Shown in pieces: positions 1 to 64,000 of a stretch of 64,000 nt of DNA. A program made the position numbers and the translations under genes. Each line of letters starts with the position of its first letter. Positions within the stretch are counted from its first letter, which is position 1. This DNA comes from Hanamia sp. (GTDB lineage: Bacteria > Bacteroidota > Bacteroidia > Chitinophagales > Chitinophagaceae). The DNA is taken from assembly GCA_035532615.1 (NCBI GenBank), contig DATKQQ010000076.1:483-64482 (forward strand), in the 5' to 3' direction. The notes beneath the pieces were generated by a model. It was not told the origin of the DNA. It was given only the letters and a program-made list of their open reading frames with translations, and did not search any database.

Positions 1-106
1 TTAAAAATTTTAGTAACGCTAAAAGATAATGACCCATGCTACGCATGTTGAATTTTACCGGAAGGCCTGCTGAAAAAATTTAATAATAATAAAACGTTTT
101 AAACTC

Positions 107-1192
107 ATGTCAATTAAAGTAAAATTTGCTAAAGCAAACAGTTCTGATTTTTATTCTACACTTAATAAACGAGTAGAAGAATATTTTACAGGTAATAAAT
201 TATCAAAGAATGCCAACAGAATAATGATATTCAAAACGGTATTTTATCCTACCGTTTTAATTACAGCATACCTGTTTCTTATTTTAAACCAAAACCCCCT
301 TTTCGTTCAGTTCCTTCTGTGGATCGTACTCGGGTTTTTTACGGCCTTCGTCGGAGTTAATATTTCCCATGACGCCATTCATGGAGCCTTGTCAAAATAT
401 AAAAAAATGAACAGTATTCTCAGTTATACTTTCAATATAATTGGCGCCAATGCTTACTTGTGGAGTATTATGCATAATATTGTTCATCATACTTATACCA
501 ATATTGATGGCCATGATGAGGATATTGAATCCGTTCCTTTATTGAGGGTGTCGCCTCACCAGAAACTTCTGAAAATAAATCGCTATCAATATTGGTATGC
601 GTTTTTATTGTATGGCCTTGGATCTCTTAGCTGGGTTTTTGTAAAAGATTACGTAAAATTCTTTAAAAAGAAAATTGGGAATTACGAAAATAAAAAACAT
701 CCACGCATAGAATATTTTAATTTATTCTTTTTTAAGCTTGTTTACTATACTATCTTTTTAGTGCTGCCTATGATTTTCATCAATGCAGCGTGGTGGCAGG
801 TGTTACTTGGCTTTTTATTATTGCATTTTTGCGAGGGGATCACCATGGCTGTTATTTTCATGCTGGCACATATAGTTGAGGAAACAAATTTTCCTTTGCC
901 TGACGCAAAAGGGAATATAGAGAATTCGTGGGCAATTCATCAATTATATACTACGGCAGATTTTGGAAGAGGAAATAATCTTTTAAGTTTTCTTTGCGGG
1001 GGTCTGAATTTCCAGGTCGAGCATCATTTATTTCCACGTATTTGCCATGTACATTATAAAAAAATATCCGACATCGTTAAAAAAACGGCTGAAGAATATC
1101 ATCTGCCCTATTTTGCTAATCCTTCTTTTGCCGGGGCCATTATGTCCCACATCCGGCTATTGAAGAAACTGGGAAGAAAAGAATTTGCCTGA
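107..1192 (+). CDS. Membrane fatty-acid desaturase (three His-box family)
   Basis: 361-aa ORF with ATG start. His boxes HDAIHG, HNIVHH and QVEHHLFP. Several hydrophobic segments. Confidence 0.85.
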   Translation: MSIKVKFAKANSSDFYSTLNKRVEEYFTGNKLSKNANRIMIFKTVFYPTVLITAYLFLILNQNPLFVQFLLWIVLGFFTAFVGVNISHDAIHGALSKYKKMNSILSYTFNIIGANAYLWSIMHNIVHHTYTNIDGHDEDIESVPLLRVSPHQKLLKINRYQYWYAFLLYGLGSLSWVFVKDYVKFFKKKIGNYENKKHPRIEYFNLFFFKLVYYTIFLVLPMIFINAAWWQVLLGFLLLHFCEGITMAVIFMLAHIVEETNFPLPDAKGNIENSWAIHQLYTTADFGRGNNLLSFLCGGLNFQVEHHLFPRICHVHYKKISDIVKKTAEEYHLPYFANPSFAGAIMSHIRLLKKLGRKEFA

Positions 1193-1233
1193 TTACAATA
1201 ATGAAAAATTATTACGGATAGGGTTAAACGATC

Positions 1234-2136
1234 TTATACTTTTTCAAATACAAGCCTGAAATGATTCATTGTTTCATTTTCAAAACAAATTTTGTTGGGG
1301 CTTATTTTGAACACCTGCACCAGGTGACGGAATTCTTTATCAAAAAGATATTTAGGTAGAAGGGAAGCATATAAAGAGTATTTCTTCCATTGAAATTTTC
1401 GGAATTTCTTTCTCCATCTTTTTATCGTTTCTATATAATCATACCTGCCGCTGCTTTTTGAAATTAATTTAAAGTACGGCGCTGCATTTCTTATCACCTG
1501 CTCTTCACCATAAGGCAACCATGAGCCGGGAAATTGTTTTACCATTAAGGCCATTGCATACGAAGGAGAATTTTTATCGGCATCAACACTTACTTCTTCA
1601 AGTGGCATCATATTCTTATCGAAAACCATCGTCTGCATATAAAATCTGCCACCAGTGGGTAACAAATCGTTTAGTCCTTTAAAAAAATTGTGATACACTT
1701 CATCCTGTTTACCTTCTTTGTATTCTTCTATAGAGCAAAAGTGCTCCAGGCCGCCTATACACGTAACTGCATCAAAAGTTCCAAAATCATCAGGCTTAAT
1801 GTACCTGCAATCCTTAACCTTTACATCCAGACCATTCTTTACGCAGGCAGCGGCTTGCCCGCTTGATAAAGTAACCCCTATGCCATTTGCACTGCGGCCC
1901 TTTATATACTTTAGAAAAGGCCCCCAACCACATGCCATATCCAATACTTTAGTGTTGTTTTTTATGCCAAGGCTGTCTGCTATAAACTCGTGTTTTCTTT
2001 TTTGAGCTTCTTCAAGTGTCATTGAAAAATCGCCATCAAACCTGGCGCCACTGTAGTCTCCCATCTCTCCAATACTTAAACGAAATATTTCGTCAATAGT
2101 GGTATAAGTATAGTCAAGATCATTTTTAGAAGCCAT
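1234..2136 (-). CDS. Class I SAM-dependent methyltransferase, cyclopropane-fatty-acyl-phospholipid-synthase-like
   Basis: 300-aa ORF. SAM motif VLDMACGWGPF. Overall layout is CMAS-like. Convergent with the desaturase. Confidence 0.7.
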   Translation of the reverse strand: MASKNDLDYTYTTIDEIFRLSIGEMGDYSGARFDGDFSMTLEEAQKRKHEFIADSLGIKNNTKVLDMACGWGPFLKYIKGRSANGIGVTLSSGQAAACVKNGLDVKVKDCRYIKPDDFGTFDAVTCIGGLEHFCSIEEYKEGKQDEVYHNFFKGLNDLLPTGGRFYMQTMVFDKNMMPLEEVSVDADKNSPSYAMALMVKQFPGSWLPYGEEQVIRNAAPYFKLISKSSGRYDYIETIKRWRKKFRKFQWKKYSLYASLLPKYLFDKEFRHLVQVFKISPNKICFENETMNHFRLVFEKV

Positions 2137-2402
2137 TTTAAAATTATTTTATAGGTATATTAATGCAGGACAATTTACATCGATTTTTTGCTTCACAAAT
2201 GCTAAATTAAGATTGTTTCGATTTCGGCAGTCCATGTTTTCATACATCACCATTTAACTTCCCAAATCTATTCCATAATAGAGCAACACAAAATCATAAC
2301 AATTAAAAGAATCACGGTTCAAACAATTAAGCAAAAGAAATCTTGTCAATTAAAAATCATCGAAATTTGTTGCTTTACTGTATTTTTAATCACTGAATAA
2401 AA

Positions 2403-3656
2403 ATGAAAAATCAAAAAATTATCCCCCTATTATTTTTTTTCTCTTTTTCCGTTTTTGTTTCACAGGCACAGCAAGCCGGCGAAAAAATAAAGCGTGACAA
2501 ACTTACAAAAAATGTTGATAGCATATTGCAAAGCCAGGTAAACAGTAACCGGATTCCGGGCGCCGTAATTGAAATTAAAAAAGGCAACCAGGTGCTTTGT
2601 AAAAAGGCATTTGGTTATGCCCAAAGAAATGATTACGAAAACAAACCGCTCGCTGATCCGGTAAAGATGACCACAGACGATCTGTTTGATCTTGCTTCGC
2701 TGACTAAGGTAGTGGGCACTACCACATCTATCATGCTGCTGGTGGACAGAGGGCTTATTAAAGTAGATGACCCGGTAGGTAAATATATTCCAGCATTTAA
2801 TGTGGGAGATAAAAAACAAATTACTATTCGCAACTTGCTAACTCATACTGCAGGCCTTTTGACATGGTACCCGCTTTTTTACCGGGCTTCCAATAAACAG
2901 GAAGCATATAAATTGATTGGCGAATTGCCTTTGGCTTTTCCTGTTGGTGAAGTAAGGAAGTACAGCGATTTGGGTTTTATTCTTTTGGGCGAAATAATAG
3001 AAAAGGTTTCCGGGATGCCGTTAGATCAATTTGACCAAAAAAATATTTTTATACCACTTGGTATGCACCACACAACTTACAATCCGCTTACTAAAAATCA
3101 GTTTACAAAATTTGCGGCAACCTCACATGGCAATCCATTTGAAACTAGAATGGTGCATGATACCTCGCTCGGTTACGTGTTTAAGGAAATAGATCCCAAT
3201 CAATGGAATGGATGGCGCCATTATACTTTGCGGGGAGAAGTAAATGATGGTAACGCCTGGTATGCACTTCATGGTGTTGGCGGTCATGCAGGTTTGTTTT
3301 CTACCGTTGATGATTTGCAGAAGTTGGTTGATATGCTCATGCATGATGGCAAAGTGGGTTTCAAACAATTTATTTCTAAAAAGACCATAAAATTATTTTT
3401 AACGAAAGATGATTTTAAAAATGGCCTTGGCTGGATGATGGATACTGATGATTCATTTATAAAAAATGGACCTGTAGGTACTTTTGGGCATCTGGGTTTT
3501 ACCGGAACCAGCATTGCAGTGGTTCCTTCATTAGATATTTCTGTGATCTTATTAATTAATCGTCAGAATATGGGATTATTAAATGCAGGATATTATTACA
3601 ATCCTAATCCGATTCGAAGGGAAATATTCGATGCTGTTTTGCATTATTGTAAATAG
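2403..3656 (+). CDS. Serine hydrolase, beta-lactamase/PBP family (secreted)
   Basis: N-terminal signal peptide. SxxK motif ASLTKV. Length is typical of class C-like esterases. Confidence 0.8.
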   Translation: MKNQKIIPLLFFFSFSVFVSQAQQAGEKIKRDKLTKNVDSILQSQVNSNRIPGAVIEIKKGNQVLCKKAFGYAQRNDYENKPLADPVKMTTDDLFDLASLTKVVGTTTSIMLLVDRGLIKVDDPVGKYIPAFNVGDKKQITIRNLLTHTAGLLTWYPLFYRASNKQEAYKLIGELPLAFPVGEVRKYSDLGFILLGEIIEKVSGMPLDQFDQKNIFIPLGMHHTTYNPLTKNQFTKFAATSHGNPFETRMVHDTSLGYVFKEIDPNQWNGWRHYTLRGEVNDGNAWYALHGVGGHAGLFSTVDDLQKLVDMLMHDGKVGFKQFISKKTIKLFLTKDDFKNGLGWMMDTDDSFIKNGPVGTFGHLGFTGTSIAVVPSLDISVILLINRQNMGLLNAGYYYNPNPIRREIFDAVLHYCK

Positions 3657-3841
3657 AGTATTTAATATTTTGCCTGCTGAAATTTTATTCTGAAATCCCA
3701 GTCACCTTTTTAAAGTAAATGAAATAGAATTCAAAAAGGACTGAATAAAAGTTCTTATAAGAATCGGACTATCTCAGGGATTTTGTTTCATGAATTTGAA
3801 AGACTTTTGTAGCTATTGGCTTTGCTCTTAAATTTCAATTT

Positions 3842-5578
3842 ATGAACCGGAGAAATTTTGTTGAATGGATCACATTAAGTGGCGGCGCTATTGTGTCCGG
3901 AACAATTCCGGGTTTTTCAAAATCAGTTAAAGCATTTACAAGGAATAAAAATTTGAATAATAGTGAAAATGAATTTCCTGCAGATGTTGTGATTGCAGGT
4001 GCAGGACTGGGAGGATTTGCCGCAACAATGGCCGCTTTGCGAAATGGTTTGTCAGTAATACTTACAGAAGAAACCAATTGGATAGGGGGACAATTAACCC
4101 AGCAAGGTTTGAGTTGCCCGGACGAACATCCCTGGATTGAAACTCATGGTGCTACCCAGTTGTATCGTGATTTTAGAATCGCTGTTCGTGAATATTATTT
4201 ACGAAATTATCCATTGACCCAATCAGCAAGAACACGAAAAAATTTGAACCCGGGCGATGGATTGGTTTCACGATTATGTTTTGAACCGCGCGTAGCCATT
4301 TCAGTTATGTATAGTATGCTTGCTCCCTATATTAATTCAGGTAAACTCAGGCTTTTGTTACAACATAAGATAATTAGTGCAGATGTATCCTGCAATAAAG
4401 TGAATGCATTAAAAGCGCTAACTACTACAGGTGATAAAAAAGAAGTTTGGCTTAAAGCACCTTATTTTATTGATGCTACTGAATTGGGAGATTTGCTGCC
4501 AATTACAGGAACTGAATATGTGACAGGATCAGAGTCACGGCATGAAACCCATGAATTGCATGCTTCCGAAAAAGCGGATCCAAAAAATATCCAGGCATTT
4601 ACTTTTTGTTTGGTTATGGATTATATTCATGGTTCAAATTATACAATTGACAAGCCGGCCCAGTATGATTTCTGGAAAAATTTTATCCCTAATCTTACTC
4701 CTCCATGGCCGGGAAAACTATTGGATCTTTCTTATTCCATTCCATCCACATTACAACCTAAGAATCTGGGATTTAGCCCTGACGGCACTTCTACGGGTAG
4801 TCTTTTGAATCTTTGGAATTATCGAAGAATTATCAATAAAGAAAATTTTAAGCCAGGCACTTTCAAGGGGGATATTTCCATTATAAACTGGCCACAAAAT
4901 GATTACATGACCGGCAGCCTTATTGATGTTCCTGAAGAAGAATTTATAAAACATATTGAAAATTCAAAACAATTGAGCTTATCTCTTTTTTACTGGTTGC
5001 AGACAGAAGCCCCGCATTCTAATGGAGGTAAGGGCTGGCCGGGATTAAGGCTACGTGGCGATGTGTATGGAACAGACGACGGTTTGGCAAAATATCCTTA
5101 CAACCGTGAATCCCGTCGAATCAAATCTGTATTTACGATCCTTGAAGAGCACGTAGGCAAGGCTAATCGCGCTTTGATTACAGGTAAAGAATCAGGCAAT
5201 AAAGCGGCTAATTTTTTTGATAGTGTAGGCACCGGATATTATCACATTGACCTTCATCCCACCATTGCAGGAAATAATTATATTGATTTTGATTCTCTGC
5301 CTTTTCAAATTCCGCTTGGTGCGCTTTTGCCGGTGAGAATGGAAAATTTATTTCCTGCAAATAAGAACATTGGAACCACACATATTACTAATGGATGTTA
5401 CCGCCTTCATCCGGTGGAATGGGGTATTGGAGAAGCCGCAGGTATGTTGATTGCCTTTTCTCAAATGAAGAAAGTAACGCCTCATTCAATACGTGAGAAA
5501 TCTGTTCTACTTGAAGATTTTCAAAATTTTATTCGTTCGCAGGGATTAGAAACTCATTGGCCAAAGGATATAGTATAA
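3842..5578 (+). CDS. FAD-dependent oxidoreductase with Tat signal
   Basis: Twin-arginine N-terminus MNRRNF. Dinucleotide-binding motif VVIAGAGLGGFAAT. Confidence 0.7.
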   Translation: MNRRNFVEWITLSGGAIVSGTIPGFSKSVKAFTRNKNLNNSENEFPADVVIAGAGLGGFAATMAALRNGLSVILTEETNWIGGQLTQQGLSCPDEHPWIETHGATQLYRDFRIAVREYYLRNYPLTQSARTRKNLNPGDGLVSRLCFEPRVAISVMYSMLAPYINSGKLRLLLQHKIISADVSCNKVNALKALTTTGDKKEVWLKAPYFIDATELGDLLPITGTEYVTGSESRHETHELHASEKADPKNIQAFTFCLVMDYIHGSNYTIDKPAQYDFWKNFIPNLTPPWPGKLLDLSYSIPSTLQPKNLGFSPDGTSTGSLLNLWNYRRIINKENFKPGTFKGDISIINWPQNDYMTGSLIDVPEEEFIKHIENSKQLSLSLFYWLQTEAPHSNGGKGWPGLRLRGDVYGTDDGLAKYPYNRESRRIKSVFTILEEHVGKANRALITGKESGNKAANFFDSVGTGYYHIDLHPTIAGNNYIDFDSLPFQIPLGALLPVRMENLFPANKNIGTTHITNGCYRLHPVEWGIGEAAGMLIAFSQMKKVTPHSIREKSVLLEDFQNFIRSQGLETHWPKDIV

Positions 5579-5692
5579 AAAAATATATCAACATCGTACT
5601 TATGAAATGTAGGCGAAAATTAATTTAGAAAGTTTTAAGAATTATCGCGAAATTAGCACGAACCATAAGATCCAATTTTCTAAAATAATTAA

Positions 5693-6304
5693 ATGAAAAG
5701 AAGACGTTTTCTATCCTCGATGGCTATCATACTTCCAGCCACAATAGTTAGTACCGAATTTCTTTTTTCTTCCTGTAAGTCTGACGTAAAAGAAGAATAT
5801 TTTACTGATGAAATTATAAAACTCTTAGATGAAATTGGAGAAACTATTATTCCTGCAACTTCTACCTCGCCAGGAGCGAAGGCAGCCAGGATAGGAGCGT
5901 TTATGAAGATATATGTAACGGATTGTTATACTCCTGAACAACAAATAATTTTTTGGAATGGAATTGATAAGATAAAAGAGCTTAGCAAAAATAAATTTCC
6001 GCAATTAGCGCTTTCACAAAAAATGGCGATACTCCATGTATTGGAAGATGAATCTGTTGAATATGCAAAAAACAAAAAAAGTAACACCGGGGGAAACGGA
6101 GATGCTGTACAGACAGGGAAAGGGAATTCAGACAAAATGAATAACAGCAATCCTCATTTTTATCCAATGATAAAAGAACTGACTTTGTTTGGGTTTTTTA
6201 CTTCGCAACCCGGCGCTACCCAGGCCCTTCGATATATACAAACTCCCGGATCTTACCAGGGAAATGTTCCTTATAAAAAAGGTGACAAAGCATGGGCAAC
6301 ATGA
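5693..6304 (+). CDS. Gluconate 2-dehydrogenase subunit 3-like Tat lipoprotein
   Basis: MKRRRFLSS Tat motif and LFSSC lipobox. Lies directly upstream of a GMC oxidoreductase, the usual pairing. Confidence 0.6.
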   Translation: MKRRRFLSSMAIILPATIVSTEFLFSSCKSDVKEEYFTDEIIKLLDEIGETIIPATSTSPGAKAARIGAFMKIYVTDCYTPEQQIIFWNGIDKIKELSKNKFPQLALSQKMAILHVLEDESVEYAKNKKSNTGGNGDAVQTGKGNSDKMNNSNPHFYPMIKELTLFGFFTSQPGATQALRYIQTPGSYQGNVPYKKGDKAWAT

Positions 6305-6350
6305 TTAAAGCGGTTAGAAAAATTATTTTAAATAAGTAATTAAACCAGGA

Positions 6351-8066
6351 ATGGGAAACATAAATTCAAAAGGGATTGAAAAAAATACATTCGACGCTAT
6401 CGTGATTGGCTCCGGAATAAGCGGCGGTTGGGCGGCTAAAGAGTTATGCGAACATGGAATCAAAACTTTAGTTTTAGAAAGAGGGAGAAATGTAAGGCAT
6501 CTTATAGATTACCCAACCATGTCTAAAGATCCCTGGGATTTTCCGCATCGCAATAATCTCACTTTGAAAGAAATTGAAGAAAATCCTGTTGTTTCCAAAT
6601 GTTATGCGTTCAGAGAAGATGCGATGCAGTTTTTTGTAAAAGATAAAGAGCATCCATACATCCAGGAGAAACCTTTTGATTGGATACGTGGATACCAGGT
6701 AGGAGGGAAGTCGCTGATATGGGCAAGGCAAACACAGCGATGGAGCAAATATGATTTTGAAGGCCCTGGAAGAGATGGATTTGCGGTTGACTGGCCGATT
6801 CGCTATGAAGACCTGGCTCCCTGGTATAGCCATGTTGAAAAATTTGTAGGAATCAGTGGAAATAAAGATGGATTGGAAACTTTGCCAGATGGAGAATTTT
6901 TGCCTGCATGGGAAATGAACGTGGTTGAGAAATCCATGCAGAAAAGAATTATGGATAATTATAAAGATCGAAATGTAATCATAGGGCGTTGTGCTCATTT
7001 AACCAAACCCAAAGAAATACATTTAGAACAGGGTAGGGGCCAATGCCAGGCGAGAAATCTATGTCAACGCGGATGCCCGTTTGGCGCTTATTTCAGTTCC
7101 AACTCTTCTACGATACCCTGGGCTGCCAAAACCGGGAATCTTACCCTTCGACCCGATTCTGTAGTTCATTCCATTATTTATGATGATAAAAAAAATAAAG
7201 CTACAGGAGTAAGAGTAATTGATGCACACACGAAAATGATTACAGAATATCTTGCAAAGGTCATCTTTGTAAATGCCGCTGCATTAAATTCAAATCTTGT
7301 TTTACTCAATTCCACTTCGACCCGTTTTCCCAATGGACTTGGTAATGATAATGGACTGCTGGGTAAGTATGTAGCGTTTCAAAATTACAGGGGAACGCTT
7401 AATGCAAGCATGGATGGATTCCTGGATTCCTATTATTATGGCCGGCGCCCTTGCGCAGTTATGATGCCTAATTTTCGGAATGTTTATAAACAGGAAATGG
7501 ATTTTCTTCGGGGTTACATGGTTTTTTTCAGCGCATATCGCGGAGGTTGGAATCATGCTGTTCCGGGAGACCAAATGGGCGCAGAATTTAAACAGGCAGA
7601 AACTGAACCAGGAAGCTGGGGTGTTTCTATGATGATGCAGGGCGAAACAATTCCTAAAGAATCAAACCGCGTATTTCTTAGTAAAGATCAGAAAGATGAA
7701 TGGGGAATTCCATTATTATCTATTGATGTAGGGTATGATGACAATGATGAAAAATCTCTGAAAGATTTTCTGAATCAGGGCGTGGAAATGTTGGATAAAG
7801 CGGGTTGTAAAAATATTACCACTAATGACAGCAAGCAGGCACCGGGACTGGATATTCATGAAGTGGGAGGCGTAAGGATGGGTAAGAATTCTAAAACATC
7901 TCTTTTAAATAAATGGAACCAAATGCATGAATGCCCAAATGTTTTTGTAACAGATGGTGCCTGCATGACTTCAACCGGAACTCAAAATCCATCAATCACT
8001 TTTATGGCATTAACTGCAAGAGCAGCCAACCACGCAATAGAAGAATTAAAAAAAGGAAATCTTTAA
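6351..8066 (+). CDS. GMC family oxidoreductase
   Basis: N-terminal FAD motif VIGSGISGGWAAKEL. C-terminal GMC-type region with HEVGGVRMG. Confidence 0.85.
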   Translation: MGNINSKGIEKNTFDAIVIGSGISGGWAAKELCEHGIKTLVLERGRNVRHLIDYPTMSKDPWDFPHRNNLTLKEIEENPVVSKCYAFREDAMQFFVKDKEHPYIQEKPFDWIRGYQVGGKSLIWARQTQRWSKYDFEGPGRDGFAVDWPIRYEDLAPWYSHVEKFVGISGNKDGLETLPDGEFLPAWEMNVVEKSMQKRIMDNYKDRNVIIGRCAHLTKPKEIHLEQGRGQCQARNLCQRGCPFGAYFSSNSSTIPWAAKTGNLTLRPDSVVHSIIYDDKKNKATGVRVIDAHTKMITEYLAKVIFVNAAALNSNLVLLNSTSTRFPNGLGNDNGLLGKYVAFQNYRGTLNASMDGFLDSYYYGRRPCAVMMPNFRNVYKQEMDFLRGYMVFFSAYRGGWNHAVPGDQMGAEFKQAETEPGSWGVSMMMQGETIPKESNRVFLSKDQKDEWGIPLLSIDVGYDDNDEKSLKDFLNQGVEMLDKAGCKNITTNDSKQAPGLDIHEVGGVRMGKNSKTSLLNKWNQMHECPNVFVTDGACMTSTGTQNPSITFMALTARAANHAIEELKKGNL

Positions 8067-8127
8067 TTAAGTATTTTTATTCCTAAATTATTTTTTTCAC
8101 TATTTTTTTGTTCAACTTATTTAATTA

Positions 8128-9462
8128 ATGGCATCATTGGAAAGAAGGCTTAGCCTCTGGCATGCATCTGCTATCAATATGACAGATATGGTAGGTATCG
8201 GCCCGTTCATTACTTTGCCCATGGTAATAGGAATGATGAATGGCCCTTATTTTCTGTATGCGTGGTTAGCAGGAGCGTTTTTATCTATAGTTGATGGTAT
8301 GGTGTGGAGCGAACTTGGCGCGGCGTTCCCAAGAGCCGGTGGAAGCTATAATTTTTTAAAAGAAGCATACGGAAAAAATGGTGCCGGTAAAATGATGAGT
8401 TTTTTATTTGTATGGCAAACGATGATACAAGCTCCCCTGGTAATAGCTTCCGCGGCAATCGGCTTTGCAAAATATTTTTCTTTCCTTGTTCCATTAACGG
8501 ATGTAACGGAAAAATTTGTAAGCGGAGGGGTAGTTATTTTAATTGTGATTTTATTGTATAGAAAAATAGATGCTATTGGTAAGATCAGTATCTTTTTGTG
8601 GAGTGGGGTTATCATTACCATGTTCTGGATTATTGGCGGAGGAATTGTTCATGGGAATTTTTTGGAACCTATTAAAAATATTAATTCAGGTATATCAGTT
8701 GATTATGCTTTTGTTACCGCAATTGGCTTCGCAAGTGTAAAATCGGTGTATAGCTATCTCGGTTATTATAATGTATGCCACTTGGGAAGTGAAATAAAAA
8801 ATCCTTCTAAAAATATTCCCCGAAGCATGTTTATTTCTATTATCGGAGTTGCCATTTTATATTTTTTTATGAATGTAAGTGTGGTGAGTGTGATCCCATG
8901 GCAACAGGCAAAAGACAGTGATTTTGTGATCAGCGAATTCATGGAAGTGTTGCTTGGTCATAATGCCGCGGTCATTGTTACCTGTCTTATTTTATGGGTT
9001 GCGTTTGCATCTGTATTTTCTGCAACGCTTGGCTACAGCCGTATTCCGTATGCTGCGGCAGCAGATGGAGAATTTTTTAAAATATTTGCGAAGTTACATC
9101 CTACTAAAAATTTTCCTTATGTTTCCATATTATTTTTAGGAAGTGTAGCTTTTAGTCTCAGCATGTTTCTCAAGCTAAGCGAAGTGATAAGTGCAATCCT
9201 GGCGATGCGGATTATGATACAGTTTATTGGGCAAGCAATAGGATTACTCATTTTGCGAAGCAAAAGAAACAGCGATGAATTTCCTTATAAGATGCCTTTG
9301 TTTCCTTTGCCTGTATTTCTGGCAATAGCAATGTGGTTATTTATACTTATCTCTACCGGAAGCAAATTAATGGTCAGTGGATTGATTGTAATTTTCCTCG
9401 GAACAATCGTTTATTTTATTAAGGCAAAGTTTCAAAAGGAATGGCCGTTTGGGTCAATTTGA
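8128..9462 (+). CDS. APC-family amino-acid permease
   Basis: 444 aa with about 12 hydrophobic helices. The N-terminal region is APC-like. Confidence 0.8.
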   Translation: MASLERRLSLWHASAINMTDMVGIGPFITLPMVIGMMNGPYFLYAWLAGAFLSIVDGMVWSELGAAFPRAGGSYNFLKEAYGKNGAGKMMSFLFVWQTMIQAPLVIASAAIGFAKYFSFLVPLTDVTEKFVSGGVVILIVILLYRKIDAIGKISIFLWSGVIITMFWIIGGGIVHGNFLEPIKNINSGISVDYAFVTAIGFASVKSVYSYLGYYNVCHLGSEIKNPSKNIPRSMFISIIGVAILYFFMNVSVVSVIPWQQAKDSDFVISEFMEVLLGHNAAVIVTCLILWVAFASVFSATLGYSRIPYAAAADGEFFKIFAKLHPTKNFPYVSILFLGSVAFSLSMFLKLSEVISAILAMRIMIQFIGQAIGLLILRSKRNSDEFPYKMPLFPLPVFLAIAMWLFILISTGSKLMVSGLIVIFLGTIVYFIKAKFQKEWPFGSI

Positions 9463-9524
9463 ACTCGAGAAATGAAATAAAAATATTTCACAGTAAACGA
9501 ATCTTTATTGAATATTTCTATTTT

Positions 9525-11000
9525 TTAATACGCCCTTGCAAACAAAACCCTTTCGTGGCTTACCTTCCCGGTGAGAATACATTTCCCTTCCTCTTTTGTA
9601 TTATTTAAAGGAATGCAACGGATAGTGGCCTTAGAAAGTTCTTTAATTTTTTCTTCTGTTTCAGCAGTTCCATCCCAATGTGCTGAAATGAACCCTCCTT
9701 TCTCATCAAGAAGTCTTCCAAATTCATCCCATGTGTTGGCTTTAGTAATATGAGCTTCACGATACTCTTTTGCTTTTTGATAAATATTATTTTGAATATC
9801 TTCAAGCAATATCAAAACTGTTTTGGCAAGTCCATCGAGAAATACTGATTCTTTTGTTTTTTTATCTCTTCTTGAAACTTCAGCCACATTATTTTCCAGG
9901 TCACGCGCGCCAATTGCAATTCTTACCGGTACACCTTTCATTTCATATTCTGCAAATTTCCATCCAGGGCGGCGGCTATCATCATCGTCATATTTTACAG
10001 TAACTCCCAAAGCTTTAAAATCTTCAATTAAAGGAATTATCTTTTTATCAATTAATTTTTTTTGTTCATCGCCTTTAAAAATAGGTACGATTACCACTTG
10101 TATTGGTGCCAATTTTGGCGGAAGTATTAGTCCGTCATCATCACTGTGTGCCATCACCAGGGCGCCTATTAGACGAGTGCTCACGCCCCAGCTTGTAGCC
10201 CATACATAATCCAATTTATTTTCTTTGTCACTGAATTTTACATCAAATGCTTTGGCAAAATTCTGACCTAGAAAATGAGAGGTACCGGATTGTAAGGCTT
10301 TACCATCCTGCATCAAAGCTTCTATACAATACGTATCTACGGCGCCGGCAAAGCGTTCATTGATACTTTTTACACCTTTTATTACCGGCATGGCCATCCA
10401 TTCTTCCGCAAATTCCGCATACACATCCAGTATCTTCATAGTTTCGTCTATGGCTTCCTGTGATGTAGCATGAGCGGTGTGGCCTTCCTGCCATAAAAAT
10501 TCTGTAGTGCGTAAAAAAAGCCGTGTCCTCATTTCCCATCTTACTACATTGGCCCATTGATTTATAAGCAAGGGAAGATCTCTGTATGATTGTATCCAGG
10601 TTTTGTAAGTATTCCAGATTATGGTTTCAGACGTGGGGCGTATGATCAATTCCTCTTCCAATTTTGCTTCGGGATCTACAATAATACCACCGCCATTTGG
10701 GTCATTTTTTAGTCTGTAATGAGTTACCACCGCACATTCTTTGGCAAACCCTTCCACATGCGCCGCTTCTTTACTTAAAAAACTTTTCGGAATAAAAAGC
10801 GGAAAGTAGGCATTCTGATGACCGGTTTCCTTGAAACGTTTATCCAATTGATTGCGCATGTTTTCCCAGAGTGCAAATCCATAAGGTTTAATAACCATGC
10901 AACCACGCACTGCACTATAATCTGCAAGCCCGGCTTTAATAATTATATCATTGTACCATTGCGAATAATCCTGTTCTCTGCTTGTGATTTCTTTACTCAT
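9525..11000 (-). CDS. proS: Proline--tRNA ligase (archaeal/eukaryote-type)
   Basis: 491 aa with class II aaRS motifs and a conserved C-terminus ending ...FARAY. Confidence 0.95.
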
Positions 11001-11203
11001 TTGTATTAACTATTTTATATGTGTTTATTTTTTTGATTCGATAAAATTGCATCCAGTTTTATAATTAAAATTCCTATTTGAATATTTTTAACTGCCGTTC
11101 ATAAAATCATTCTCAGTTATGTAATATTTTATGCTTAAATTTACGGTAAAATGACGCAAAAATAAACGTTCATTAGTTATAAAACTTTTTAAAACTTAAA
11201 GCC

Positions 11204-12217
11204 ATGAAAATAAAACATATAATATTCCTTGGCGCGGTGGCTGCTTTCAGCAGTTGCAGTACTGCTTACCGTTCCGGACAAACTCCCGATGATGTTTATT
11301 ATTCACCGGCTCCGGTTAAAAATTCTTATGTAAGTTCAGAAAACGATAATGGTTATGCAAGTCCGGGAGATGATAATGGTTATGTAACGCCCCAAACTGA
11401 TAATGATAGAAATTCATACTCTTACCGAAATGATGAAGAAGGACAGAATGGTGGTGGAATCCTGGATCAAAATTATATGGCCCTTGCACCTGTTACCCTG
11501 GATTTAGGATATGCATACGACCCTTATGGATATAGTGGTTTAGGATATGATCCTTATTATTATAATAGTTTTGGCAATCCATTTTATAATTATGATCCTT
11601 TTGGATTGTATAACCCTTATATGTACAATTCTTTGGGATTTGCCGGGTTAGGTTTTGACAATACTCCTTATGGTTTATATAATCCTTATGGATTGTATAA
11701 TCCATATATGTACAGCCCATATATGTACAATCTGTCCTATTTAGGCCACTCCTATTCTTCTCAATATTATCCTGTTTCAGGGAATTCCAATATAAGTTTA
11801 TATTCCGGACCAAGGAGATATAATCTTAATGCATACACGAACACAAGTTCAAGTAGTAATTCGAGCGTTGGTGTACGTGGTAGTGGTAGTATTCCAACTA
11901 ATACTTCATCTTCAACACCAACGACCATAAGGCGTACTACTGGTGTAGGAAGTGTGATCAGGCGGATTTTTACTCCTAATCGTACCCGTATTTATACGGT
12001 ACCATCCAACAACAATAGGGTATATTATAATTCTAATAACAACAGGACATATAATAATTCCAATAATTACAGGACATATAATAATTCCGAAAATTATAGA
12101 ACCTTTAATAACGATCAAACTCCTTCCAGAAGCTATAATAATTCTTCATCTGAGAGTGCCCCTTCCAATTCAGGAAACAGCGGCGGTAGTGCTCCTGTAA
12201 GGACCTTCAGGAGATAA
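11204..12217 (+). CDS. Low-complexity N/Y/P/S-rich lipoprotein
   Basis: Lipobox AAFSSC. Repeats of YNPYGLYNPYMY and NNNRTYNNSNNYRTYNN. Followed by a hairpin terminator. Confidence 0.6.
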   Translation: MKIKHIIFLGAVAAFSSCSTAYRSGQTPDDVYYSPAPVKNSYVSSENDNGYASPGDDNGYVTPQTDNDRNSYSYRNDEEGQNGGGILDQNYMALAPVTLDLGYAYDPYGYSGLGYDPYYYNSFGNPFYNYDPFGLYNPYMYNSLGFAGLGFDNTPYGLYNPYGLYNPYMYSPYMYNLSYLGHSYSSQYYPVSGNSNISLYSGPRRYNLNAYTNTSSSSNSSVGVRGSGSIPTNTSSSTPTTIRRTTGVGSVIRRIFTPNRTRIYTVPSNNNRVYYNSNNNRTYNNSNNYRTYNNSENYRTFNNDQTPSRSYNNSSSESAPSNSGNSGGSAPVRTFRR

Positions 12218-12230
12218 ACACTAATTTATG

Positions 12231-12252
12231 GGATGATTTTTCATCCTTTTTT
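12231..12252 (+). terminator. Rho-independent terminator
   Basis: GGATGA tttt TCATCC stem followed by TTTTTT. Confidence 0.55.
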
Positions 12253-12302
12253 AGATCGTTTTTTTAATTAAAAAGTTGTTTTAGGACAATTAAAGTGAAA
12301 TA

Positions 12303-13850
12303 ATGAATCGAACCATGAAAACAGGATATTTAGTCTTATTATTTTTATTTACTGTCATATATTCTTACGCGCAGGAACCGGCAGATGCTTTGCGATATTC
12401 TTTTTTAACCGAACCTGGAGGTACTGCACGAAACCAGGCAATTGGTGGGGCAGGTGGTGCTTTGGGTGGCGAATTCACTTCTCTTTTTATAAATCCTGCG
12501 GGATTGGGGTTTTATAAGACGGGAGATTTTGCTTTTACGCCGGATTTTTCATTTCAAAATTCTAAATCCAACTACCTGGGCAATCCGGGAAGTGCAAAAA
12601 ATAGTAGCTTTAGTATTGGTACCACGGGATTTGTTTTGGCTTCTCCTTCAGCCCCGGGTAAAAAAGTAAAAAGTTTTGCAATTGGTTTTGGAATCAACAG
12701 GATGGCTGATTTTAATAATCATGTTTATTATAAGGGAACCAACCACTCTTCCTCCTTTTCGGAACAATACCTGGAACAATTGGCTAATGATAACGTTACT
12801 AATCCCAATGATGCTGCCACTAATTATCCTGATGGCGCCAGCCTCGCTTTTAATACTTACTTAATTGATACGCTTCAAAATGCTGACGGTTCAATCGGCG
12901 GTTATAAATCTGAGGCAAATCCTGCGACAGGTCTTATTCAGGAAAATACCATCAATACTTCGGGAGGAATTACTGATGCGGCTATTGGAGGAGGATTGAA
13001 TCTGAAGGATAAATGGTATTTCGGTGCTACCCTTTCATTCCCATTTTTAAACTATAATCGTAATGCTTCTTACAAAGAGAGTGATGCTTCAGGAAATCCT
13101 AACAATAATTTTAATTATTTCATTGCCAATGGAACATTACAAACAAAAGGTGTAGGAGTAGATGGAAAATTTGGTGTCATTTTTAAACCTGTTAAAGATC
13201 TTAGTCTTGGTTTGGCATTTCATACGCCCACTTATTACCAGCTTACTGATAATTACAACACCAAAATAATAACCGATCTAGAAGGTTATGGAGGTGAAGG
13301 TGTAAAACACCAGAGTTCTACTGACCTTAACAATGGTCAGCAGCTTCAATCAAAATATAGTTTCAATACTCCCTGGCGGGCAATATTGAGTGGCGCCTAT
13401 GTTTTTGGTGAAGTGAAAAATGTACAAGACCAGCGCGGCTTTGTTTCTGCGGATATAGAATATGTAAATTACAAAGACGCTTCGTTTCATGACGTAAACA
13501 ATGATGCTTCCGCAGCAGATTATTACAATTCTTTAAATAAGGTTATTAAAGATCTTTATAAAAATGCGATTAATGTTCGGTTGGGAGGAGAATTAAAATT
13601 CAATACGATTATGTTCAGGTTAGGCGGTGCGTATTACGGTAATCCTTATCAAAATCAAAGCGCCAATCTCATAAAAATAAGCGGAGGTATTGGTTATCGA
13701 AACAGGGGAATGTTTCTTGATCTTACTTATGTTTATTTAACTAATAAAGACATCAACTATCCCTATATGCTGGAAGATAAACCTAATGTACCGGCGTATT
13801 TGCGAAATAATGCAGGGAATATTGTGGCTTCGATTGGGTTTAAGCTTTAA
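12303..13850 (+). CDS. Outer-membrane beta-barrel protein, FadL/OmpP1-like
   Basis: Signal peptide. N-terminal GGAGGALGGEFTSLFINPAGL motif resembles FadL/TodX. C-terminal aromatic-rich strands. Confidence 0.5.
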   Translation: MNRTMKTGYLVLLFLFTVIYSYAQEPADALRYSFLTEPGGTARNQAIGGAGGALGGEFTSLFINPAGLGFYKTGDFAFTPDFSFQNSKSNYLGNPGSAKNSSFSIGTTGFVLASPSAPGKKVKSFAIGFGINRMADFNNHVYYKGTNHSSSFSEQYLEQLANDNVTNPNDAATNYPDGASLAFNTYLIDTLQNADGSIGGYKSEANPATGLIQENTINTSGGITDAAIGGGLNLKDKWYFGATLSFPFLNYNRNASYKESDASGNPNNNFNYFIANGTLQTKGVGVDGKFGVIFKPVKDLSLGLAFHTPTYYQLTDNYNTKIITDLEGYGGEGVKHQSSTDLNNGQQLQSKYSFNTPWRAILSGAYVFGEVKNVQDQRGFVSADIEYVNYKDASFHDVNNDASAADYYNSLNKVIKDLYKNAINVRLGGELKFNTIMFRLGGAYYGNPYQNQSANLIKISGGIGYRNRGMFLDLTYVYLTNKDINYPYMLEDKPNVPAYLRNNAGNIVASIGFKL

Positions 13851-13989
13851 TTTCCCGAAGGCAATAGTTTTCAGATTTCACGAATTAGTTTTTCAGGAAT
13901 AACTTTTAGAAAGTTTGATTAAAGCTTTATGATAATTGGGACTATTATTCATCTTTCGAATGTTCATTATAATAAATCAAACTAATATC

Positions 13990-15714
13990 TTAACTTGCTT
14001 TAAATCCTTCCTTCAATGTAACTGTTCTGTTAAATACCAAAGCTCCGGGTTTTGAATCTTTATCTATGCAAAAATATCCATTGCGCATAAACTGAAAGTG
14101 GGCACCGGTTTCAGCATGTTGAATATGTGGTTCTATGAACACATTTTTAATGATTTGCAATGAATCAGGATTTATAAAATCTTTGAAATCCCCTTCTTCA
14201 GCAGCAGGATTTTCTACTTTAAATAAACGGTCGTATAATCTTACTTCTGCTTTGGCAGCATCACGTGCATTGATCCAGTGAATGGTTCCTTTTACTTTTA
14301 AGTGACTCGTATCATGATGACTTTTGCTTTCGGGCAGATAAGTGCAATGTATCTCTGTCACATTTCCAGTAGCATCTTTTTTAAAACTTTCGCATTTAAT
14401 AATGTAAGCGCTTTTTAAACGAACCATTTGTCCTGGTGCCAGGCGGAACCATTTTTTTACAGGGGATTCCATAAAGTCTTCTTTTTCTATCCATAGTACT
14501 TTTGAGAAAGTGATCGTTCTTATATTCCCCGCATCATTAGGAAGATTTTCAGTGGTTAATTCCTCTGTTTTATTCTCATCATAATTATCTATGATTAGTT
14601 TAAGTGGATTCAAAACAGCCATTACACGATTGGCAGTTTGGTTCAGTTCTTCACGAATGCAAAATTCCAGCAGGCAAATATCAATCATGTTATCCCTTTT
14701 AGCTACCCCAATCTTTTCACAGAAGGTTCTTATGCTGGAAGGTGTATATCCTTTTCTCCTGAAGCCTGAAAGTGTAGGCATTCGAGGATCATCCCACCCT
14801 GAAACATAACCATCATTTACAAGTTGTAATAATCTACGTTTACTCATCACCGTATAGGTCATATTTAAACGCGCAAATTCATATTGGCGGGAAGGGAAGA
14901 TTTCTAATTTTTCTATGAACCAATTGTAGAGTTCACGATGCGGAACAAATTCAAGCGTACAAATGCTATGAGTAATATGCTCAATACTATCGCTTTGTCC
15001 GTGAGCAAAATCATACATTGGATAAATACACCATTTATTCCCTGTACGATGATGATGCGCATGCTTTATTCGATACATAATTGGATCGCGCATTAGCATA
15101 TTGATATGTGACATATCAATTTTTGCACGTAATACTTTTTCGCCGTCTTTATATTTCCCGTTCTTCATTTCCTCAAAAAGAAGAAGATTTTCTTTCACAC
15201 TTCTGTTGCGAAAATGATTATCTTTTCCAGGTTCAGTGGGCGTTCCTTTCTCAGAGGCAATTTGTTCCGGGGTGCTGTCGTCAACGTATGCTAACCCTTT
15301 ATTGATAAGCTTTACAGCAAAAAGATACAATTCGTCAAAATAATCGCTTGAATAATATTCGTTACTCCAGGTAAAGCCAAGCCAACGAATATCCTCTTTA
15401 ATGCTCTCCACATATTCTGTATCTTCTGTTACCGGATTGGTATCATCAAAACGAAGATTGGTTGCGCCAATATATTTAAGCCCCAATCCAAAATTTAAGC
15501 AGATGCTTTTTGCATGTCCAATATGCAGATAGCCATTCGGTTCGGGTGGAAAACGCGTTAATATTTTTTCATGCTTATCATTACGAAGATCCTCTTCAAT
15601 GATCTCTTCTATAAAATTCAAACTTTTAAAATCATCAGAATCTCCTGCCGGGAAGGGCAATTTCGATTTTCCTGATTCGGAATGGCTATTCTTATCTCTA
15701 ATATTTTCTAACAT
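13990..15714 (-). CDS. glnS: Glutamine--tRNA ligase
   Basis: HIGH motif (LHIGHAKS) and KMSKS-like VMSKR. 574 aa. Confidence 0.95.
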
Positions 15715-15770
15715 TTTTTTATTTTGCTTCCAAACTTTTAATTCCCAAATCGATTTTTAATTTTTAATTT

Positions 15771-16556
15771 TTAATTGTCTTCCATACTTTCTGCGATCAA
15801 TTCTGCAATATCTATCACTTTAACTTCATCTTCTTTTTCATGGAGTTTTACGCCATCAGAGAGCATCATCATACAATAAGGACAATTAGAAGCAATAATT
15901 TTAGCACCAGTTTCAATGGCTTCCGATGTTCTTTCTTCATTGATTCTTTTAGTGCCTTTTTCTTCTTCTTTGAATACCTGGGCACCACCGGCACCACAAC
16001 ACAATCCATTGCTCCTGGATCGTTTCATCTCTACCAATTCCACATCTAATGCTTCCAAAACTTTACGAGGTGCTTCATAAATGTTATTGGCCCGCCCAAG
16101 ATAACAGCTATCGTGATATGTAATTTTTTTACCCTTAAAACTTCCATCCTCTTTCATCTTTATTTTTCCATCCTCAATAAGCTGCTGTAAAAAAACAGTA
16201 TGATGAACCACTTCATAATTGCCGCCAAGCGCAGGATATTCATTTTTTAGAATATTAAAACAATGAGGACAGGTAGTTACTATTTTTTTTATTTCATAAC
16301 CATTTAGTAATTGAATGTTTTGATATGCCATCATCTGGAACAAAAATTCATTGCCGGCACGCCTTGCAGGGTCACCATTGCATATTTCTTCTTTGCCCAG
16401 GATAGCATAATTAATACCAATTTTATTTAAAATAGTTGCAAATGCTTTCGTAATTTTTTGCGCGCGCTGGTCAAAACTGCCCGCACATCCCACAAAAAAT
16501 AGTATCTCAGGAGTTTTACCTTCTGCCATCATTTCAGCCATGGTTGGAATATGCAT
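15771..16556 (-). CDS. (Fe-S)-binding protein with CCG cysteine-rich domains
   Basis: Cys motifs FFVGCAGSF, TTCPHCFN, YHDSCYLGR, CCGAGG and SNCPYC. Start moved to the internal ATG at 16556; the track extension would overlap the divergent neighbour. Confidence 0.75.
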   Translation of the reverse strand: MHIPTMAEMMAEGKTPEILFFVGCAGSFDQRAQKITKAFATILNKIGINYAILGKEEICNGDPARRAGNEFLFQMMAYQNIQLLNGYEIKKIVTTCPHCFNILKNEYPALGGNYEVVHHTVFLQQLIEDGKIKMKEDGSFKGKKITYHDSCYLGRANNIYEAPRKVLEALDVELVEMKRSRSNGLCCGAGGAQVFKEEEKGTKRINEERTSEAIETGAKIIASNCPYCMMMLSDGVKLHEKEDEVKVIDIAELIAESMEDN

Positions 16557-16652
16557 TTTTCTTAAATTATTGGCAGCTAAATTACAACAAACAATTTTGA
16601 TAGACGGCAACAGGTTCAACGGTTTAAACTTATTTTTGCGGTTCTGAAAAAA

Positions 16653-17699
16653 ATGAATCTGATCACAAAAATAAAAAACTGGGAACAATGGCCTTTTAAG
16701 ATTTTATATGCTCCGATAGCTCCCGTTTGGGCCTGGTATATGATTCGTTCGGGTTCCGTATGGTTTTTTACACCGAGTAATCCTAAACTTACTTTTGGCG
16801 GAATGGAAGGTGAACCAAAGAAAGAAATGCACGATTTACTTCCCGTTGAGCTTTGCCCGAACTATTTTAATGTAAAACCTTCAATCAGCTTTCAGGAAAT
16901 AAAAGAGATGCTTGCCCATAGCGGTATTCAATATCCTTTAATTGTAAAACCTGAGGTTGGGGGACAAGGAATATTATTTAGAAAAATTGAAAATGAAGAA
17001 CACTTAAAAGAATACCATTCTAAAATTCCAGTAGAGTATTTTATTCAGGAATTTATAAAATATCCAGTAGAAGTAAGCCTTTTTTATTATCGTTATCCTT
17101 TTGAAAAAAGAGGAGCTATTACCGGGTTTCTTCAAAAAATACCCATGCGTGTAACAGGAGACGGAATCCATACGCTGGAAGAATTGCTTCTGATGAATTT
17201 AAAAGCAAAAAAAAGGATTGCGGGACTCAAACTTAAACATGGACAAAATTTTAATAAAATAATTCCCGTTGGCGAAACTTATATTCTGAGCTATGCCGCC
17301 AATCATAACAGGGGAGCACAATTTATAGATCTCAGTTCTGAAATTGATGACAAATTAATAGAGATGCTTGATGAAATAAGCCTCGGCATTAATGATTTTT
17401 TTTATGGAAGATATGATATCATGTGTAATTCGATTGAAGAATTGAAACAGAGGAAAAATTTTATGATTCTTGAATACAATGGATGCGGCGCTGAACCCAA
17501 TCACTTTTATGATACCGGATACACTTTGAGTGGTGCATGGAACGAAATTCTGAAACACTGGAAAATATTGTATCGTATCAGTAGCTATAATCATAAACAA
17601 GAAATACCTTACTGGCACTTAATGAAAGGCATTCGCTTCAGACATAAAACAAGAAAACATTATAAAATAATTAATAAAGCAGATAAAGAAATTTCCTGA
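16653..17699 (+). CDS. ATP-grasp domain protein
   Basis: The PLIVKPEVGGQGILFRKI segment is typical of the ATP-grasp fold. 348 aa. Confidence 0.55.
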   Translation: MNLITKIKNWEQWPFKILYAPIAPVWAWYMIRSGSVWFFTPSNPKLTFGGMEGEPKKEMHDLLPVELCPNYFNVKPSISFQEIKEMLAHSGIQYPLIVKPEVGGQGILFRKIENEEHLKEYHSKIPVEYFIQEFIKYPVEVSLFYYRYPFEKRGAITGFLQKIPMRVTGDGIHTLEELLLMNLKAKKRIAGLKLKHGQNFNKIIPVGETYILSYAANHNRGAQFIDLSSEIDDKLIEMLDEISLGINDFFYGRYDIMCNSIEELKQRKNFMILEYNGCGAEPNHFYDTGYTLSGAWNEILKHWKILYRISSYNHKQEIPYWHLMKGIRFRHKTRKHYKIINKADKEIS

Positions 17700-17727
17700 A
17701 AATATAACACCTTGCAAAACTAAAACC

Positions 17728-18282
17728 ATGATGATAATGTTGAAATATCTTTTGACCTTTTTGCTTTTCACCGGATCGCAGACGAATGCACAAAATTACA
17801 CTCCGACTGACGCAGGTAGTAAAGTACACTTTGTAATTAAAAATTTCGGGATCAATACAGGGGGAGATCTTTCAGGTATTAAAGGGATAATAGACTTTTT
17901 TCCTGATAACCTTGCTGAATGTAAGTTTGATGTAACTGTGGCTGTATCCACGATTAACACTGATAACGGAATGAGAGATAAAAGCCTGGTAAGCGATGAA
18001 TATTTTGATGCTACTAAATTTCCGTTGATACATTTAATTTCTACCAAAATTTCCAAAACAAATAAAACGGAAGATGGATTTTTTTATTTTATAGGAAATC
18101 TTACCATAAAAGGAGTAACCAAACCAATTTCTTTTCCATTCCAGGCAAAAAAGATTAATGGTGATTATTTATTTACAGGTAATTTTCAAATAGAACGCAC
18201 TGATTTTGGAGTTGGTGAAAAAAATATTGTTTTGAGCGATGAGGTAGCTGTGTCTTTATCCGTTTTGGCAAAAAAGAACTGA
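17728..18282 (+). CDS. YceI family periplasmic protein
   Basis: Signal peptide plus a YceI-like beta-barrel sequence (FVIKNFGINTGG... GVTKPISFPF). Confidence 0.8.
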   Translation: MMIMLKYLLTFLLFTGSQTNAQNYTPTDAGSKVHFVIKNFGINTGGDLSGIKGIIDFFPDNLAECKFDVTVAVSTINTDNGMRDKSLVSDEYFDATKFPLIHLISTKISKTNKTEDGFFYFIGNLTIKGVTKPISFPFQAKKINGDYLFTGNFQIERTDFGVGEKNIVLSDEVAVSLSVLAKKN

Positions 18283-18302
18283 CCAAAAGAATTAACCGAT
18301 TA

Positions 18303-18968
18303 ATGGGATTAGTAAAAATTTTTTTCTGGGGAATGATAGTGAGTTTCTTAGGCTCACTTCCTTTGGGCACCCTTAATGTAGCAGCTATGCAGATAAGTGT
18401 GCAGGAAAGTATTAAAAATGCAATTTATTTTTCAATTGGATCTTTACTGGTAGAAATGTTTTATGTGCGTGTTTCATTAGTGGGCATTAATTGGATACGC
18501 AAACAAAAAAAAATATTCCGGTGGATGGAATGGATCGCCCTCGCTATTGTAGTAGCCCTTGCTGTGGGTAGTTTTATTGCAGCAATGCAACCGCATCATG
18601 CAAAAAATGTGATGCTTGATAATAACATTAACCGTTTTCTCCTGGGTGTGATGTTGAGTGCTATCAGTCCCATGCAAATTCCATTTTGGTTTGGTTGGAG
18701 TACGGTCCTTTTTACTAAAAATATTTTGCAGCCTAAAAATTCTTACTATAATTTTTATATCGTAGGTATTGGATTAGGGACACTTTTAGGAAATTGTGTT
18801 TTTATTTTTGGAGGTAAATGGATCGTCCAAAAACTAAATGCAAACCAGAATTTAATGAACTGGATTATTGGTGGAATTTTCGCAATAACAGCAATTATTT
18901 TTTTAATAAAAATTCTGTTAAATAAAGATGCAGCTGAGAAGTTGGAAGATATGAGTGTGAAAGAATAG
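18303..18968 (+). CDS. LysE/RhtB-like membrane translocator
   Basis: 221 aa with six hydrophobic helices. N-terminal GSLPLGTLN motif. Confidence 0.5.
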   Translation: MGLVKIFFWGMIVSFLGSLPLGTLNVAAMQISVQESIKNAIYFSIGSLLVEMFYVRVSLVGINWIRKQKKIFRWMEWIALAIVVALAVGSFIAAMQPHHAKNVMLDNNINRFLLGVMLSAISPMQIPFWFGWSTVLFTKNILQPKNSYYNFYIVGIGLGTLLGNCVFIFGGKWIVQKLNANQNLMNWIIGGIFAITAIIFLIKILLNKDAAEKLEDMSVKE

Positions 18969-19141
18969 GCATTATGTATCCAGATATGAGAAAGGTGCGA
19001 TTTGTCTTTAGATAATTTTACAGTAAACCAACAAATAATCTGTATTTCTTTTTTTTCAATCCATGAAAGTCTCACCCCAACCCCTGTCTGACTTCATCAA
19101 ACAGGCAGGCTTCTCCGAAAGAGAAGGGAATGCTCTGTTAG

Positions 19142-19212
19142 AAATTCGTGAAAATCCTTGTAATCAGTGGCTATCTTGTTTTTAAATTCGTGAAAATTTG
19201 TACAATTAGTGG
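19142..19212. repeat. Two copies of an AAATTCGTGAAAAT...AGTGG ~29-bp intergenic motif
   Basis: Copies at 19142-19170 and 19184-19212. A related AATTCGCGAAATTCGGTACC lies at about 22482-22502, upstream of the DAHP synthase gene. Confidence 0.8.
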
Positions 19213-19270
19213 ATAAACAAAAAAATAAATTTGTTGCTTTCAATTTCTAACTTATTTTTGCGCAGCAATT

Positions 19271-19345
19271 ATGATCACAAAAGCAAATACCGGCTTCTTT
19301 TACTTTAGCTACTATTTTAGAAATAGCCCGGGATGCCTTTGTTAA
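19271..19345 (+). promoter_or_regulatory. Aromatic-rich leader peptide ORF (MITKANTGFFYFSYYFRNSPGCLC)
   Basis: 24 codons, with 7 Phe/Tyr among codons 9-16. Lies 160 nt upstream of pheA. Its 3' end overlaps an anti-terminator arm. Confidence 0.6.
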
Positions 19346-19373
19346 TACTGAAACAAACAGATAACGATAAAAG

Positions 19374-19407
19374 AATCCCGGCTGAAAAAGTCGGGATTTT
19401 TGTTTTT
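19374..19407 (+). terminator. Attenuator terminator of the aromatic amino-acid operon
   Basis: AATCCCGGC / GTCGGGATT stem (9 bp, one G-U) followed by TTTTGTTTTT. The 5' arm can alternatively pair with CCGGGAT at 19328-19334. Confidence 0.6.
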
Positions 19408-19504
19408 ATGACCCGAACATGATGATAAAAAGATGATAAGATAAATGAAGAATAATATCATCATGTGAGAGCCATCTGGCAATTAAAAAAATGAAAATGT
19501 TCAG

Positions 19505-20341
19505 ATGAAAAAGAGAATAGCCATACAGGGTTTTGAAGGTAGCTTTCACCAGGCTGCAGCCCGTAGATTTTTTGGAAATGATGTGGAAGTAATTTGTTGC
19601 TCCACCTTTCGCGATGTAGTTAAAATTGCTGATGACGAAAGTAAGAGCGATGGAGGTTTGATGGCTATTGAGAATTCTATTGCCGGAAGTATTTTACCAA
19701 ATTATAATTTGCTTCAAAAGAGTAATTTAAAAATTACGGGAGAGATCTATCTCCAGATTGATCAAAATCTTTTGGTGAATCCCGGTGTTTCATTGGAGGA
19801 TATCCGCGAAGTGCATTCGCATCCGATGGCGTTATTGCAATGCCTGGATTTTTTGGAAAAATATAATTGGAAATTAATTGAAACAGAAGATACCGCTCTC
19901 AGCGCTCAACATATTCATCAGCACAAAAGCAAGCACATAGCAGCCATCGCAGGTGAATTTGCTGCTGAACTTTATCAATTAGATATGATTGCGCCAAACA
20001 TTCACACGCAAAAAAATAATTATACCAGGTTTTGGGCTTTGGAAAATAAAGCATCTGCAAAAGTAGTTGTTGAAGCAAACAAAGCTTCACTGATTTTTGA
20101 AACAGATCATTCAAAAGGCAGCCTTGCTAAAGTGCTTACCAAGATCTCAGAAGGAGGGATAAATCTAAGCAAACTGCAATCCATGCCTATACCTGGTAGC
20201 GATTGGAAATATGCTTTTCATGTTGACTGCGAATTTACCAGCCTGGAACATCTTAATAATGTTCTGAAAAATATAAAACCTTTTACAGCGGCGGTTAAAG
20301 TGTATGGTGTTTATAAAAATGGAAAAACACCGAGAACCTGA
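19505..20341 (+). CDS. pheA: Prephenate dehydratase
   Basis: PDT domain plus a C-terminal ACT-like region. First gene of the aromatic operon. Confidence 0.9.
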   Translation: MKKRIAIQGFEGSFHQAAARRFFGNDVEVICCSTFRDVVKIADDESKSDGGLMAIENSIAGSILPNYNLLQKSNLKITGEIYLQIDQNLLVNPGVSLEDIREVHSHPMALLQCLDFLEKYNWKLIETEDTALSAQHIHQHKSKHIAAIAGEFAAELYQLDMIAPNIHTQKNNYTRFWALENKASAKVVVEANKASLIFETDHSKGSLAKVLTKISEGGINLSKLQSMPIPGSDWKYAFHVDCEFTSLEHLNNVLKNIKPFTAAVKVYGVYKNGKTPRT

Positions 20342-20361
20342 TTTAATGTAAAGAAAGAAAT

Positions 20362-21558
20362 ATGAATGACAAATCAATAAATGCTATGAATAATGATTCT
20401 CAAATAGTCGGGAAGGTATCTGAACGACTCGAAGGAGTTGAAGAATATTATTTTTCAAAGAAACTGAGACAAATTGATGAAATGAATAAAGCCGGGAAGA
20501 ATGTTATCAATCTGGGAATCGGAAGCCCCGATCTTCCGCCCCATCCCGATGTGATCAAAACATTGCAGGAAGAAGCTGCCAAGCCCAACCAGCACGGTTA
20601 TCAGAATTATAAAGGAAGTCCGGTACTTAGGAATGCGATTTCTAAATGGTACAAAAGATGGTATGATGTAGTATTGAATCCTGAAACAGAAATTTTGCCA
20701 TTGATCGGAAGCAAAGAAGGTATCATGCATATTTGTATGACTTATATTAATAAGGGAGATACGGTTTTAATTCCCAATCCCGGTTATCCTACTTATATGA
20801 GTGCAGCAAAAATTGCAGGAGCTAACGTGAAGGCATATACGCTCACAAAAGAAAATAACTGGTGCCCTGATTTTGGAGAACTGGAAAAGCTGGATTTACA
20901 AAATGTAAAATTGATGTTTGTAAATTACCCTCAAATGCCTACAGGGCAGTTACCCATAAACGAAATGTTTGAAGAATTGATTTCATTTGCTAAAAAGCAC
21001 CGGATTCTTATTGTACACGATAATCCTTATAGTTTTATTCTCAATGATCATCCAATGAGTTTATTAAAATTTGAAGGAGCTAAAGAGGTCGTGGTTGAAT
21101 TAAATTCCTTCAGCAAAAGCCATAATATGGCAGGATGGAGAATGGGCATGCTTTGTGGAGCCAAGGAAAGAATTGGTGAAGTGCTTCGTTTCAAAAGCAA
21201 TATGGATAGTGGAATGTTTCTTCCTCTACAACTTGCTGCAGCAAAGGCTTTGGAGCTAGGTAAGGATTGGTACGATTCTGTAAACACTGTTTATAGAAGG
21301 AGGAGAGAGAAAGTATTTGAATTATTAAATTGTCTGAACTGTTCTTTTGATAAAGACCAGGCAGGATTATTTGTCTGGGCATCAATCCCATCAGGATATA
21401 AAGATGGGTATGAATTAACAGATAAAGTTTTAAATGACTGCAATGTATTCATTGCACCAGGTGGAATTTTTGGAGATGCAGGTGATACATATATCCGCGT
21501 TAGTTTGTGTGCGACAGAAGAAAAATTAAATGAAGCAATAAAAAGAATTAAAAAATAA
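20362..21558 (+). CDS. Class I/II PLP-dependent aminotransferase
   Basis: PLP-lysine motif SFSKSHNMAGWRMG. 398 aa. Confidence 0.85.
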   Translation: MNDKSINAMNNDSQIVGKVSERLEGVEEYYFSKKLRQIDEMNKAGKNVINLGIGSPDLPPHPDVIKTLQEEAAKPNQHGYQNYKGSPVLRNAISKWYKRWYDVVLNPETEILPLIGSKEGIMHICMTYINKGDTVLIPNPGYPTYMSAAKIAGANVKAYTLTKENNWCPDFGELEKLDLQNVKLMFVNYPQMPTGQLPINEMFEELISFAKKHRILIVHDNPYSFILNDHPMSLLKFEGAKEVVVELNSFSKSHNMAGWRMGMLCGAKERIGEVLRFKSNMDSGMFLPLQLAAAKALELGKDWYDSVNTVYRRRREKVFELLNCLNCSFDKDQAGLFVWASIPSGYKDGYELTDKVLNDCNVFIAPGGIFGDAGDTYIRVSLCATEEKLNEAIKRIKK

Positions 21559-21568
21559 TTGACAGATC

Positions 21569-22417
21569 ATGTTTAACAATGTCACAATTGTTGGGGTGGG
21601 ATTAATCAGTGGCTCTTTTGCATTGGCTTTGAAAGATACAGGCTTTGCAAAAAACATTATTGGCGTGAGCAGAACACAGGCAAGTTTAGATAAGGCCAAA
21701 GAACTTCGCATCATAGATGAAGCATTACCATTAACAGAAGCAGTGAAAAAAAGTGATTTTGTCTATGTGGCGATTCCCGTAGATGCTACCATAACAGTTG
21801 TGAAAGAAATAATGGATCTTATTAGTGACCAACAAATTGTGGCGGATGCCGGTTCTACAAAATATGCTTTGTGTAAATCATTGGAAAATCATCCGAAAAG
21901 AAAACGTTTTGTAGCTACGCATCCTATGTGGGGTACGGAATATAGCGGCCCCGAAGCCGCCGCAAGAGATGCTTTTCGGGGTAGGTCATGTGTAATTTGT
22001 GAAAAAGAAAAGAGTGACAAGGAAGCGGTAGCTATTGTCGAAAATATTTATGAATCGCTTGGTATGAATATCGTTTATATGAATGCTGAAAATCATGATA
22101 TACATGCTGCTTATGTAAGTCACATATCTCATATCACTTCTTTTGCGCTGGCCAATACGGTTTTGGAAAAAGAAAAAGAAGAGGATGCTATTTTTGAATT
22201 AGCCGGGGGTGGTTTTGAAAGTACCGTTCGTCTTGCAAAAAGTAACCCTTCTATGTGGGCACCAATTTTTATGCAAAACAAAGAAAACGTGTTGGATGTT
22301 TTGAATGAGCATATTTCACAGTTAAGAAAATTCAAGGCAAGCCTGGAAAAAGAGAATATGGAATACCTTATTGAGTTAATGGAAAATGCGAATAAGATAA
22401 AGAAAATTATAAAGTAA
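21569..22417 (+). CDS. tyrA: Prephenate dehydrogenase
   Basis: N-terminal Rossmann motif IVGVGLISGSFA and an HPMWG motif. Confidence 0.85.
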   Translation: MFNNVTIVGVGLISGSFALALKDTGFAKNIIGVSRTQASLDKAKELRIIDEALPLTEAVKKSDFVYVAIPVDATITVVKEIMDLISDQQIVADAGSTKYALCKSLENHPKRKRFVATHPMWGTEYSGPEAAARDAFRGRSCVICEKEKSDKEAVAIVENIYESLGMNIVYMNAENHDIHAAYVSHISHITSFALANTVLEKEKEEDAIFELAGGGFESTVRLAKSNPSMWAPIFMQNKENVLDVLNEHISQLRKFKASLEKENMEYLIELMENANKIKKIIK

Positions 22418-22542
22418 GATGTGAATAGAAATCTTTATTAAATGTTACTCTATAATGAATTTATTAAAAAATAATTCATGTTAATTCGCGAAATTCGGTA
22501 CCAAAAAAATTAGAATAATAAAAAATAAAAAACAAATAAAAA

Positions 22543-23613
22543 ATGAACGAAACGATCCAAAAATTATGGAATAAACGGCCGCTGATCATCAGTGGACCGT
22601 GCAGTGCTGAAACTGAAGAACAAGTGGTAGAAACTGCTACCAGGCTTGCTAAAACAGGAAAGGTAGATGCGCTTCGGGCAGGAATCTGGAAGCCTCGAAC
22701 CAAACCAGGAATGTTTGAAGGCATTGGTGTAAAAGGTTTACCATGGCTTGCCCAGGCAAAGAAAATCTCCGGTTTGCCTATTGCTGTTGAAGTAGCTACT
22801 GCCAAACATGTGGAAATGGCTTTGCAGTTTGATGTGGACATTCTCTGGATAGGCGCAAGAACTACCGTAAATCCTTTCAGCGTGCAGGAAGTGTGCGATG
22901 CATTGCGTGGATCAGATGTGCCCGTGCTCATCAAAAATCCGATCAATCCTGATATGGAATTGTGGAGCGGTGGAATTGAACGTTTGCAAAAAGTAGGTGT
23001 GAAAGAAATTGGAATGATCCATCGCGGATTCTCCAACTATGGTAATACAGAATTCCGCAACGCACCTATGTGGCATCTTCCTATTGAAATGAAAAGAAGA
23101 TTTCCTGATATGCTGATCATTTGCGATCCTTCACATATATGCGGTAACAGGATAGGGCTACATGCAATTGCACAAAAAAGTATTGATCTTGATTTTGGCG
23201 GATTGATGATTGAATCTCATATTGATCCGGATAAAGCATGGAGTGATGCCAAACAACAAATTACTCCTGAGCGCTTGTCAGAATTGCTGGATGAATTGAA
23301 ATGGCGTACGGAAAATACAGATGAAAAAGAATTTGTTACAGCATTAGCTAAATTAAGAGAACAGATCAACCAGATAGATGATGAACTAATGGCGCTTCTT
23401 GGACAACGTATGAAAATTTCTAACAAAATTGGTGTGTACAAAAGAGAGAATAACATTACGATATTGCAAACTAATCGTTGGAATGAAATTCTTGGGAAGG
23501 CCTTTATCAAAGGAGAAAAATTAGATTTGAGCAAAGATTTTATCACTAAATATTTTGATGCAGTGCACATGGAAAGTATCAATCACCAAAATAGAGTAAT
23601 GAATGAAGAATAA
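22543..23613 (+). CDS. Bifunctional 3-deoxy-7-phosphoheptulonate synthase / chorismate mutase
   Basis: KDSA-type DAHP synthase core. C-terminal CM type II segment LREQINQIDDELMALLGQRMKIS. Confidence 0.9.
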   Translation: MNETIQKLWNKRPLIISGPCSAETEEQVVETATRLAKTGKVDALRAGIWKPRTKPGMFEGIGVKGLPWLAQAKKISGLPIAVEVATAKHVEMALQFDVDILWIGARTTVNPFSVQEVCDALRGSDVPVLIKNPINPDMELWSGGIERLQKVGVKEIGMIHRGFSNYGNTEFRNAPMWHLPIEMKRRFPDMLIICDPSHICGNRIGLHAIAQKSIDLDFGGLMIESHIDPDKAWSDAKQQITPERLSELLDELKWRTENTDEKEFVTALAKLREQINQIDDELMALLGQRMKISNKIGVYKRENNITILQTNRWNEILGKAFIKGEKLDLSKDFITKYFDAVHMESINHQNRVMNEE

Positions 23614-24646
23614 AGAAATGGATTCCAAAAAATATCAATTTTCAGGGAAATCAATTAGTTGTTATTTCAATGCAGATTTTGCAAAGATTTCGGATGTAAC
23701 GGATAAAGAAAATACGATCCTTATCACGGATGAAAATATTTTTGCAAAACAACCTGGAAAGTTTTTAGGATGGAAAACCATTGTTTTAAAAGCAGGCGAA
23801 CAATTTAAAAATCAGAAAGCAGTTAATGAGGTTATTGATCAGTTAATAAAATTGAATGCAGACCGGCAGAGCTTTATTGTAGGCGTAGGTGGAGGGGTGG
23901 TCACTGATATTGTAGGTTATGCTGCCTCGGTTTATATGCGCGGAATTAAATTTGCTTTTGCCCCAACAAGTATTCTTGCAATGGTAGATGCCAGCATTGG
24001 TGGAAAAAATGGGGTGGACGTAGGTGTTTATAAAAACCTAGTTGGCGTTATTAATCACCCTGAATTTCTATTGTACGATTATTCTTTTTTAGAAACCTTG
24101 CCTCATGAAGAATGGATCAATGGATTTGCGGAAATCATAAAACATGCGTGTATAAAAGATGAAAGTATGTTTCGTTTGCTGGAAGAAAATACAGTGCAGG
24201 ATTTTCAATTTTCAAAAGAGAATATTGGGAAATTGATTGAGCGGAATGTGGATATAAAATGCAAAGTGGTTGCTATTGATGAACGTGAAACCGGCGAAAG
24301 GAAGTTATTGAATTTTGGACATACGATTGGCCACGCCATTGAAAATTCAGCAAAACTTCCTCACGGTAGTGCTGTAAGCATTGGGATGGTAGCAGCTTGT
24401 GTTATTTCTGAAAAAATAAATGGATTTTCGGAAGCCGATACTGCAAAAGTGAAGCAACTTATTTTGAGATATAAATTGCCAATTGCTTTTGATATTGATA
24501 AAGAAAAAACGTGGAATATCCTTTTGCATGATAAAAAGAAATCGGGTACTGATATGAATTTTGTGGTGCTTGATGAAATAGGTAAAGCTTCCATAAAAAA
24601 AATCTCTTTAACCGACTTGTACGAAATATTTTATTCTCTTGCATAA
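23603..24646 (+). CDS. aroB: 3-dehydroquinate synthase
   Basis: GGGVVTD glycine-rich NAD motif and metal-binding His residues. Overlaps the previous gene by 11 nt; an alternative start is at 23618. Confidence 0.9.
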   Translation: MKNKEMDSKKYQFSGKSISCYFNADFAKISDVTDKENTILITDENIFAKQPGKFLGWKTIVLKAGEQFKNQKAVNEVIDQLIKLNADRQSFIVGVGGGVVTDIVGYAASVYMRGIKFAFAPTSILAMVDASIGGKNGVDVGVYKNLVGVINHPEFLLYDYSFLETLPHEEWINGFAEIIKHACIKDESMFRLLEENTVQDFQFSKENIGKLIERNVDIKCKVVAIDERETGERKLLNFGHTIGHAIENSAKLPHGSAVSIGMVAACVISEKINGFSEADTAKVKQLILRYKLPIAFDIDKEKTWNILLHDKKKSGTDMNFVVLDEIGKASIKKISLTDLYEIFYSLA

Positions 24647-24700
24647 ATTATTCTATTACTTTAATTTTCAATTTTCAACTCTCAATTTTCAATTAAAAAA

Positions 24701-26005
24701 GTGAACATAACAATAACGCCTTCTGCTGTTTTTGGAAAAATAAAAGTGCCTCCCTCTAAAAGCTCGATGCAGCGGGCTTGTGCGGCGGCTCTAATAACAC
24801 CGGGTACCACTGTGATTGATAATTTCGGCGACAGCAATGACGAAAAAGCTGCTATGGATATCATTTCCAAACTCGGCGCTACCATTAATATGGTGAGTAA
24901 TAAAATGGCCATCACTTCAAACGATTATATATTTCGCTCTCAGTTTCCCGAAAAAAACGTGATACTAAATGTTGGCGAAAGCGGATTATCAATGCGGATG
25001 TTTGCTCCTATAGCCGGGCTGTTTAATTACGATATTATTTTTACAGGAAAAGGAAGTATTTTAAAAAGGCCAATGAATTTTTTTGATGAAATTCTTCCTT
25101 TGCTGGATGTGGAAGTAAATTCAAATGATGGAAAATTACCGGTAACATTACGAGGGCCGCTTCATCCAAAGAATATTACTGTGGATGGTTCGCTGAGTTC
25201 ACAATTCTTAACAGGGTTATTATTTGCTTTTGCAAAATCGTGTACAGCTCCTGTTCGTATTACCGTTAGAGACTTATCCAGCAGGCCTTACATTGATCTT
25301 ACTATTTCTGTTTTAAAAGAATTTGGCTTTCGTATCGATAACAGAAATTATGAAGTTTTCACCATTCATCCGCGCAAACCGTTGCCTGCACACAGTATTA
25401 AATATACCGTGGAAGGTGATTGGAGCAACGCGGCATTTCTCTTAGTTGCGGGTGCTATCGCAGGGGAGGTTACTTTAAAAGGAGCCGATCTTAATTCTGC
25501 CCAGGGAGATAAAAATATTATGGAAGCATTATACGATTGTGGCGCTGAGGTGAACATTCACAATAAAGAAATTTCGGTAAAGAAAAATAATTTGAATGCT
25601 TTTGAATTTGATGCTACGCATTGCCCCGATCTTTTTCCGCCGCTTGTTGCGTTGGCAGGTTATTGCAAAGGTTCAACAACGATCAAAGGTGTCAACCGGT
25701 TATTGCATAAAGAAAGCAACCGCGCTATTGCATTGAGAGATGAATTTAAGAAGATGAATGTGGAAATAGAATTGAATGGCGACCTGATGACTATTTATGG
25801 AGGCAAGGAAGTAAAGGGTGGAAAGATTTCCTCGCATAATGATCACCGCATCGCTATGGCCACTGCCGTTGCAGCTTTAAGCGCAAAGGGAAATACGGTC
25901 ATTCAGGATGCGGAAGCTGTCAATAAATCTTACCCCGGATTTTATAAAGATCTGAAGTCATTAAAAAAAATTACTGAAAAGTCTAAAACAAAAGGTGTTA
26001 TTTAA
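24701..26005 (+). CDS. aroA: 3-phosphoshikimate 1-carboxyvinyltransferase (EPSP synthase)
   Basis: GTG start. PPSKSSMQRA motif. 434 aa. Confidence 0.9.
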   Translation: MNITITPSAVFGKIKVPPSKSSMQRACAAALITPGTTVIDNFGDSNDEKAAMDIISKLGATINMVSNKMAITSNDYIFRSQFPEKNVILNVGESGLSMRMFAPIAGLFNYDIIFTGKGSILKRPMNFFDEILPLLDVEVNSNDGKLPVTLRGPLHPKNITVDGSLSSQFLTGLLFAFAKSCTAPVRITVRDLSSRPYIDLTISVLKEFGFRIDNRNYEVFTIHPRKPLPAHSIKYTVEGDWSNAAFLLVAGAIAGEVTLKGADLNSAQGDKNIMEALYDCGAEVNIHNKEISVKKNNLNAFEFDATHCPDLFPPLVALAGYCKGSTTIKGVNRLLHKESNRAIALRDEFKKMNVEIELNGDLMTIYGGKEVKGGKISSHNDHRIAMATAVAALSAKGNTVIQDAEAVNKSYPGFYKDLKSLKKITEKSKTKGVI

Positions 26006-26134
26006 ATGGCCACTTAAGTAAAGTTTTAACAACCTTTTCTAAAAAGCTTGAATAGTTTTAAGCTATTGCTTCATACATTCCAATTAAATTTTTTTGGATA
26101 ATTTTCATCTCCTATATTTGCACTCCCAAAATAA

Positions 26135-26209
26135 GGGAGCATAGCTCAGTTGGTTTAGAGCATCTGCCTTACAAGCAGAGGGTCCGCGGTTCGAACCCGT
26201 GTGCTCCCA
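26135..26209 (+). tRNA. tRNA-Val (anticodon TAC)
   Basis: Hand-folded cloverleaf. Acceptor GGGAGCA/TGCTCCC, D-arm GCTC..GAGC, anticodon stem TCTGC/GCAGA with loop CTTACAA, T-arm CGCGG TTCGAAC CCGTG. No encoded CCA. Confidence 0.9.
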
Positions 26210-26222
26210 CAGTGATAATCAG

Positions 26223-26257
26223 CCACTTACATAAATTTACTTGTAAGTGGTTTTTTT
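26223..26257 (+). terminator. Rho-independent terminator after the tRNA
   Basis: CCACTTACA / TGTAAGTGG 9-bp stem followed by T7. Confidence 0.7.
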
Positions 26258-26258
26258 A

Positions 26259-26282
26259 TTTACCCTACAATTTACCCTACAA
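26259..26282. repeat. Tandem 12-mer TTTACCCTACAA x2
   Basis: Perfect direct tandem immediately after the tRNA terminator. Confidence 0.9.
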
Positions 26283-26792
26283 ATTTTTATTTTACCTTTT
26301 CTTCTAATAAGTTAAGTTGATAAATGTAGAGGCAACTTGTTCAATACTTTTCTGTGCTATAACCAATATTGCCATTAAAATTTTAAAAAAGGATACACAT
26401 TTTCTAAAAAGGATATTTTTTCAATCCAGGTTATTAGCAAAAAACATTCATTATCAACTTTATTTTAGTGGATATCATAATTTATTTTAAATTGCGTTTT
26501 TTAAAATTATGAGGCCGGATTATCCTTCCAAAATTTTCAATGACAAATCAGACAACTATAGCTGTTTGATGCAAGCCCTTGCTGCCAATCCTTTACCTCA
26601 ATTTAATTAGTATCTAAAGTACAATCCAGAATTATTGGTAATTATTATAATTAGGAAATAACATTCCTCCTGATTTTATAATTCCTTTTACCAGATATTA
26701 AGCTACTTATACTTTAATACATTATTTCAAGATCCATTCCTTCCAAATTTTTTTTACCAGCATATATTAATTCTCACTGTAAAAATTTACTC

Positions 26793-28412
26793 ATGGATAA
26801 TTTTCAAACAACAAAAGGTTCAGCAATTCTAAAGTTCCTCGAATATTTTAAAGTAACTACCAGCAATTCCGAAAATATATTTTATCAACTTTTTCCAGAA
26901 GACCTGGTAATACAGGCAATCGAAATGGGTGAAGGTGTTTTAAGTAGTACCGGGTCATTGGTAATAGATACCGGTGAATTTACCGGCAGAAGCCCAAAAG
27001 ATAGGTTTATCGTTAAAGATGATGTAACCGAAAAAATAATTGACTGGAACGGTTTTAACCAACCTATAGCATATGAATACTTCGATTTACTGCTTAAAAA
27101 AATGTTAGAATACATAAAAGGTAAAAAATTATGGATCCGTGACTCCTGCGTTTGTGCAAATACTGATTTCAGGCTAAACGTAAGGGTAATCAATGAAAAC
27201 CCGTGTTGCAATCTTTTTGCTTACAATATGTTTCTCAGGCCCCAAAAAGAGGAATTAAAAAATATAAAGGTTGACTGGCATTTAATTCAGCTTCCACACT
27301 TTTTTGCAGATCCATTCACAGATATGGTACCCCGCAGAAATTTTGTGGTTATCAATTTCACTGAAAAAATAATTCTCATAGGTGGCACCCAATACACCGG
27401 CGAAATAAAGAAATCGGTATTCAGCATTTTAAACTTTATCCTGCCAAAAGAAAAAAATGTATTGAGCATGCATTGCGCTGCCAATGTAGGAAAGGACGGA
27501 GGCACCGCATTGTTTTTCGGGTTGAGCGGCACCGGTAAAACAACCCTGAGTGCCAGCCCGGATAGAAAACTGATTGGCGATGACGAACATGGGTGGGATG
27601 ATCATTCAATATTTAATATTGAAGGAGGGTGCTATGCAAAAGCGATTAACCTTGACCCGGCTAAAGAGCCTGAAATTTATAAAGCCGTCAGGTTTGGGGC
27701 CGTGTTGGAAAACGTTTCTTTTTTCAAGGGTACCAATACTGTTGATTTTTCCTGCAAAAAAATAACAGAGAATACACGGGTAAGCTACCCAATAGATTAT
27801 ATCAGTAATTCTTTACGACCCTCTGTTGGCAGTATTCCGGCTAATATCTTTTTTTTAACTGCGGACGCTTTTGGGGTTTTGCCGCCCATAAGTAAACTCT
27901 CTGTTTCACAGGCGATGTATTATTTTATCAGTGGATACACTGCTAAAGTTGCGGGTACAGAAGAAGGTGTTATAGAACCAAAACCAACTTTCAGCGCCTG
28001 TTTTGGAGCGCCATTCCTGCCATTGCATCCTGTTGTTTATGCTGTTATGTTGGAAAAAAAATTAAAAGAATACGAGCCGTGTGTTTGGCTGATAAATACC
28101 GGATGGACTGGTGGGGGATATGGCGTGGGAAAAAGAATGAAGCTTGAATATACAAGGGCAATCGTTAAAGCTGCCCTTGAAGGAAAACTGGAAAAAGTAA
28201 GCTACCGTTCTCATAACTTGTTTGGGTTAATAACACCAACATCATGCCCGGGTGTTCCTTCGATGGTATTGGATCCCGAACTAACCTGGGAAAATAAAGA
28301 AAGCTACCTGGATGCGGCTAACCAGCTTGCCGGTTATTTTATAAAGAATTTTGAAAAATATAGTGGATTGGTAAGCAGGGAGATCATTGAGGCAGGGCCA
28401 AAAATTAATTAA
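26793..28412 (+). CDS. pckA: Phosphoenolpyruvate carboxykinase (ATP)
   Basis: Kinase-1a motif GLSGTGKTTLS. 539 aa. Confidence 0.95.
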   Translation: MDNFQTTKGSAILKFLEYFKVTTSNSENIFYQLFPEDLVIQAIEMGEGVLSSTGSLVIDTGEFTGRSPKDRFIVKDDVTEKIIDWNGFNQPIAYEYFDLLLKKMLEYIKGKKLWIRDSCVCANTDFRLNVRVINENPCCNLFAYNMFLRPQKEELKNIKVDWHLIQLPHFFADPFTDMVPRRNFVVINFTEKIILIGGTQYTGEIKKSVFSILNFILPKEKNVLSMHCAANVGKDGGTALFFGLSGTGKTTLSASPDRKLIGDDEHGWDDHSIFNIEGGCYAKAINLDPAKEPEIYKAVRFGAVLENVSFFKGTNTVDFSCKKITENTRVSYPIDYISNSLRPSVGSIPANIFFLTADAFGVLPPISKLSVSQAMYYFISGYTAKVAGTEEGVIEPKPTFSACFGAPFLPLHPVVYAVMLEKKLKEYEPCVWLINTGWTGGGYGVGKRMKLEYTRAIVKAALEGKLEKVSYRSHNLFGLITPTSCPGVPSMVLDPELTWENKESYLDAANQLAGYFIKNFEKYSGLVSREIIEAGPKIN

Positions 28413-28424
28413 AAAGTGGAATAT

Positions 28425-29429
28425 ATGGTTAACAGGAATGTATTAACATTGGATGAATTTACGCTCAGGGAAATGCACGCATTCCCCAGGGCGACAGGCG
28501 AACTGGCAGGCCTTTTAAGGGATATAGGCCTGGCAGCCAAACGTGTAAATGTAGAAGTAAATAAAGCGGGGTTGGTAGATATCCTGGGAAACACCGGAGA
28601 TATCAACGTGCAAGGGGAAGAGGTGAAAAAATTGGATGAATATGCCAATAGCCAGTTCACCGGCGTTTTGAGGCATGGAATAAGTTGTGCGGGAATTGCC
28701 AGTGAAGAACTTGATGATATCGTAGGCTTTGACAATGCCATCAGCAGGAATTCAAAATATATTTGCATGTTTGACCCTCTTGACGGAAGCAGTAATATAG
28801 ATGTCAATGTATCCATCGGCACTATTTTCAGCGTTTACCGCAGGGTTAGCGAGACAGGGCATTTGGTAAAGCGTGAAGATTTTCTACAGCCCGGCACCAG
28901 GCAGGTTGCAGCGGGCTATATCATTTATGGCTCCTCTACCATTCTTGTGTATGCTACCAAAAGAGGCGTGAATGGATTTACGCTGGACCAGTCAATAGGT
29001 GAATTTTGTTTAAGCCATCCCGGCATTCATTGCCCTGAAAGCGGTAAAATATATTCAGTAATCCACGGTAATTTTTTTCAGTTTGGCACCGGAGTTCAGC
29101 AATACCTTGCCGCCTGCCAGCAAAAGAATGAAACTAACGGAGGCCCTTATACGCAAAGGTATATCGGCAGTATGGTTGCTGACGTTCACCGCAACTTAAT
29201 AAAAGGCGGCATATTTATGTATCCTGGTACACAGGAAAGGCCAAATGGGAAGCTAAGGCTGTTATATGAATGTAATCCCCTGGCTTACATTATTGAAATA
29301 GCAGGCGGAAAAGCTACTGATGGAAAACAAAGGATCCTGGAGAAAGAGCCTGCAGAATTACATGAGCGTTCCCCTTTTTTTATTGGAAGTAAAAAAATGA
29401 TGGAAGAGTTTGAAGATGAAACCAGTTAA
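28425..29429 (+). CDS. fbp: Class 1 fructose-1,6-bisphosphatase
   Basis: FBPase motifs (DPLDGSSNID, GKLRLLYE). ATG at 28425 preferred over the GTG at 28416 given in the track. Confidence 0.9.
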   Translation: MVNRNVLTLDEFTLREMHAFPRATGELAGLLRDIGLAAKRVNVEVNKAGLVDILGNTGDINVQGEEVKKLDEYANSQFTGVLRHGISCAGIASEELDDIVGFDNAISRNSKYICMFDPLDGSSNIDVNVSIGTIFSVYRRVSETGHLVKREDFLQPGTRQVAAGYIIYGSSTILVYATKRGVNGFTLDQSIGEFCLSHPGIHCPESGKIYSVIHGNFFQFGTGVQQYLAACQQKNETNGGPYTQRYIGSMVADVHRNLIKGGIFMYPGTQERPNGKLRLLYECNPLAYIIEIAGGKATDGKQRILEKEPAELHERSPFFIGSKKMMEEFEDETS

Positions 29430-29599
29430 ATGCAAAATGCAAATTAAAATTCCTCCATTTTCATTCTTTGAACAAGAGATCACTCGGTGTAAACACTTAC
29501 GTAAAAGATACATTCAAACTTTGATTAAAATCAGCTTTTATACTGATTAATCGAATATGAAATATTACCAAATTTGAGGAACACGAACTTTCCTAATCT

Positions 29600-29944
29600 T
29601 TGCATCTTACTGATTATGATATTGAATGTATTAATAAGGCAAAAGAACTCATCGATGCCAACCTGGGAACGCATTTTACCATTGAATTTATCGCGGTCAA
29701 AGCAACAATAGGGAAAACGAAGCTCACGATTGGATTCAGGCAGTATTATGGCATGGGTTTGTATAGCTATTTACGCAAACAGAGAATGATTAAGGCGGCT
29801 GAACTGATGGCCGAAACCCCGAGAACTATAAAACAAATAGCCGGAGATACCGGCTTTAAGTATGCCTCCAATTTTACCAAGGCCTTTGCCGCTTACCATG
29901 GATTAACTCCCGGTAAATACAGGGAGCTATTTTCTGTTCATTAA
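29600..29944 (+). CDS. AraC-family HTH domain protein (short, TTG start or N-terminally truncated)
   Basis: HTH_18-like sequence (...IAGDTGFKYASNFTKAFAAYHGLTPGKYR). No ATG is available upstream. Confidence 0.65.
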   Translation: MHLTDYDIECINKAKELIDANLGTHFTIEFIAVKATIGKTKLTIGFRQYYGMGLYSYLRKQRMIKAAELMAETPRTIKQIAGDTGFKYASNFTKAFAAYHGLTPGKYRELFSVH

Positions 29945-30225
29945 TGACCATAAATTCAAACTTAACAAGGCTTTAATCCACTTTCCTTGAATGCTCTGGG
30001 GCTTTTTTATCCTGTCTATATTGGCCCAGGAGTATTTCTGCCATGATGTTTGGTATTGCGCTTACCAGTCACTGTTACATCACACCAAATGTAGTCTATC
30101 CATAACCGTTATAGCTGTTTCTTATGTAACACCTCTCCAAAAATAAAGCCGTTTGAATAAGGATTGCGTCCAATTGAATAAGTATTAACCGGGAGCTTTG
30201 TATTTATAAAATAACTCCCGTAAAA

Positions 30226-30681
30226 ATGAAACATCAAATTTCAAAAACGGTTTTCCAGGTCGCAAAGTTTCTGCTCATCCTGCTTTTTACCTACACCGGT
30301 ATCAGTAAGCTTTCAGGCCATGAGCAGTTTGAAGCACAGTTAAGCTTGCAGCCCCATCTTGCGCCCATCTCTCTTTTTCTTTCCTGGATACTGCCGGTAG
30401 CTGAACTCCTTACTGTTCTGTTCATCCTGTTTGAACGAACGCTTCTTTTAGGCTTGATGTCGGCTACTTTTCTAATGACTGCTTTTACAATCTATGTAGC
30501 CGGCATGCTTCTTTTTAGAGGCTCGCTACCCTGCAGTTGCGGGGGAGTAATTGCACAGATGACCTGGAAGGAGCATTTGATCTTTAATTTCTTTTTTATG
30601 TGCCTCTCATGGGAGGCCCTTATCTATCACTTTAAACAAACGACTCAACGCATTAGTACTAATACAAAGGAAGTAAGCTGA
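30226..30681 (+). CDS. MauE/DoxX-like redox-associated membrane protein
   Basis: Four hydrophobic helices and a CSCGG motif. Confidence 0.55.
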   Translation: MKHQISKTVFQVAKFLLILLFTYTGISKLSGHEQFEAQLSLQPHLAPISLFLSWILPVAELLTVLFILFERTLLLGLMSATFLMTAFTIYVAGMLLFRGSLPCSCGGVIAQMTWKEHLIFNFFFMCLSWEALIYHFKQTTQRISTNTKEVS

Positions 30682-30806
30682 AAACCTTCAACAGAGTAAG
30701 CGATATTTTTTATACAATAAAACAATGCCTCCCGCATTGAACTTTCAACACATTATTTAACCATAAAGTTTTTGTTGCTTTTTGAATCACAAAAGCATCC
30801 ATTATT

Positions 30807-31166
30807 ATGATAAAGAAATATGGAACCGGCCTTTTGGCCATAATTATTGCTGTAGGCGCTTTTGCGTTTACAACCCCGGTTAATAAAAACCTGGGGACAA
30901 AGTTGTTCCGCTATTCAGCTCCGGGCGGATCTTATTCACAACCTAATGTCCAGGATAATGGCAACTGGGTCCTGATAACCGGATCAGCCAACTGTCCCTC
31001 AAATGTTAATCAGCGGGCTTGTGAAATGGATGTGGATGATAGTCAGTTAAATCCTGATAACAGCCTTAAATCTTCCTTTTCCATTAGCGCCCAACAATAT
31101 GGATCTACAGGAGTTTTCTATGTGAACGGAATTTCTTCCGGCACGATTCACAACAAAACGTTTTAA
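30807..31166 (+). CDS. Small secreted/anchored protein with one Cys pair
   Basis: N-terminal hydrophobic helix. CPSNVNQRAC loop. Followed by a strong terminator. Confidence 0.5.
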   Translation: MIKKYGTGLLAIIIAVGAFAFTTPVNKNLGTKLFRYSAPGGSYSQPNVQDNGNWVLITGSANCPSNVNQRACEMDVDDSQLNPDNSLKSSFSISAQQYGSTGVFYVNGISSGTIHNKTF

Positions 31167-31182
31167 GGCGTTTGAAGACAGA

Positions 31183-31212
31183 AGAGCAGTGGAAACCACT
31201 GCTCTTTTTTTT
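31183..31212 (+). terminator. Rho-independent terminator between convergent genes
   Basis: AGAGCAGTGG aaa CCACTGCTCT stem followed by T8. Confidence 0.7.
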
Positions 31213-31213
31213 A

Positions 31214-32584
31214 TTAATTCTGTTCCATTCCGGTACTTGTTATGATGTCAGTTGGTATCGGGAGTGCATAGCGGCTGTCGTTTGGTGGTAAAGTATACGT
31301 TTGGCCATTTATGATTCTTGTAGGTGTGATATTGGCTCCTAAAATATTCAGCCTTTTTATATCGCTCCACCTTATGCCGCGTAATAATAATTCCTTCCGG
31401 CGTTCTGATAATATCTTGTTGACAGCTGTTGTCTTATCTGTTTCGTTGATTTCGGGATACGGAACGTTGTTGTTCCATCTCTCCTTCATTAACGTATTTA
31501 GGTCTTCCATTGCTTTTCCCAGCATTCCCAACCGGGCATAACATTCAGCCCTTACCAGGAACATTTCATCGGTGCCAATTCCGGTGAATAAATTAATATA
31601 GTCTGCGGTGTAGGCACCTTTAAATCGGTAATACCCGTTGTCAAACCTGAAAAAGCCGGTCTTTCTTAGATCGTTTTCGTCATAGCTTGCATAAAGAGTG
31701 GAATCGACATACGCATTGAAGGGATAATGATCCGTATTATACGTGTTCATTTCGGTATAATAGATCACCTCAGGGTTATCAAAATTGGAAAAGGGGATAT
31801 CGCTGTCAAGTGATACTCCATTATAATCCAGGAGGTCGCTTTTCAAATCCAGGCAAAGGCTGCTGTATTGTAAGGCGCTGTCAAATTCATTCATTGACAG
31901 AAACGTTCTTGCAAGCAGTCCGTAGCAAGCTGCTTTTGAAGGAAGCAAAACGTTGGCAGAAAGTTCTGGGAGTAACTGTGCAGCTTCTTCCGCATCTGAA
32001 ATAATCCGCTGGTAGGTTTCGCTTACTGATGCCCTTTTTGAAGTAGTATTAAAATCTGAAGTGGTTCTGATCACAATTCCAAGATCAGTTTCAGCTGTAG
32101 CTTTATTATAGCTTTTGGCATAATCCCACGATAGGTTTAAAAAACTGTATGCCCTGGTAAAAAGAGCATAGCCTTTGACCTTGTCCCATTGATTTTGATT
32201 AGCCGGCGTGCGCGAAATTTCATTAAGTGTTTCCAAAGTGTAATTGGAATTATAAACAGGCAGGTAACTGGCAGACCAGTCATTCGCATATTTGTATGAT
32301 TTTAAAGCCCAGATATATTGTTGTTGAGGTTCGGTAGGGAGGTAGTCATATGTCGACTGGGGCAAAAAATAATCGTCAGCTGATGTTTCGCCAAAGGAAG
32401 GTGTCACCTGGAAATTCATGAGCTGCGCATCATTAAACAGCCCTTGTAGTTCGTCCAGTGTTTTGGGTACAGTTAATGAACTATCAGGCTTTTTATCAAG
32501 GTATTTTTTGCATGATAAAAAAAAGATTGGTACCAAGACAGCCAGCAAGATGTATAGTGGCAGGAATTTATTACTTGTTTGCAT
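31214..32584 (-). CDS. SusD/RagB family nutrient-binding lipoprotein
   Basis: Lipobox FFLSCKK. TPR-like SusD sequence. Lies directly downstream of SusC. Confidence 0.85.
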   Translation of the reverse strand: MQTSNKFLPLYILLAVLVPIFFLSCKKYLDKKPDSSLTVPKTLDELQGLFNDAQLMNFQVTPSFGETSADDYFLPQSTYDYLPTEPQQQYIWALKSYKYANDWSASYLPVYNSNYTLETLNEISRTPANQNQWDKVKGYALFTRAYSFLNLSWDYAKSYNKATAETDLGIVIRTTSDFNTTSKRASVSETYQRIISDAEEAAQLLPELSANVLLPSKAACYGLLARTFLSMNEFDSALQYSSLCLDLKSDLLDYNGVSLDSDIPFSNFDNPEVIYYTEMNTYNTDHYPFNAYVDSTLYASYDENDLRKTGFFRFDNGYYRFKGAYTADYINLFTGIGTDEMFLVRAECYARLGMLGKAMEDLNTLMKERWNNNVPYPEINETDKTTAVNKILSERRKELLLRGIRWSDIKRLNILGANITPTRIINGQTYTLPPNDSRYALPIPTDIITSTGMEQN

Positions 32585-32605
32585 AAAATAATTTTTTTTA
32601 GTTGA

Positions 32606-35600
32606 TTAAAATGTTGCCTGCAACCCTATGGCATATGTTTTGGGAGAAGGTATTGAATAAGGAAAATCGGGATCAATCTTTTCTTTATTAGCCCGCCATA
32701 ATATTCCGAGATTTGAAATGTTTGCATATATTCTCAATCCAGGCTTATGCTCCTTATTTTCATGTTGCCTGATTTCATAAGAAATGTTTATATATTCCAG
32801 GCGGATATGATCGCCTTTTAACACGTTAATTTCCGAGGCGGCAAAAAAGGCGTCCCTTGCCGAAAACTGGGGATACCTGGTGTATACCATTGCTGGAATG
32901 TTAGTTGTATTTTCATCTCCCGGCTTTTGCCAGCGGTTGCTGAAATCGGCAGTCGTTCCCCCGTTATAAAAAAGATTATAATAGGAAAAAGTTGATTTTT
33001 TAAAGTAGTACCCAAGCTTATAGGAAATGTTGACTGAGGCAGAAAATCTTTTCCATGAAAAAGTATTGATCAGGGAACCAAAGACGACAGGCGTTGCAGG
33101 CCCAATGAATACGACACCTTCATTATTGATCAATCCATTTTTATCAACATTCGCGCTCATTGCATAGTAATCTGTCGATTTCTTTCCATCCAGCAAACCC
33201 TGTGGGTCTCCCTGGTCATTCAGCCCTTCCCATTTATAAGCAGCTATTGCATATAGTGGTTTGCCAACAGCAGGAGTAATAATTAAGCCATTGCTGCCTA
33301 AAAGGCTGCTTCCGTTTAAAGCAGCGTCTGTATAATAATGCGTTACCTTACTTTTGTTGTAGCTCCATAACAGGTCTGTTATCCATTTAAATTTTTTATC
33401 AAAGTTTTTCGATTCTAACCTCAGGTCAATCCCTTTACCTGACATACCCGCCACATTTTTTGTTATCTGTGAAGCATATCCCCATGTTGTATAATCGTAG
33501 TAGGTTAATCCATACAGATCGGATCCTTTTTTAAGGTAATACTCAAATGTTCCGGATATTACATTCCTGGCGCTTCTGAAGTCCAGTCCAAAATTTATCT
33601 GCCGTGATTGCTCCCATCTTAAGTCAGGATTATTGAGTGTCTGAACCCTTGTGTAGGGAAGGTTGGTAGTAGGGTTGTTAAAATAATTGGCAATTGGAAG
33701 GGCAGACCGGGAAGGATCTACGTTACCACTAAACCCATAAGATGCGCGCAGCCTCAGATAGGGAATCATCTTCACCCGGTAAAAATTTTCCCTCGAAATT
33801 TCCCACCCGGCCCCTGCTGACCAAAGTGGTTTCCATTTATCGTTGGTATTAACGCCAAAAATATTAGCTCCGTCTTTTCTTACACTGCCCGATAATGAGT
33901 ACCTGTTTTTAAAAATGTAGGAAGCGTTTGAATAGGCTGATACGTACCGGTTCACTGTAGCAGATAAGTTAGGACTACCGGGAATATTGCTCAAACTTCC
34001 ATAGGGCAATGTTGGATATTGATTTAAATAATCAATGTTTGCCGAGTAAAGGGGATCTTCATTGTACCCATAAACACTGTTGGAAAAACCTTTGTTGGCG
34101 ATCTGTCTTATTTCAAAGCCCGCAATGGCAAGGACGGCATGCTTTTGCCAGTGTTTGTTGAAGTTAAGCTGGCTCCTGAAATTTTGTGAATTCAGCACAT
34201 CATTGTACCGCAATTGAATTCCATTAGCAGGAACGATATAATTAATATTCCCCGTACTGTAATCAATTTGAGAAAATTGGTTGACCAGGTTACGCGTATA
34301 AAAACTTTCAATATCAGCATTTCTTACCGCATCACTTGTCTGTCTTTCATATTGATAGCGGATATCAAGGTCAAGCCCGTTTATTATCCTGTAATTTATC
34401 GCAATGTTTGCATTGATTTCTTCAAGAGTGGTTTTTAGCTGATTGTGTCTGTAATCTTCAAGAGGATAATAATTCCAGTTAAGCAGCTTGCTTCCTCCGA
34501 TTGTATCCGTATAGCTGGTGCTGTAATTTTGTGCAACAGCCGCGGGATTTCCATTGCTGTCCGTTAATTGAATATAAGGCACATTTTTTCCGTCAAAAGT
34601 TACCGATGAAGGCCTTCCTGACACCGAAGTACTGTTGGTATAGTAGGCGCCCACAGAAAGCTGCAGGTTTTTCACCGGTTTAAAGGTGTTGAGAATATGG
34701 ATATTTAATTTATCAAACCGATCATATAGTGTTCCCCTGTTCCGGTTATAATTGATGCCGAGGGTATAGGCATTGGTAGTTGAACCTCCCCTAAGATTTA
34801 TCCCATACTGTTGGGTAACTGCATTGGTATAAAAGTATTTATTATAATCATTCCGCACATCCAGGGTTTTAAGCTGGTTAATTTTAGCTATTGAATCCTG
34901 CTGAGTTATCAAACCCCGGTCACGATCAACAAATATTTGGAGTGCCGGTGTAAAGGGCGTGTGGTAATACCAATCGAACCTCACCTGGTCGTTATAAAAA
35001 CCGTTTTTGTATAGAAATTGCTCGGCTTCAATATAATCTGAGGAGGATATCTGGGAAGGATAAAAGAGATCGGGCTTTTCAGCCACAGTAAGGGTAGTGT
35101 TGAACTCCACCTGTAGGGGTTGATTATATTTTCCTTTTTTGGTAGTGATTACAATAACACCGTTACCACCTTTAGCGCCATAGATAGAAGTAGCCGCTGC
35201 ATCTTTGAGTATAGAAACCGATTCAATATCGTTCGGATTGATATTTTTGATATCACCCTCATAGATAAAATTATCAAGGACAATTACAGGATTTAAAGGC
35301 CCGTTGATGGTGCTGAGCCCCCTGATTGAGAGGTTCAGATCGCTGGCAGGGTTATTATTCGATTTATTTGAAAACAATAAACCGGTAGTAACTCCTTTAA
35401 GCCTGTTTAAAATGTTGGTGCCAACCTGTTCATTTAATGTTTTGTTGTCTATGACAGCAATAGATCCGTTCAGTTCGTTCGGCTTAAGCGTCTGGTAGCC
35501 GGTATTGGCATTTACCACCACTTCTTTGTCTTCGGTAACTTTTGATGTGGTGATAACCGTTCCTATATTACCTCGACCCTTTACTTGCACTTCTGCCGTT

Positions 35601-35863
35601 TGAACCGATACCCCGGTAATTTCCAAAACCGCGTTGGCGTCCACATTTTTTAGTTTAAAGCTGCCATCATCCGATGTTGCTGTTGCCAGTTGTGTTCCCT
35701 TAACGCTTACTGTCGCCGCTACGGGCTCATTTTTTTCATTGACTATTTTACCTGTAACCGTTATTTTTTGCGAATGCTGTGCCTGGCAATCGGAAATTTT
35801 AAGGATACAAAAAGTGAGCATTAAAACAATAGCCGCTGTGAGTTGTTTAAAAGACTTTTTCAT
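32606..35863 (-). CDS. SusC/RagA family TonB-linked outer-membrane protein
   Basis: 1085 aa. N-terminal carboxypeptidase-regulatory-like domain, then plug and barrel. Terminal ...LQATF. Confidence 0.9.
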   Translation of the reverse strand: MKKSFKQLTAAIVLMLTFCILKISDCQAQHSQKITVTGKIVNEKNEPVAATVSVKGTQLATATSDDGSFKLKNVDANAVLEITGVSVQTAEVQVKGRGNIGTVITTSKVTEDKEVVVNANTGYQTLKPNELNGSIAVIDNKTLNEQVGTNILNRLKGVTTGLLFSNKSNNNPASDLNLSIRGLSTINGPLNPVIVLDNFIYEGDIKNINPNDIESVSILKDAAATSIYGAKGGNGVIVITTKKGKYNQPLQVEFNTTLTVAEKPDLFYPSQISSSDYIEAEQFLYKNGFYNDQVRFDWYYHTPFTPALQIFVDRDRGLITQQDSIAKINQLKTLDVRNDYNKYFYTNAVTQQYGINLRGGSTTNAYTLGINYNRNRGTLYDRFDKLNIHILNTFKPVKNLQLSVGAYYTNSTSVSGRPSSVTFDGKNVPYIQLTDSNGNPAAVAQNYSTSYTDTIGGSKLLNWNYYPLEDYRHNQLKTTLEEINANIAINYRIINGLDLDIRYQYERQTSDAVRNADIESFYTRNLVNQFSQIDYSTGNINYIVPANGIQLRYNDVLNSQNFRSQLNFNKHWQKHAVLAIAGFEIRQIANKGFSNSVYGYNEDPLYSANIDYLNQYPTLPYGSLSNIPGSPNLSATVNRYVSAYSNASYIFKNRYSLSGSVRKDGANIFGVNTNDKWKPLWSAGAGWEISRENFYRVKMIPYLRLRASYGFSGNVDPSRSALPIANYFNNPTTNLPYTRVQTLNNPDLRWEQSRQINFGLDFRSARNVISGTFEYYLKKGSDLYGLTYYDYTTWGYASQITKNVAGMSGKGIDLRLESKNFDKKFKWITDLLWSYNKSKVTHYYTDAALNGSSLLGSNGLIITPAVGKPLYAIAAYKWEGLNDQGDPQGLLDGKKSTDYYAMSANVDKNGLINNEGVVFIGPATPVVFGSLINTFSWKRFSASVNISYKLGYYFKKSTFSYYNLFYNGGTTADFSNRWQKPGDENTTNIPAMVYTRYPQFSARDAFFAASEINVLKGDHIRLEYINISYEIRQHENKEHKPGLRIYANISNLGILWRANKEKIDPDFPYSIPSPKTYAIGLQATF

Positions 35864-35885
35864 TGTGTAAATTTTTTAAAGCTTG

Positions 35886-37193
35886 TTATTGGTAATTATT
35901 TTTTAAAGGCCTGTCACTTATAATTATCGCTTCTATTTTTCTTTTGGCAGCCACGAGCTGAAGGCCCTTGCCGGCCAGGAAGTGCATAATTTTTACGGCG
36001 TTATAAGTGTTAAATTCAAAAGGAAAAGAAAGGTCTATTTTGTAAGGCAGGTTGGTTTCGTCTATAACAGGAACGGGAAACAATGGCTGCAATACCTGGC
36101 TTACGAGCGTGGAGGAAGATTCATTTCGTATGGCTTTATGCAACGTGTTTTGTTGTAAATCCATAAAAGGTTTTCCGCCGGTAGTTTTTAATTGCACTGT
36201 GTTTTTAGTTGCCTGCAAAACATAACAATCCATGACCCTTTGTTCATTTCTTGCCGATATTCTGAAATTGCGATAAAGATCCTGTTGCATGTATCGATAA
36301 GCTTCCTCTCTTGAAACCGGCGGAGTTATCAATTCATAGCAATACCTGTTTTCAGGTAGTTTTTCAAGAGAAGTATCGGTAAATATTTTTTTATTATATT
36401 TTTTTGATTCAACAATTAACCTGTTTGACCCGTAAGATTTAAAAACGGAAGGGTAGGCAATCGCAACAAGGGTATGAAGATCGCAATTAAGCATATACAT
36501 CCTGCTGATACGACCATTATCACTACTTTTTATTCCTATCATTGCTCCAAGGTTTTTCTTAAAGCCTGTAATGAGAGAACGGTATAAAAAGCCTGCCGGA
36601 TCATCTCCGCCATTTTCATCAACCAATAAAGGCTTGTCCGGATTAAATCTCAGGTAGTCCCGTTTAGTTACAAGGGTAAAAGATGAATCTGATAAAAACT
36701 TTTCAATATTTGCTGCAGTTACCTCTTCAGCATTGGTTATCCCTGCTACTTTACCAAAAGGATTTATCCAAACATAATGCGGTATTTCCTTTAGGGGAAA
36801 GTAAAGACTGATACCGTAGTTATGAAGCGCATAAGGAAGGGTGAAAGATTCTCCTGTCCTTTCTTTTCTTTTCATAAGGAAGGTGCTTACGTGAGCGGCA
36901 CTTTCAGATGTGTCAGCATCTACCATAAGTATCTGCATCCTGCCATCAAACTGTTGTTGCAACTGCTGCATTTTCGGAAATTCACGGATGCAGCTACCAC
37001 ACCATGTAGCCCAAAAATCAAGAATGACCAATTTTCCTTTAAGCTGGGTCAGTTTAAGAGCGGAAGAAGGATAATTGTAAATATTGGTAAGTGTTATAGC
37101 CGGAACAGCCTCTCCCACATTGAGTGCCTTCACCGTTTGCCCCTGGTTCACCATAGGCCAAAGAAGTATCATTAAGCAATAAATTGTTTTCAT
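35886..37193 (-). CDS. TlpA-like thioredoxin-fold protein with a C-terminal domain of unknown function
   Basis: LDFWATWCGSC CxxC motif, plus about 270 aa of extra C-terminal sequence. Confidence 0.7.
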   Translation of the reverse strand: MKTIYCLMILLWPMVNQGQTVKALNVGEAVPAITLTNIYNYPSSALKLTQLKGKLVILDFWATWCGSCIREFPKMQQLQQQFDGRMQILMVDADTSESAAHVSTFLMKRKERTGESFTLPYALHNYGISLYFPLKEIPHYVWINPFGKVAGITNAEEVTAANIEKFLSDSSFTLVTKRDYLRFNPDKPLLVDENGGDDPAGFLYRSLITGFKKNLGAMIGIKSSDNGRISRMYMLNCDLHTLVAIAYPSVFKSYGSNRLIVESKKYNKKIFTDTSLEKLPENRYCYELITPPVSREEAYRYMQQDLYRNFRISARNEQRVMDCYVLQATKNTVQLKTTGGKPFMDLQQNTLHKAIRNESSSTLVSQVLQPLFPVPVIDETNLPYKIDLSFPFEFNTYNAVKIMHFLAGKGLQLVAAKRKIEAIIISDRPLKNNYQ

Positions 37194-37328
37194 TGCAGTT
37201 GGTTTAAAGATGAAAAATTGAGTGTATTACAGTATGGTAAAAGCCTTGCTAGGTGGGGCCTTTGGGCTTGCACTCAAAGAGGGCTTTGAGCCATTTTACG
37301 TACATGATTTTATTTTGCATAGGAATAA

Positions 37329-37637
37329 TCATTTTGCCGGGTTATTATCATCTTCCTCATCCGGCAGCACATATCCGCCGACGGGAATTTTAATGGGTGG
37401 ACGATCAAAAATCTGGAACTGTTTAAAGTAAAAGCACCGGTTTAGTACATCGGTCTTAAGTACCAGGCGCAGGAACCTCGAGGGCGCAAGCCCATTTACC
37501 TGGTATTGATCCTCCAAAACTTTACGAGCTATTTTTTCCGCCTCATCATGATCCTCAATTAAGATCGTTGCATACCGCAACAGCAGCGGGTAATAATAAG
37601 CGATAATAGCAGCAGCGGATGGGTTGATATTTTTCAT
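37329..37637 (-). CDS. Hypothetical protein (weak resemblance to sigma-70 region 2)
   Basis: 102-aa ORF. YYYPLLLRYATILIEDHDEAEKIARKVLEDQY resembles ECF sigma region 2, but no region 4 is present. Confidence 0.35.
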   Translation of the reverse strand: MKNINPSAAAIIAYYYPLLLRYATILIEDHDEAEKIARKVLEDQYQVNGLAPSRFLRLVLKTDVLNRCFYFKQFQIFDRPPIKIPVGGYVLPDEEDDNNPAK

Positions 37638-37703
37638 CGTAAAAAATAAGTTTTAAAAGCAGTTACACTAAAAGAAAACACAAGCAATACAAAATAAACT
37701 ATT

Positions 37704-37815
37704 CAAAAACCGGCAGCAGGCCGCCGTAAGACTACCGGCGGCCATTGCTCTTATTTGATTCCTTAACTACATGAGAAGGAGCAGCTGCCGGACTATAACA
37801 CACAAGGACAAACGC
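37704..37815 (-). other. Structured GC-rich 3' element, module 1 (three-way junction closed by a helix plus U-tract)
   Basis: Plus-strand arms: CCGGCAGC 37710-17 / GCTGCCGG 37784-91, GGCCGCCG 37719-26 / CGGCGGCC 37736-43, TGCTC 37746-50 / GAGCA 37779-83. An A-run at 37705-09 gives a U-run on the minus strand. Confidence 0.5.
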
Positions 37816-37819
37816 AAAT

Positions 37820-37942
37820 TTACTCAGGGTTTCCGGGCTTTTGTTCGTACCTTTTTTGCATAAAGCTTTTTACCGCATCACTCCACCACAGGCGCCAATG
37901 AACGTTAGTAAAAGAAACCGAAAAGGAACGATCGTTTTTCAT
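37820..37942 (-). CDS. 40-codon ORF paralogous to the C-terminus of ORF 38110..38370
   Basis: MKNDRSFSVSFTNVHWRLWWSDAVKSFMQKRYEQKPGNPE. It shares FTN.H.R and a terminal NPE* with the 86-aa ORF. It is below the length cut-off of the ORF track. Confidence 0.3.
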   Translation of the reverse strand: MKNDRSFSVSFTNVHWRLWWSDAVKSFMQKRYEQKPGNPE

Positions 37943-37970
37943 CAAACCCTATTTTAAATTTTAAATAATT

Positions 37971-38095
37971 TTAAAGAACACCGGCAGCCGGTAACCGGAT
38001 ACTGCGCCGGCAACCGTTGCTTCGCTAATCGAAACATGAGAAGAAAACATCAGAAAGCACTGCCGGTGAGGTATAACACAAGGATCGCTATACAC
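37971..38095 (-). other. Structured GC-rich 3' element, module 2
   Basis: CACCGGCAG 37979-87 / CTGCCGGTG 38060-68 and TGCTT 38018-22 / AAGCA 38055-59. Conserved ACATGAGAAG loop at 38034-43. Confidence 0.5.
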
Positions 38096-38109
38096 TGGGT
38101 CTCGGATTG

Positions 38110-38370
38110 CTATTCAGGGTTTCTTTTCTTAGTAGTAAACTTGGTTTTGATATCGCAAAGCGCCGCCCCTTTAAGGCGGCTTATTAATTGAAATCTTTTA
38201 TACCAGGTAATTAAGAAGTAACGGTGATGGCCATTAGTAAATGTGGTAATTGGCGCACCTGTTTCTTTGGCTTTAATCTGCTGCATAAAAAGGTAATACA
38301 GGATAAAGAGACGGTTGCATTTATGGTTGCACGTTAGTGAAGTGGAATTATTTTTTTTGCAATTGCTCAT
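38110..38370 (-). CDS. Hypothetical protein
   Basis: 86-aa ORF. Its C-terminal half is paralogous to the small ORF at 37820..37942. Confidence 0.35.
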   Translation of the reverse strand: MSNCKKNNSTSLTCNHKCNRLFILYYLFMQQIKAKETGAPITTFTNGHHRYFLITWYKRFQLISRLKGAALCDIKTKFTTKKRNPE

Positions 38371-38387
38371 TCAACAAGTTTTATTAG

Positions 38388-38590
38388 AATGAGTCTGAGT
38401 TGGTTAGCCCTAAATTAAAAATAGGTGAGGGCTCTACCAACCATCGTTCCTAGTTGACAGCCAAGAAAATGGAATTACGGCAAAGCCCACACCTACTTTC
38501 AAACACAAATGTAGTATCATTAGTAGATGTAGGCATTTAATTCACCGTCTCGCTTTCTTGGCTGTCAGTCTTTGAACGACGAGACTCGTT
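38388..38590. ncRNA. Candidate structured RNA / palindromic element of unknown class
   Basis: Nested helices. AATGAGTCT 38388-96 / AGACTCGTT 38582-90. GTTGGTTAGCCC 38399-410 / GGGCTCTACCAACC 38429-42. Perfect 14-bp TGACAGCCAAGAAA 38455-68 / TTTCTTGGCTGTCA 38554-67. Confidence 0.3.
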
Positions 38591-38647
38591 ATTAAGCTAA
38601 TACTTAAATGCTTTATTATATGACAAATATAATTAAAATATTAAAGT

Positions 38648-38661
38648 CAACAATATTGTTG
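38648..38661. promoter_or_regulatory. Perfect 14-bp palindrome CAACAATATTGTTG (candidate operator)
   Basis: Lies 36 bp upstream of the XRE HTH start codon. Confidence 0.4.
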
Positions 38662-38696
38662 ACCATATTTATAAAATATTTATCCACACTTGTAAA

Positions 38697-38933
38697 ATGC
38701 GCAAGCTCGACAATGATGATATTGATTTAAAAAAAAAGATTGCATTAAGGATTAAATCTTTAAGAAAAGCCACTGGTAAAGGAATGACGGAATTTGCCAA
38801 AGACACGTATAAAGATAAGCAAAGCCAAAACCGATGGGAAAAAGAAGGTGCTTCCATTTTTACAATAAACAAATTTTGCAAAGAGATAGGAATAACTATT
38901 TCGGAGTTCTTTAATGATCCAATATTCAGATAA
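38697..38933 (+). CDS. XRE-family HTH transcriptional regulator
   Basis: 78 aa. HTH_3-like LRIKSLRKATGKGMTEFAKDT... segment. Confidence 0.8.
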   Translation: MRKLDNDDIDLKKKIALRIKSLRKATGKGMTEFAKDTYKDKQSQNRWEKEGASIFTINKFCKEIGITISEFFNDPIFR

Positions 38934-38978
38934 CAACTACAAATTGATTTTTGACCCCAAAGGCAATTTTAGATCTGG

Positions 38979-39521
38979 CTATTTATTATTAATTGCTCTC
39001 AAAGTCCTTTCGTCTATAATACCAGTTCTTGGCACATTCAGGACTTTTTGAAATAATTTTATGCCTTCCCATAAGCCTATATTTACACATGAATCAAATA
39101 AATCATTAGCTATTTCCTGGCTTATAATTTCATCTCCGCGAATTTTGTCCCAATATTCTTTTCTATAAAATTTTTGTACACTTTTTTCAAGATCATAAAT
39201 TTTCAAGAGGTTTTTTGGAAATAAATCAGAAACCTTACAACTGTCGATCAATTTCCATCCCTCCCAACTATTATGAAAATTTCTTGCAATCCCTTTATAA
39301 GTTTCACCTCCTCTATCTTTTTTGTCATTTGCATAATATCCTTCAAATTTCATGGTCCGATTATAAGCAAGAATAAAGTTTGCCTTAGGACTTATAATAC
39401 ATAAATTTTTTACTGGATAATTTTCACTTTCTATATTTTTATTTATATCGACCGATAATTTACAATATTGAGAAGATAATGGTATTAGAATGAAATATAA
39501 CACATAGTTTTTTAAAATCAT
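38979..39521 (-). CDS. GH108-like muramidase domain protein, C-terminally short
   Basis: FEGYYANDKKDRGGETYKGI matches the GH108 EGGY...DPGG.T..GI signature, and FDSCVNIG is also conserved. It ends where the peptidoglycan-binding domain normally begins. ATG at 39521 preferred over the TTG at 39536. Confidence 0.65.
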   Translation of the reverse strand: MILKNYVLYFILIPLSSQYCKLSVDINKNIESENYPVKNLCIISPKANFILAYNRTMKFEGYYANDKKDRGGETYKGIARNFHNSWEGWKLIDSCKVSDLFPKNLLKIYDLEKSVQKFYRKEYWDKIRGDEIISQEIANDLFDSCVNIGLWEGIKLFQKVLNVPRTGIIDERTLRAINNK

Positions 39522-40026
39522 GGGTGTCTGGTTCAATTGATTCTTACAATTTGAAAATTAGGATCAAAAAAGCATTTATTACGAGATGATTGTCTCTGAG
39601 TATGGATGTAAAATCGATTACCAAATATAATGAATAAGGTTATCTGTTAAATAAAAATTGCTGGTATTTTTTCGTTTAATGGTTAGCACTACTGTCTTTA
39701 ATTCAATTTGAAGTGTTCCTTATTTCGATTATGGATGAGCGTTAGTCATGGATTTAAAATTCAATTTTGGCATTTTTAGTATGGCGGATTCCAGGTTGCA
39801 ACTTTCCGAACGTAGACAACCGTTTTTTCCGGAAGATTATGAAATATTGGAAACAGCAATTCAAGGTTTTAATATAACTAGTACTCTTTGACAAAAACCA
39901 CTTGAGTGCAAATAAACAAGTGAAATAAATAGCTATTTAAGCAGGTTGTATACCCCTTTTGCCAAAGTATCTGCTTTAAAACTTCTTTATAATTTCTTCA
40001 AATAATTAGTCATGCTTCGTTTACAA

Positions 40027-41043
40027 TTATTCAAAAAATAATTTTATTATTTCATTTCCTTTATTTTGAAAAGCTACATGAGCCTTTTCTTTTAGTTTTT
40101 CCAGTTTTTGCTTGTTTGTCTCATCCAATTCAATAACACAAGTTTCGTCAAGTTCGGTCTCTATCCGTTTGTAGACGAAATTTGGCTTATGTCCTTCTTC
40201 CCGGTCTATTCCGTTTTGCAGTAAGCTGATTAAGTTCTGTACCAATTGAGATTGTCCTTGCATGAACAATTCTATCAAACGTTTACGGTTACTGCCCACC
40301 CAATATTTTAGTCCCCAATTATGACGATCACGTGCATCAACAAAATGTTGGTTACCTGTACCCAGTGAAAGCACTTGCAGTTCCGACAAATCCTTTTTGA
40401 ATGCTTTTTGTGCTTCGATAATGGTAAGCAGGGTAGGATTATTCGCGACAACTCCTCCGTCTACTTTATTGCTAAATGATTGTTCCATCCCATGTAGGTC
40501 CACATACTTTGTGGAATAAGGATCGAAGTAAGTGGGTGCAGCAGATGTTGCCATTGCTGCTTGGTAAGCCGGTATATGATAATCTCTGATAAATCTTGGA
40601 TGATAATCGTTCTTGAGAACTGAAGGCTTTCCCTGCATCAGGTCATAAATAGGAATACATACATTGGTTTTACAGTCTTTTAAAATCGGTTCTTCCCCAC
40701 CTTTTGCTTCTTTGAACTTATCCCGAATAAGATTTTCCAAATCATCCTGTTCATGAGCGGAGTAAAATATCTTGCCTAACAACGTTCTTTTGCGGCCAAA
40801 GATTTTTGAAGCATTATTAAAATATAAATCAACAATTTCCGCTGCTGGTATTCCCAGTGCAAGTGCAATTGCTATTATACCGCCAGTAGATGTGCCACCT
40901 ATCAATTGAAAGTTATCATAGATGCTGTATTTCTCTACGCCTCTAGCCTTTAATTGTGCTTCTATCAGAGCCAAAAACATAGCAGGGAATATTCCTCGAA
41001 TACCACCCCCATCTATCGTTAATATATTGAACTTCTTTTCCAT
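40027..41043 (-). CDS. Patatin-like phospholipase (CapV-like effector)
   Basis: Oxyanion DGGGIRG, nucleophile GTSTG, catalytic DGG. 338 aa. Confidence 0.9.
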   Translation of the reverse strand: MEKKFNILTIDGGGIRGIFPAMFLALIEAQLKARGVEKYSIYDNFQLIGGTSTGGIIAIALALGIPAAEIVDLYFNNASKIFGRKRTLLGKIFYSAHEQDDLENLIRDKFKEAKGGEEPILKDCKTNVCIPIYDLMQGKPSVLKNDYHPRFIRDYHIPAYQAAMATSAAPTYFDPYSTKYVDLHGMEQSFSNKVDGGVVANNPTLLTIIEAQKAFKKDLSELQVLSLGTGNQHFVDARDRHNWGLKYWVGSNRKRLIELFMQGQSQLVQNLISLLQNGIDREEGHKPNFVYKRIETELDETCVIELDETNKQKLEKLKEKAHVAFQNKGNEIIKLFFE

Positions 41044-41177
41044 TTTAACTTTGTCATTTTAACTCTAATCTCTACGATTAATATTTTTTGTATCTGAGAT
41101 TGAAGAACGGCACCTCCAAATTTTTTGATAATTCTTTTCTAAATATCCAACATAATTGTATCTATTGGTAATCAGAT

Positions 41178-41633
41178 CTATTTCTCATGGTCGTCTTGTT
41201 TTTTAGGTAAATTATCTTGCGGATGTATTCCACCACCAGTCCATTCACCAGTGCCCAACCATATTTCATAATGATACAACCATTCGTAAGCCCAAGGAAT
41301 TACAGTTGTTGCTAACAACATCGTTTTATTCCATTCCTTGCCATCAGGATAGTACAGGCACAAGCGTTGTTCTTTTTGGTCGTAACAATGGGGCAACTTT
41401 GTTTTTCCCTTGGCTAAAGGCAATGGCTTAGGATCTACTATATAAATCTTTGGAGGGCTGCTCAATTGATACATTAGTTTTATCTTATACAATCCACCTA
41501 AAGGAGATGGTGATATAGTGGATGTCCAGATCAACTGCCGATCATGCACAGTCTTTACCTTACCATCAATAAAGATGTGTCGTAAATTCATTGCTTGAAT
41601 TCCTATTGGTAATGGTTTAATCCTCCGGGCCAT
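41178..41633 (-). CDS. Stand-alone UBC/E2-like protein (Cap2-short-like)
   Basis: YKIKLMY..SSPPKIYIV..LPHCYDQKEQRLCLYYPDGKEW..IPWAYEWL follows the E2 fold pattern, with His and Cys spaced 10 residues apart. ATG at 41633 overlaps the cyclase stop by 17 nt; an alternative ATG is at 41591. Confidence 0.55.
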   Translation of the reverse strand: MARRIKPLPIGIQAMNLRHIFIDGKVKTVHDRQLIWTSTISPSPLGGLYKIKLMYQLSSPPKIYIVDPKPLPLAKGKTKLPHCYDQKEQRLCLYYPDGKEWNKTMLLATTVIPWAYEWLYHYEIWLGTGEWTGGGIHPQDNLPKKQDDHEK

Positions 41634-42861
41634 AAAAATTGTGTGGTTTAATTGCTTTAACAGCACCGGCAACAATACCGATCTTTGGATCAAATTGGTT
41701 TGCACCTTTTTCTGTTAACAATCTTTTGCGTTCGCCAATATTGCTGAACATCTTTTTAATTTCATTTTGACCGAAAGCATTTGAAAGGCTTTTGATAATG
41801 TTTTGTTGACCGTGTTGTCCCATTGCATTGGAAATATCCTCTTTCACTTTTTTTAACCAGTCCTGAAACTTTTTTTCTTTAGCAGGAGTTTCTCTCCACT
41901 TGTCAGCAAAGTTTTCAGCAGGATTAACAGGATTTTCCACGCATCTGTAATACTCTCTTGTTATCGGATCCTGCCTTTCTACAAGGAACAAATGCATCCT
42001 TTCAATTACACCTACTAGAGCTTCTAAAACGTTGGTTTCTTTCTGATATGCATACGCGGCTAGTGTAGTGATGATAATGGAAATAGGCTTCTCTTTATCG
42101 TCTTTGAAGATCATGTCCCGGTGGCGTTTTAGAATTTGTACAACTCTTTGCAACGGCATTTTTTCACCCTGGAATTTTGGTACTGGCTTTACAGCTTCAT
42201 TGAGTGAAAACAGCTTGACACCAGAAAATGTCGCCTGGTCGATAAACCATCTTGCATAACCAAAGGGGTTGCTCCTTAACCAGTATTCAGGTCTTCTTTC
42301 TGTTTCGTAATTATCTTCTTCCCTGTCAGTAATGCTGATTGCTAAGTGATCCACATCATTAATAGTGATATTTGAAAAAGCTTTCTCCAGCAGCACTGAA
42401 TAGCCAGAAGCAATAACTGCAGGCAATATATCCATATGGTACTGATCGTTCTTTTCAGAGTTTTCGCGGTATCTCAGCGTCCAGCATCTTCTGCCTTCTT
42501 CATCTAATAAGCTCTGATAGGTTTTGTGGTTTTCAATCTGGTCACCTACAATATCCTTCAAGTCCTTTTGGGTCCACCAATCTTTCTTGCCGGATAACTC
42601 ACAAACTAAATCAATATCCAAGTCCTGATTTTCGTCATAAGGACAGATTGTGGTACCCAACAAGAATGAACCCTGTGGCTTTATAGTAGGGTTATAGGGT
42701 TTTAATAATGATCCATCAGCACAAAGCCAACTACCAACTGCTTTGTAACTTTTGACCGCGTTATTAAATTCTGTTTCAGAAATATCGAGGGCATTACCAA
42801 GTTCCTCCAGAATTTCGTTGAACTCGGTTTTTTGTTCTTTTGTAAGCATATTAAATGACAT
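41617..42861 (-). CDS. Pol-beta-fold nucleotidyltransferase, CD-NTase/SMODS-like (putative CBASS cyclase)
   Basis: G64-S65...D80-L-D82-I-D84 and D144 (HMDILP) give the GS/DxD/D triad. Also an N-terminal spine helix and a long helical C-terminal half. Confidence 0.7.
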   Translation of the reverse strand: MSFNMLTKEQKTEFNEILEELGNALDISETEFNNAVKSYKAVGSWLCADGSLLKPYNPTIKPQGSFLLGTTICPYDENQDLDIDLVCELSGKKDWWTQKDLKDIVGDQIENHKTYQSLLDEEGRRCWTLRYRENSEKNDQYHMDILPAVIASGYSVLLEKAFSNITINDVDHLAISITDREEDNYETERRPEYWLRSNPFGYARWFIDQATFSGVKLFSLNEAVKPVPKFQGEKMPLQRVVQILKRHRDMIFKDDKEKPISIIITTLAAYAYQKETNVLEALVGVIERMHLFLVERQDPITREYYRCVENPVNPAENFADKWRETPAKEKKFQDWLKKVKEDISNAMGQHGQQNIIKSLSNAFGQNEIKKMFSNIGERKRLLTEKGANQFDPKIGIVAGAVKAIKPHNFYGPED

Positions 42862-42948
42862 TTATTTACTTTAATTAGTTTTTAATTTGAATTTCTACAT
42901 AAACTTTTCTCAACTGAATTCTTAAGCGTTATATCTTCAAAGTAGTTT

Positions 42949-43275
42949 TTAAACTAAACCACTTATTTTATTAACAACGATTCCCACAATCCCATTCTTA
43001 AATTTATCCAGTTCAATTGCTTTCAAACCTGCTTCTTTAAGTGCCTCCATTTCCATTTCTTCTTTTTGTGTTTGGATTTGGAATTCAAAATCTTCAATTG
43101 TAATTTCTTTATCTACGACTTGCAAACTCCATTTCTTTATATTTTCTTTCATAGAGTTTAATGCAGCCATACCATCCGCTTTTGCTTCTTTAAAACTATC
43201 TTTTAAGGACTCCTGCGCAAGACTTACCACGTCGGTTTTTATGCTTTTAAAAAAAGCTTCAAAATTAAAATCCAT
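42949..43275 (-). CDS. Hypothetical helical/coiled-coil protein
   Basis: 108 aa, K/E-rich, with hydrophobic tail GIVGIVVNKISGLV. Same strand as the cyclase and 88 nt upstream of it. Confidence 0.5.
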   Translation of the reverse strand: MDFNFEAFFKSIKTDVVSLAQESLKDSFKEAKADGMAALNSMKENIKKWSLQVVDKEITIEDFEFQIQTQKEEMEMEALKEAGLKAIELDKFKNGIVGIVVNKISGLV

Positions 43276-43292
43276 TATTGTATTATTTAAAT

Positions 43293-43736
43293 TTAATTGT
43301 TATTTGTTATTGAGGATTGTTTTATCTTTTTACTTTCCAGTTCGGCAATTTGATCAAAGGATTTAGCAATCAATTCCTTTTCATTTTCAATGAAGGCAGG
43401 CCTTAATTTCTTTTCGCTTTTCCAGTGTTGTATAAACCCACCATACAGATGCCCACTGGTATCGATCATCTTTTCCCACATTTTAGTTGTGATCGTGTTT
43501 TTGGGTCTGTTTTTTTCGTATTCATAAAGTTTATTCATCTCTGTTTGTACATTTGCTATTTCCTGCAAATGATCAGCATATTTATCCGTTGCCAGGCTCA
43601 TAGTATTCATAGCATCTACCTTAATAGAAGTAGCCTGCGTGTAAGCATATTGATCAAAATTTGATATGGTAGCACATCCGTATAACAAAGAGAAGACAAT
43701 AAAAATACCTATCCTTGAATAGTAACTAAATTTCAT
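43293..43736 (-). CDS. Hypothetical lipoprotein
   Basis: Lipobox SLLYGC. 147 aa. Lies 18 nt upstream of the 108-aa ORF. Confidence 0.55.
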   Translation of the reverse strand: MKFSYYSRIGIFIVFSLLYGCATISNFDQYAYTQATSIKVDAMNTMSLATDKYADHLQEIANVQTEMNKLYEYEKNRPKNTITTKMWEKMIDTSGHLYGGFIQHWKSEKKLRPAFIENEKELIAKSFDQIAELESKKIKQSSITNNN

Positions 43737-43802
43737 TCTTGAATTAATTGAGTTGTTAATAAATTCATTTTTGTATAAAAGTATTCATAGGGTATTTCTT
43801 AA

Positions 43803-44036
43803 TTAATGTTTCGTATCCTTGGGTGGATTCGGATCATTCCCATAAGAATCTTTGTCTCTGATTCTACCGTCAGGTCTATGAATCACCACTTCTGATTCTT
43901 GATTAATAGCTATTTCTCTTGCAATTTCAATAGCCTGTTTTTGTGTGTCGGTAATTCTTGTGGCTTTTTCATTACCGGCACCTTTAACTTGCCATCCGCC
44001 CTCGGGATGGGGAGTTACGTGTTGATTTTTACCCAT
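43803..44036 (-). CDS. DUF2188-like small protein
   Basis: HVTPHPEGGWQVKGAGNEKATRITDTQKQAIEIAREIA matches the DUF2188 pattern. ATG at 44036 preferred over the TTG at 44072. Confidence 0.65.
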   Translation of the reverse strand: MGKNQHVTPHPEGGWQVKGAGNEKATRITDTQKQAIEIAREIAINQESEVVIHRPDGRIRDKDSYGNDPNPPKDTKH

Positions 44037-44263
44037 TATATTTTTGTTTTTGGGTTTAATGATTTGCCCCAACCTTATATCGGAGTAGAGGCAGTGTCGC
44101 CGGAAAGCTTAAGAAAAGGAGTTATTAACGGCAGGAAGTTTTGTGACACTTACTGTGAGGTCTGCAAACCGCAGGCTTGTTTATTTTACAAACAAGAACT
44201 ACTTTTGCAGCGCAAATTTAAATAACGGAAAAGAGTAAGCTTATCAAAGAACTCAATTCCTGG

Positions 44264-44304
44264 CAGCCCTGATAGCGCTAACTATCGGGGCTGTACCTTT
44301 TATT
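44264..44304 (+). terminator. Orphan strong hairpin plus T-rich tail
   Basis: CAGCCCTGATAG / CTATCGGGGCTG 12-bp stem (one G-U), then TACCTTTTATT. No credible plus-strand gene lies upstream. Confidence 0.45.
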
Positions 44305-45123
44305 AAAGAACTCTTTAACATTTCAATAATTGCGCCCATTTTCGCATCTCTACATTTCTATGTCAAATTTACATAAAATTAATCTTTGATAATAATTTTA
44401 GTATAAAAAAACTAAAAAATTGTGCAAATAATGGCCTACGCTCTGCCAGATATGGAAGTTTAAAGAAGTTTTGTCATTTCTTTTATCTCCAATTTGCCCC
44501 GATCCAAATAATAAGAATGATTTTAAGAATTAAAGTTCTGGAGAGATATAGCAATCAACAAATTCAACAATTAATTTTCGTTTAAACCAAATAAGAACTT
44601 GCCTTATGGTAAATCTTATTAACTGTTGCTGATAGCTTAAGAGTAGGGCAGAAGATATTTTTCGTTTACACATTGCTGTGACATTGTTGGATAGTAAACG
44701 AAGAAATACTGAGGAATTTTATTTTGAAGTCTAAATAATATGCGGGACTTCGTACACCAACCGTACATTGAAGAATTTTACAATCGCCGGGGAGGCTTCA
44801 ATACATGACAAAAGCGTTGTGCATGAACACCGATAAAAGGAAGAATTTTTTATTAAAACAATTTCTTACTTTGTGGGGTAACTGATTGCTCTTCGCTATC
44901 CTGTTTTAAAAGCTGATTTTCACTGCATGCATACTTTTTTATCTATATAATTCAATACATTTGAAATCTGTTAGTGAAGGAGAAAACTGAAAAGATCAAT
45001 TCATTGTATCTTGTCTAAAACAAAGGTTTTGTTTGATTGAATAAGCTGATACGGTTGGATTTGGACAACAATATGTTTTCAACATCTTCACGCACTTATT
45101 CTAAAAAAATATTAATCTCACAA

Positions 45124-46695
45124 ATGGCCAAAACAACAAAGCAAAAAAAACAAAAATCTATTGAAGAAACACTGTGGGACAGTGCGAATAAATTAAGGGG
45201 TTCAGTTGAACCATCCGAATATAAGCATGTGGTTTTAGGACTTATATTTTTAAAGTTTGCCAGCGATAAGTTTGAAGAACGCAGGCAAGAATTGATTGTC
45301 GAAGGCAAAGAAAAGTATGTAGACATGGTGGAGTTTTACACCAGTAAAAATGTTTTCTACTTACCTGAAATTTCCCGGTGGAGTTATTTAATCGAAAATG
45401 CCAAACAAGATGACATTGCCATAAAAATTGATACGGCTCTTTTTACTGTTGAGAAAAATAATCCCGCTTTGAAAGGCGCCTTGCCCGACAATTATTATTC
45501 CCGAATGAGTTTGGATGTAAGCAAACTCGCTTCGTTGCTGGATACGATCAATAATATTAATACCCTTAAAGACAAAGAGCAGGACATTGTGGGAAGAGTA
45601 TATGAATACTTTCTCAGCAAGTTCGCTATTGCTGAAGGAAAAGGTAAAGGAGAATTTTATACGCCAAAGAGTATTGTAAACCTGATAGCTGAAATGATCG
45701 AACCTTACAAGGGGAAAATATATGACCCTTGTTGTGGTTCGGGTGGCATGTTTGTACAAAGTATGAAGTTCATTGAAAGCCATCATGGGAATAAAAAAGA
45801 TATTTCTATTTACGGTCAGGAAGCCATTACCACCACCTACAAACTGGCAAAGATGAATCTTGCCATTCGCGGTATTAGCGCAAATCTTGGCGATGTTGCA
45901 GAGAATACATTTTTCCGTGACCAGCACAAAGATTTGAAAGCCGATTATGTAATGGCTAATCCTCCTTTTAACCAGAAGCAATGGCGGGCAGACAATGAAC
46001 TCACCAGCGACCCAAGGTGGGCGGGCTATGAAGTGCCGCCAACGGGAAATGCCAACTATGCCTGGATTTTGAACATTGTGAGTAAGCTTTCTGAAAACGG
46101 AGTGGCTGGTTTTGTTTTGGCAAATGGCGCTTTATCAGGCGGAGGGACAGAATATGACATCCGGAAAAAGCTCATTGAAAATAATTTGGTGGAAGCTATT
46201 GTAGTGTTGCCACAGAATATGTTTTATACGACCAACATTAGCGTTACTCTTTGGTTTTTGAATAAAAATAAAAAAGAAAGAACTATTGAGCAAAACGGGA
46301 AGATTAAAAAATACCGCAACCGGGAAAGGGAAATACTCTTTATGGATTTAAGAGAAATTGGGATTCCATTTGAAAAAAAATACATCCAGTTTTCAGATGA
46401 TAATATCAAGCAGGTGACCGATACTTTTCACAATTGGCAACAAATCGGTTATGAAAATACTTATCAGAATACTCCGGAGTTTTGTTACAGTGCCTCATTT
46501 GAAGAAATAGAGAAAAAAGATTTTTCATTGGTACCCAGCAAGTACATTGAATTTGTAAACCGTGATGAGAATGTTGACTTTGATGAAAAGATGCAGGCCT
46601 TACAAAAAGAATTTGCCGATTTGCTGAAAGCAGAAGATCAATCAAAAAAAGATTTGCTAACCGTATTTAAAGAACTGGGTTATGAAATTGAATGA
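45124..46695 (+). CDS. hsdM: Type I restriction-modification system methyltransferase subunit
   Basis: HsdM N-terminal domain (LWDSANKLRG), SAM motif DPCCGSGGMF and catalytic NPPF. Start moved to MAKTTKQ. Confidence 0.9.
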   Translation: MAKTTKQKKQKSIEETLWDSANKLRGSVEPSEYKHVVLGLIFLKFASDKFEERRQELIVEGKEKYVDMVEFYTSKNVFYLPEISRWSYLIENAKQDDIAIKIDTALFTVEKNNPALKGALPDNYYSRMSLDVSKLASLLDTINNINTLKDKEQDIVGRVYEYFLSKFAIAEGKGKGEFYTPKSIVNLIAEMIEPYKGKIYDPCCGSGGMFVQSMKFIESHHGNKKDISIYGQEAITTTYKLAKMNLAIRGISANLGDVAENTFFRDQHKDLKADYVMANPPFNQKQWRADNELTSDPRWAGYEVPPTGNANYAWILNIVSKLSENGVAGFVLANGALSGGGTEYDIRKKLIENNLVEAIVVLPQNMFYTTNISVTLWFLNKNKKERTIEQNGKIKKYRNREREILFMDLREIGIPFEKKYIQFSDDNIKQVTDTFHNWQQIGYENTYQNTPEFCYSASFEEIEKKDFSLVPSKYIEFVNRDENVDFDEKMQALQKEFADLLKAEDQSKKDLLTVFKELGYEIE

Positions 46696-47722
46696 AATGG
46701 CAAACAGCAGTTTTGTTTCCGATATAAAACAAATTCTTGATCAGGCAAGACAAAAAGCCTATTCCGCTATCAATGTTGCAATGGTAGAAGCCTATTGGTT
46801 TGTTGGCAAAAAAATTGTGGAGCAGGAGCAACAAGGACAACAGCGTGCAGGATATGGACAATCCCTGATAAAAGAATTATCCAAAGTTTTAACACTGGAT
46901 TTTGGAAAAGGGTTTTCCGAAACAAACATTCGCAGCTTTCGCCTGTTTTATCTCACATTCCCTGAATATCTTTCAATTCAGCAGACACTGTCTGCTAAAT
47001 TGAGTTGGTCTCACTTTCAATTAATTATGAGGGTGTCAAACCTCAATGCACGGGCTTATTACCTCAAAGAAGCCGCTGACAATGGGTGGTCCGTTCGCAC
47101 TTTAGACAGAAATATTTCAACCCTTTATTACGACAGGCTACTACTTTCACAAAAAGAAGAACCCGTAAAGGATGAAATGATAGAAAAAACAAAAAAACTG
47201 CAACAGGATAAATTTGAGTTTATCAAAAATCCATCAGTGTTAGAATTTTTAAACCTTCCTGCCAATACCGGTTACACAGAATCTGAATTGGAAAGTGCAT
47301 TGATCAATAATCTGCAAAATTTTATACTGGAATTAGGTAAAGGTTTTGCCTTTGTAGAACAACAACAATTGATAAGAACGGAAACCAGGGATTATTTTAT
47401 TGATATGGTGTTTTATAATTATTTGCTCAAATGCTTTGTACTCATTGATTTAAAAACATCACGAATAAGCCACGAAGACGTGGGGCAAATGGATATGTAT
47501 GTACGCATGTATGATGAACTTAAAAAAAGCGCTGATGATAACCCCACGCTTGGCATTGTGCTGTGTACAGAAACCGACCAGGATATCGCCCGATATTCTA
47601 TTTTGAAAGGAAACGAACAAATATTTGCCACTAAATACAAATTATTTTTACCTACCGAAGAAGAATTGAGAACCGAAATTGAACGGGGAAAATTAGTACT
47701 GAAATTACAATTTGATAAATAA
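46682..47722 (+). CDS. DUF1016/YhcG-like PD-(D/E)xK nuclease
   Basis: GFAFVEQQQLIRTETRDYFIDMVFYNYLLKCFVLIDLK is the DUF1016 nuclease core. The first four codons, MKLN, are identical to those of hsdS. Confidence 0.8.
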   Translation: MKLNEMANSSFVSDIKQILDQARQKAYSAINVAMVEAYWFVGKKIVEQEQQGQQRAGYGQSLIKELSKVLTLDFGKGFSETNIRSFRLFYLTFPEYLSIQQTLSAKLSWSHFQLIMRVSNLNARAYYLKEAADNGWSVRTLDRNISTLYYDRLLLSQKEEPVKDEMIEKTKKLQQDKFEFIKNPSVLEFLNLPANTGYTESELESALINNLQNFILELGKGFAFVEQQQLIRTETRDYFIDMVFYNYLLKCFVLIDLKTSRISHEDVGQMDMYVRMYDELKKSADDNPTLGIVLCTETDQDIARYSILKGNEQIFATKYKLFLPTEEELRTEIERGKLVLKLQFDK

Positions 47723-47744
47723 GAGTTGGGTTATGAAATTAAAT
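47723..47744 (+). other. Scar: second copy of the hsdM-3'/hsdS-5' junction
   Basis: GAGTTGGGTTATGAAATTAAAT compared with 46672-46693 GAACTGGGTTATGAAATTGAAT (19/22). It reads ELGYEIKL*, a second HsdM C-terminus. Confidence 0.75.
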
Positions 47745-48977
47745 TATAAAAAGATTGGGGATCATATTCGTTTAGTTGATGAACGAAATACGGGCCTAAA
47801 AGTGAAATCACTTTTAGGTTTAAGTATTTCAAAACAATTCATTCCTTCTGTTGCAAATATTATCGGTACTGATATGGAGAATTATAAAATCATTCGCAAA
47901 AATCAGTTCGCCTGTAGCACCATGCAGGTAAGAAGAGATAAAAAAATGCCTGTTGCTTTATTGCAGGAAGTTGATGAAGCAATTATTTCCGCTGCATACC
48001 CCGTATTTGAAATTAAAGACAACAAAGAACTTTTACCCGAATATTTAATGATGTGGTTTAGCCGCGTGGAGTTTGATCGTGAAGCTTGTTTTTATGCCAT
48101 TGGCGGCGTACGTGGAAGTTTGGAGTGGGAAGATTTTTGCGATATGAAATTACCGATTCCAAAACCCGACAAACAAAAAAAAATTGTAAAAGAATACAAC
48201 ACCATTGTAAACCGCATTACACTCAACAACCAACTCATTCAAAAATTAGAAGAAACAGCGCAGGCAATTTACAAGCAATGGTTTGTTGATTTTGAATTTC
48301 CTGATGAAGAGGGGAAGCCTTATAAAAGTAATGGCGGTAAATTGGATTGGAATGAGGAGTTGGGAAAGGAAATTCCGAAGGGGTGGGAAGTGAAATCTTT
48401 AAAATCACTTTGCTCAAAAATTGGAAGCGGCGCAACGCCTAAAGGGGGAAAGGAAAGTTATCATAAAACCGGGGTTTCACTTGTTAGGAGTATGAATGTA
48501 CATGATTACATCTTTTCAACCGAAGACTTGGCTTTTATAAATGATAAACAAGCAAAAGCACTTGAAACAGTTTCCCTCGTAAAACACGATATTCTTCTTA
48601 ACATCACGGGTGTGTCAGTCGCACGGTGTTGTATGGTTCCCGAATTTGTTTTGCCGGGCAGAGTTAATCAACACGTAATGATAATTCGACCAAGGGAAGA
48701 ATATCATTTGTCGCATTATTTGCTTTGTCTTCTTTGTTACTCTGATAGTAAGTCAAAGTTGCTTGGCATTAGTCAATCAGGGTCTACAAGAGAAGCTATA
48801 ACCAAAATGGAAATTGAAGAATTTAAAGTCATTAAGCCTGAAAAATTGACATTAAAATCGTTTGATCAAAAACTTAAAGTTCTTCTCAGAACCATTGAAG
48901 TTGAAATACAGAATAATATTAGACTAAATGAATTGCAGAATCTCCTTCTCTCAAAACTTGCAACTTTAGAAAATTAA
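47733..48977 (+). CDS. hsdS: Type I restriction-modification system specificity subunit
   Basis: Two target-recognition halves separated and followed by conserved helical spacers. ATG at 47733 preferred over the TTG at 47712. Confidence 0.85.
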   Translation: MKLNYKKIGDHIRLVDERNTGLKVKSLLGLSISKQFIPSVANIIGTDMENYKIIRKNQFACSTMQVRRDKKMPVALLQEVDEAIISAAYPVFEIKDNKELLPEYLMMWFSRVEFDREACFYAIGGVRGSLEWEDFCDMKLPIPKPDKQKKIVKEYNTIVNRITLNNQLIQKLEETAQAIYKQWFVDFEFPDEEGKPYKSNGGKLDWNEELGKEIPKGWEVKSLKSLCSKIGSGATPKGGKESYHKTGVSLVRSMNVHDYIFSTEDLAFINDKQAKALETVSLVKHDILLNITGVSVARCCMVPEFVLPGRVNQHVMIIRPREEYHLSHYLLCLLCYSDSKSKLLGISQSGSTREAITKMEIEEFKVIKPEKLTLKSFDQKLKVLLRTIEVEIQNNIRLNELQNLLLSKLATLEN

Positions 48978-48981
48978 TAGC

Positions 48982-51900
48982 ATGGAAAATAAATTTAGTA
49001 AGGGTGCTGAATGGCGTAAATGGGACCTACATGTTCATACTCCAAAATCAATTTATCAAAAGTTTGGTATTGATGATGATGCAACGTGGGAAGAATATTT
49101 AACTGATTTAGAATCTCTGAGTGATGACTATGCAGTTTTGGGCATTAACGATTATTTATTCATTGATGGATATGAAAAGCTTATTCATGAACAAAAAGTA
49201 AATAACCGGTTACAAAAGTTGAAATTACTCCCTGTTTTAGAATTTCGAATTGAAAAATTTGCTGGTATTGATTTTCAAAATTTGAAGCGAATTAATCTTC
49301 ATGTAATTTTTTCTGACGAATTGAATATTGAGACAATTAAAAGTCAATTTTTAAATACTCTGGAACAACACTACTATTTGGAGAAAGATCATAGTAGGTG
49401 GGCCAGAGCGATAACTCGGGAAAGTGTTGAGGAGTTAGGTGCAAAACTTAAAGAAACTGTCCCACCTGAAGAATTGAAGAAATTTGAAGATAACATTACC
49501 GAGGGGTTCAATAATTTAAATGTAAAGGAGGATCAAATTTTTGAATCTCTAAAAAAAGATTGCTTCAAGGACAAATATTTAATTGCTATCGGAAAAACAG
49601 AGTGGGCCGATTTAAAATGGACTGAGGCATCAATTGCTACTAAAAAATCAATCATCAACCAAGCGGACATTGTATTTACGGCTTCTCAATCGTATGAAGC
49701 GTTTAATAATGCCAAGAACCAACTGACAAAGCAAGAAGTGAATAATTTACTACTTGATTGTAGTGATGCACATTATTTATCGTCTCATACTGATAAAGAT
49801 AGAATTGGAAATTGTTTTACTTGGCTTAAAGCGGATCCGACTTTTGAAGGGCTCAAACAAATTATCAACGAACCGGAAGGTCGAATATTCATTGGAGAAA
49901 CACCTCCTATAAGAACTAAGGTTCAAGATAATAGAACTAAATATATTAAAAGCATTTCCATTAAAGGAGTAAATGGCTATGATGGTAGATATGGTAAGTG
50001 GTTTAACGACATTGTAATACCATTAAATCATGAGTTAGTAGCTATCATTGGTAACAAAGGAAGTGGCAAAAGTGCAATTTCCGACATAATCGCCTTATGC
50101 GGATTTTATAAAAATCAAGAACATTTTTCTTTTTTGAATAAGAAAAAATTTAGAGATGGCAAACATGCAAAGAATTTCGAAGCAATATTAACATGGGAAA
50201 GCGAAAATACAAATCCGAAGAATTTGGCAGATGAAAAAACGGAAGGTGAAATTGAACTGGTAAAATATTTACCTCAAGGGTATTTTGAAAAGTTGACAAA
50301 CGAAATAAGCTCAACAGAAGAATTTCAGAAAGAAATAGAAAATGTTGTTTTTACACATTTAGATAATGATGATAAAGTTGGCTTTAATTCCTTTGAAGAT
50401 TTAATTGAATCAAAAAAGAAGCTAGCTGAAAAAGATATAACTCTTTTAAAAGAAGATAATAATGAATTAAATACAAATATTATTAAGTTAGAAAATAAAC
50501 TTAACGCTAAGTATAAAAAAGAAATACAAAATAAAATTCAATTGAAGAAGGACGCACTTGCCGCTTTAATTGAGCCAATACCTGTTATAGATCCAAACAC
50601 TGATTCAGTGATAGCAGAATTTAATCAAATATCACTCAATAAAATAAAAGGAATAAAAAGTGAGATTGAAGTTTTAGAAGCAGAGATCAATTCAATTCAA
50701 ACTAAAAAACAAATTATACTTATAGAATTAAGAGAGCTTAAAGAGTTAAAGCAAGATATTAATTTCAAAATAAATGATATTGAAGAATTCAAAAATCAAA
50801 ATAAAGAGATTTGTATAAAATATTCTTTGCCTCTTGATGAATTAATATCAGTCTCTGAAAATATATCCACATTAAAAACTGTTATTGAAACTAAAGAATC
50901 AACACTTACAGATTTTAAGATAGTGCTTGGTGAACAAGAAAGCGGAGTCTCAGAGTATAAATCGGCTAAGAGTGCATTAATTGATTTGCAAAAGGCACTT
51001 CAAGAAGAACAAAATAAATTAGATGGACCTCAAAAGGCATTTCAAATTTATCTCGCTGAAAAGAAAAACTGGGAGGAGAAAAAAAATAAAATTATCGGTA
51101 CAAGATATATCTCTGATAGTTTAACATTCTTTGAATTCGAATTAAAATATTTGGAAGAATCCCTTTCCACTGAAATTGATGTATTACGGGAAAAACGTTT
51201 AGGCATAGCTGAAAAAATCTTTAACAAAAAGCAGCAAATAATATCTGTTTACAAAGATGTAAAACAAAAATTAGATTTAATAATTGGTTCCAATGCCGAT
51301 TTATTAAATAAATATAAAATAGATATTAATGCTGCATTGTCATTATCAAGTTCCTTTTCTGAGATCTTTTTCAGAAATATTAATCAAGGAGTATTAGGAA
51401 CATTTTACTCAATCGAAGGCGGGGTCGCTGAACTAAATAAAATTAAACAAGATGCCAATTTTGATAATTTTGAGAATACTAAATTGTTTTTAAATAATTT
51501 AAATGAATCTATTCATATTGACCAACGAGATAAATATGGAAAAGAAAAAAGGTACATAGATGAACAAATTAAAAATCCATTAGAGCTTTACAATTACTTA
51601 TATTCCATTGAATTTTTAGATTATAATTATCAATTAATGCAAGGGTCAAAAACATTGCAACAATTATCACCTGGCGAAAAAGGGGCTTTGTTATTGGTTT
51701 TTTATTTACTTCTTGATAAAAATGATATTCCCTTAATAATAGACCAGCCCGAAGATAATTTAGATAACAACAGTGTAGCTCACATACTCGTTCCATTTAT
51801 TCGTAATGCCAAAAGTAAAAGACAAATAATTTTGGTGACGCATAATCCTAACCTTGCAATTGTTTCAGATGCGGAACAAGTAATTTATGTTAACCTTGAT

Positions 51901-52047
51901 AAAGAAAAGGACAATGAATTTACTTTCATTTCAGGAAGCATAGAGAATAGAACAGTCAATGATTGTATTGTCAAAGTTTTAGAAGGTGCTATGCCAGCTT
52001 TTAATAAAAGAAAGCAAAAGTATTACGAAGAATTTATTCAAAAATGA
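48982..52047 (+). CDS. PHP-domain phosphoesterase fused to a coiled-coil ABC/SMC-like ATPase
   Basis: WDLHVHTPKS (PHP), Walker A GNKGSGKSA, about 450 aa of K/E/N-rich coiled coil, signature LSPGEKGAL, Walker B LIIDQPEDNLD, and VTHNPN. Confidence 0.75.
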   Translation: MENKFSKGAEWRKWDLHVHTPKSIYQKFGIDDDATWEEYLTDLESLSDDYAVLGINDYLFIDGYEKLIHEQKVNNRLQKLKLLPVLEFRIEKFAGIDFQNLKRINLHVIFSDELNIETIKSQFLNTLEQHYYLEKDHSRWARAITRESVEELGAKLKETVPPEELKKFEDNITEGFNNLNVKEDQIFESLKKDCFKDKYLIAIGKTEWADLKWTEASIATKKSIINQADIVFTASQSYEAFNNAKNQLTKQEVNNLLLDCSDAHYLSSHTDKDRIGNCFTWLKADPTFEGLKQIINEPEGRIFIGETPPIRTKVQDNRTKYIKSISIKGVNGYDGRYGKWFNDIVIPLNHELVAIIGNKGSGKSAISDIIALCGFYKNQEHFSFLNKKKFRDGKHAKNFEAILTWESENTNPKNLADEKTEGEIELVKYLPQGYFEKLTNEISSTEEFQKEIENVVFTHLDNDDKVGFNSFEDLIESKKKLAEKDITLLKEDNNELNTNIIKLENKLNAKYKKEIQNKIQLKKDALAALIEPIPVIDPNTDSVIAEFNQISLNKIKGIKSEIEVLEAEINSIQTKKQIILIELRELKELKQDINFKINDIEEFKNQNKEICIKYSLPLDELISVSENISTLKTVIETKESTLTDFKIVLGEQESGVSEYKSAKSALIDLQKALQEEQNKLDGPQKAFQIYLAEKKNWEEKKNKIIGTRYISDSLTFFEFELKYLEESLSTEIDVLREKRLGIAEKIFNKKQQIISVYKDVKQKLDLIIGSNADLLNKYKIDINAALSLSSSFSEIFFRNINQGVLGTFYSIEGGVAELNKIKQDANFDNFENTKLFLNNLNESIHIDQRDKYGKEKRYIDEQIKNPLELYNYLYSIEFLDYNYQLMQGSKTLQQLSPGEKGALLLVFYLLLDKNDIPLIIDQPEDNLDNNSVAHILVPFIRNAKSKRQIILVTHNPNLAIVSDAEQVIYVNLDKEKDNEFTFISGSIENRTVNDCIVKVLEGAMPAFNKRKQKYYEEFIQK

Positions 52048-52154
52048 AATTCAACGAAGACACATTAGAGCAAGCCGTTATTGAATTATATGAAGCGAAA
52101 AAAATACAAAACCAATATGTGTCCGGTTTTTTAGTAAATAAATCAGCATTTTAA
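52044..52154 (+). pseudogene. Remnant of an hsdR 5' end (36 codons)
   Basis: MKFNEDTLEQAVIELYEAKK... compared with the resident HsdR MKFTEETLEQAVIELFETQQ. 38/45 nt are identical by hand alignment. It starts in an ATGA overlap with the preceding stop codon. Confidence 0.7.
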
Positions 52155-53507
52155 ATGAAGTCAGAAACCAATCGGATAGAATACAAACAAGAACTCACCG
52201 ATGATTTGGAGAAAGAAATAATTGCTTTCCTGAATTATCATGAAGGCGGTTTGATCTATATTGGTATTCATAAATCGGGCAAAGCGATAGGCATAAAGGA
52301 TGCCGATGCAATACAATTAAAAATCAAAGACCGGCTTAAGCACAATATTTTGCCTTCCTGTTTGGGTTTGTTTGATATAGTATTGGAAGAGCGGGAAGAA
52401 AAAGAAATTATTAAAATCATTATAGCCAGCGGCCCTGAGAAGCCGTATCATCTTAGAAAATACGGCATGTCTGAAAAAGGGGCGTATATCCGCGTGGGTA
52501 GTGCCAGCGAACCAATGCCTGCCAAAATGATTGAAACTCTTTTTGCCAAAAGAACCCGCAATTCTATTGGCAGGATACAATCCAACCAACAAAAATTAAA
52601 GTTTGAACAGTTAAAAATTTATTATAACGAGGCCGGCAAAAAATTAAACTCCCAGTTTGCCGCTAACCTGGAGCTCTTAACCCAGGATGGTAAATATAAT
52701 TATGTGGCATTCCTGATGTCCGATGTAAACAGCCTCTCCATTAAAGTGGCGAAATATAAAGGGCTTACCAGGGTTGATCTGGTAGAGAATAATGAATATG
52801 GGTATTGTTCCCTTATCAAAGCAGCCAAGCAGGTATTGGATAAAATGGAATTAGAGAATAAAACCCTTGCCAAAATAACTTCAAAGGAAAGGGAAGAAAA
52901 AAGGTTATGGAATGCAATTGCATTGCGTGAGGCCATCATAAATGCTATTGTACATAATGACTATACAAACGAGGTACCACCTAAGTTTGAATTGTTTGCG
53001 GATAGGATAGAAATTACTTCGGCAGGTAGTTTACCGGATGGATTAAGCCGGGACGAATTTTTTGAAGGGTATTCTGTTCCCCGCAACCAGGAGATCATGC
53101 GCATCTTTAAGGACCTGGATTTGGTGGAGCATTTGGGTTCCGGAGTACCGCGTATTTTAGAAAGCTACGGAAAAGATTGCTTTACCTTTTCCGACAATTT
53201 TTTAAGAATGACTTTCCCCGCTGCAGGACCAGTCACCGATCAAGTCACCATGCAAGATACCATGCAAGTCACCATGCAAGTCACCATGCAAGTCAAAAAC
53301 TTAATTGATGTTTTGGAAAATGAGATGGATAGGCAGGAATTGCAAAAGAGGTTAAACCTTTCTAATAGAGATAATTTTAGAAAAAATTATTTAAAACCGG
53401 CTTTAGAACAGGGATTAATAGAAATGACCCTTCCTGAGAAACCCAACAGTCGTTTGCAAAAATACCGCCTGACAAAAAAGGGAATGAGCGTAAAACAAAG
53501 TCAATGA
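52155..53507 (+). CDS. AlbA_2 (Schlafen-like) DNA-binding / HATPase_c_4 / wHTH protein
   Basis: N-terminal NRIEYKQEL...FLNYHEGGLIYIG, a central AIINAIVHNDY motif, and a C-terminal winged-helix-like tail. Confidence 0.7.
   Translation: MKSETNRIEYKQELTDDLEKEIIAFLNYHEGGLIYIGIHKSGKAIGIKDADAIQLKIKDRLKHNILPSCLGLFDIVLEEREEKEIIKIIIASGPEKPYHLRKYGMSEKGAYIRVGSASEPMPAKMIETLFAKRTRNSIGRIQSNQQKLKFEQLKIYYNEAGKKLNSQFAANLELLTQDGKYNYVAFLMSDVNSLSIKVAKYKGLTRVDLVENNEYGYCSLIKAAKQVLDKMELENKTLAKITSKEREEKRLWNAIALREAIINAIVHNDYTNEVPPKFELFADRIEITSAGSLPDGLSRDEFFEGYSVPRNQEIMRIFKDLDLVEHLGSGVPRILESYGKDCFTFSDNFLRMTFPAAGPVTDQVTMQDTMQVTMQVTMQVKNLIDVLENEMDRQELQKRLNLSNRDNFRKNYLKPALEQGLIEMTLPEKPNSRLQKYRLTKKGMSVKQSQ
53229..53296 (+). 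repeat. In-frame 12-bp tandem repeat (CAAGTCACCATG)n inside the AlbA_2 gene
   Basis: Units at 53241, 53253 (two substitutions), 53265 and 53277, plus degenerate flanking units. Encodes VTDQVTMQDTMQVTMQVTMQV. Confidence 0.9.
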
Positions 53508-53551
53508 AATTCAATGAAGACACATTAGAGCAGGCAGTGATCGAATTTTAA
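53504..53551 (+). pseudogene. Second remnant of an hsdR 5' end (15 codons)
   Basis: MKFNEDTLEQAVIEF*. 37/45 nt are identical to the resident hsdR start. It again begins in an ATGA overlap with the preceding stop. Confidence 0.7.
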
Positions 53552-53562
53552 ACAATTAAAAA

Positions 53563-53829
53563 ATGGAACAATCAAACAGCGAAATAATCATTTACCAAAA
53601 CCCTGACGACAACATCAAAATAGATGTAAGGTTAGAGGAGGAAACTGTGTGGCTTACCCAGGTCCGGATGGCTGAATTATTTGGGAAAGCGAGAACCACG
53701 ATTACCGAACATATTCAAAATGCTTTTGAGGAAGGAGAACTGGACGAAAATGTGGTGTGTCGAAATTTCCGACATACCACTCAACATGGTGCTATTGCAG
53801 GGAAAACACAGGAAAAATCTGCAATGTAA
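53563..53829 (+). pseudogene. RhuM-family N-terminal fragment
   Basis: IIIYQNPDDNIKIDVRLEEETVWLTQVRMAELFGKARTTITEHIQNAFEEGEL is the RhuM N-terminus. The ORF stops after 88 codons, well short of what I recall as a several-fold longer full-length family. Confidence 0.55.
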
Positions 53830-53939
53830 TTTGAAAAATATAAAATTGCCCAAATACAAATTGAAAAGGAAGAAAGTTTAAAAGAAATTGAGGTAGATAT
53901 AAAAAAATTGAAAAAAATTACCAAACGCAAATAAGTGAA

Positions 53940-56900
53940 ATGAAATTCACCGAAGAAACATTAGAACAGGCGGTGATTGAGTTATTTGAAACTCAACAAA
54001 TACCTCATGTGCATGGCGAAACCATACACAAGGAAATGTCTGATGTGCTGATTCGGGAAGATTTGAAAAACTTTTTGTTGAATCAATATAGTGATGATGA
54101 TATTACGCTGAATGAAATTGATGGTATTATCCGACAGTTAGATTTGTACCCAAGCTCGGCTTTATATGAAAGTAACAAAGCCATCATGAAATTGATCGCA
54201 GATGGGTTTACGTTAAAGCGGGAAGACAGAAATAAGAAAGATCTTTTTATTCATTTAATAGATTTTAGAACTTTAGGAAATATTCAAAAAGAAGAAGCGA
54301 ATAATGAAATAGGCCTTGCAGCAGAGCCGGAAGCAGTTTACCAAACCAAAGACAATAACATTTATAAAATCGTCAATCAACTGGAAATAGCTGGTTACGA
54401 GAAACGAATACCCGATGGTATTGTTTACATCAACGGTTTGCCATTGGTAGTGATTGAATTTAAAACTGCAGTTAAGGAAAACTGTACCATTAAAGATGCT
54501 TTCACCCAGTTAACCGTTCGTTACAAAAGAGATATTCCGGAACTTTTTAAATACAATGCATTTTGTGTTATCAGTGATGGCGTGAATAACAGAATGGGCT
54601 CCCTGTTTGCTCCTTACGATTTCTTTTACGCCTGGAGAAAAATAAACGATAGCGATGAACCATCGGATGGAATCAGTTCATTGCATACTATGATTGAGGG
54701 TCTATTTTATAAAGAGCGTTTGCTAAATGTTATCCGCAATTTTATTTATTTTCCTGATACATCAAAAGATGATATAAAAATTGTTTGCCGTTATCCGCAA
54801 TATTATGCAGCTAATAAATTATTTGAAAGTATCAGGGTAAATCAGCGGCCACACGGAAGCGGAAAAGGCGGCACTTATTTCGGTGCAACAGGTTCCGGCA
54901 AAAGTTTCACCATGTTATACCTGACACGTCTCCTGATGAAAAGCCCACACTTTGCAAGTCCAACTATTATATTGATAACAGACAGGACAGATTTAGACGA
55001 TCAGCTTTCCGCACAATTTACCAATGCAAAAACCTTTGTTGGTGATGAAAATGTAATAAGTGTGGAAACCCGTGAAGAACTGAAATCGCTTTTGCAAAAC
55101 AGGAACAGCGGCGGTGTGTTTCTCACCACCATTCATAAGTTTACAGAAAGCACTGAACTACTAACCCAAAGAACGAATGTAATTTGTATTTCAGATGAGG
55201 CCCACCGATCACAAATTAACCTTGACCAAAAAATAAAAATCACAGCTAAAGGAGTTGAACGAAAATATGGATTTGCCAAATACCTACATGATTCATTACC
55301 TAATGCTACTTACGTTGGTTTTACAGGAACACCTATTGATGGTACGTTAGATGTATTTGGTAAAGTAGAAGATGCATACACCATGAAAGAATCTGTAGAG
55401 GATGGAATCACTGTAAGAATTGTATATGAAGGGCGTGCAGCAAAAGTGTCACTGAATGAAGAAAAGCTGAAACAGATAGAAGAGTATTATAAACAATGTG
55501 CTGTTGAAGGAACCAATGAATATCAAATTGAGGAAAGTAAAAAAGCGGTCACGCAAATGGAAGTCATTTTAGGTGACCCCAAACGCCTCAAATTAGTAGC
55601 AGTAGATTTTATTGAACATTACGAAAAAAGAATTGAAGAAGGCGCCAGTGTTAAGGGTAAAGTTATGTTTGTATCCATCAGCAGGCCTATTGCTTATGAT
55701 TTGTATAAAGAAATTATTGCCTTGCGGCCGGAGTGGGCAGAAATAAGAGATTGCGAGGAAGGTGCAGAACTCACTGAAGAAGAGAAGAAAAAACTAAAGC
55801 CGATTGAAAAAATAAAGATGGTAATGACCAGGCATAAGGATGATCCTAAAATCATGTATGACATGCTTGGCACGAAGGAAGATAGAAAGGAACTGGACCG
55901 TCAATTTAAAAATGCAAAATCAAATTTCAAGATAGCAATGGTCGTGGATATGTGGCTTACCGGTTTTGATGTGCCGTTTCTGGAAACGATTTATATTGAT
56001 AAACCAATAGAGCAACATTCTTTGATACAAACCATTTCAAGAGTTAACCGGGTTTATGAAGGCAAGGAAGTAGGTTTAGTTGTTGATTATGTGGGCATCA
56101 AAAACAATATGAACCTTGCTTTGGCAAAATATAGTAAGGTAAGTGAAGACGATTTTGAAGACATTGACAAAGCAGTTGTGTTAGTAAAAGATCAACTGGA
56201 TTTATTGGCAAAGCTTTTTCATAACTTCAATACAACTGATTATTTCAATGGAACTCCGTTACAAAAATTAGATTGCCTGAATCGTGCTGCTGAATATGCT
56301 CAGGTTACTGATGAGTTAGAGAAGCGGTTTGTAGAAATGGTAAAAAAACTCCGTTCCGCTTATGACTTGTGTTGCTCAAGTGAAGATATTAGCGAAGAAG
56401 AAAGAGACCATATTCATTTTTACTTTGCCATTAAAGCCATCATCCATAAACTAACAAAAGGTGATGCACCGGATACAGCCCAGATGAATAATCGTGTTAG
56501 AAAAATGATAGAAGAAGCCTTAATAAGTGATGGCGTAGAGGAAATATTTAAGCTTGATAAAAACGATCCTAAAAACAATGCAGATATATTCAGTGATGAA
56601 TATATGGCGAAGATTGATAAAATAAAACTGCCGAATACCAAAATAAAGTTGTTGCAAAAATTGCTTTCCAAAGCAATTGATGATTTTAAAAAGATCAACA
56701 GAATTAAAGGAATAGATTTTTCTAAGAAGCTTAAAAAGCTGGTAGAAGTTTATAATGAACGGAAAGATTTTGATGTATTTCAAAGTCATGTTTTAGACGA
56801 TGTTGCAGAACAATTTGCCAACCTGTTTAAAGACCTGCAAAAGGAACGAAACTCTTTCATGGATTTAGGAATTGATTTTGAAGAAAAAGCATTTTATGAT

Positions 56901-57161
56901 ATCCTGAAAGCTATTGCGCAGAAATACAATTTTGAATATCCTGAAGATAAATTAATTAAACTATCGCAAGAAGTTAAGAAGATAGTTGACGAGAAAGCAA
57001 GATATACGGATTGGGCAAACAGGGATGATATTAAAGCAGAATTAAAAGTTGACCTGATCTTAGTTCTTGCAGAAAATGAATATCCACCTGTACCGAAAGA
57101 TGAAGTGTTTAAAGAGATATTTGAGCAGGCGGAGAATTTTAAGAAGTATAGTGGGGTATAA
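53940..57161 (+). CDS. hsdR: Type I restriction-modification system endonuclease/helicase subunit
   Basis: 1073 aa. Walker A GATGSGKSF, DEAH box ISDEAHRSQ and helicase motif QTISRVNR. Confidence 0.9.
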   Translation: MKFTEETLEQAVIELFETQQIPHVHGETIHKEMSDVLIREDLKNFLLNQYSDDDITLNEIDGIIRQLDLYPSSALYESNKAIMKLIADGFTLKREDRNKKDLFIHLIDFRTLGNIQKEEANNEIGLAAEPEAVYQTKDNNIYKIVNQLEIAGYEKRIPDGIVYINGLPLVVIEFKTAVKENCTIKDAFTQLTVRYKRDIPELFKYNAFCVISDGVNNRMGSLFAPYDFFYAWRKINDSDEPSDGISSLHTMIEGLFYKERLLNVIRNFIYFPDTSKDDIKIVCRYPQYYAANKLFESIRVNQRPHGSGKGGTYFGATGSGKSFTMLYLTRLLMKSPHFASPTIILITDRTDLDDQLSAQFTNAKTFVGDENVISVETREELKSLLQNRNSGGVFLTTIHKFTESTELLTQRTNVICISDEAHRSQINLDQKIKITAKGVERKYGFAKYLHDSLPNATYVGFTGTPIDGTLDVFGKVEDAYTMKESVEDGITVRIVYEGRAAKVSLNEEKLKQIEEYYKQCAVEGTNEYQIEESKKAVTQMEVILGDPKRLKLVAVDFIEHYEKRIEEGASVKGKVMFVSISRPIAYDLYKEIIALRPEWAEIRDCEEGAELTEEEKKKLKPIEKIKMVMTRHKDDPKIMYDMLGTKEDRKELDRQFKNAKSNFKIAMVVDMWLTGFDVPFLETIYIDKPIEQHSLIQTISRVNRVYEGKEVGLVVDYVGIKNNMNLALAKYSKVSEDDFEDIDKAVVLVKDQLDLLAKLFHNFNTTDYFNGTPLQKLDCLNRAAEYAQVTDELEKRFVEMVKKLRSAYDLCCSSEDISEEERDHIHFYFAIKAIIHKLTKGDAPDTAQMNNRVRKMIEEALISDGVEEIFKLDKNDPKNNADIFSDEYMAKIDKIKLPNTKIKLLQKLLSKAIDDFKKINRIKGIDFSKKLKKLVEVYNERKDFDVFQSHVLDDVAEQFANLFKDLQKERNSFMDLGIDFEEKAFYDILKAIAQKYNFEYPEDKLIKLSQEVKKIVDEKARYTDWANRDDIKAELKVDLILVLAENEYPPVPKDEVFKEIFEQAENFKKYSGV

Positions 57162-57224
57162 TAGAGAAACACTACTATTCAAAATTTCTTTTCCTAAAGA
57201 GCTTTTAAGATAAACAAATTTTCT

Positions 57225-57770
57225 TCACTTAGCAGACCGTAATTTAAAATATTCTTCATAGGTGAAGACTACATCCAAATCTTTCGGGTCGGCTCCTTTT
57301 TTTATGGACACCGCTGCTTTAATCTTCGCATAGTCATTCATTTGATCATATGTCAGATCAAATATTTCCTGAATAGCTGATTTTAATTCTGCTTCCTCTT
57401 CTGTTATAAAATCATCAGCGTATATTTTGGATAACTGGTCCATTATGGTTTTCTCAACATCCCATTTGTTATGGTAATAAAAATCGCCGGGTTGAATGTT
57501 AAACAGTATTTTTAGAAATTTAATATTGGCCATTTAATCATCGGTCAGCTTTTCATCTTCAAGGGCTATTTTTATATAGGCAAAAATCAGGTGCAAAAAA
57601 TCAACCGTAGCTACGGACCTGTTAACGCCATAGTTTAAAAGAATTTTATCAACCCCTGGTTTGTCTGCTTTTTCAGCCACGATTCCATCGCATATTTGCT
57701 GCAAGTAGGGAAGAAGTGGCAGATCAGTATTAATGCGTCTAAAGGCCAGAGAGAGGTTTTGGTAATTCAT
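57225..57770 (-). pseudogene. Unknown ~181-codon gene split by an in-frame TAA (track ORFs 57534..57770 and 57225..57533)
   Basis: The two ORFs are in the same frame and abut (...ACC GAT GAT TAA ATG GCC...). The decayed paralog at 63.7 kb reads ...ACT GAA GAT GAA ATG GCC... with no stop. Confidence 0.5.
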
Positions 57771-57842
57771 TATTAAATGGTTTAAGATGAAGGCCTTGTT
57801 TTCGTTTATTCATTACTGTTACTTAAGAAAGCAAAACAAAAA

Positions 57843-58466
57843 TTAAGCGTTTAAAATTTTTATTTTTAAATTATTAAATTCATCTTCTGTTGGGATTCTC
57901 TTTTGTTTGAGTTTATAGGTTTTTTCTAACTCATCAGCAAGAGAAGCCTTGTTGTTTGCCGGTTGCCTGCCATTTACCAGGGCAGCCAAAGCTGTAACTT
58001 CTTCACGCCCTGCTGATTTTCTATATTCTTCCTGCATAGTAGTAATTGTATCCTTAAGTGTATCAGGGTTTTCCACCCCAAAATAAGTGGTGGCCCCACG
58101 GTCTGCAGCGGTTTGTATCATTACATTTCCATATCCCATCTGCCGCCCCCATAGCGTTTGGCTAAAGGAAACGTTATTAATATTATCAAGCGGGCTTTCT
58201 ATTGTATAATGATTAAACAGACCATATTCATCAATTACCCGGAGATTAGTTGCCATCCAGATATCACAGCGCCTGTAATTGATTCTGTAAATAGCATTTA
58301 ATACACCAGCAACTGCGATGAGATAATAAACAGACCGTTGACTGCCCAAACCAATACCTATAAGTACGAGGAAGAAGGAAAGAATCATTGGGAAAAACAA
58401 GGAAGGATACCAATGCCGCCGGGTTAAAAGAATCATCTTTTCGCCGGGTTTAAGTTTTGTTCTCAT
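57843..58466 (-). CDS. Bacterial PH-domain (bPH_2/YdbT-like) membrane protein with C-terminal SHOCT domain
   Basis: LKPGEKMILLTRRHW start, two TM helices, a PH-like core, and C-terminal LADELEKTYKLKQKRIPTEDEFNNLKIKIL (SHOCT pattern). Confidence 0.65.
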   Translation of the reverse strand: MRTKLKPGEKMILLTRRHWYPSLFFPMILSFFLVLIGIGLGSQRSVYYLIAVAGVLNAIYRINYRRCDIWMATNLRVIDEYGLFNHYTIESPLDNINNVSFSQTLWGRQMGYGNVMIQTAADRGATTYFGVENPDTLKDTITTMQEEYRKSAGREEVTALAALVNGRQPANNKASLADELEKTYKLKQKRIPTEDEFNNLKIKILNA

Positions 58467-58594
58467 TTTTTAGAAATTAAACCTTTTAGAATTGGTTAGT
58501 ACCTATAAATTTAAGATAATTTTTTATTGAGTTTTACAAATGATTCATATGGGAGGAAAATGGTTACCGGAGGTGATGGAAATTATGGTTACCT

Positions 58595-58624
58595 GATCAT
58601 TTTCCAGCCGTCAGGAAAATGATC
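58595..58624. promoter_or_regulatory. Perfect 11-bp inverted repeat GATCATTTTCC-n8-GGAAAATGATC
   Basis: Lies about 130 bp upstream of the bPH-SHOCT gene start. Candidate operator or hairpin. Confidence 0.3.
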
Positions 58625-58675
58625 GAATTAGCTCCCTTGGAGTTACTGTATGTGATAAGGATAGACTTTTTTATT

Positions 58676-58745
58676 TACGCGTTAGGGATTGCAGCAAAGT
58701 ACCATGTACTGCGGAAAGCCCGACCCGACGGCAGGAGGGGAACGC
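58676..58745 (+). repeat. 70-bp direct repeat, copy 1
   Basis: TACGCGTTAGGGATTGCAGCAAAGTACCATGTACTGCGGAAAGCCCGACCCGACGGCAGGAGGGGAACGC. 67/70 identical to 60892-60961. Confidence 0.9.
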
Positions 58746-58963
58746 TCGAAGAAATTGCTTAAACTCTCAATTTATACTCGTTATTTCTGATCTATTCTGT
58801 GATCTACACTTTTTCATAAGTAATGATTTGTCTTACATTTGAATTAAGAAATCATTAAATGATGCGAGGGTTTAACCGGATAAAAAGGTATTATAGTAGC
58901 CTTTAAAAATAGGGACATGACTGAATTTAAATTACATTAAATTCATCCTAAAAGTACTTCTTA

Positions 58964-59515
58964 ATGTTTCTCAATATTATTCATCTTGCTCAAAGGGTTG
59001 ACAGATTGCAACTCTTAAAAGATGAAATTGCAACTCAAAAAATTAGCAACTTTAAAATGTGGGAAGGAGTTGTTGATAATACACTTACCAGACGAGGGAT
59101 TTCCAGAGCACATAAAAATATTATCAGGCATGCTAAATTGCAAGGGTCTCAATCGGTTTTAATTGGTGAAGATGATTTGCATTTTACGGCTCCCGGTGCA
59201 TTCAATTTTTATCTTGCAAATATCCCGGATGATTTTGATATCTATTTGGGAGGTATTGTCTATGGAAATATAGACGAAAACAATTTGACAACTGATTTTT
59301 CAGGGACTACGCTTTATATTATTCATGAACGTTTTTATGATCAAATGCTGGCATTGCCGGAAGATCAGCATATCGACCGGGCACTGCGGAATTGCGGTAA
59401 ATTTGTGGTATGCAACCCCATGGCCGTTATTCCGCACAATGGTTATAGCGATAACAGAAAGCGGTATGTCGATTATGAGCCATATTTTAATGGAAAAAAT
59501 TTATTTAATGGCTAA
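58964..59515 (+). CDS. Glycosyltransferase family 25-like protein
   Basis: N-terminal IIHLAQRVDRLQLL resembles the GT25 INL..R.DR signature. 183 aa. Confidence 0.5.
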   Translation: MFLNIIHLAQRVDRLQLLKDEIATQKISNFKMWEGVVDNTLTRRGISRAHKNIIRHAKLQGSQSVLIGEDDLHFTAPGAFNFYLANIPDDFDIYLGGIVYGNIDENNLTTDFSGTTLYIIHERFYDQMLALPEDQHIDRALRNCGKFVVCNPMAVIPHNGYSDNRKRYVDYEPYFNGKNLFNG

Positions 59516-60213
59516 GAATTGTCATCCTTTCCAGGAGATGCTATTTCTTTCATGTTATTTATAATATAGTCGACAGCCGGAGGTGAACTTGTGGCGGTGT
59601 GCGCATAAATCCATTCCTCAATATTAGGGTTGTCTAAAAATGATGCAAATTCTTCTGCTAGGTAACCCCGAAGAGAAAGGCTTGCTGTTTTAATTTCGCT
59701 CCAAATGGAATCCCGGTTATCGAGTACAAATATAAGATCTTCAAAGTCATGACTTAAACGACCATCGCCACTTCCACGGTTTTTAAACGCTTCAATCTTT
59801 GTGGCGATGAAATATTCTGCCGGCAATATTTTGATTTTGGTGGTTTCATCAATCTCAAAGTCAACCGAAGCTTTGAAACCTTCTTCATACCATTTATTAG
59901 CAAATCCTAAAATTTCAGGAGATGTGGGCATTAAGTCAACTATGATATCTCCAAGAATATAACGGCCCAGAAATTTTGCGTTCATATCATTTACAAAACC
60001 TAATTGCCTCACTCTTTCTTCAAGATCAGCGAAGTCCCACCGGCTCCATATTTCGACAAGTATGTCCACGTCTTTTGTTGGACGAACTTCCTCAGCCATC
60101 CTTTCCGCATAAAGAGATACAGTAGCTCCCCCTACAAAAACCATGTTGTCTTTAAGTGTCTCAAGAGCACTTTTTACTTCTTTGATGCGGCTAATATTAA
60201 CACTATGGCTCAT
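59512..60213 (-). CDS. Pol-beta-fold nucleotidyltransferase, AbiEii-like
   Basis: FVGGATVSLYAERMAEEVRPTKDVDILV matches the GG..l.ly...R.T.D.D motif. 4-nt ATGA overlap with the upstream gene. Confidence 0.55.
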   Translation of the reverse strand: MSHSVNISRIKEVKSALETLKDNMVFVGGATVSLYAERMAEEVRPTKDVDILVEIWSRWDFADLEERVRQLGFVNDMNAKFLGRYILGDIIVDLMPTSPEILGFANKWYEEGFKASVDFEIDETTKIKILPAEYFIATKIEAFKNRGSGDGRLSHDFEDLIFVLDNRDSIWSEIKTASLSLRGYLAEEFASFLDNPNIEEWIYAHTATSSPPAVDYIINNMKEIASPGKDDNS

Positions 60214-60725
60214 TCTATAATCATTTTATTTAATTCTTCAAGAGCTATTTGTAGTTCCCTCATTCTGCCTACTCTCACAACGTCTATCAGTGCGAGCATT
60301 TTGTATAACTTTTCGTCTAATATAACAGCTTTTACTACTTCTTTATATAGCGGTTCTATTGACAGTCCTCTCACAGATCCCCTTTCTGTCGGCCAGACAT
60401 AATTTATCTCTGATCTAAATTGATGTTGCATGAAAGGATGAGAGTGGGCAGTATAAATACCGTTGACCATTGCACCTGGTTTTGCCGGATATACATAGCG
60501 AAGGCCATATTCAATGAAATTAAGCAAGGATTGCCGGTAAACTTTCTTTTTGTCTGCGCCTATTAATCCGGCAACCTGATTCCTGTGTAATGATTCAGAA
60601 ATCTCCGACTGGCTAATAAACAGTTCGTTGGAAAGGTCCTGATGCCTCCAGGGAGTATTTCCCTTTGATATAATTTTCAATAAAACTGCGATATCCTGCG
60701 GTCGCATTCCGCTGTGATTTTTCAT
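60210..60725 (-). CDS. Putative winged-helix regulator (AbiEi-like antitoxin candidate)
   Basis: 171 aa. N-terminal wHTH-like MRPQDIAVLLKIISKG...HQDLSNELFISQSEISESLHR. Translationally coupled to the NTase. Confidence 0.45.
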   Translation of the reverse strand: MKNHSGMRPQDIAVLLKIISKGNTPWRHQDLSNELFISQSEISESLHRNQVAGLIGADKKKVYRQSLLNFIEYGLRYVYPAKPGAMVNGIYTAHSHPFMQHQFRSEINYVWPTERGSVRGLSIEPLYKEVVKAVILDEKLYKMLALIDVVRVGRMRELQIALEELNKMIIE

Positions 60726-60751
60726 AAAGCAAATATAATTGTTTTTATCGT

Positions 60752-60768
60752 AAATCGCAAATCGCGAT
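60752..60768. promoter_or_regulatory. AAATCGC AAATCGC GAT motif containing the 8-bp palindrome ATCGCGAT
   Basis: Lies 27-43 bp upstream of the wHTH gene start. Candidate autoregulatory operator. Confidence 0.3.
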
Positions 60769-60891
60769 ATGAGATATGGCTAACTAGTGAAAACTCATAT
60801 GCTATGGTAAAAGCAAGTTATTAAAATACAGGAATTCCCCAAAATAAGCTGAAAGCATTATAATCTACTCTTGCCAGATTTCCATCATTAA

Positions 60892-60961
60892 TACGTGTTA
60901 GGGATCGCAGCAAAGTACCATGTACTGCGGAAAGCCCGACCCGACGGCAGGAGGGAAACGC
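60892..60961 (+). repeat. 70-bp direct repeat, copy 2
   Basis: 67/70 identical to 58676-58745 and in the same orientation. Confidence 0.9.
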
Positions 60962-61076
60962 CCAAAAGGAAAAAAAATCAAATTATAAAAGAGATCATTC
61001 TTTTCTTTCCTTACAGATCGAAATAAAACTTTTTCCGATTTTTAGCTATGAAGCTATCAATCATGATGGTAACAAT

Positions 61077-61119
61077 TTTTCCCTATTTCGCAAATCACTT
61101 TTCCCTATTTCGCAAATCA
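61077..61119. repeat. Tandem 21-mer TTTTCCCTATTTCGCAAATCA x2 (22-bp period)
   Basis: Perfect copies at 61077-61097 and 61099-61119, 45 bp upstream of the TonB-dependent receptor start. Confidence 0.9.
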
Positions 61120-61163
61120 TTTGATGCTATGCATACTTCTTTTGCAGAAATAAATCTGTAAAA

Positions 61164-63338
61164 ATGAATATTAGAAGAATCATACTGTCAATAATTATAT
61201 TACAAGTATCCATTACTGTTAACGCGCAGAACAGCGACTCAGCCAAAACCTTAAAGGAAATCATCGTGCCCCGTTATAAAACATTGAACGGAGTGGGGCA
61301 TTTATTAGGAAGCCAGGATGCTATTATTTATACCGGCAAGAAAACTGAGGTAATTATTGTCGATAGCCTTGATGCAAATAAAGCCATCAACAATACACGC
61401 CAGATTCTTGGCAGAATTCCGGGATTAAATATTGTTGAGACCGAAAGCAGCGGGTTTACTGCAAACGGAATTGGGACAAGAGGTTTAAATCCTACGCAAA
61501 GTATTGAAATGAATACAAGGCAAAACGGGTATAACATCAGCGCCGATGTTTATGGTTATAATGAAGCCTATTATATTCCTCCCATGGAGGGTGTAAGAAG
61601 AATTGAAATGGTAAGAGGCGCTGCTTCATTGCAATTCGGCGCTCAGTTTGGCGGATTGGTAAACTACGTAACAGAAGATGCTCCCAAAGACAAAGCTTTT
61701 CAATTTGTAACTTCTCAAACGGGAGGCAGTTATGGAATGTTTAATACTTTCAATTCTATCGGTGGAAATTATAAAAAGTTAAAATACTATGGTTTTCTTC
61801 AATATAGAAATATGGATGGTTACCGGCCAAACAGTCAGCAGTGGCAGCTTTCAGGCTTTGGAAAGGTGGAATATGAAGTCTCAGAGAAAATGAATATCGG
61901 CCTTGAATATTCTTTGCTGCGCAATAGAATACAAATGCCGGGAGGATTATCAGACAGCCTTTTTAATGCAAATCCCAAAGCTTCTATTCGCGCAAGAAAC
62001 TGGCTTAAAAGCCCCTGGAATATTTTAAGTAATTCTATAAATATAAAACCAAATGAAAATACGACTGTCAGCATAAAGGCAACGTATATTTTCAGTAATC
62101 GTTCTTTGGTGTGGAGAAACGAGGATGGAGGTCCTGGCGCCTTAGATATTATTGACCCGGCAACCAGCCAGTTTGTGCCAAGAGAAGTAGGGAAAGAGGA
62201 TATGCATAGTGTAGCAAGTGAAGTGCGATTTTCAACTAACTATTTATTGGGGAAAACTAAATCTACAATTGCCGGTGGTGTTAGGTTTGGTTACGCATGG
62301 TTTAAAAGAATGGGTGGAGGTGAAGGTACTACAGGAAGTGACTTTGACTTATCGATCAAAGGTGATTGGGGATATAATTTAAATTTTACCACGCTTAACA
62401 TAGCTCCATTTTTTGAGAATATTTTCAGGTTGGGGAGATATTTTTCAATAACACCTGGATTAAGGTTTGAATATTTAAAAACTACTGAAAAAGGTTATAA
62501 AATTGTTGACAATGTAAAACTAGTCCCCAATGATGATCGCGTAAGGACATTTCCATTATTCGGAGTTGGTTTGGAATATAAAATATCGAATAACACCAAT
62601 TTGTACAGTAATATAAGCCAGAATTACAGACCTATTGACTATAGCCAAATGGAGCCATTTGGTGTAACTTCAAAGATTGACCCTAACTTAAAAGACGCTT
62701 ATGGGTTTAATTCGGATTTTGGCTATAGAGGTACTATAAAAAATTATTTGAATTTCGATGTCAGCTTATTTTATTTGGCCTATAATAACCGGATTGGTGT
62801 TGTTGTAAAGACAGACACGTCATCAGGAACGGAGTATTCTTATAGAACCAATTTTGCCAATAGCGTGCATAAAGGTTTGGAAGCGTATGTAGAATTTAAT
62901 ATTTTAAAATATCTGAATCAGCATTCAAAACAAGGACTAAGCGTATTTAATTCATTCGCCTATATTGATGCACGATACACCAGTGGAGAATATAAAGGAA
63001 ATCGGGTAGAAGCTGCGGCGAAAGAAATAGAAAGAGTGGGGTTGAATTATAATAACAAAAAGTTTTCATCCACCTTCCAATTGAATTATGTAGGTGATGC
63101 TTTTGGAGATGCAACCAATGTAAAAGTGAGTGCTGATCCAATCGCCGGTTACATTCCTGCTTATATCGTTTTAGATTTCAGCGCTACTTATAAAATCAAT
63201 AATTACTCTTTAAAAGGTGGTGTAAATAATCTTGCTGACCAATCCTATTTTACGCGCAGGACAGACGAATATCCAGGCCCCGGAATAATCCCTGCTGTTG
63301 GAAGAAGTTTTTACCTGGGATTTACTGCTAAGTTTTAA
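61164..63338 (+). CDS. TonB-dependent receptor (siderophore-type size)
   Basis: Signal peptide, plug domain, 22-strand-sized barrel and terminal ...GFTAKF. Confidence 0.9.
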   Translation: MNIRRIILSIIILQVSITVNAQNSDSAKTLKEIIVPRYKTLNGVGHLLGSQDAIIYTGKKTEVIIVDSLDANKAINNTRQILGRIPGLNIVETESSGFTANGIGTRGLNPTQSIEMNTRQNGYNISADVYGYNEAYYIPPMEGVRRIEMVRGAASLQFGAQFGGLVNYVTEDAPKDKAFQFVTSQTGGSYGMFNTFNSIGGNYKKLKYYGFLQYRNMDGYRPNSQQWQLSGFGKVEYEVSEKMNIGLEYSLLRNRIQMPGGLSDSLFNANPKASIRARNWLKSPWNILSNSINIKPNENTTVSIKATYIFSNRSLVWRNEDGGPGALDIIDPATSQFVPREVGKEDMHSVASEVRFSTNYLLGKTKSTIAGGVRFGYAWFKRMGGGEGTTGSDFDLSIKGDWGYNLNFTTLNIAPFFENIFRLGRYFSITPGLRFEYLKTTEKGYKIVDNVKLVPNDDRVRTFPLFGVGLEYKISNNTNLYSNISQNYRPIDYSQMEPFGVTSKIDPNLKDAYGFNSDFGYRGTIKNYLNFDVSLFYLAYNNRIGVVVKTDTSSGTEYSYRTNFANSVHKGLEAYVEFNILKYLNQHSKQGLSVFNSFAYIDARYTSGEYKGNRVEAAAKEIERVGLNYNNKKFSSTFQLNYVGDAFGDATNVKVSADPIAGYIPAYIVLDFSATYKINNYSLKGGVNNLADQSYFTRRTDEYPGPGIIPAVGRSFYLGFTAKF

Positions 63339-63412
63339 AGGAATATGATTGCGGGGGGATCGTAAGGCAAAATACTCTATGTGAGAATTCCAGGCTATTG
63401 ATAAAAAATTGT

Positions 63413-63846
63413 TTCACTAAGAAGGCCGTAATTTAAAATACTCTTCATAGGTGAAAAATATATACAAATCTTTACTTTAGGATCGGCCCCTTTTTGAATG
63501 GACACCGCCGCTTTTATTTTAGCTTAGTCATTCATTTGGTCATACGTCAGATCGAATATTTTCTGGATTGCTGATTTTAATTCTGCTTCCTCTTCTTTTA
63601 TAAAATCATCAGCTTATATTTTTGATAACTGGTCCATTATGGTTTTCTCTGCATCCCATTTTTTATGGTAATAAAAATTACCATGTTGAATATGAAATAA
63701 AGTTTTTAAAAATTTAATGTTGGCCATTTCATCTTCAGTAAGCTTTTCATCTTCATAGGTTATTTTTATATAGGCAAAAATCAGGCGCAAAAAATCAACA
63801 GAAGCTACAGACCTGTTAACGCCATAGTTTAGCAGAATTTTATCAA
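63413..63846 (-). pseudogene. Decayed, 5'-truncated paralog of the gene at 57224-57652
   Basis: About 430-bp alignment by hand. At least two nonsense changes relative to copy A (TAT to TAA and TAC to TAA). Homology ends abruptly at 63846. Confidence 0.75.
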
Positions 63847-64000
63847 AAATTAATACAAATCATCCCGGCCATCTTTCCCTGTTCTGATCTTTACAATTTG
63901 TTCCACCTCCGAAACATAAATGAGACCATCATAGAGCAAGTTGCTTTATCTCATCTACACTATCTTCTTTTTTAAAAGTTGTGCATTTATTGCTACAACT

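Follow-up and report, generated by a model that had tools for sequence, protein, structure and literature searches.

The three genes described here are identified, from the homology of their products, as an E2-CBASS ("type II short") operon consisting of a CdnG-like CD-NTase, a stand-alone E2 and a CapV-type patatin. They lie in the window, by which we mean the whole stretch of 64,000 nucleotides of Hanamia sp. DNA that was analysed. The locus as a whole is very probably best explained as a canonical E2-CBASS abortive-infection operon in which the E2 primes the cyclase, and as a relic of a larger cassette that combined restriction-modification (R-M) and CBASS genes. We count the system as known, because the biochemistry of its family is published and the window E2 has all four of the residues that have been functionally mapped. 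A 2020 catalogue lists 616 E2-CBASS systems, work from 2024-2026 solved the mechanism, and both structures and a Pfam family exist, so the window operon is an added example of a known system with a mechanism that is not new, and it contributes little as a defence system. The features of the operon itself are as follows.

41617..42861, minus strand: CD-NTase, CdnG-like cyclase (414-aa ORF; PADLOC Cyclase model PDLC00780, 1.4e-124)
41178..41633, minus strand: stand-alone CBASS E2 (151 aa from the ATG at 41633; PADLOC E2 model PDLC00863, 6.1e-53)
41617..41633, minus strand: 17 nt shared by the 3' end of the cyclase gene and the 5' end of the E2 gene (sequence read directly)
40027..41043, minus strand: CapV-type patatin phospholipase effector (338 aa; Pfam Patatin, 1.8e-23)

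A sequence-only reading of this DNA had proposed an E2-only CBASS system in a Bacteroidota defence island, made up of three co-directional minus-strand genes, and this identification was right, per PADLOC, Pfam, NCBIfam, PDB and Foldseek matches. The ORF list confirms the coordinates (cyclase 41617-42861, E2 41178-41705 and patatin 40027-41043, where the E2 ORF is the alternative of 175 aa counted from a GTG), all the motifs that had been listed for the three proteins are at their positions, and, compared with their homologues, the three ORFs are all of full length. CBASS models of PADLOC match all three proteins at levels well above anything chance would give, with the effector model at 9.7e-98. 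The absence of E1/ThiF and of JAB also held, in a Pfam scan of the window ORFs of at least 130 aa. The PADLOC E1-E2 (Cap2) model PDLC00857 gave a marginal match (E 0.055), and the locus is not of the type with Cap2 (an E1-E2 fusion) and Cap3 (JAB), the E2 being a protein of 151 aa without an E1 domain. The homology of the three proteins, all the functionally mapped residues, the conserved Gly-plus-tail discussed below and the lack of both E1 and JAB are established here. Among 83 related loci the cyclase adjoins the E2 in 76, and 18 of those loci have the same compact cyclase-E2-patatin order as the window. The same trio was found in many genomes without a nearby R-M system, and a layout identical to that of the window was seen in two independent metagenome assemblies.

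For the cyclase, Pfam DncV-like_NTFase and SMODS both scored above cut-off, and the best PDB matches by sequence and fold are VcCdnG, SmCdnG and BdCdnG (sequence matches of 4.5e-53 to VcCdnG, 9WOO, and 3e-36 to SmCdnG, 8HSB_A). The CD-NTase/SMODS fold that had been expected was recovered when the AF2 model was searched with Foldseek, with SmCdnG as the top match (TM 0.69-0.76). The motifs are G64-S65, D80-L-D82-I-D84 and H142-M-D144-ILP, and the protein ends KPHNFYGPED (405-414). It is D82/D84, and not D80, that align with the catalytic DxD of SmCdnG (D84/D86), so that the catalytic set reads G64-S65, D82/D84 and D144; this GS...DxD...D set is invariant or nearly so in 39 homologues, in which G64, S65, D80, D82, D84, H407 and G411 never vary. 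The lid residues typical of CdnG are present as well, with window S197 and Y202 aligning with SmCdnG S167 and Y172, and by these residues and its nearest similarity the predicted protein is CdnG-like (clade G). The C-terminal E2-binding motif of SmCdnG is a helix followed by a three-stranded beta-sheet; in the AF2 monomer of the window cyclase, helices are modelled at 352-363 and 365-384, and residues 388-414 have pLDDT below 50. Cyclases of about 515 aa in three related loci (L083-L085) were considered as possible cyclase-E2 fusions and rejected, the extension being an AGS_C sensor domain.

The start of the cyclase probably needs a small correction. Homologues and an independent gene call begin at MLTKEQK, from the ATG at 42849, which would give a protein of 410 aa, and the leading MSFN of the 414-aa ORF is therefore probably derived from a degenerate hsdM stub (see below). 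An exact-sequence look-up with the 414-aa cyclase returned no match, as the 410-aa start is the one found in public gene calls.

The small ORF had been read as a UBC fold, and this was upheld when its AF2 model (pLDDT 84.7) was searched with Foldseek, which placed 8YJY_B first (TM 0.77, probability 1.0), followed by UbcH5c, UFC1 and UEV. Structures of eukaryotic E2, UEV and UFC1 match the model at a TM of about 0.4 and an E of 0.04 or worse. By sequence the E2 matches SmE2 (8HSB_B) with an E of 4.7e-23. PF26395 'E2-CBASS', the Pfam entry of the family whose solved structures include 8HSB and 8YJY, is annotated on 120/120 E2 homologues, and a local Pfam search of the window E2 itself gave no match. 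The segments YKIKLMY (49-55), SSPPKIYIV (58-66), LPHCYDQKEQRLCLYYPDGKEW (80-101, containing H82 and C92) and IPWAYEWL (112-119) make up its core, and the codons of the predicted Cys/His dyad are at 41358-41360 (C92) and 41388-41390 (H82). Aligned with SmE2, the window residues H82, C92, H137 and K144 pair with H87, C101, H152 and K159, and they are conserved in 120/120, 119/120, 106/120 and 87/120 E2 homologues, respectively. The comparison of His82 with an HPN histidine does not agree with the published analysis: the HPN motif is absent from the window E2, which reads L-P-H-C-Y, and that analysis makes this residue a protease-type catalytic His that, according to its authors, is absent from eukaryotic E2. 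With no HPN motif and with distant fold matches, the protein is not a canonical eukaryote-type UBC E2. SmE2 has been described as a Cys/His protease-ligase that removes the residues after Gly, forms a thioester and then an isopeptide, with C101 carrying the thioester, K159 the isopeptide and H87 being required (Yan et al. 2024; Xiao et al. 2026, PMC12948482).

The C-terminus of the cyclase is what had suggested something new. The sequence-only reading held that a cyclase ending in PED was unusual, that conjugation would need processing after the Gly, and that the operon was a candidate for a mechanistically new system. The closest cyclases, all 120 of them, carry a conserved Gly ([YFH]-G) followed by 1-7 residues, and a tail of exactly three residues is the modal length (87/120), so the ending is not unusual. 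The predicted conjugation site is Y410-G411, followed by a removable tail of P412-E413-D414, and the corresponding site and cut in SmCdnG are Y405-G406/E407, the slash marking the cut (Yan et al. 2024; Xiao et al. 2026, PMC12948482). The idea of tail processing after the Gly therefore survives insofar as the E2 has been shown to cut there in this family, but not as a novelty, since this is already published. The window tail is the family's normal pro-sequence and a family hallmark, and therefore no new chemistry is needed. The useful outcome here is a negative one, in that the tail that prompted the finding is a usual family feature. What does set the window apart is the Pro right after the Gly, which is found in 1/120 homologues besides the window. 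Ubiquitin-Pro junctions are poor substrates for deubiquitinases, and for this reason processing at the window Gly-Pro junction could be slow.

The tail is also constrained by how the two genes overlap. The ATG of the E2 was confirmed to lie 17 nt inside the cyclase 3' end, and this ATG (41633-41631) is built from the codons for Tyr410-Gly411 (TAT GGC); because of this, the post-Gly tail (PED and the stop codon) doubles, in the other frame, as E2 codons 2-6. An overlap of the same 17 nt is present in related loci L001, L003 and L004, and [T/C]AT GGN codons yield a +1-frame ATG in 48/64 related loci. With the E2 start inside the Tyr-Gly codons, the length and sequence of the tail would be tied to the N-terminus of the E2, and the embedded start, as read from the sequence, implies translational coupling. 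An E2 start within the codons of the conjugation site is possibly worth a specialist's time.

The third gene had been called a CapV-like patatin, in agreement with Pfam, PADLOC, the NCBIfam equivalog and PDB: it reaches 261 bits with NCBIfam CBASS_lipase NF041079, for which the cut-off is 200, and CapV-type PDB chains match at 1e-30 to 2e-37. Its motifs are the oxyanion loop GGGIRG (12-17), the nucleophile S52 in GTSTG (50-54) and D195 in DGG (195-197).

By analogy with Serratia marcescens, the C92/H82 dyad of the E2 would act as a protease that cuts the cyclase after Gly411 and releases Pro-Glu-Asp, and the new Gly carboxylate would be captured as a thioester on C92. The cyclase would then be passed to Lys144 in the E2's own C-terminal loop or to lysines of other cyclases (poly-cGASylation), a step that would prime the cyclase and need neither E1 nor ATP. 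On phage infection the CdnG-like cyclase would make a cyclic dinucleotide, which is most likely one of the cGAMP isomers (the closest characterised CdnG relatives make 3'2'-cGAMP), and this signal would activate the CapV-like patatin, which would degrade membrane phospholipids so that the infected cell dies. For the window operon, we infer that the adduct forms, which nucleotide is made, what sets the system off and that it protects against phage.

The surroundings of the three genes suggest where the operon came from, and three further features mark its edges.

42862..42898, minus strand: hsdM 3'-end stub (hsdM directly precedes the cyclase in relatives)
41044..41177, minus strand: E2-patatin spacer, where a deleted hsdS has left its 5' and 3' stubs fused together (blastn and alignment)
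39915..40013, minus strand: GGDEF pseudogene stub, first ~33 codons (in-frame TAA and TAG read directly)

Blocks of blastn homology to related loci L001, L003 and L006 break exactly at 41044..41177, where the relatives have an hsdS of 1.1-1.3 kb. Within the spacer, the 5' stub of hsdS begins ATGAGAAATAGA and meets a stop after 8 codons, and the 3' stub (..QKILIVEIRVK) aligns with the hsdS C-terminus LMQKLLTGEVRVK. On the upstream side, homology to the same three loci extends 28-38 nt past the cyclase start, and alignment confirms the hsdM stub. On the downstream side, the gene after the patatin in relatives encodes a GGDEF domain protein (L003, a locus of Pontibacter chitinilyticus), residues 1-33 of which match the window stub with 64% identity (tblastn, E 2e-7), and nucleotide homology to L003 runs on to 39908. 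The interleaved order hsdM-cyclase-E2-hsdS-effector-hsdR is found in 25/83 related loci, including all the closest relatives checked; these cassettes have intergenic gaps of -10 to +3 nt and belong to one coherent type I R-M family, and the divergence of HsdM and HsdR tracks that of the cyclase (rho 0.49 and 0.57, respectively). Read in this way, the window trio is what is left of a composite cassette of type I R-M and CBASS genes after the deletion of its R-M part. Our literature searches found no description of CBASS interleaved with type I R-M, though an earlier mention may exist. An interleaved, co-diverging CBASS/type I R-M cassette that is widespread in Bacteroidota is possibly worth a specialist's time, and if the coupling is functional it would suggest a concrete way, open to testing, in which some CBASS systems detect infection.

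The ancestral upstream context of the operon has been lost. The three genes upstream of the cyclase are co-directional with it, with gaps of 17-87 nt. A Bacteroidota -7 box (TAnnTTTG) was found neither directly upstream of the cyclase nor within the E2-patatin spacer, and the only two lie upstream of DUF2188; because none is directly upstream of the cyclase, expression of the trio would rely either on transcription running through from the DUF2188 cassette or on a promoter that was not recognised. Scans of 39400-45100 for sigma-70 promoters (25, versus 21.4 in shuffles) and for terminators (3, versus 3.6 in shuffles) did not differ from the shuffled sequences. Two of the co-directional upstream genes, orf108 and that of a 147-aa lipoprotein, were examined as candidates for further parts of the CBASS system and rejected, as they are present in 0/85 related CBASS loci; elsewhere the two occur with DUF2188 in a cassette of their own that has no CBASS. 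The lipoprotein has a PADLOC 'Csx23' match and no PDB similarity to a Csx23 structure. A type I R-M operon does lie in the window, 2 kb from the trio and transcribed divergently, and its candidacy as the orthologue of the relatives' host R-M was rejected at 25-30% identity.

These observations bear on how the operon should be understood. That it is a minimal E2-regulated cyclase system with a new mechanism, its non-Gly C-terminus demanding chemistry unlike that of known CBASS, could be argued from the PED ending, from the lack of both E1 and JAB in the window and from the rarity of Pro directly after the Gly; we regard this as highly improbable, however, given that a post-Gly tail is universal in the family with three residues commonest, that E1-independent self-processing by the E2 has been published with solved structures, and that the window E2 carries the same catalytic residues. 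The claim of a new mechanism is therefore not sustained. It is also quite unlikely that the trio has become a decaying or silent remnant, cut from its R-M/CBASS cassette and now unexpressed or misregulated, in which the Gly-Pro junction could block priming by the E2. The hsdM, hsdS and GGDEF stubs that flank the genes, the vanished promoter region with no -7 box upstream of the cyclase, and the rare Pro are what one would cite for such a remnant, but the three ORFs are intact and full length with every catalytic residue kept, the co-directional upstream genes could supply transcription, and the identical layout recurs in two independent metagenome assemblies. Moreover, compact operons free of R-M are common (the 18 loci mentioned above), and the trio would therefore be self-sufficient.

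The R-M connection itself can be taken further. CBASS in this clade may be a guard coupled to type I R-M, in the manner of PrrC/EcoprrI, with the window copy still sensing or depending on the neighbouring R-M. The hsdS-split arrangement with its tight gaps and single type I R-M family in 25/83 loci, the HsdM/HsdR divergence that follows the cyclase's, the precedents of PrrC and TgvAB as modules embedded in type I R-M loci and the R-M operon 2 kb away are all consistent with it. Nevertheless we think it unlikely, as the window R-M is divergently transcribed and has little identity to the relatives' host R-M, as many genomes carry the same trio without any nearby R-M, and as co-inheritance may come from common regulation or mobility and not from a physical link. 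In a related and more novel proposal, which we also hold to be unlikely, the E2-CBASS clade is a long-lived composite operon (hsdS'-hsdM-cyclase-E2-hsdS-effector-hsdR) whose signalling is tied to the state of the R-M system, and the window is an uncoupled Gly-Pro derivative. We would like to note that under such a composite operon CBASS might fire when a phage anti-restriction protein disables the R-M system, as PrrC does. The canonical E2-CBASS operon, left behind by the loss of R-M genes, is the reading that we prefer.

The closest known system is the Serratia marcescens E2-CBASS (SmCdnG-SmE2; 8HSB, 8YJY and 9KKB; Yan et al., Nat Microbiol 2024, preprint 10.1101/2022.05.25.493364; Xiao et al., mLife 2026, PMC12948482), the best sequence and fold match for the window cyclase and E2. 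In both, a stand-alone E2 adjoins a clade-G-like CD-NTase, E1 and JAB are missing, and a Tyr-Gly site is followed by removable residues. In contrast, the Serratia effector is a 2TM-SAVED protein whereas that of the window is a CapV-type patatin, the window has no exonuclease gene, and the tail is one residue (E) in SmCdnG versus three (PED) in the window, with Pro directly after the Gly. The window E2 is ~33-35% identical to SmE2 and is without 4-residue and 6-residue inserts around the catalytic Cys, and its host belongs to the Bacteroidota, probably to the Chitinophagaceae.

Type II CBASS with Cap2/Cap3 (V. cholerae, E. coli and E. cloacae; Ledvina 2023; Jenson 2023, PMC10097602) resembles the family of the window operon in that ubiquitin-like conjugation of the CD-NTase C-terminus primes signalling, and the patatin CapV effector is common to both. 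It differs in having an E1 adenylation domain and a JAB peptidase, neither of which the window has, and the window cyclase does not end at Gly/Ala, having instead a tail that is predicted to be cut by the E2. V. cholerae CapV (8ZR9, 9KH7), a cGAMP-activated patatin phospholipase (PMC12480259), shares GGGxRG, GxSxG and DGG with the window patatin, although its partner cyclase is DncV (3'3'-cGAMP) and that of the window is CdnG-like, with relatives that make 3'2'-cGAMP.

Finally, PrrC of EcoprrI and TgvAB of V. cholerae VPI-2 are abortive-infection or restriction modules that lie within type I R-M loci (PMC12707154, PMC11411939), and similarly the window's relatives carry CBASS genes inside a type I R-M operon of which the window keeps stubs. 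Unlike the single-block insertions of PrrC/TgvAB, CBASS in these relatives is split by hsdS, with cyclase-E2 on one side and the effector on the other; and unlike in those loci, the host R-M is gone from the window.

The three minus-strand ORFs described in the sequence-only reading were all found, with coordinates in agreement, and direct reading of the sequence places each motif quoted for them at its given residue. By ORF reading they are:

41617-42861, minus strand, nucleotidyltransferase (cyclase) ORF, 414 aa
41178-41633, minus strand, small E2 ORF, 151 aa from the ATG at 41633
40027-41043, minus strand, patatin, 338 aa

As stated there, the E2 ATG lies 17 nt within the cyclase 3' end; the reported absence of E1 and JAB genes also held, in that Pfam scans of window ORFs of at least 130 aa returned no ThiF/E1 or JAB domain. 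The longest cyclase ORF begins at ATG 42861 (MSFN...), while homologues and public gene calls use ATG 42849 (MLTKEQK, 410 aa). The four extra codons at 42849-42861 are probably the remains of a degenerate 3' end of hsdM (hsdM, hsdS and hsdR being the subunit genes of type I restriction-modification, R-M).

Each of the three proteins has a full-length match to a PADLOC CBASS model (1.4e-124 for the cyclase, 6.1e-53 for the E2, 9.7e-98 for the phospholipase effector). The patatin scores above the NCBI curated cut-off for "CBASS cGAMP-activated phospholipase" (261 bits vs. 200) and matches CapV-type chains of known structure (1e-30 to 2e-37). The E2 matches the Serratia marcescens CBASS E2 (8HSB chain B) at 4.7e-23, and its AlphaFold model (pLDDT 84.7) superposes on that structure with a TM of 0.77, the distant next matches being eukaryotic E2, UEV and UFC1 (TM ~0.4); PF26395 ("E2-CBASS" in Pfam) is present in 120/120 E2 homologues. 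By sequence, the cyclase is nearest to the clade-G CD-NTases VcCdnG (9WOO, 4.5e-53), SmCdnG of S. marcescens (3e-36) and BdCdnG, and by fold to SmCdnG and BdCdnG, with 9WOO absent from the Foldseek matches. The CdnG lid residues are kept, S197 and Y202 corresponding to SmCdnG S167 and Y172. With a CdnG-like cyclase, a CBASS E2 and a CapV-type patatin, the operon therefore belongs to E2-CBASS, also called type II "short" CBASS, and has a CapV-like effector; its earlier identification as an E2-only CBASS was right on PADLOC, PDB, Pfam and NCBI model matches.

The window is chromosomal Bacteroidota DNA, with genes for the shikimate pathway, SusC/SusD and tRNA synthetases. Between ~37.7 and 60.7 kb lies an island in which the CBASS operon is accompanied by an AbiEii-like gene and by a type I R-M operon that itself has genes embedded in it. 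Across the locus, two metagenome assemblies that are independent of each other agree at 100% identity, so the layout is no assembly artefact. Two neighbouring gene groups are:

42949-44072, minus strand, DUF2188 (PADLOC PDC-S16, 1e-38), a 147-aa lipoprotein and a 108-aa protein, co-directional with and upstream of the CBASS operon
45037-57161, plus strand, type I R-M operon with three embedded genes, by gene content

The lipoprotein carries the lipobox LLYGC and matches the PADLOC "Csx23" model (3.9e-12), with no Pfam or PDB match. The DUF2188, lipoprotein and 108-aa genes were considered as CBASS components and rejected, being found in 0/85 related CBASS loci and recurring jointly without CBASS; they form a conserved three-gene cassette also seen in other loci (L093-L095) in other defence-island settings. 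Within the R-M operon, a DUF1016/YhcG PDDEXK nuclease lies between hsdM and hsdS, and a 1021-aa AAA/SMC-like ATPase followed by a Schlafen-AlbA2/Fic-like_C protein lies between hsdS and hsdR. In a low-GC stretch (0.326) just downstream of the CBASS operon are, at 38697-39536, a GH108 lysozyme-like ORF (PHROG endolysin, 5e-22), which starts at TTG and has an odd N-terminus, and a small HTH regulator; the pair may mark the island edge as what is left of a prophage or mobile element.

A search of one genome per species yielded more than 574 relatives, of which the best 80 were nearly all from Bacteroidota. The E2 adjoins the cyclase in 76/83 non-redundant loci, the effector being a patatin or a SAVED protein, and the compact cyclase-E2-patatin order of the window occurs in 18 of the 83. 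CBASS is interleaved with type I R-M in 25/83, as hsdM-cyclase-E2-hsdS-effector-(GGDEF/Schlafen/DUF2188)-hsdR, also written hsdS'-hsdM-cyclase-E2-hsdS-patatin or SAVED-hsdR, with genes spaced by a few nt (hsdM-cyclase gap -10 to +3 nt in 12/23 loci).

Related loci with R-M/CBASS interleaving: L001, L003, L004, L006-L014, L020, L025, L034, L041-L043, L050, L055, L057, L059, L072, L083, L084, L086, L088-L090

All close relatives of the cyclase that were examined are interleaved: the ten loci, out of the 83, whose cyclases are nearest (57-83% identity), and two metagenome proteins, P0001 and P0002, at 84-86%. The host R-M systems form a single coherent family (HsdM pairwise identity at least 57.6%) whose divergence follows cyclase divergence (Spearman 0.49 with HsdM and 0.57 with HsdR).

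The window operon is a deletion derivative of this interleaved layout. Nucleotide homology to L001, L003 (Pontibacter chitinilyticus) and L006 is interrupted precisely at the expected hsdS position, and three stretches correspond to lost or decayed genes:

41044-41177, minus strand, E2-patatin spacer, 134 nt, consisting of 5' and 3' hsdS stubs
42862-42898, minus strand, hsdM 3' end stub, ~37 nt before the cyclase, by homology to relatives
39915-40013, minus strand, decayed GGDEF stub after the patatin, 33 codons with in-frame stops, by homology to relatives

The window's own type I R-M operon, 2 kb from the CBASS genes, is transcribed divergently; it was rejected as the cassette's host R-M because, at 25-30% identity, it belongs to a different family. 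PrrC and TgvAB (PMC12707154, PMC11411939) are known examples of modules that sit inside type I R-M loci. We found no literature description of a CBASS split by hsdS; a key 2015 comparative paper lay outside our coverage, and we claim no priority for this composite cassette, which we regard as a modest lead.

Several related loci vary the arrangement. Cyclases that lack an E2 partner and end in an AGS_C sensor domain (PF18134) occur at L083:3739-5286, L084:2753-4300 and L085:9998-11542; those of L083 and L084 take the same place within the type I R-M operon (hsdM-cyclase-hsdS-patatin), and the regulatory module is therefore swapped within a fixed layout. A 257-aa GGDEF-domain protein follows the patatin gene at L003:9957-10730, with equivalents in R-M-interleaved and compact loci alike (L008, L013, L018, L043, L050, L059). 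At L088:8001-11972, a cyclase 84% identical to that of the window is partnered by a SAVED effector, not a patatin, in the same post-hsdS slot, which, set against window 40027-42861, indicates a recent effector exchange; next to this locus lie a relaxase and, separately, a ubiquitin-like system (Multi_ubiq/Prok-E2_E/ThiF/BubE).

At 41617-41633, the E2 ATG is built from the cyclase Tyr410-Gly411 codons (TAT GGC read A-T-G), so that, in another frame, the three tail codons and stop serve as codons 2-6 of the E2. The [T/C]AT GGN arrangement likewise occurs in 48/64 related loci, and the 17-nt overlap is identical in L001, L003 and L004. The embedded start probably accounts for the modal tail length and suggests translational coupling of cyclase and E2. 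We consider this start codon inside the conjugation site a modest lead.

The cyclase end, ...KPHNFYGPED, had been called unusual against a terminal Gly or Ala. In fact, H-x-x-[Y/F/H]-G followed by 1-7 more residues is universal in the 120/120 closest homologues, with H407 and G411 invariant among those aligned and a tail of exactly three, mostly acidic, residues in 87/120. The sole unusual detail is Pro right after Gly, shared with one other homologue among the 120 (L090, the only other with FYG|PED). Ubiquitin-Pro fusions give a basis for expecting slower cleavage at Gly-Pro, and by analogy the Pro might slow tail cleavage here. L090 also has two proteins without Pfam match (243 and 146 aa) between E2 and hsdS (9665-10841) and, where the usual effector and hsdR would stand (12162-15108), a 982-aa Metallophos/nSTAND NTPase protein.

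By homology, the E2 would trim PED, take the cyclase onto C92 and hand it to K144 or cyclase lysines; the primed CdnG-like enzyme would synthesise a cGAMP isomer upon infection, and the patatin would be switched on and the membrane destroyed. Characterised relatives of the cyclase produce 3'2'-cGAMP. The cyclase model has a long low-confidence insert mid-enzyme (~residues 150-193). According to a 2026 preprint, almost every clade-G enzyme has protease-sensing activation loops, and the insert might be one of these.

The S. marcescens cyclase carries Y405-G406 followed by E407 (Yan et al. 2024; Xiao et al. 2026). Its E2 cleaves after Gly by itself, without E1 and in buffer to which no cofactors were added, and also removes fused MBP or GFP from the cyclase; C101 forms a thioester, then an isopeptide is made on K159 or other cyclase molecules, H87 being needed as a protease-type base and H152 acting as a pH switch. 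The window counterparts of H87, C101, H152 and K159 are H82, C92, H137 and K144, conserved in 120, 119, 106 and 87 of 120 homologues, respectively. Gly plus tail is the published hallmark of the E2-CBASS family: tail processing after Gly was correctly proposed, but as a mechanism it is not new, being already known in S. marcescens. The proposal of a mechanistically new system is unsupported, the kind having been characterised both structurally and biochemically, and the operon is a further member of the known E2-CBASS kind, with no new mechanism.

What the first reader, a model, noticed from the sequence alone, without database searches (positions are those of the whole stretch)
45124..57161. 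Type I R-M operon expanded into a cassette array, with scars of hsd gene junctions after three of its cassettes
Seen in the sequence: hsdM, hsdS and hsdR are separated by four unrelated genes. First, the hsdM-3'/next-gene-5' junction GAACTGGGTTATGAAATTGAAT (46672-46693) recurs as GAGTTGGGTTATGAAATTAAAT (47723-47744, 19/22) right after the DUF1016 nuclease gene. There it reads ELGYEIKL*, a second HsdM C-terminus, and supplies the hsdS ATG. The DUF1016 ORF begins with the same four codons (MKLN) as hsdS. Second, the hsdR 5' end (MKFTEETLEQAVIELFE...) recurs twice. One copy is at 52044-52154 (MKFNEDTLEQAVIELYEAKK..., 38/45 nt identical). The other is at 53504-53551 (MKFNEDTLEQAVIEF*, 37/45 nt identical). 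Each starts in an ATGA overlap with the stop codon of the preceding accessory gene. The remnants are diverged from the resident hsdR, so they look imported with their cassettes rather than duplicated in place. By inference, accessory and defence genes travel between type I R-M loci as 'gene plus hsd junction' units. They would recombine at the conserved hsd ends, stacking cassettes much as an integron does but without an integrase.
Basis: partly seen in the sequence, partly recalled or inferred. Interest (0 to 1): 0.65.

Follow-up and report, generated by a model that had tools for sequence, protein, structure and literature searches.

The report
Restriction operon with duplicated junction scars
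An intact type I restriction-modification operon has taken up four accessory defence genes at its gene junctions, and each uptake left a short duplicated piece of the junction; the same scars recur in many related operons, so they are footprints of how defence genes get embedded in such operons.

Summary
The locus reads hsdM, DUF1016 nuclease, hsdS, TrlF/Ppl-like ATPase, hsdR-5' remnant, AlbA2-HATPase gene, hsdR-5' remnant, RhuM pseudogene, intact hsdR.

The scars are general. I found 28 hsdR-5' remnants of 17-188 nt in 22 of about 160 related loci from several phyla. They always lie on the hsdR strand, upstream of an intact hsdR.

- The remnants are true hsdR fragments.
- AlbA2, RhuM and AbiEii genes do sit against intact hsdR with ATGA overlaps elsewhere.
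- Operons with 93-97% identical HsdR carry completely different cassettes.
- However, breakpoints differ between events, even for one cassette family, so there is no fixed attC-like site.
- Young remnants are 96-99% identical to the resident gene, which indicates target duplication rather than import.
- Across relatives the remnant stays with the gene downstream of it, while the upstream neighbour changes.

The best reading is recombinational insertion with long target duplication. The remnants then serve as homology patches for further cassette exchange. This is a new variant of known phenomena and is moderately interesting.

The parts
45124..46695 (+). hsdM (type I methyltransferase). Its last codons (ELGYEIE*) are altered from the family's canonical ELGYEIKL*.
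   Evidence: Pfam HsdM_N + N6_Mtase. PADLOC MTase_I. Canonical ends in compact loci.
46672..46693 (+). hsdM/hsdS junction, copy 1. This is the left copy of the direct repeat around DUF1016, and it supplies the DUF1016 ATG at 46682.
   Evidence: The junction profile places model positions 1-52 here.
46682..47722 (+). DUF1016 / YhcG PD-(D/E)XK nuclease gene (PADLOC candidate PDC-S02), inserted into the hsdM/hsdS overlap.
   Evidence: Pfam DUF1016_N + YhcG_C. PDC-S02 E=2e-136. Absent at the same place in L084 and L087, where the junction is single-copy.
47723..47744 (+). hsdM/hsdS junction, copy 2. It has the canonical form: an orphan HsdM C-terminus ELGYEIKL* and the hsdS start codon.
47733..48977 (+). 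hsdS (specificity subunit). The second target-recognition domain (about 48404-48944) is unrelated to that of L082. The last 33 nt are conserved and mark the left edge of the variable cassette zone.
   Evidence: Pfam Methylase_S and PADLOC Specificity_I. blastn blocks against L082, L084 and L087.
48982..52047 (+). TrlF-family ABC/SMC-like ATPase related to the Ppl anti-phage protein. It has 5 extra C-terminal codons (EFIQK) that read into the ATGA overlap with remnant 1.
   Evidence: NCBIfam TrlF_fam_ATP 634 bits, above its cut-off of 350. PADLOC Ppl. Homologues end ...KRKQKYYE*.
52044..52154 (+). hsdR 5' remnant 1 (36-codon mini-ORF). It is homologous to hsdR for about 64 nt and then decayed. 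It is orthologous to the 134-nt remnant in front of AlbA2 in L082 and L084.
52155..53507 (+). AlbA_2 (Schlafen-like) + HATPase_c_4 + Fic-like_C gene. This is a common type I R-M embedded gene, and its stop overlaps the ATG of remnant 2.
   Evidence: Pfam. Homologues directly upstream of intact hsdR in many loci.
53504..53551 (+). hsdR 5' remnant 2 (15 codons plus stop). The same remnant and junction stand in front of RhuM in L082 and L002.
53563..53934 (+). RhuM-family pseudogene. It consists of an N-terminal 88-codon ORF (53563-53829) and the last ~124 nt of the gene (53811-53934). About 640 nt are missing relative to the intact 342-aa gene of L082.
   Evidence: PADLOC PDC-S05. blastn blocks 52043-53824 and 53811-57162 against L082. 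L082 gene table.
53940..57161 (+). Intact hsdR (HSDR_N, SWI2_SNF2/ResIII, T1R_D3-like, T1RH-like_C).
   Evidence: Pfam and PADLOC REase_I, 1227 bits. NCBIfam hsdR.

Best explanation
This is one functional-looking type I R-M operon (hsdM-hsdS-hsdR). Its two internal gene junctions have been used repeatedly as landing sites for accessory defence genes.

What each landing left. DUF1016 is flanked by 22-24 nt of the hsdM/hsdS overlap. AlbA2 is preceded by the first ~134 nt of hsdR (now decayed), and RhuM by the first ~45 nt.

Nature of the remnants. They are dead 5' ends of hsdR. They were created when DNA carrying 'accessory gene + start of hsdR', most probably from another type I locus, was integrated.

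Proposed mechanism (inferred). The right side of the incoming DNA joins by homologous recombination within hsdR. The left side joins by an illegitimate or microhomology join a few tens of nucleotides inside the resident hsdR. This is one-sided-homology or break repair, and the outcome is the pattern called 'insertion with long target duplication'. The newest cassette therefore lies nearest hsdR. The remnant in front of it is what remains of the previous resident 5' end.

Afterwards (inferred). The remnants, together with the conserved last ~33 nt of hsdS, act as short homology patches. Through them upstream cassettes are replaced or added, and the remnants themselves are converted by hsdR alleles.

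Shown: the duplications; their recurrence; variable breakpoints; empty sites; cassette turnover; allele mosaicism.

Inferred: the recombination pathway, the order of events, and any role of the mini-ORFs in translational coupling.
For: Repeats are real and non-random.

Recurrence.
- hsdR-5' remnants appear in 10 of the 80 genome loci, with weaker ones in L056 and L058.
- They appear in 6 of the 68 metagenome loci that have more than 1.5 kb of upstream sequence.
- They appear in all three closest relatives.
- In total there are 28 remnants in 22 loci, 17-188 nt long. In 13 of the 28 a long ORF (at least 170 codons) ends in the ATGA overlap.

Empty versus occupied sites.
- L084 and L087 have a single hsdM/hsdS junction where the window and L082 have junction-DUF1016-junction.
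- L026 has an independent 30-nt junction duplication around its DUF1016.
- L084 has an AlbA2 3' end abutting intact hsdR where the window and L082 have AlbA2, 45 nt of hsdR, RhuM, then hsdR.

Young events have nearly identical copies: L026 83/84 and 54/55, L076 55/57.

Independent breakpoints within one cassette family: AbiEi/AbiEii at about 29, 49, 55-63 and 64 nt; RhuM at about 15 (profile about 36), 27, 32 and 38-46 nt; AlbA2 at 23, about 101 (composite) and 134 nt.

Cassette turnover next to shared remnants. The window, L082 and L084 share the 134-nt remnant, the spacer TAAATTAGATTTATTAA and AlbA2. Their upstream genes are TrlF, an AlbA2 3' stub behind SIR2-HerA, and CBASS.

Remnants recombine.
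- The L084 remnant is 123/134 identical to the window's resident hsdR but 113/134 to its own. The differences to the window cluster in nt 1-36.
- A sediment-run contig has the orthologous junction with a remnant 131/131 identical to the window's resident allele.

No recombinase or transposase is among the genes of the locus or its immediate flanks.

The pattern 'insertion with long target duplication, no mobility gene' is documented for R-M units (PMC2853133).
Against: - No sister pair with near-identical flanks shows the state before and after an hsdR-5' insertion. The empty and occupied comparisons are at 83-93% identity.
- A simple one-step model (left join at L, right crossover beyond L) does not fit L069. 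There nt 1-42 of remnant and resident differ, but nt 42-95 are nearly identical.
- In the five closest loci all longer remnants (more than 20 nt) carry Asn4 and all residents Thr4. This needs either an Asn4 ancestor plus later overwriting of the resident 5' end, or donors of one type.
- All breakpoints lie within 188 nt of the start codon. A random illegitimate join does not predict this unless long repeats are lost quickly (survivorship), which I could not test.
- All remnant-bearing genome loci are metagenome-assembled genomes, and none of the isolate genomes in the sample has a clear remnant. However, the junctions are reproduced in independent assemblies.
Confidence: 0.5

Rival explanations
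1. Mobile units consist of 'accessory gene + the hsd junction that follows it'. They are imported whole and stacked by recombination at conserved hsd ends, like an integron without an integrase. Each remnant belongs to the gene upstream of it.
For: - X-ATGA-hsdR junctions are common for AlbA2, RhuM, AbiEii and hsdS itself.
- Remnants in the window are about 15% diverged from the resident hsdR.
- Upstream genes abut the remnants precisely (13 of 28 with an ATGA overlap).
- A remnant can carry a foreign allele type.
Against: - The remnant-to-downstream-gene junction is the conserved one (same breakpoint and spacer in the window, L082, L084 and X4). The upstream gene varies.
- Young remnants equal the resident allele.
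- Remnants behind five different upstream genes all share the rare Asn4 type. This is unlikely for independent imports.
- Breakpoints are not fixed.
- TrlF was not found directly against an intact hsdR.
Confidence: 0.17
2. Campbell-type traffic. A cassette flanked by two hsdR-5' copies loops out by homologous recombination as a circle that carries one copy. The circle re-integrates by a single crossover into the 5' end of any related hsdR, or into a remnant.
For: - The structure is exactly 'repeat-cassette-repeat'.
- Repeat lengths (about 27-190 nt) lie near the lower limit for RecA-dependent recombination (established knowledge, not tested here).
- Shared remnant+gene units occur in different contexts.
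- L002 has a 101-nt composite repeat (remnant + RhuM 5' end) around an AlbA2 block.
Against: - It does not explain how the first duplication arises.
- It predicts that both copies are hybrids and differ over their whole length when donor and recipient differ. That does not match L069 or the window/L084 mosaic.
- No joined (excised) form is seen in contigs of four runs, although contigs hide rare variants.
Confidence: 0.15
3. Collapsed tandem loci. Whole second copies of 'gene-hsdR', or of complete hsd operons, were once present in tandem. Internal deletions removed most of the extra hsdR genes and left only their first nucleotides.
For: - L084 carries 17-18 nt of hsdR fused in frame to the last 164 codons of a second AlbA2 copy. 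This looks like a deletion joint between two tandem AlbA2-hsdR units.
- L082 keeps 58 nt of an AlbA2 3' end in front of its 134-nt remnant.
- The RhuM gene of the window has an internal deletion.
Against: Among about 160 loci there is no long hsdR fragment or second full hsdR upstream of the intact one. The longest remnant is 188 nt. Deletions would have to end within the first 190 nt every time.
Confidence: 0.08
4. The short hsdR-like ORFs are kept because they function as leader or relay mini-ORFs. They would pass ribosomes from the upstream gene to the inserted gene by translational coupling. On this view they are not mere scars.
For: - Remnants mostly keep the ATG in an ATGA overlap with the upstream stop.
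- For promoterless cassettes the mini-ORF ends between 8 nt inside the next gene and 20 nt before its ATG in 14 of 16 cases. Cassettes with their own operator (AbiEi/AbiEii, M78/DUF4411) have gaps of 16-187 nt, mostly above 60.
Against: - Lengths and sequences vary.
- Some remnants have lost the ATG or carry internal stops (L071, L075).
- Stops are frequent in AT-rich out-of-frame sequence, so a nearby stop is expected anyway.
- Function would explain retention, not origin.
Confidence: 0.05

Closest known systems
Defence genes 'embedded' in type I R-M, BREX, DISARM and Hma operons (Payne et al. 2024, bioRxiv 10.1101/2024.01.29.577857; PrrC in EcoprrI; the 'genomic sink' idea of Makarova et al. 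2011)
   Same: - Accessory defence genes lie in the same orientation between hsd genes.
- DUF1016 and RhuM fragments match the PADLOC candidates PDC-S02 and PDC-S05, which were defined by embedding.
- TrlF/Ppl-like, CBASS, SIR2-HerA, GmrSD and AbiE occupy the same slot in relatives.
   Different: That work catalogues the embedded genes. It leaves open how they get there: the text has no mention of recombination or remnants, and the discussion says the significance 'remains to be explored'. The junction duplications described here are a footprint of the insertion process.
Insertion with long target duplication (Nobusato et al. 2000; Furuta, Abe and Kobayashi 2010, PMC2853133)
   Same: - The insert is flanked by direct repeats of tens to hundreds of bp that are single-copy at the empty site.
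- No transposase or integrase is involved.
- Repeat length is variable.
- It is linked to R-M loci and mostly to naturally competent bacteria.
   Different: There the inserted unit is a whole R-M system landing anywhere in a genome. Here the inserts are non-R-M defence genes. The target is always the 5' end of hsdR (or the hsdM/hsdS overlap) inside an R-M operon, and it is hit repeatedly so that scars stack. The DUF1016 repeat (22-24 nt) is below that study's 30-bp threshold.
Orphan toxin-immunity arrays downstream of rhs and cdiA genes (Poole et al. 2011; Koskiniemi et al. 2014; from my own knowledge, not checked here)
   Same: Serial acquisition of cassettes displaces older modules. The older modules stay in an array, each with a short fragment of the conserved gene that can serve as homology for later recombination. 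No dedicated recombinase is involved.
   Different: There the fragments are 3' core pieces upstream of displaced toxin tips of the same gene family. Here the fragments are 5' ends of hsdR, and the cassettes are unrelated stand-alone genes that remain expressed as part of the operon.
Integron
   Same: It is an ordered, co-oriented array of promoterless cassettes. The newest lies next to a fixed landmark, and short repeated elements lie between cassettes.
   Different: There is no integrase in or next to the locus. There is no fixed recombination site: breakpoints range from 17 to 188 nt. The repeats are coding fragments of the neighbouring gene, not attC hairpins.
Homology-facilitated illegitimate recombination in natural transformation (de Vries and Wackernagel 2002; Prudhomme et al. 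2002; from my own knowledge)
   Same: A one-sided homologous anchor (here hsdR) combined with an illegitimate join at the other end would integrate foreign genes next to a conserved gene.
   Different: The classical outcome replaces or deletes recipient DNA next to the anchor and does not duplicate it. Here part of the anchor itself is duplicated.

Membership tests
Type I restriction-modification system | hsdM, hsdS and hsdR all present, co-oriented and intact | tested here: met
   Full-length matches to N6_Mtase/HsdM_N, Methylase_S (two target-recognition domains by PADLOC) and HSDR_N/SWI2_SNF2/T1RH-like_C.
Type I restriction-modification system | Restriction and methylation activity | not testable with these tools
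   Sequence only.
Integron | Tyrosine-recombinase integrase (IntI) next to the array | tested here: not met
   None of the 7 ORFs of the locus, and none of the 10 flanking ORFs, matches a recombinase family. The related loci show none inside the operon.
Integron | Cassettes bounded by attC sites of defined structure at fixed positions | tested here: not met
   The inter-cassette elements are hsdR coding fragments of 17-188 nt. Breakpoints differ between events. Folding was not tested.
Insertion with long target duplication | Insert flanked by direct repeats longer than 30 bp | tested here: met
   hsdR-5' repeats: 38-64 nt in the window, 130 nt in L082 and L084, 188 nt in L087, 84 nt in L026. 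The DUF1016 repeat is only 22-24 nt in the window and 30 nt in L026.
Insertion with long target duplication | The repeat is single-copy at an empty site in a related genome | tested here: met
   The hsdM/hsdS junction is single in L084 and L087. AlbA2-hsdR is uninterrupted in L084 and L023 where the window and L082 have 45 nt + RhuM inserted. The relatives are 83-93% identical, not sister strains.
Insertion with long target duplication | No mobility gene in the insert | tested here: met
   The inserts encode DUF1016, AlbA2, RhuM, AbiEi/AbiEii, Zeta, PIN, GIY-YIG and GmrSD only.
Insertion with long target duplication | The inserted unit is an R-M system | tested here: not met
   The inserts are non-R-M accessory defence genes. 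The pattern applies, but the original class definition does not.
PADLOC embedded phage-defence candidates (PDC-S02, PDC-S05) | Profile match of the embedded protein | tested here: met
   DUF1016 matches PDC-S02 at E=2e-136. The RhuM fragment matches PDC-S05 at E=3e-32 but is a truncated pseudogene.
Ppl / TrlF anti-phage ATPases | Score above the curated cut-off of the family model | tested here: met
   TrlF_fam_ATP scores 634 bits against a cut-off of 350, so it is met. Ppl_antiphage scores 104 bits against a cut-off of 1000, so it is not met. The protein is a relative of Ppl, not a member.

The most novel reading that the evidence does not exclude
Short 5' fragments of hsdR, and duplicated hsdM/hsdS overlaps, are the working parts of a general, recombinase-free cassette system. 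They are portable homology arms, and possibly translational relay ORFs. They would let type I R-M operons across many phyla add, stack and swap defence genes while keeping the operon expressed. On this reading they explain mechanistically why defence genes are so often 'embedded'.
Probability: 0.25. Interest if true: 0.75.

Novelty: new variant of a known kind. Interest (0 to 1): 0.55.

Why it matters
Embedding of defence genes inside R-M, BREX and related operons is now used to discover new immune systems. How the genes get there is unexplained: the main paper offers only the 'genomic sink' idea.

The junction scars give a concrete, countable footprint of the acquisition events. They show the following.
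- Acquisition is repeated.
- It is directional, with new genes landing next to hsdR.
- It is independent of mobile-element enzymes.
- It is followed by rapid cassette exchange. Operons with 93-97% identical HsdR share no cassette other than, in two of the three, AlbA2 (with RhuM in one).

The scars also offer a practical marker. A short hsdR-start ORF inside a type I operon flags a boundary between independently acquired genes. Finally, they make the mechanism testable in competent bacteria.

Tried and rejected
(1) Placing the two 45-nt remnants on a tree of hsdR 5' ends. This is underpowered. Any two of 79 alleles share 31 +/- 3.5 of 45 nt. The remnants score 37-38 against the resident and 35-40 against several other alleles.

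(2) Strain-level comparison by exact look-up of the AlbA2 protein. It returned only the same arrangement.

(3) Searching for TrlF directly upstream of an intact hsdR. None was found. TrlF-AlbA2-hsdR occurs without a remnant in L015 and L093, and TrlF occurs outside hsd loci in L090 and L091.

(4) A general rule 'remnants are Asn4, residents Thr4'. It holds for the longer remnants (more than 20 nt) in five assembled loci but is broken by a contig of run X4.

(5) A profile scan for further hsdM/hsdS junction duplications. It found only the window/L082 lineage. L026 was found by eye. L048 and L073 have DUF1016 in the same slot without a clear repeat.

(6) Assembly chimera as the explanation. Rejected, because a remnant is followed by non-hsdR sequence, which a repeat-collapse error does not produce, and because independent assemblies and unitigs agree.

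(7) Literature searches for a prior description of hsdR-5' remnants between embedded genes. None was found among the searchable papers. Subscription journals are not covered, for example Miller et al. 2005 on the Campylobacter rlo genes.

Full report
**1. What is in the window**

The + strand between 45124 and 57161 carries the following, in order.
- hsdM (45124-46695).
- A DUF1016/YhcG PD-(D/E)XK nuclease gene (46682-47722).
- hsdS (47733-48977).
- A 1021-aa TrlF-family ATPase related to the anti-phage protein Ppl (48982-52047).
- A 36-codon ORF (52044-52154).
- An AlbA_2/HATPase_c_4/Fic-like_C gene (52155-53507).
- A 15-codon ORF (53504-53551).
- An 88-codon N-terminal piece of a RhuM-family gene (53563-53829).
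- An intact hsdR (53940-57161).

No ORF in the locus or its immediate flanks is a recombinase or transposase. The flanks hold other defence genes: a CBASS pair upstream and an AbiEii-like gene downstream.

**2. The observation**

- The 22-nt hsdM/hsdS junction occurs twice with 19/22 identity. These are the only matches in 64 kb, and 100 shuffles gave none.
- The first 45 nt of hsdR recur at 52044 (38/45) and 53504 (37/45). Each starts in an ATGA overlap with the preceding stop codon.

In compact relatives the canonical junction is ...ELGYEIKL* overlapping M-K-S-N-Y-K of hsdS. The copy behind DUF1016 is therefore the canonical one, and the present end of hsdM (ELGYEIE*) is the altered one. Unitigs from three soil metagenome runs span TrlF-remnant-AlbA2 (48800-52248) and AlbA2-remnant-RhuM-hsdR (53471-54200) with no differences.

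**3. The scars are general**

A scan of one genome per species with HsdR gave 80 loci, 64-85% identical, from Bacteroidota, Firmicutes, Proteobacteria, Planctomycetota, Spirochaetota and even Methanosarcina.
- About 15 of these loci are compact (hsdS abuts hsdR). About 43 have 0.8-7 kb inserted between hsdS and hsdR, and about 10 have something between hsdM and hsdS.
- tblastn with HsdR residues 1-50, and a nucleotide profile of the first 75 nt, found extra hsdR starts upstream of the intact gene in L002 (two), L025, L026 (two), L057, L069, L070, L071, L075, L076 and L078. Weaker ones are in L056 and L058.
- An independent metagenome sample added L131, L133, L136, L142 (two), L154 and L162. 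That is 6 of the 68 loci with enough upstream sequence.
- The three closest relatives found through the protein database (HsdR 97, 94 and 93% identical) all have remnants.

Altogether there are 28 remnants in 22 loci, 17-188 nt long. In 13 of them a long upstream ORF ends in the ATGA overlap. The genes that follow remnants are the usual embedded defence genes: RhuM, AlbA2, AbiEi/AbiEii, DUF1016, GmrSD, Zeta toxin, PIN, GIY-YIG and M78/DUF4411.

**4. What the close relatives show**

- L082 appears to lie at the same chromosomal site, because the TonB-receptor gene downstream is 95.6% identical. It reads: hsdM, DUF1016, hsdS, SIR2, DUF87(HerA), 58 nt of an AlbA2 3' end, 134 nt of hsdR, AlbA2, 45 nt of hsdR, full-length RhuM, hsdR.
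- L084 reads: hsdM, hsdS, four CBASS genes, 134 nt of hsdR, AlbA2, 17-18 nt of hsdR fused to the last 164 codons of a second AlbA2, hsdR.
- L087 reads: hsdM, hsdS, helicase, GmrSD, 188 nt of hsdR, M78, DUF4411, hsdR.

Three points follow.

(a) *Empty sites exist.* L084 and L087 have one hsdM/hsdS junction where the window and L082 have junction-DUF1016-junction. L084 has an AlbA2 3' end abutting an intact hsdR where the window and L082 have 45 nt + RhuM inserted.

(b) *The remnant stays with the gene downstream.* The block '134-nt remnant + spacer TAAATTAGATTTATTAA + AlbA2' has the same breakpoint in L082, L084 and a sediment-run contig. In decayed form, with about 40 nt lost, it is remnant 1 of the window. 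The upstream neighbour differs each time: an AlbA2 stub, CBASS JAB, TrlF, and a further variant in the soil runs. Likewise '45 nt + about 12 nt + RhuM' is shared by the window, L082 and L002.

(c) *The left edge of the variable zone is sharp.* It lies at the stop codon of hsdS, whose last 33 nt are 93-97% conserved between these loci.

**5. Duplicated in place or imported?**

- In the youngest events the remnant is almost identical to the resident gene: L026 83/84 and 54/55, L076 55/57, L087 171/188. L026 also has a 29/30 duplication of its own, quite different, hsdM/hsdS junction around DUF1016. These are duplications of the local target.
- In the window the copies are 82-87% identical. However, 45 nt of this very conserved sequence cannot be placed on a tree.
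- The longer orthologous remnants are more informative. The L084 remnant is 123/134 identical to the window's resident hsdR and only 113/134 to its own. Its differences from the window cluster in nt 1-36.
- In the five closest loci all longer remnants carry Asn4 and all residents Thr4. Yet a sediment-run contig has the orthologous junction with a remnant identical (131/131) to the window's resident allele.

Remnants and resident 5' ends therefore have partly separate, mosaic histories. They recombine with hsdR alleles after they are formed. This neither proves nor excludes that some were imported.

**6. No fixed site**

For a single cassette family the breakpoint and the sequence behind it differ between independent events.
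- AbiEi/AbiEii follows remnants of about 29, 49, 55-63 and 64 nt. The operator palindrome of the antitoxin gene lies at different distances.
- RhuM follows remnants of 27, 32, about 36 (profile estimate; 15-16 by the x-drop alignment) and 38-46 nt.
- AlbA2 follows remnants of 23 and 134 nt, and a 101-nt composite.

This argues against an attC-like element or a site-specific enzyme, and for repeated illegitimate joins. All breakpoints nevertheless lie within 188 nt of the start codon, and no long hsdR fragment was seen in about 160 loci. I can only explain this by survivorship (long direct repeats would delete the insert quickly) or by a mechanistic bias that I could not identify.

**7. Most likely mechanism**

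The right-hand junctions (gene-ATGA-hsdR) are the same as those found at intact hsdR genes in many other loci. The simplest source of an incoming cassette is therefore another type I locus, and the DNA brings its own start of hsdR.
- I propose integration by homologous recombination on the hsdR side and an illegitimate or microhomology join on the other side, a few tens of nucleotides inside the resident hsdR.
- This gives the known pattern 'insertion with long target duplication' (PMC2853133).
- Successive events stack cassettes, with the newest nearest hsdR.
- Later, the remnants and the conserved hsdS end serve as homology patches through which upstream cassettes are replaced. This explains TrlF, CBASS and SIR2-HerA in front of one and the same remnant.
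- TrlF in the window reads five codons beyond the natural end of its homologues into the ATGA. This shows that its junction is a secondary fusion.

The pathway itself is inferred, not shown. L069 (nt 1-42 diverged, 42-95 nearly identical) needs an extra conversion step under this model.

**8. Rivals**

It assigns the remnants to the wrong neighbour and overstates the integron analogy.
- *Campbell-type excision and integration* of repeat-flanked cassettes is compatible with the architecture. It needs a first duplication, and it predicts a mosaic pattern that is not seen.
- *Collapse of tandem units by deletion* is suggested by L084 and L082, but it lacks intermediates.
- *A coupling-relay role for the mini-ORFs* is suggested by their stops lying between 8 nt inside the next gene and 20 nt before its ATG in 14 of 16 promoterless cases. 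It would explain retention only.

**9. Comparison with what is known**

- That defence genes are embedded in type I operons is well known (PrrC; Payne et al. 2024). DUF1016 and RhuM are PADLOC embedded candidates.
- Long target duplications around inserted R-M units are known.
- I did not find a description of repeated use of the hsdR 5' end and the hsdM/hsdS overlap as targets, of stacked hsdR-start scars between embedded genes, or of their later role in cassette exchange. The library does not cover all journals.

I therefore rate this a new variant of a known kind, of moderate interest.

Noticed in passing
window 40027-42861 (- strand): A patatin-like phospholipase gene (40027-41043) and a SMODS/DncV-like cyclase gene (41617-42861) form a CBASS-type pair just upstream of the hsd operon. 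An AbiEii-like gene lies downstream (59512-60213, - strand). The operon therefore sits in a defence island.
   Followed up: partly
window 53231-53292: A 12-nt tandem repeat inside the AlbA2 gene encodes VTDQ/VTMQ/DTMQ repeats (family D2). In co-occurring strains of four runs, 162-164 nt around it (53249-53414) are replaced by 153-155 unrelated letters. This looks like a hypervariable linker before the C-terminal winged-helix domain.
   Followed up: no
window 53811-53824 and 53563-53934: The RhuM gene has lost about 640 nt relative to L082. The two alignment blocks overlap by 14 nt, which suggests a deletion between short direct repeats.
   Followed up: partly
window 52030-52047: TrlF has five extra C-terminal codons (EFIQK) compared with homologues that end ...KRKQKYYE*. 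The CBASS JAB gene of L084 ends ...NFQK* on the same TTCAAAAATGAAATTC sequence. The shared block in front of the remnant may therefore start about 7-15 nt upstream of its ATG.
   Followed up: partly
window 48404-48944: The second target-recognition domain of hsdS has no DNA similarity to L082, although the rest of hsdM-DUF1016-hsdS is 91% identical. This is a specificity-domain swap between close relatives.
   Followed up: no
L084 9510-10004: A 164-codon ORF begins with 17-18 nt of hsdR (MKFTEE) fused in frame to the C-terminal third of a second AlbA2 copy. It lies directly behind a full AlbA2 gene and overlaps hsdR by ATGA.
   Followed up: partly
L002 6557-6656 and 7922-8021: A 101-nt direct repeat (89% identical) consists of a 45-nt hsdR remnant plus the first ~40 nt of RhuM. 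It flanks a block with a decayed AlbA2 gene and two other ORFs. Here the duplicated 'target' already contained an older scar.
   Followed up: partly
window about 52049 (runs X1-X3): The same soil samples hold a second, more abundant variant (depth about 28-35 against 13-15). In it the sequence before about 52049 is different (...CAAATTAGGTTTACCATCAATATAAATACG) and 33 nt (52097-52129) are skipped. This is another upstream neighbour joined at the remnant.
   Followed up: no
L025, L026, L076, L078, L136, L142 (behind the remnants): Each AbiEi/AbiEii cassette brings a perfect or near-perfect palindrome (for example TTGTCCAGTTTTTTGCGCAAAAAACTGGACAA) between the remnant and the antitoxin gene. It is presumably the AbiEi operator, and it lies at different distances from the remnant end.
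   Followed up: no
L087 13430-14449; L090/L091: Accessory genes of this set also occur outside the hsdS-hsdR slot. DUF1016 lies downstream of hsdR in L087. An HTH-TrlF-RhuM trio without any hsd gene and without an hsdR remnant occurs in L090 and L091.
   Followed up: partly
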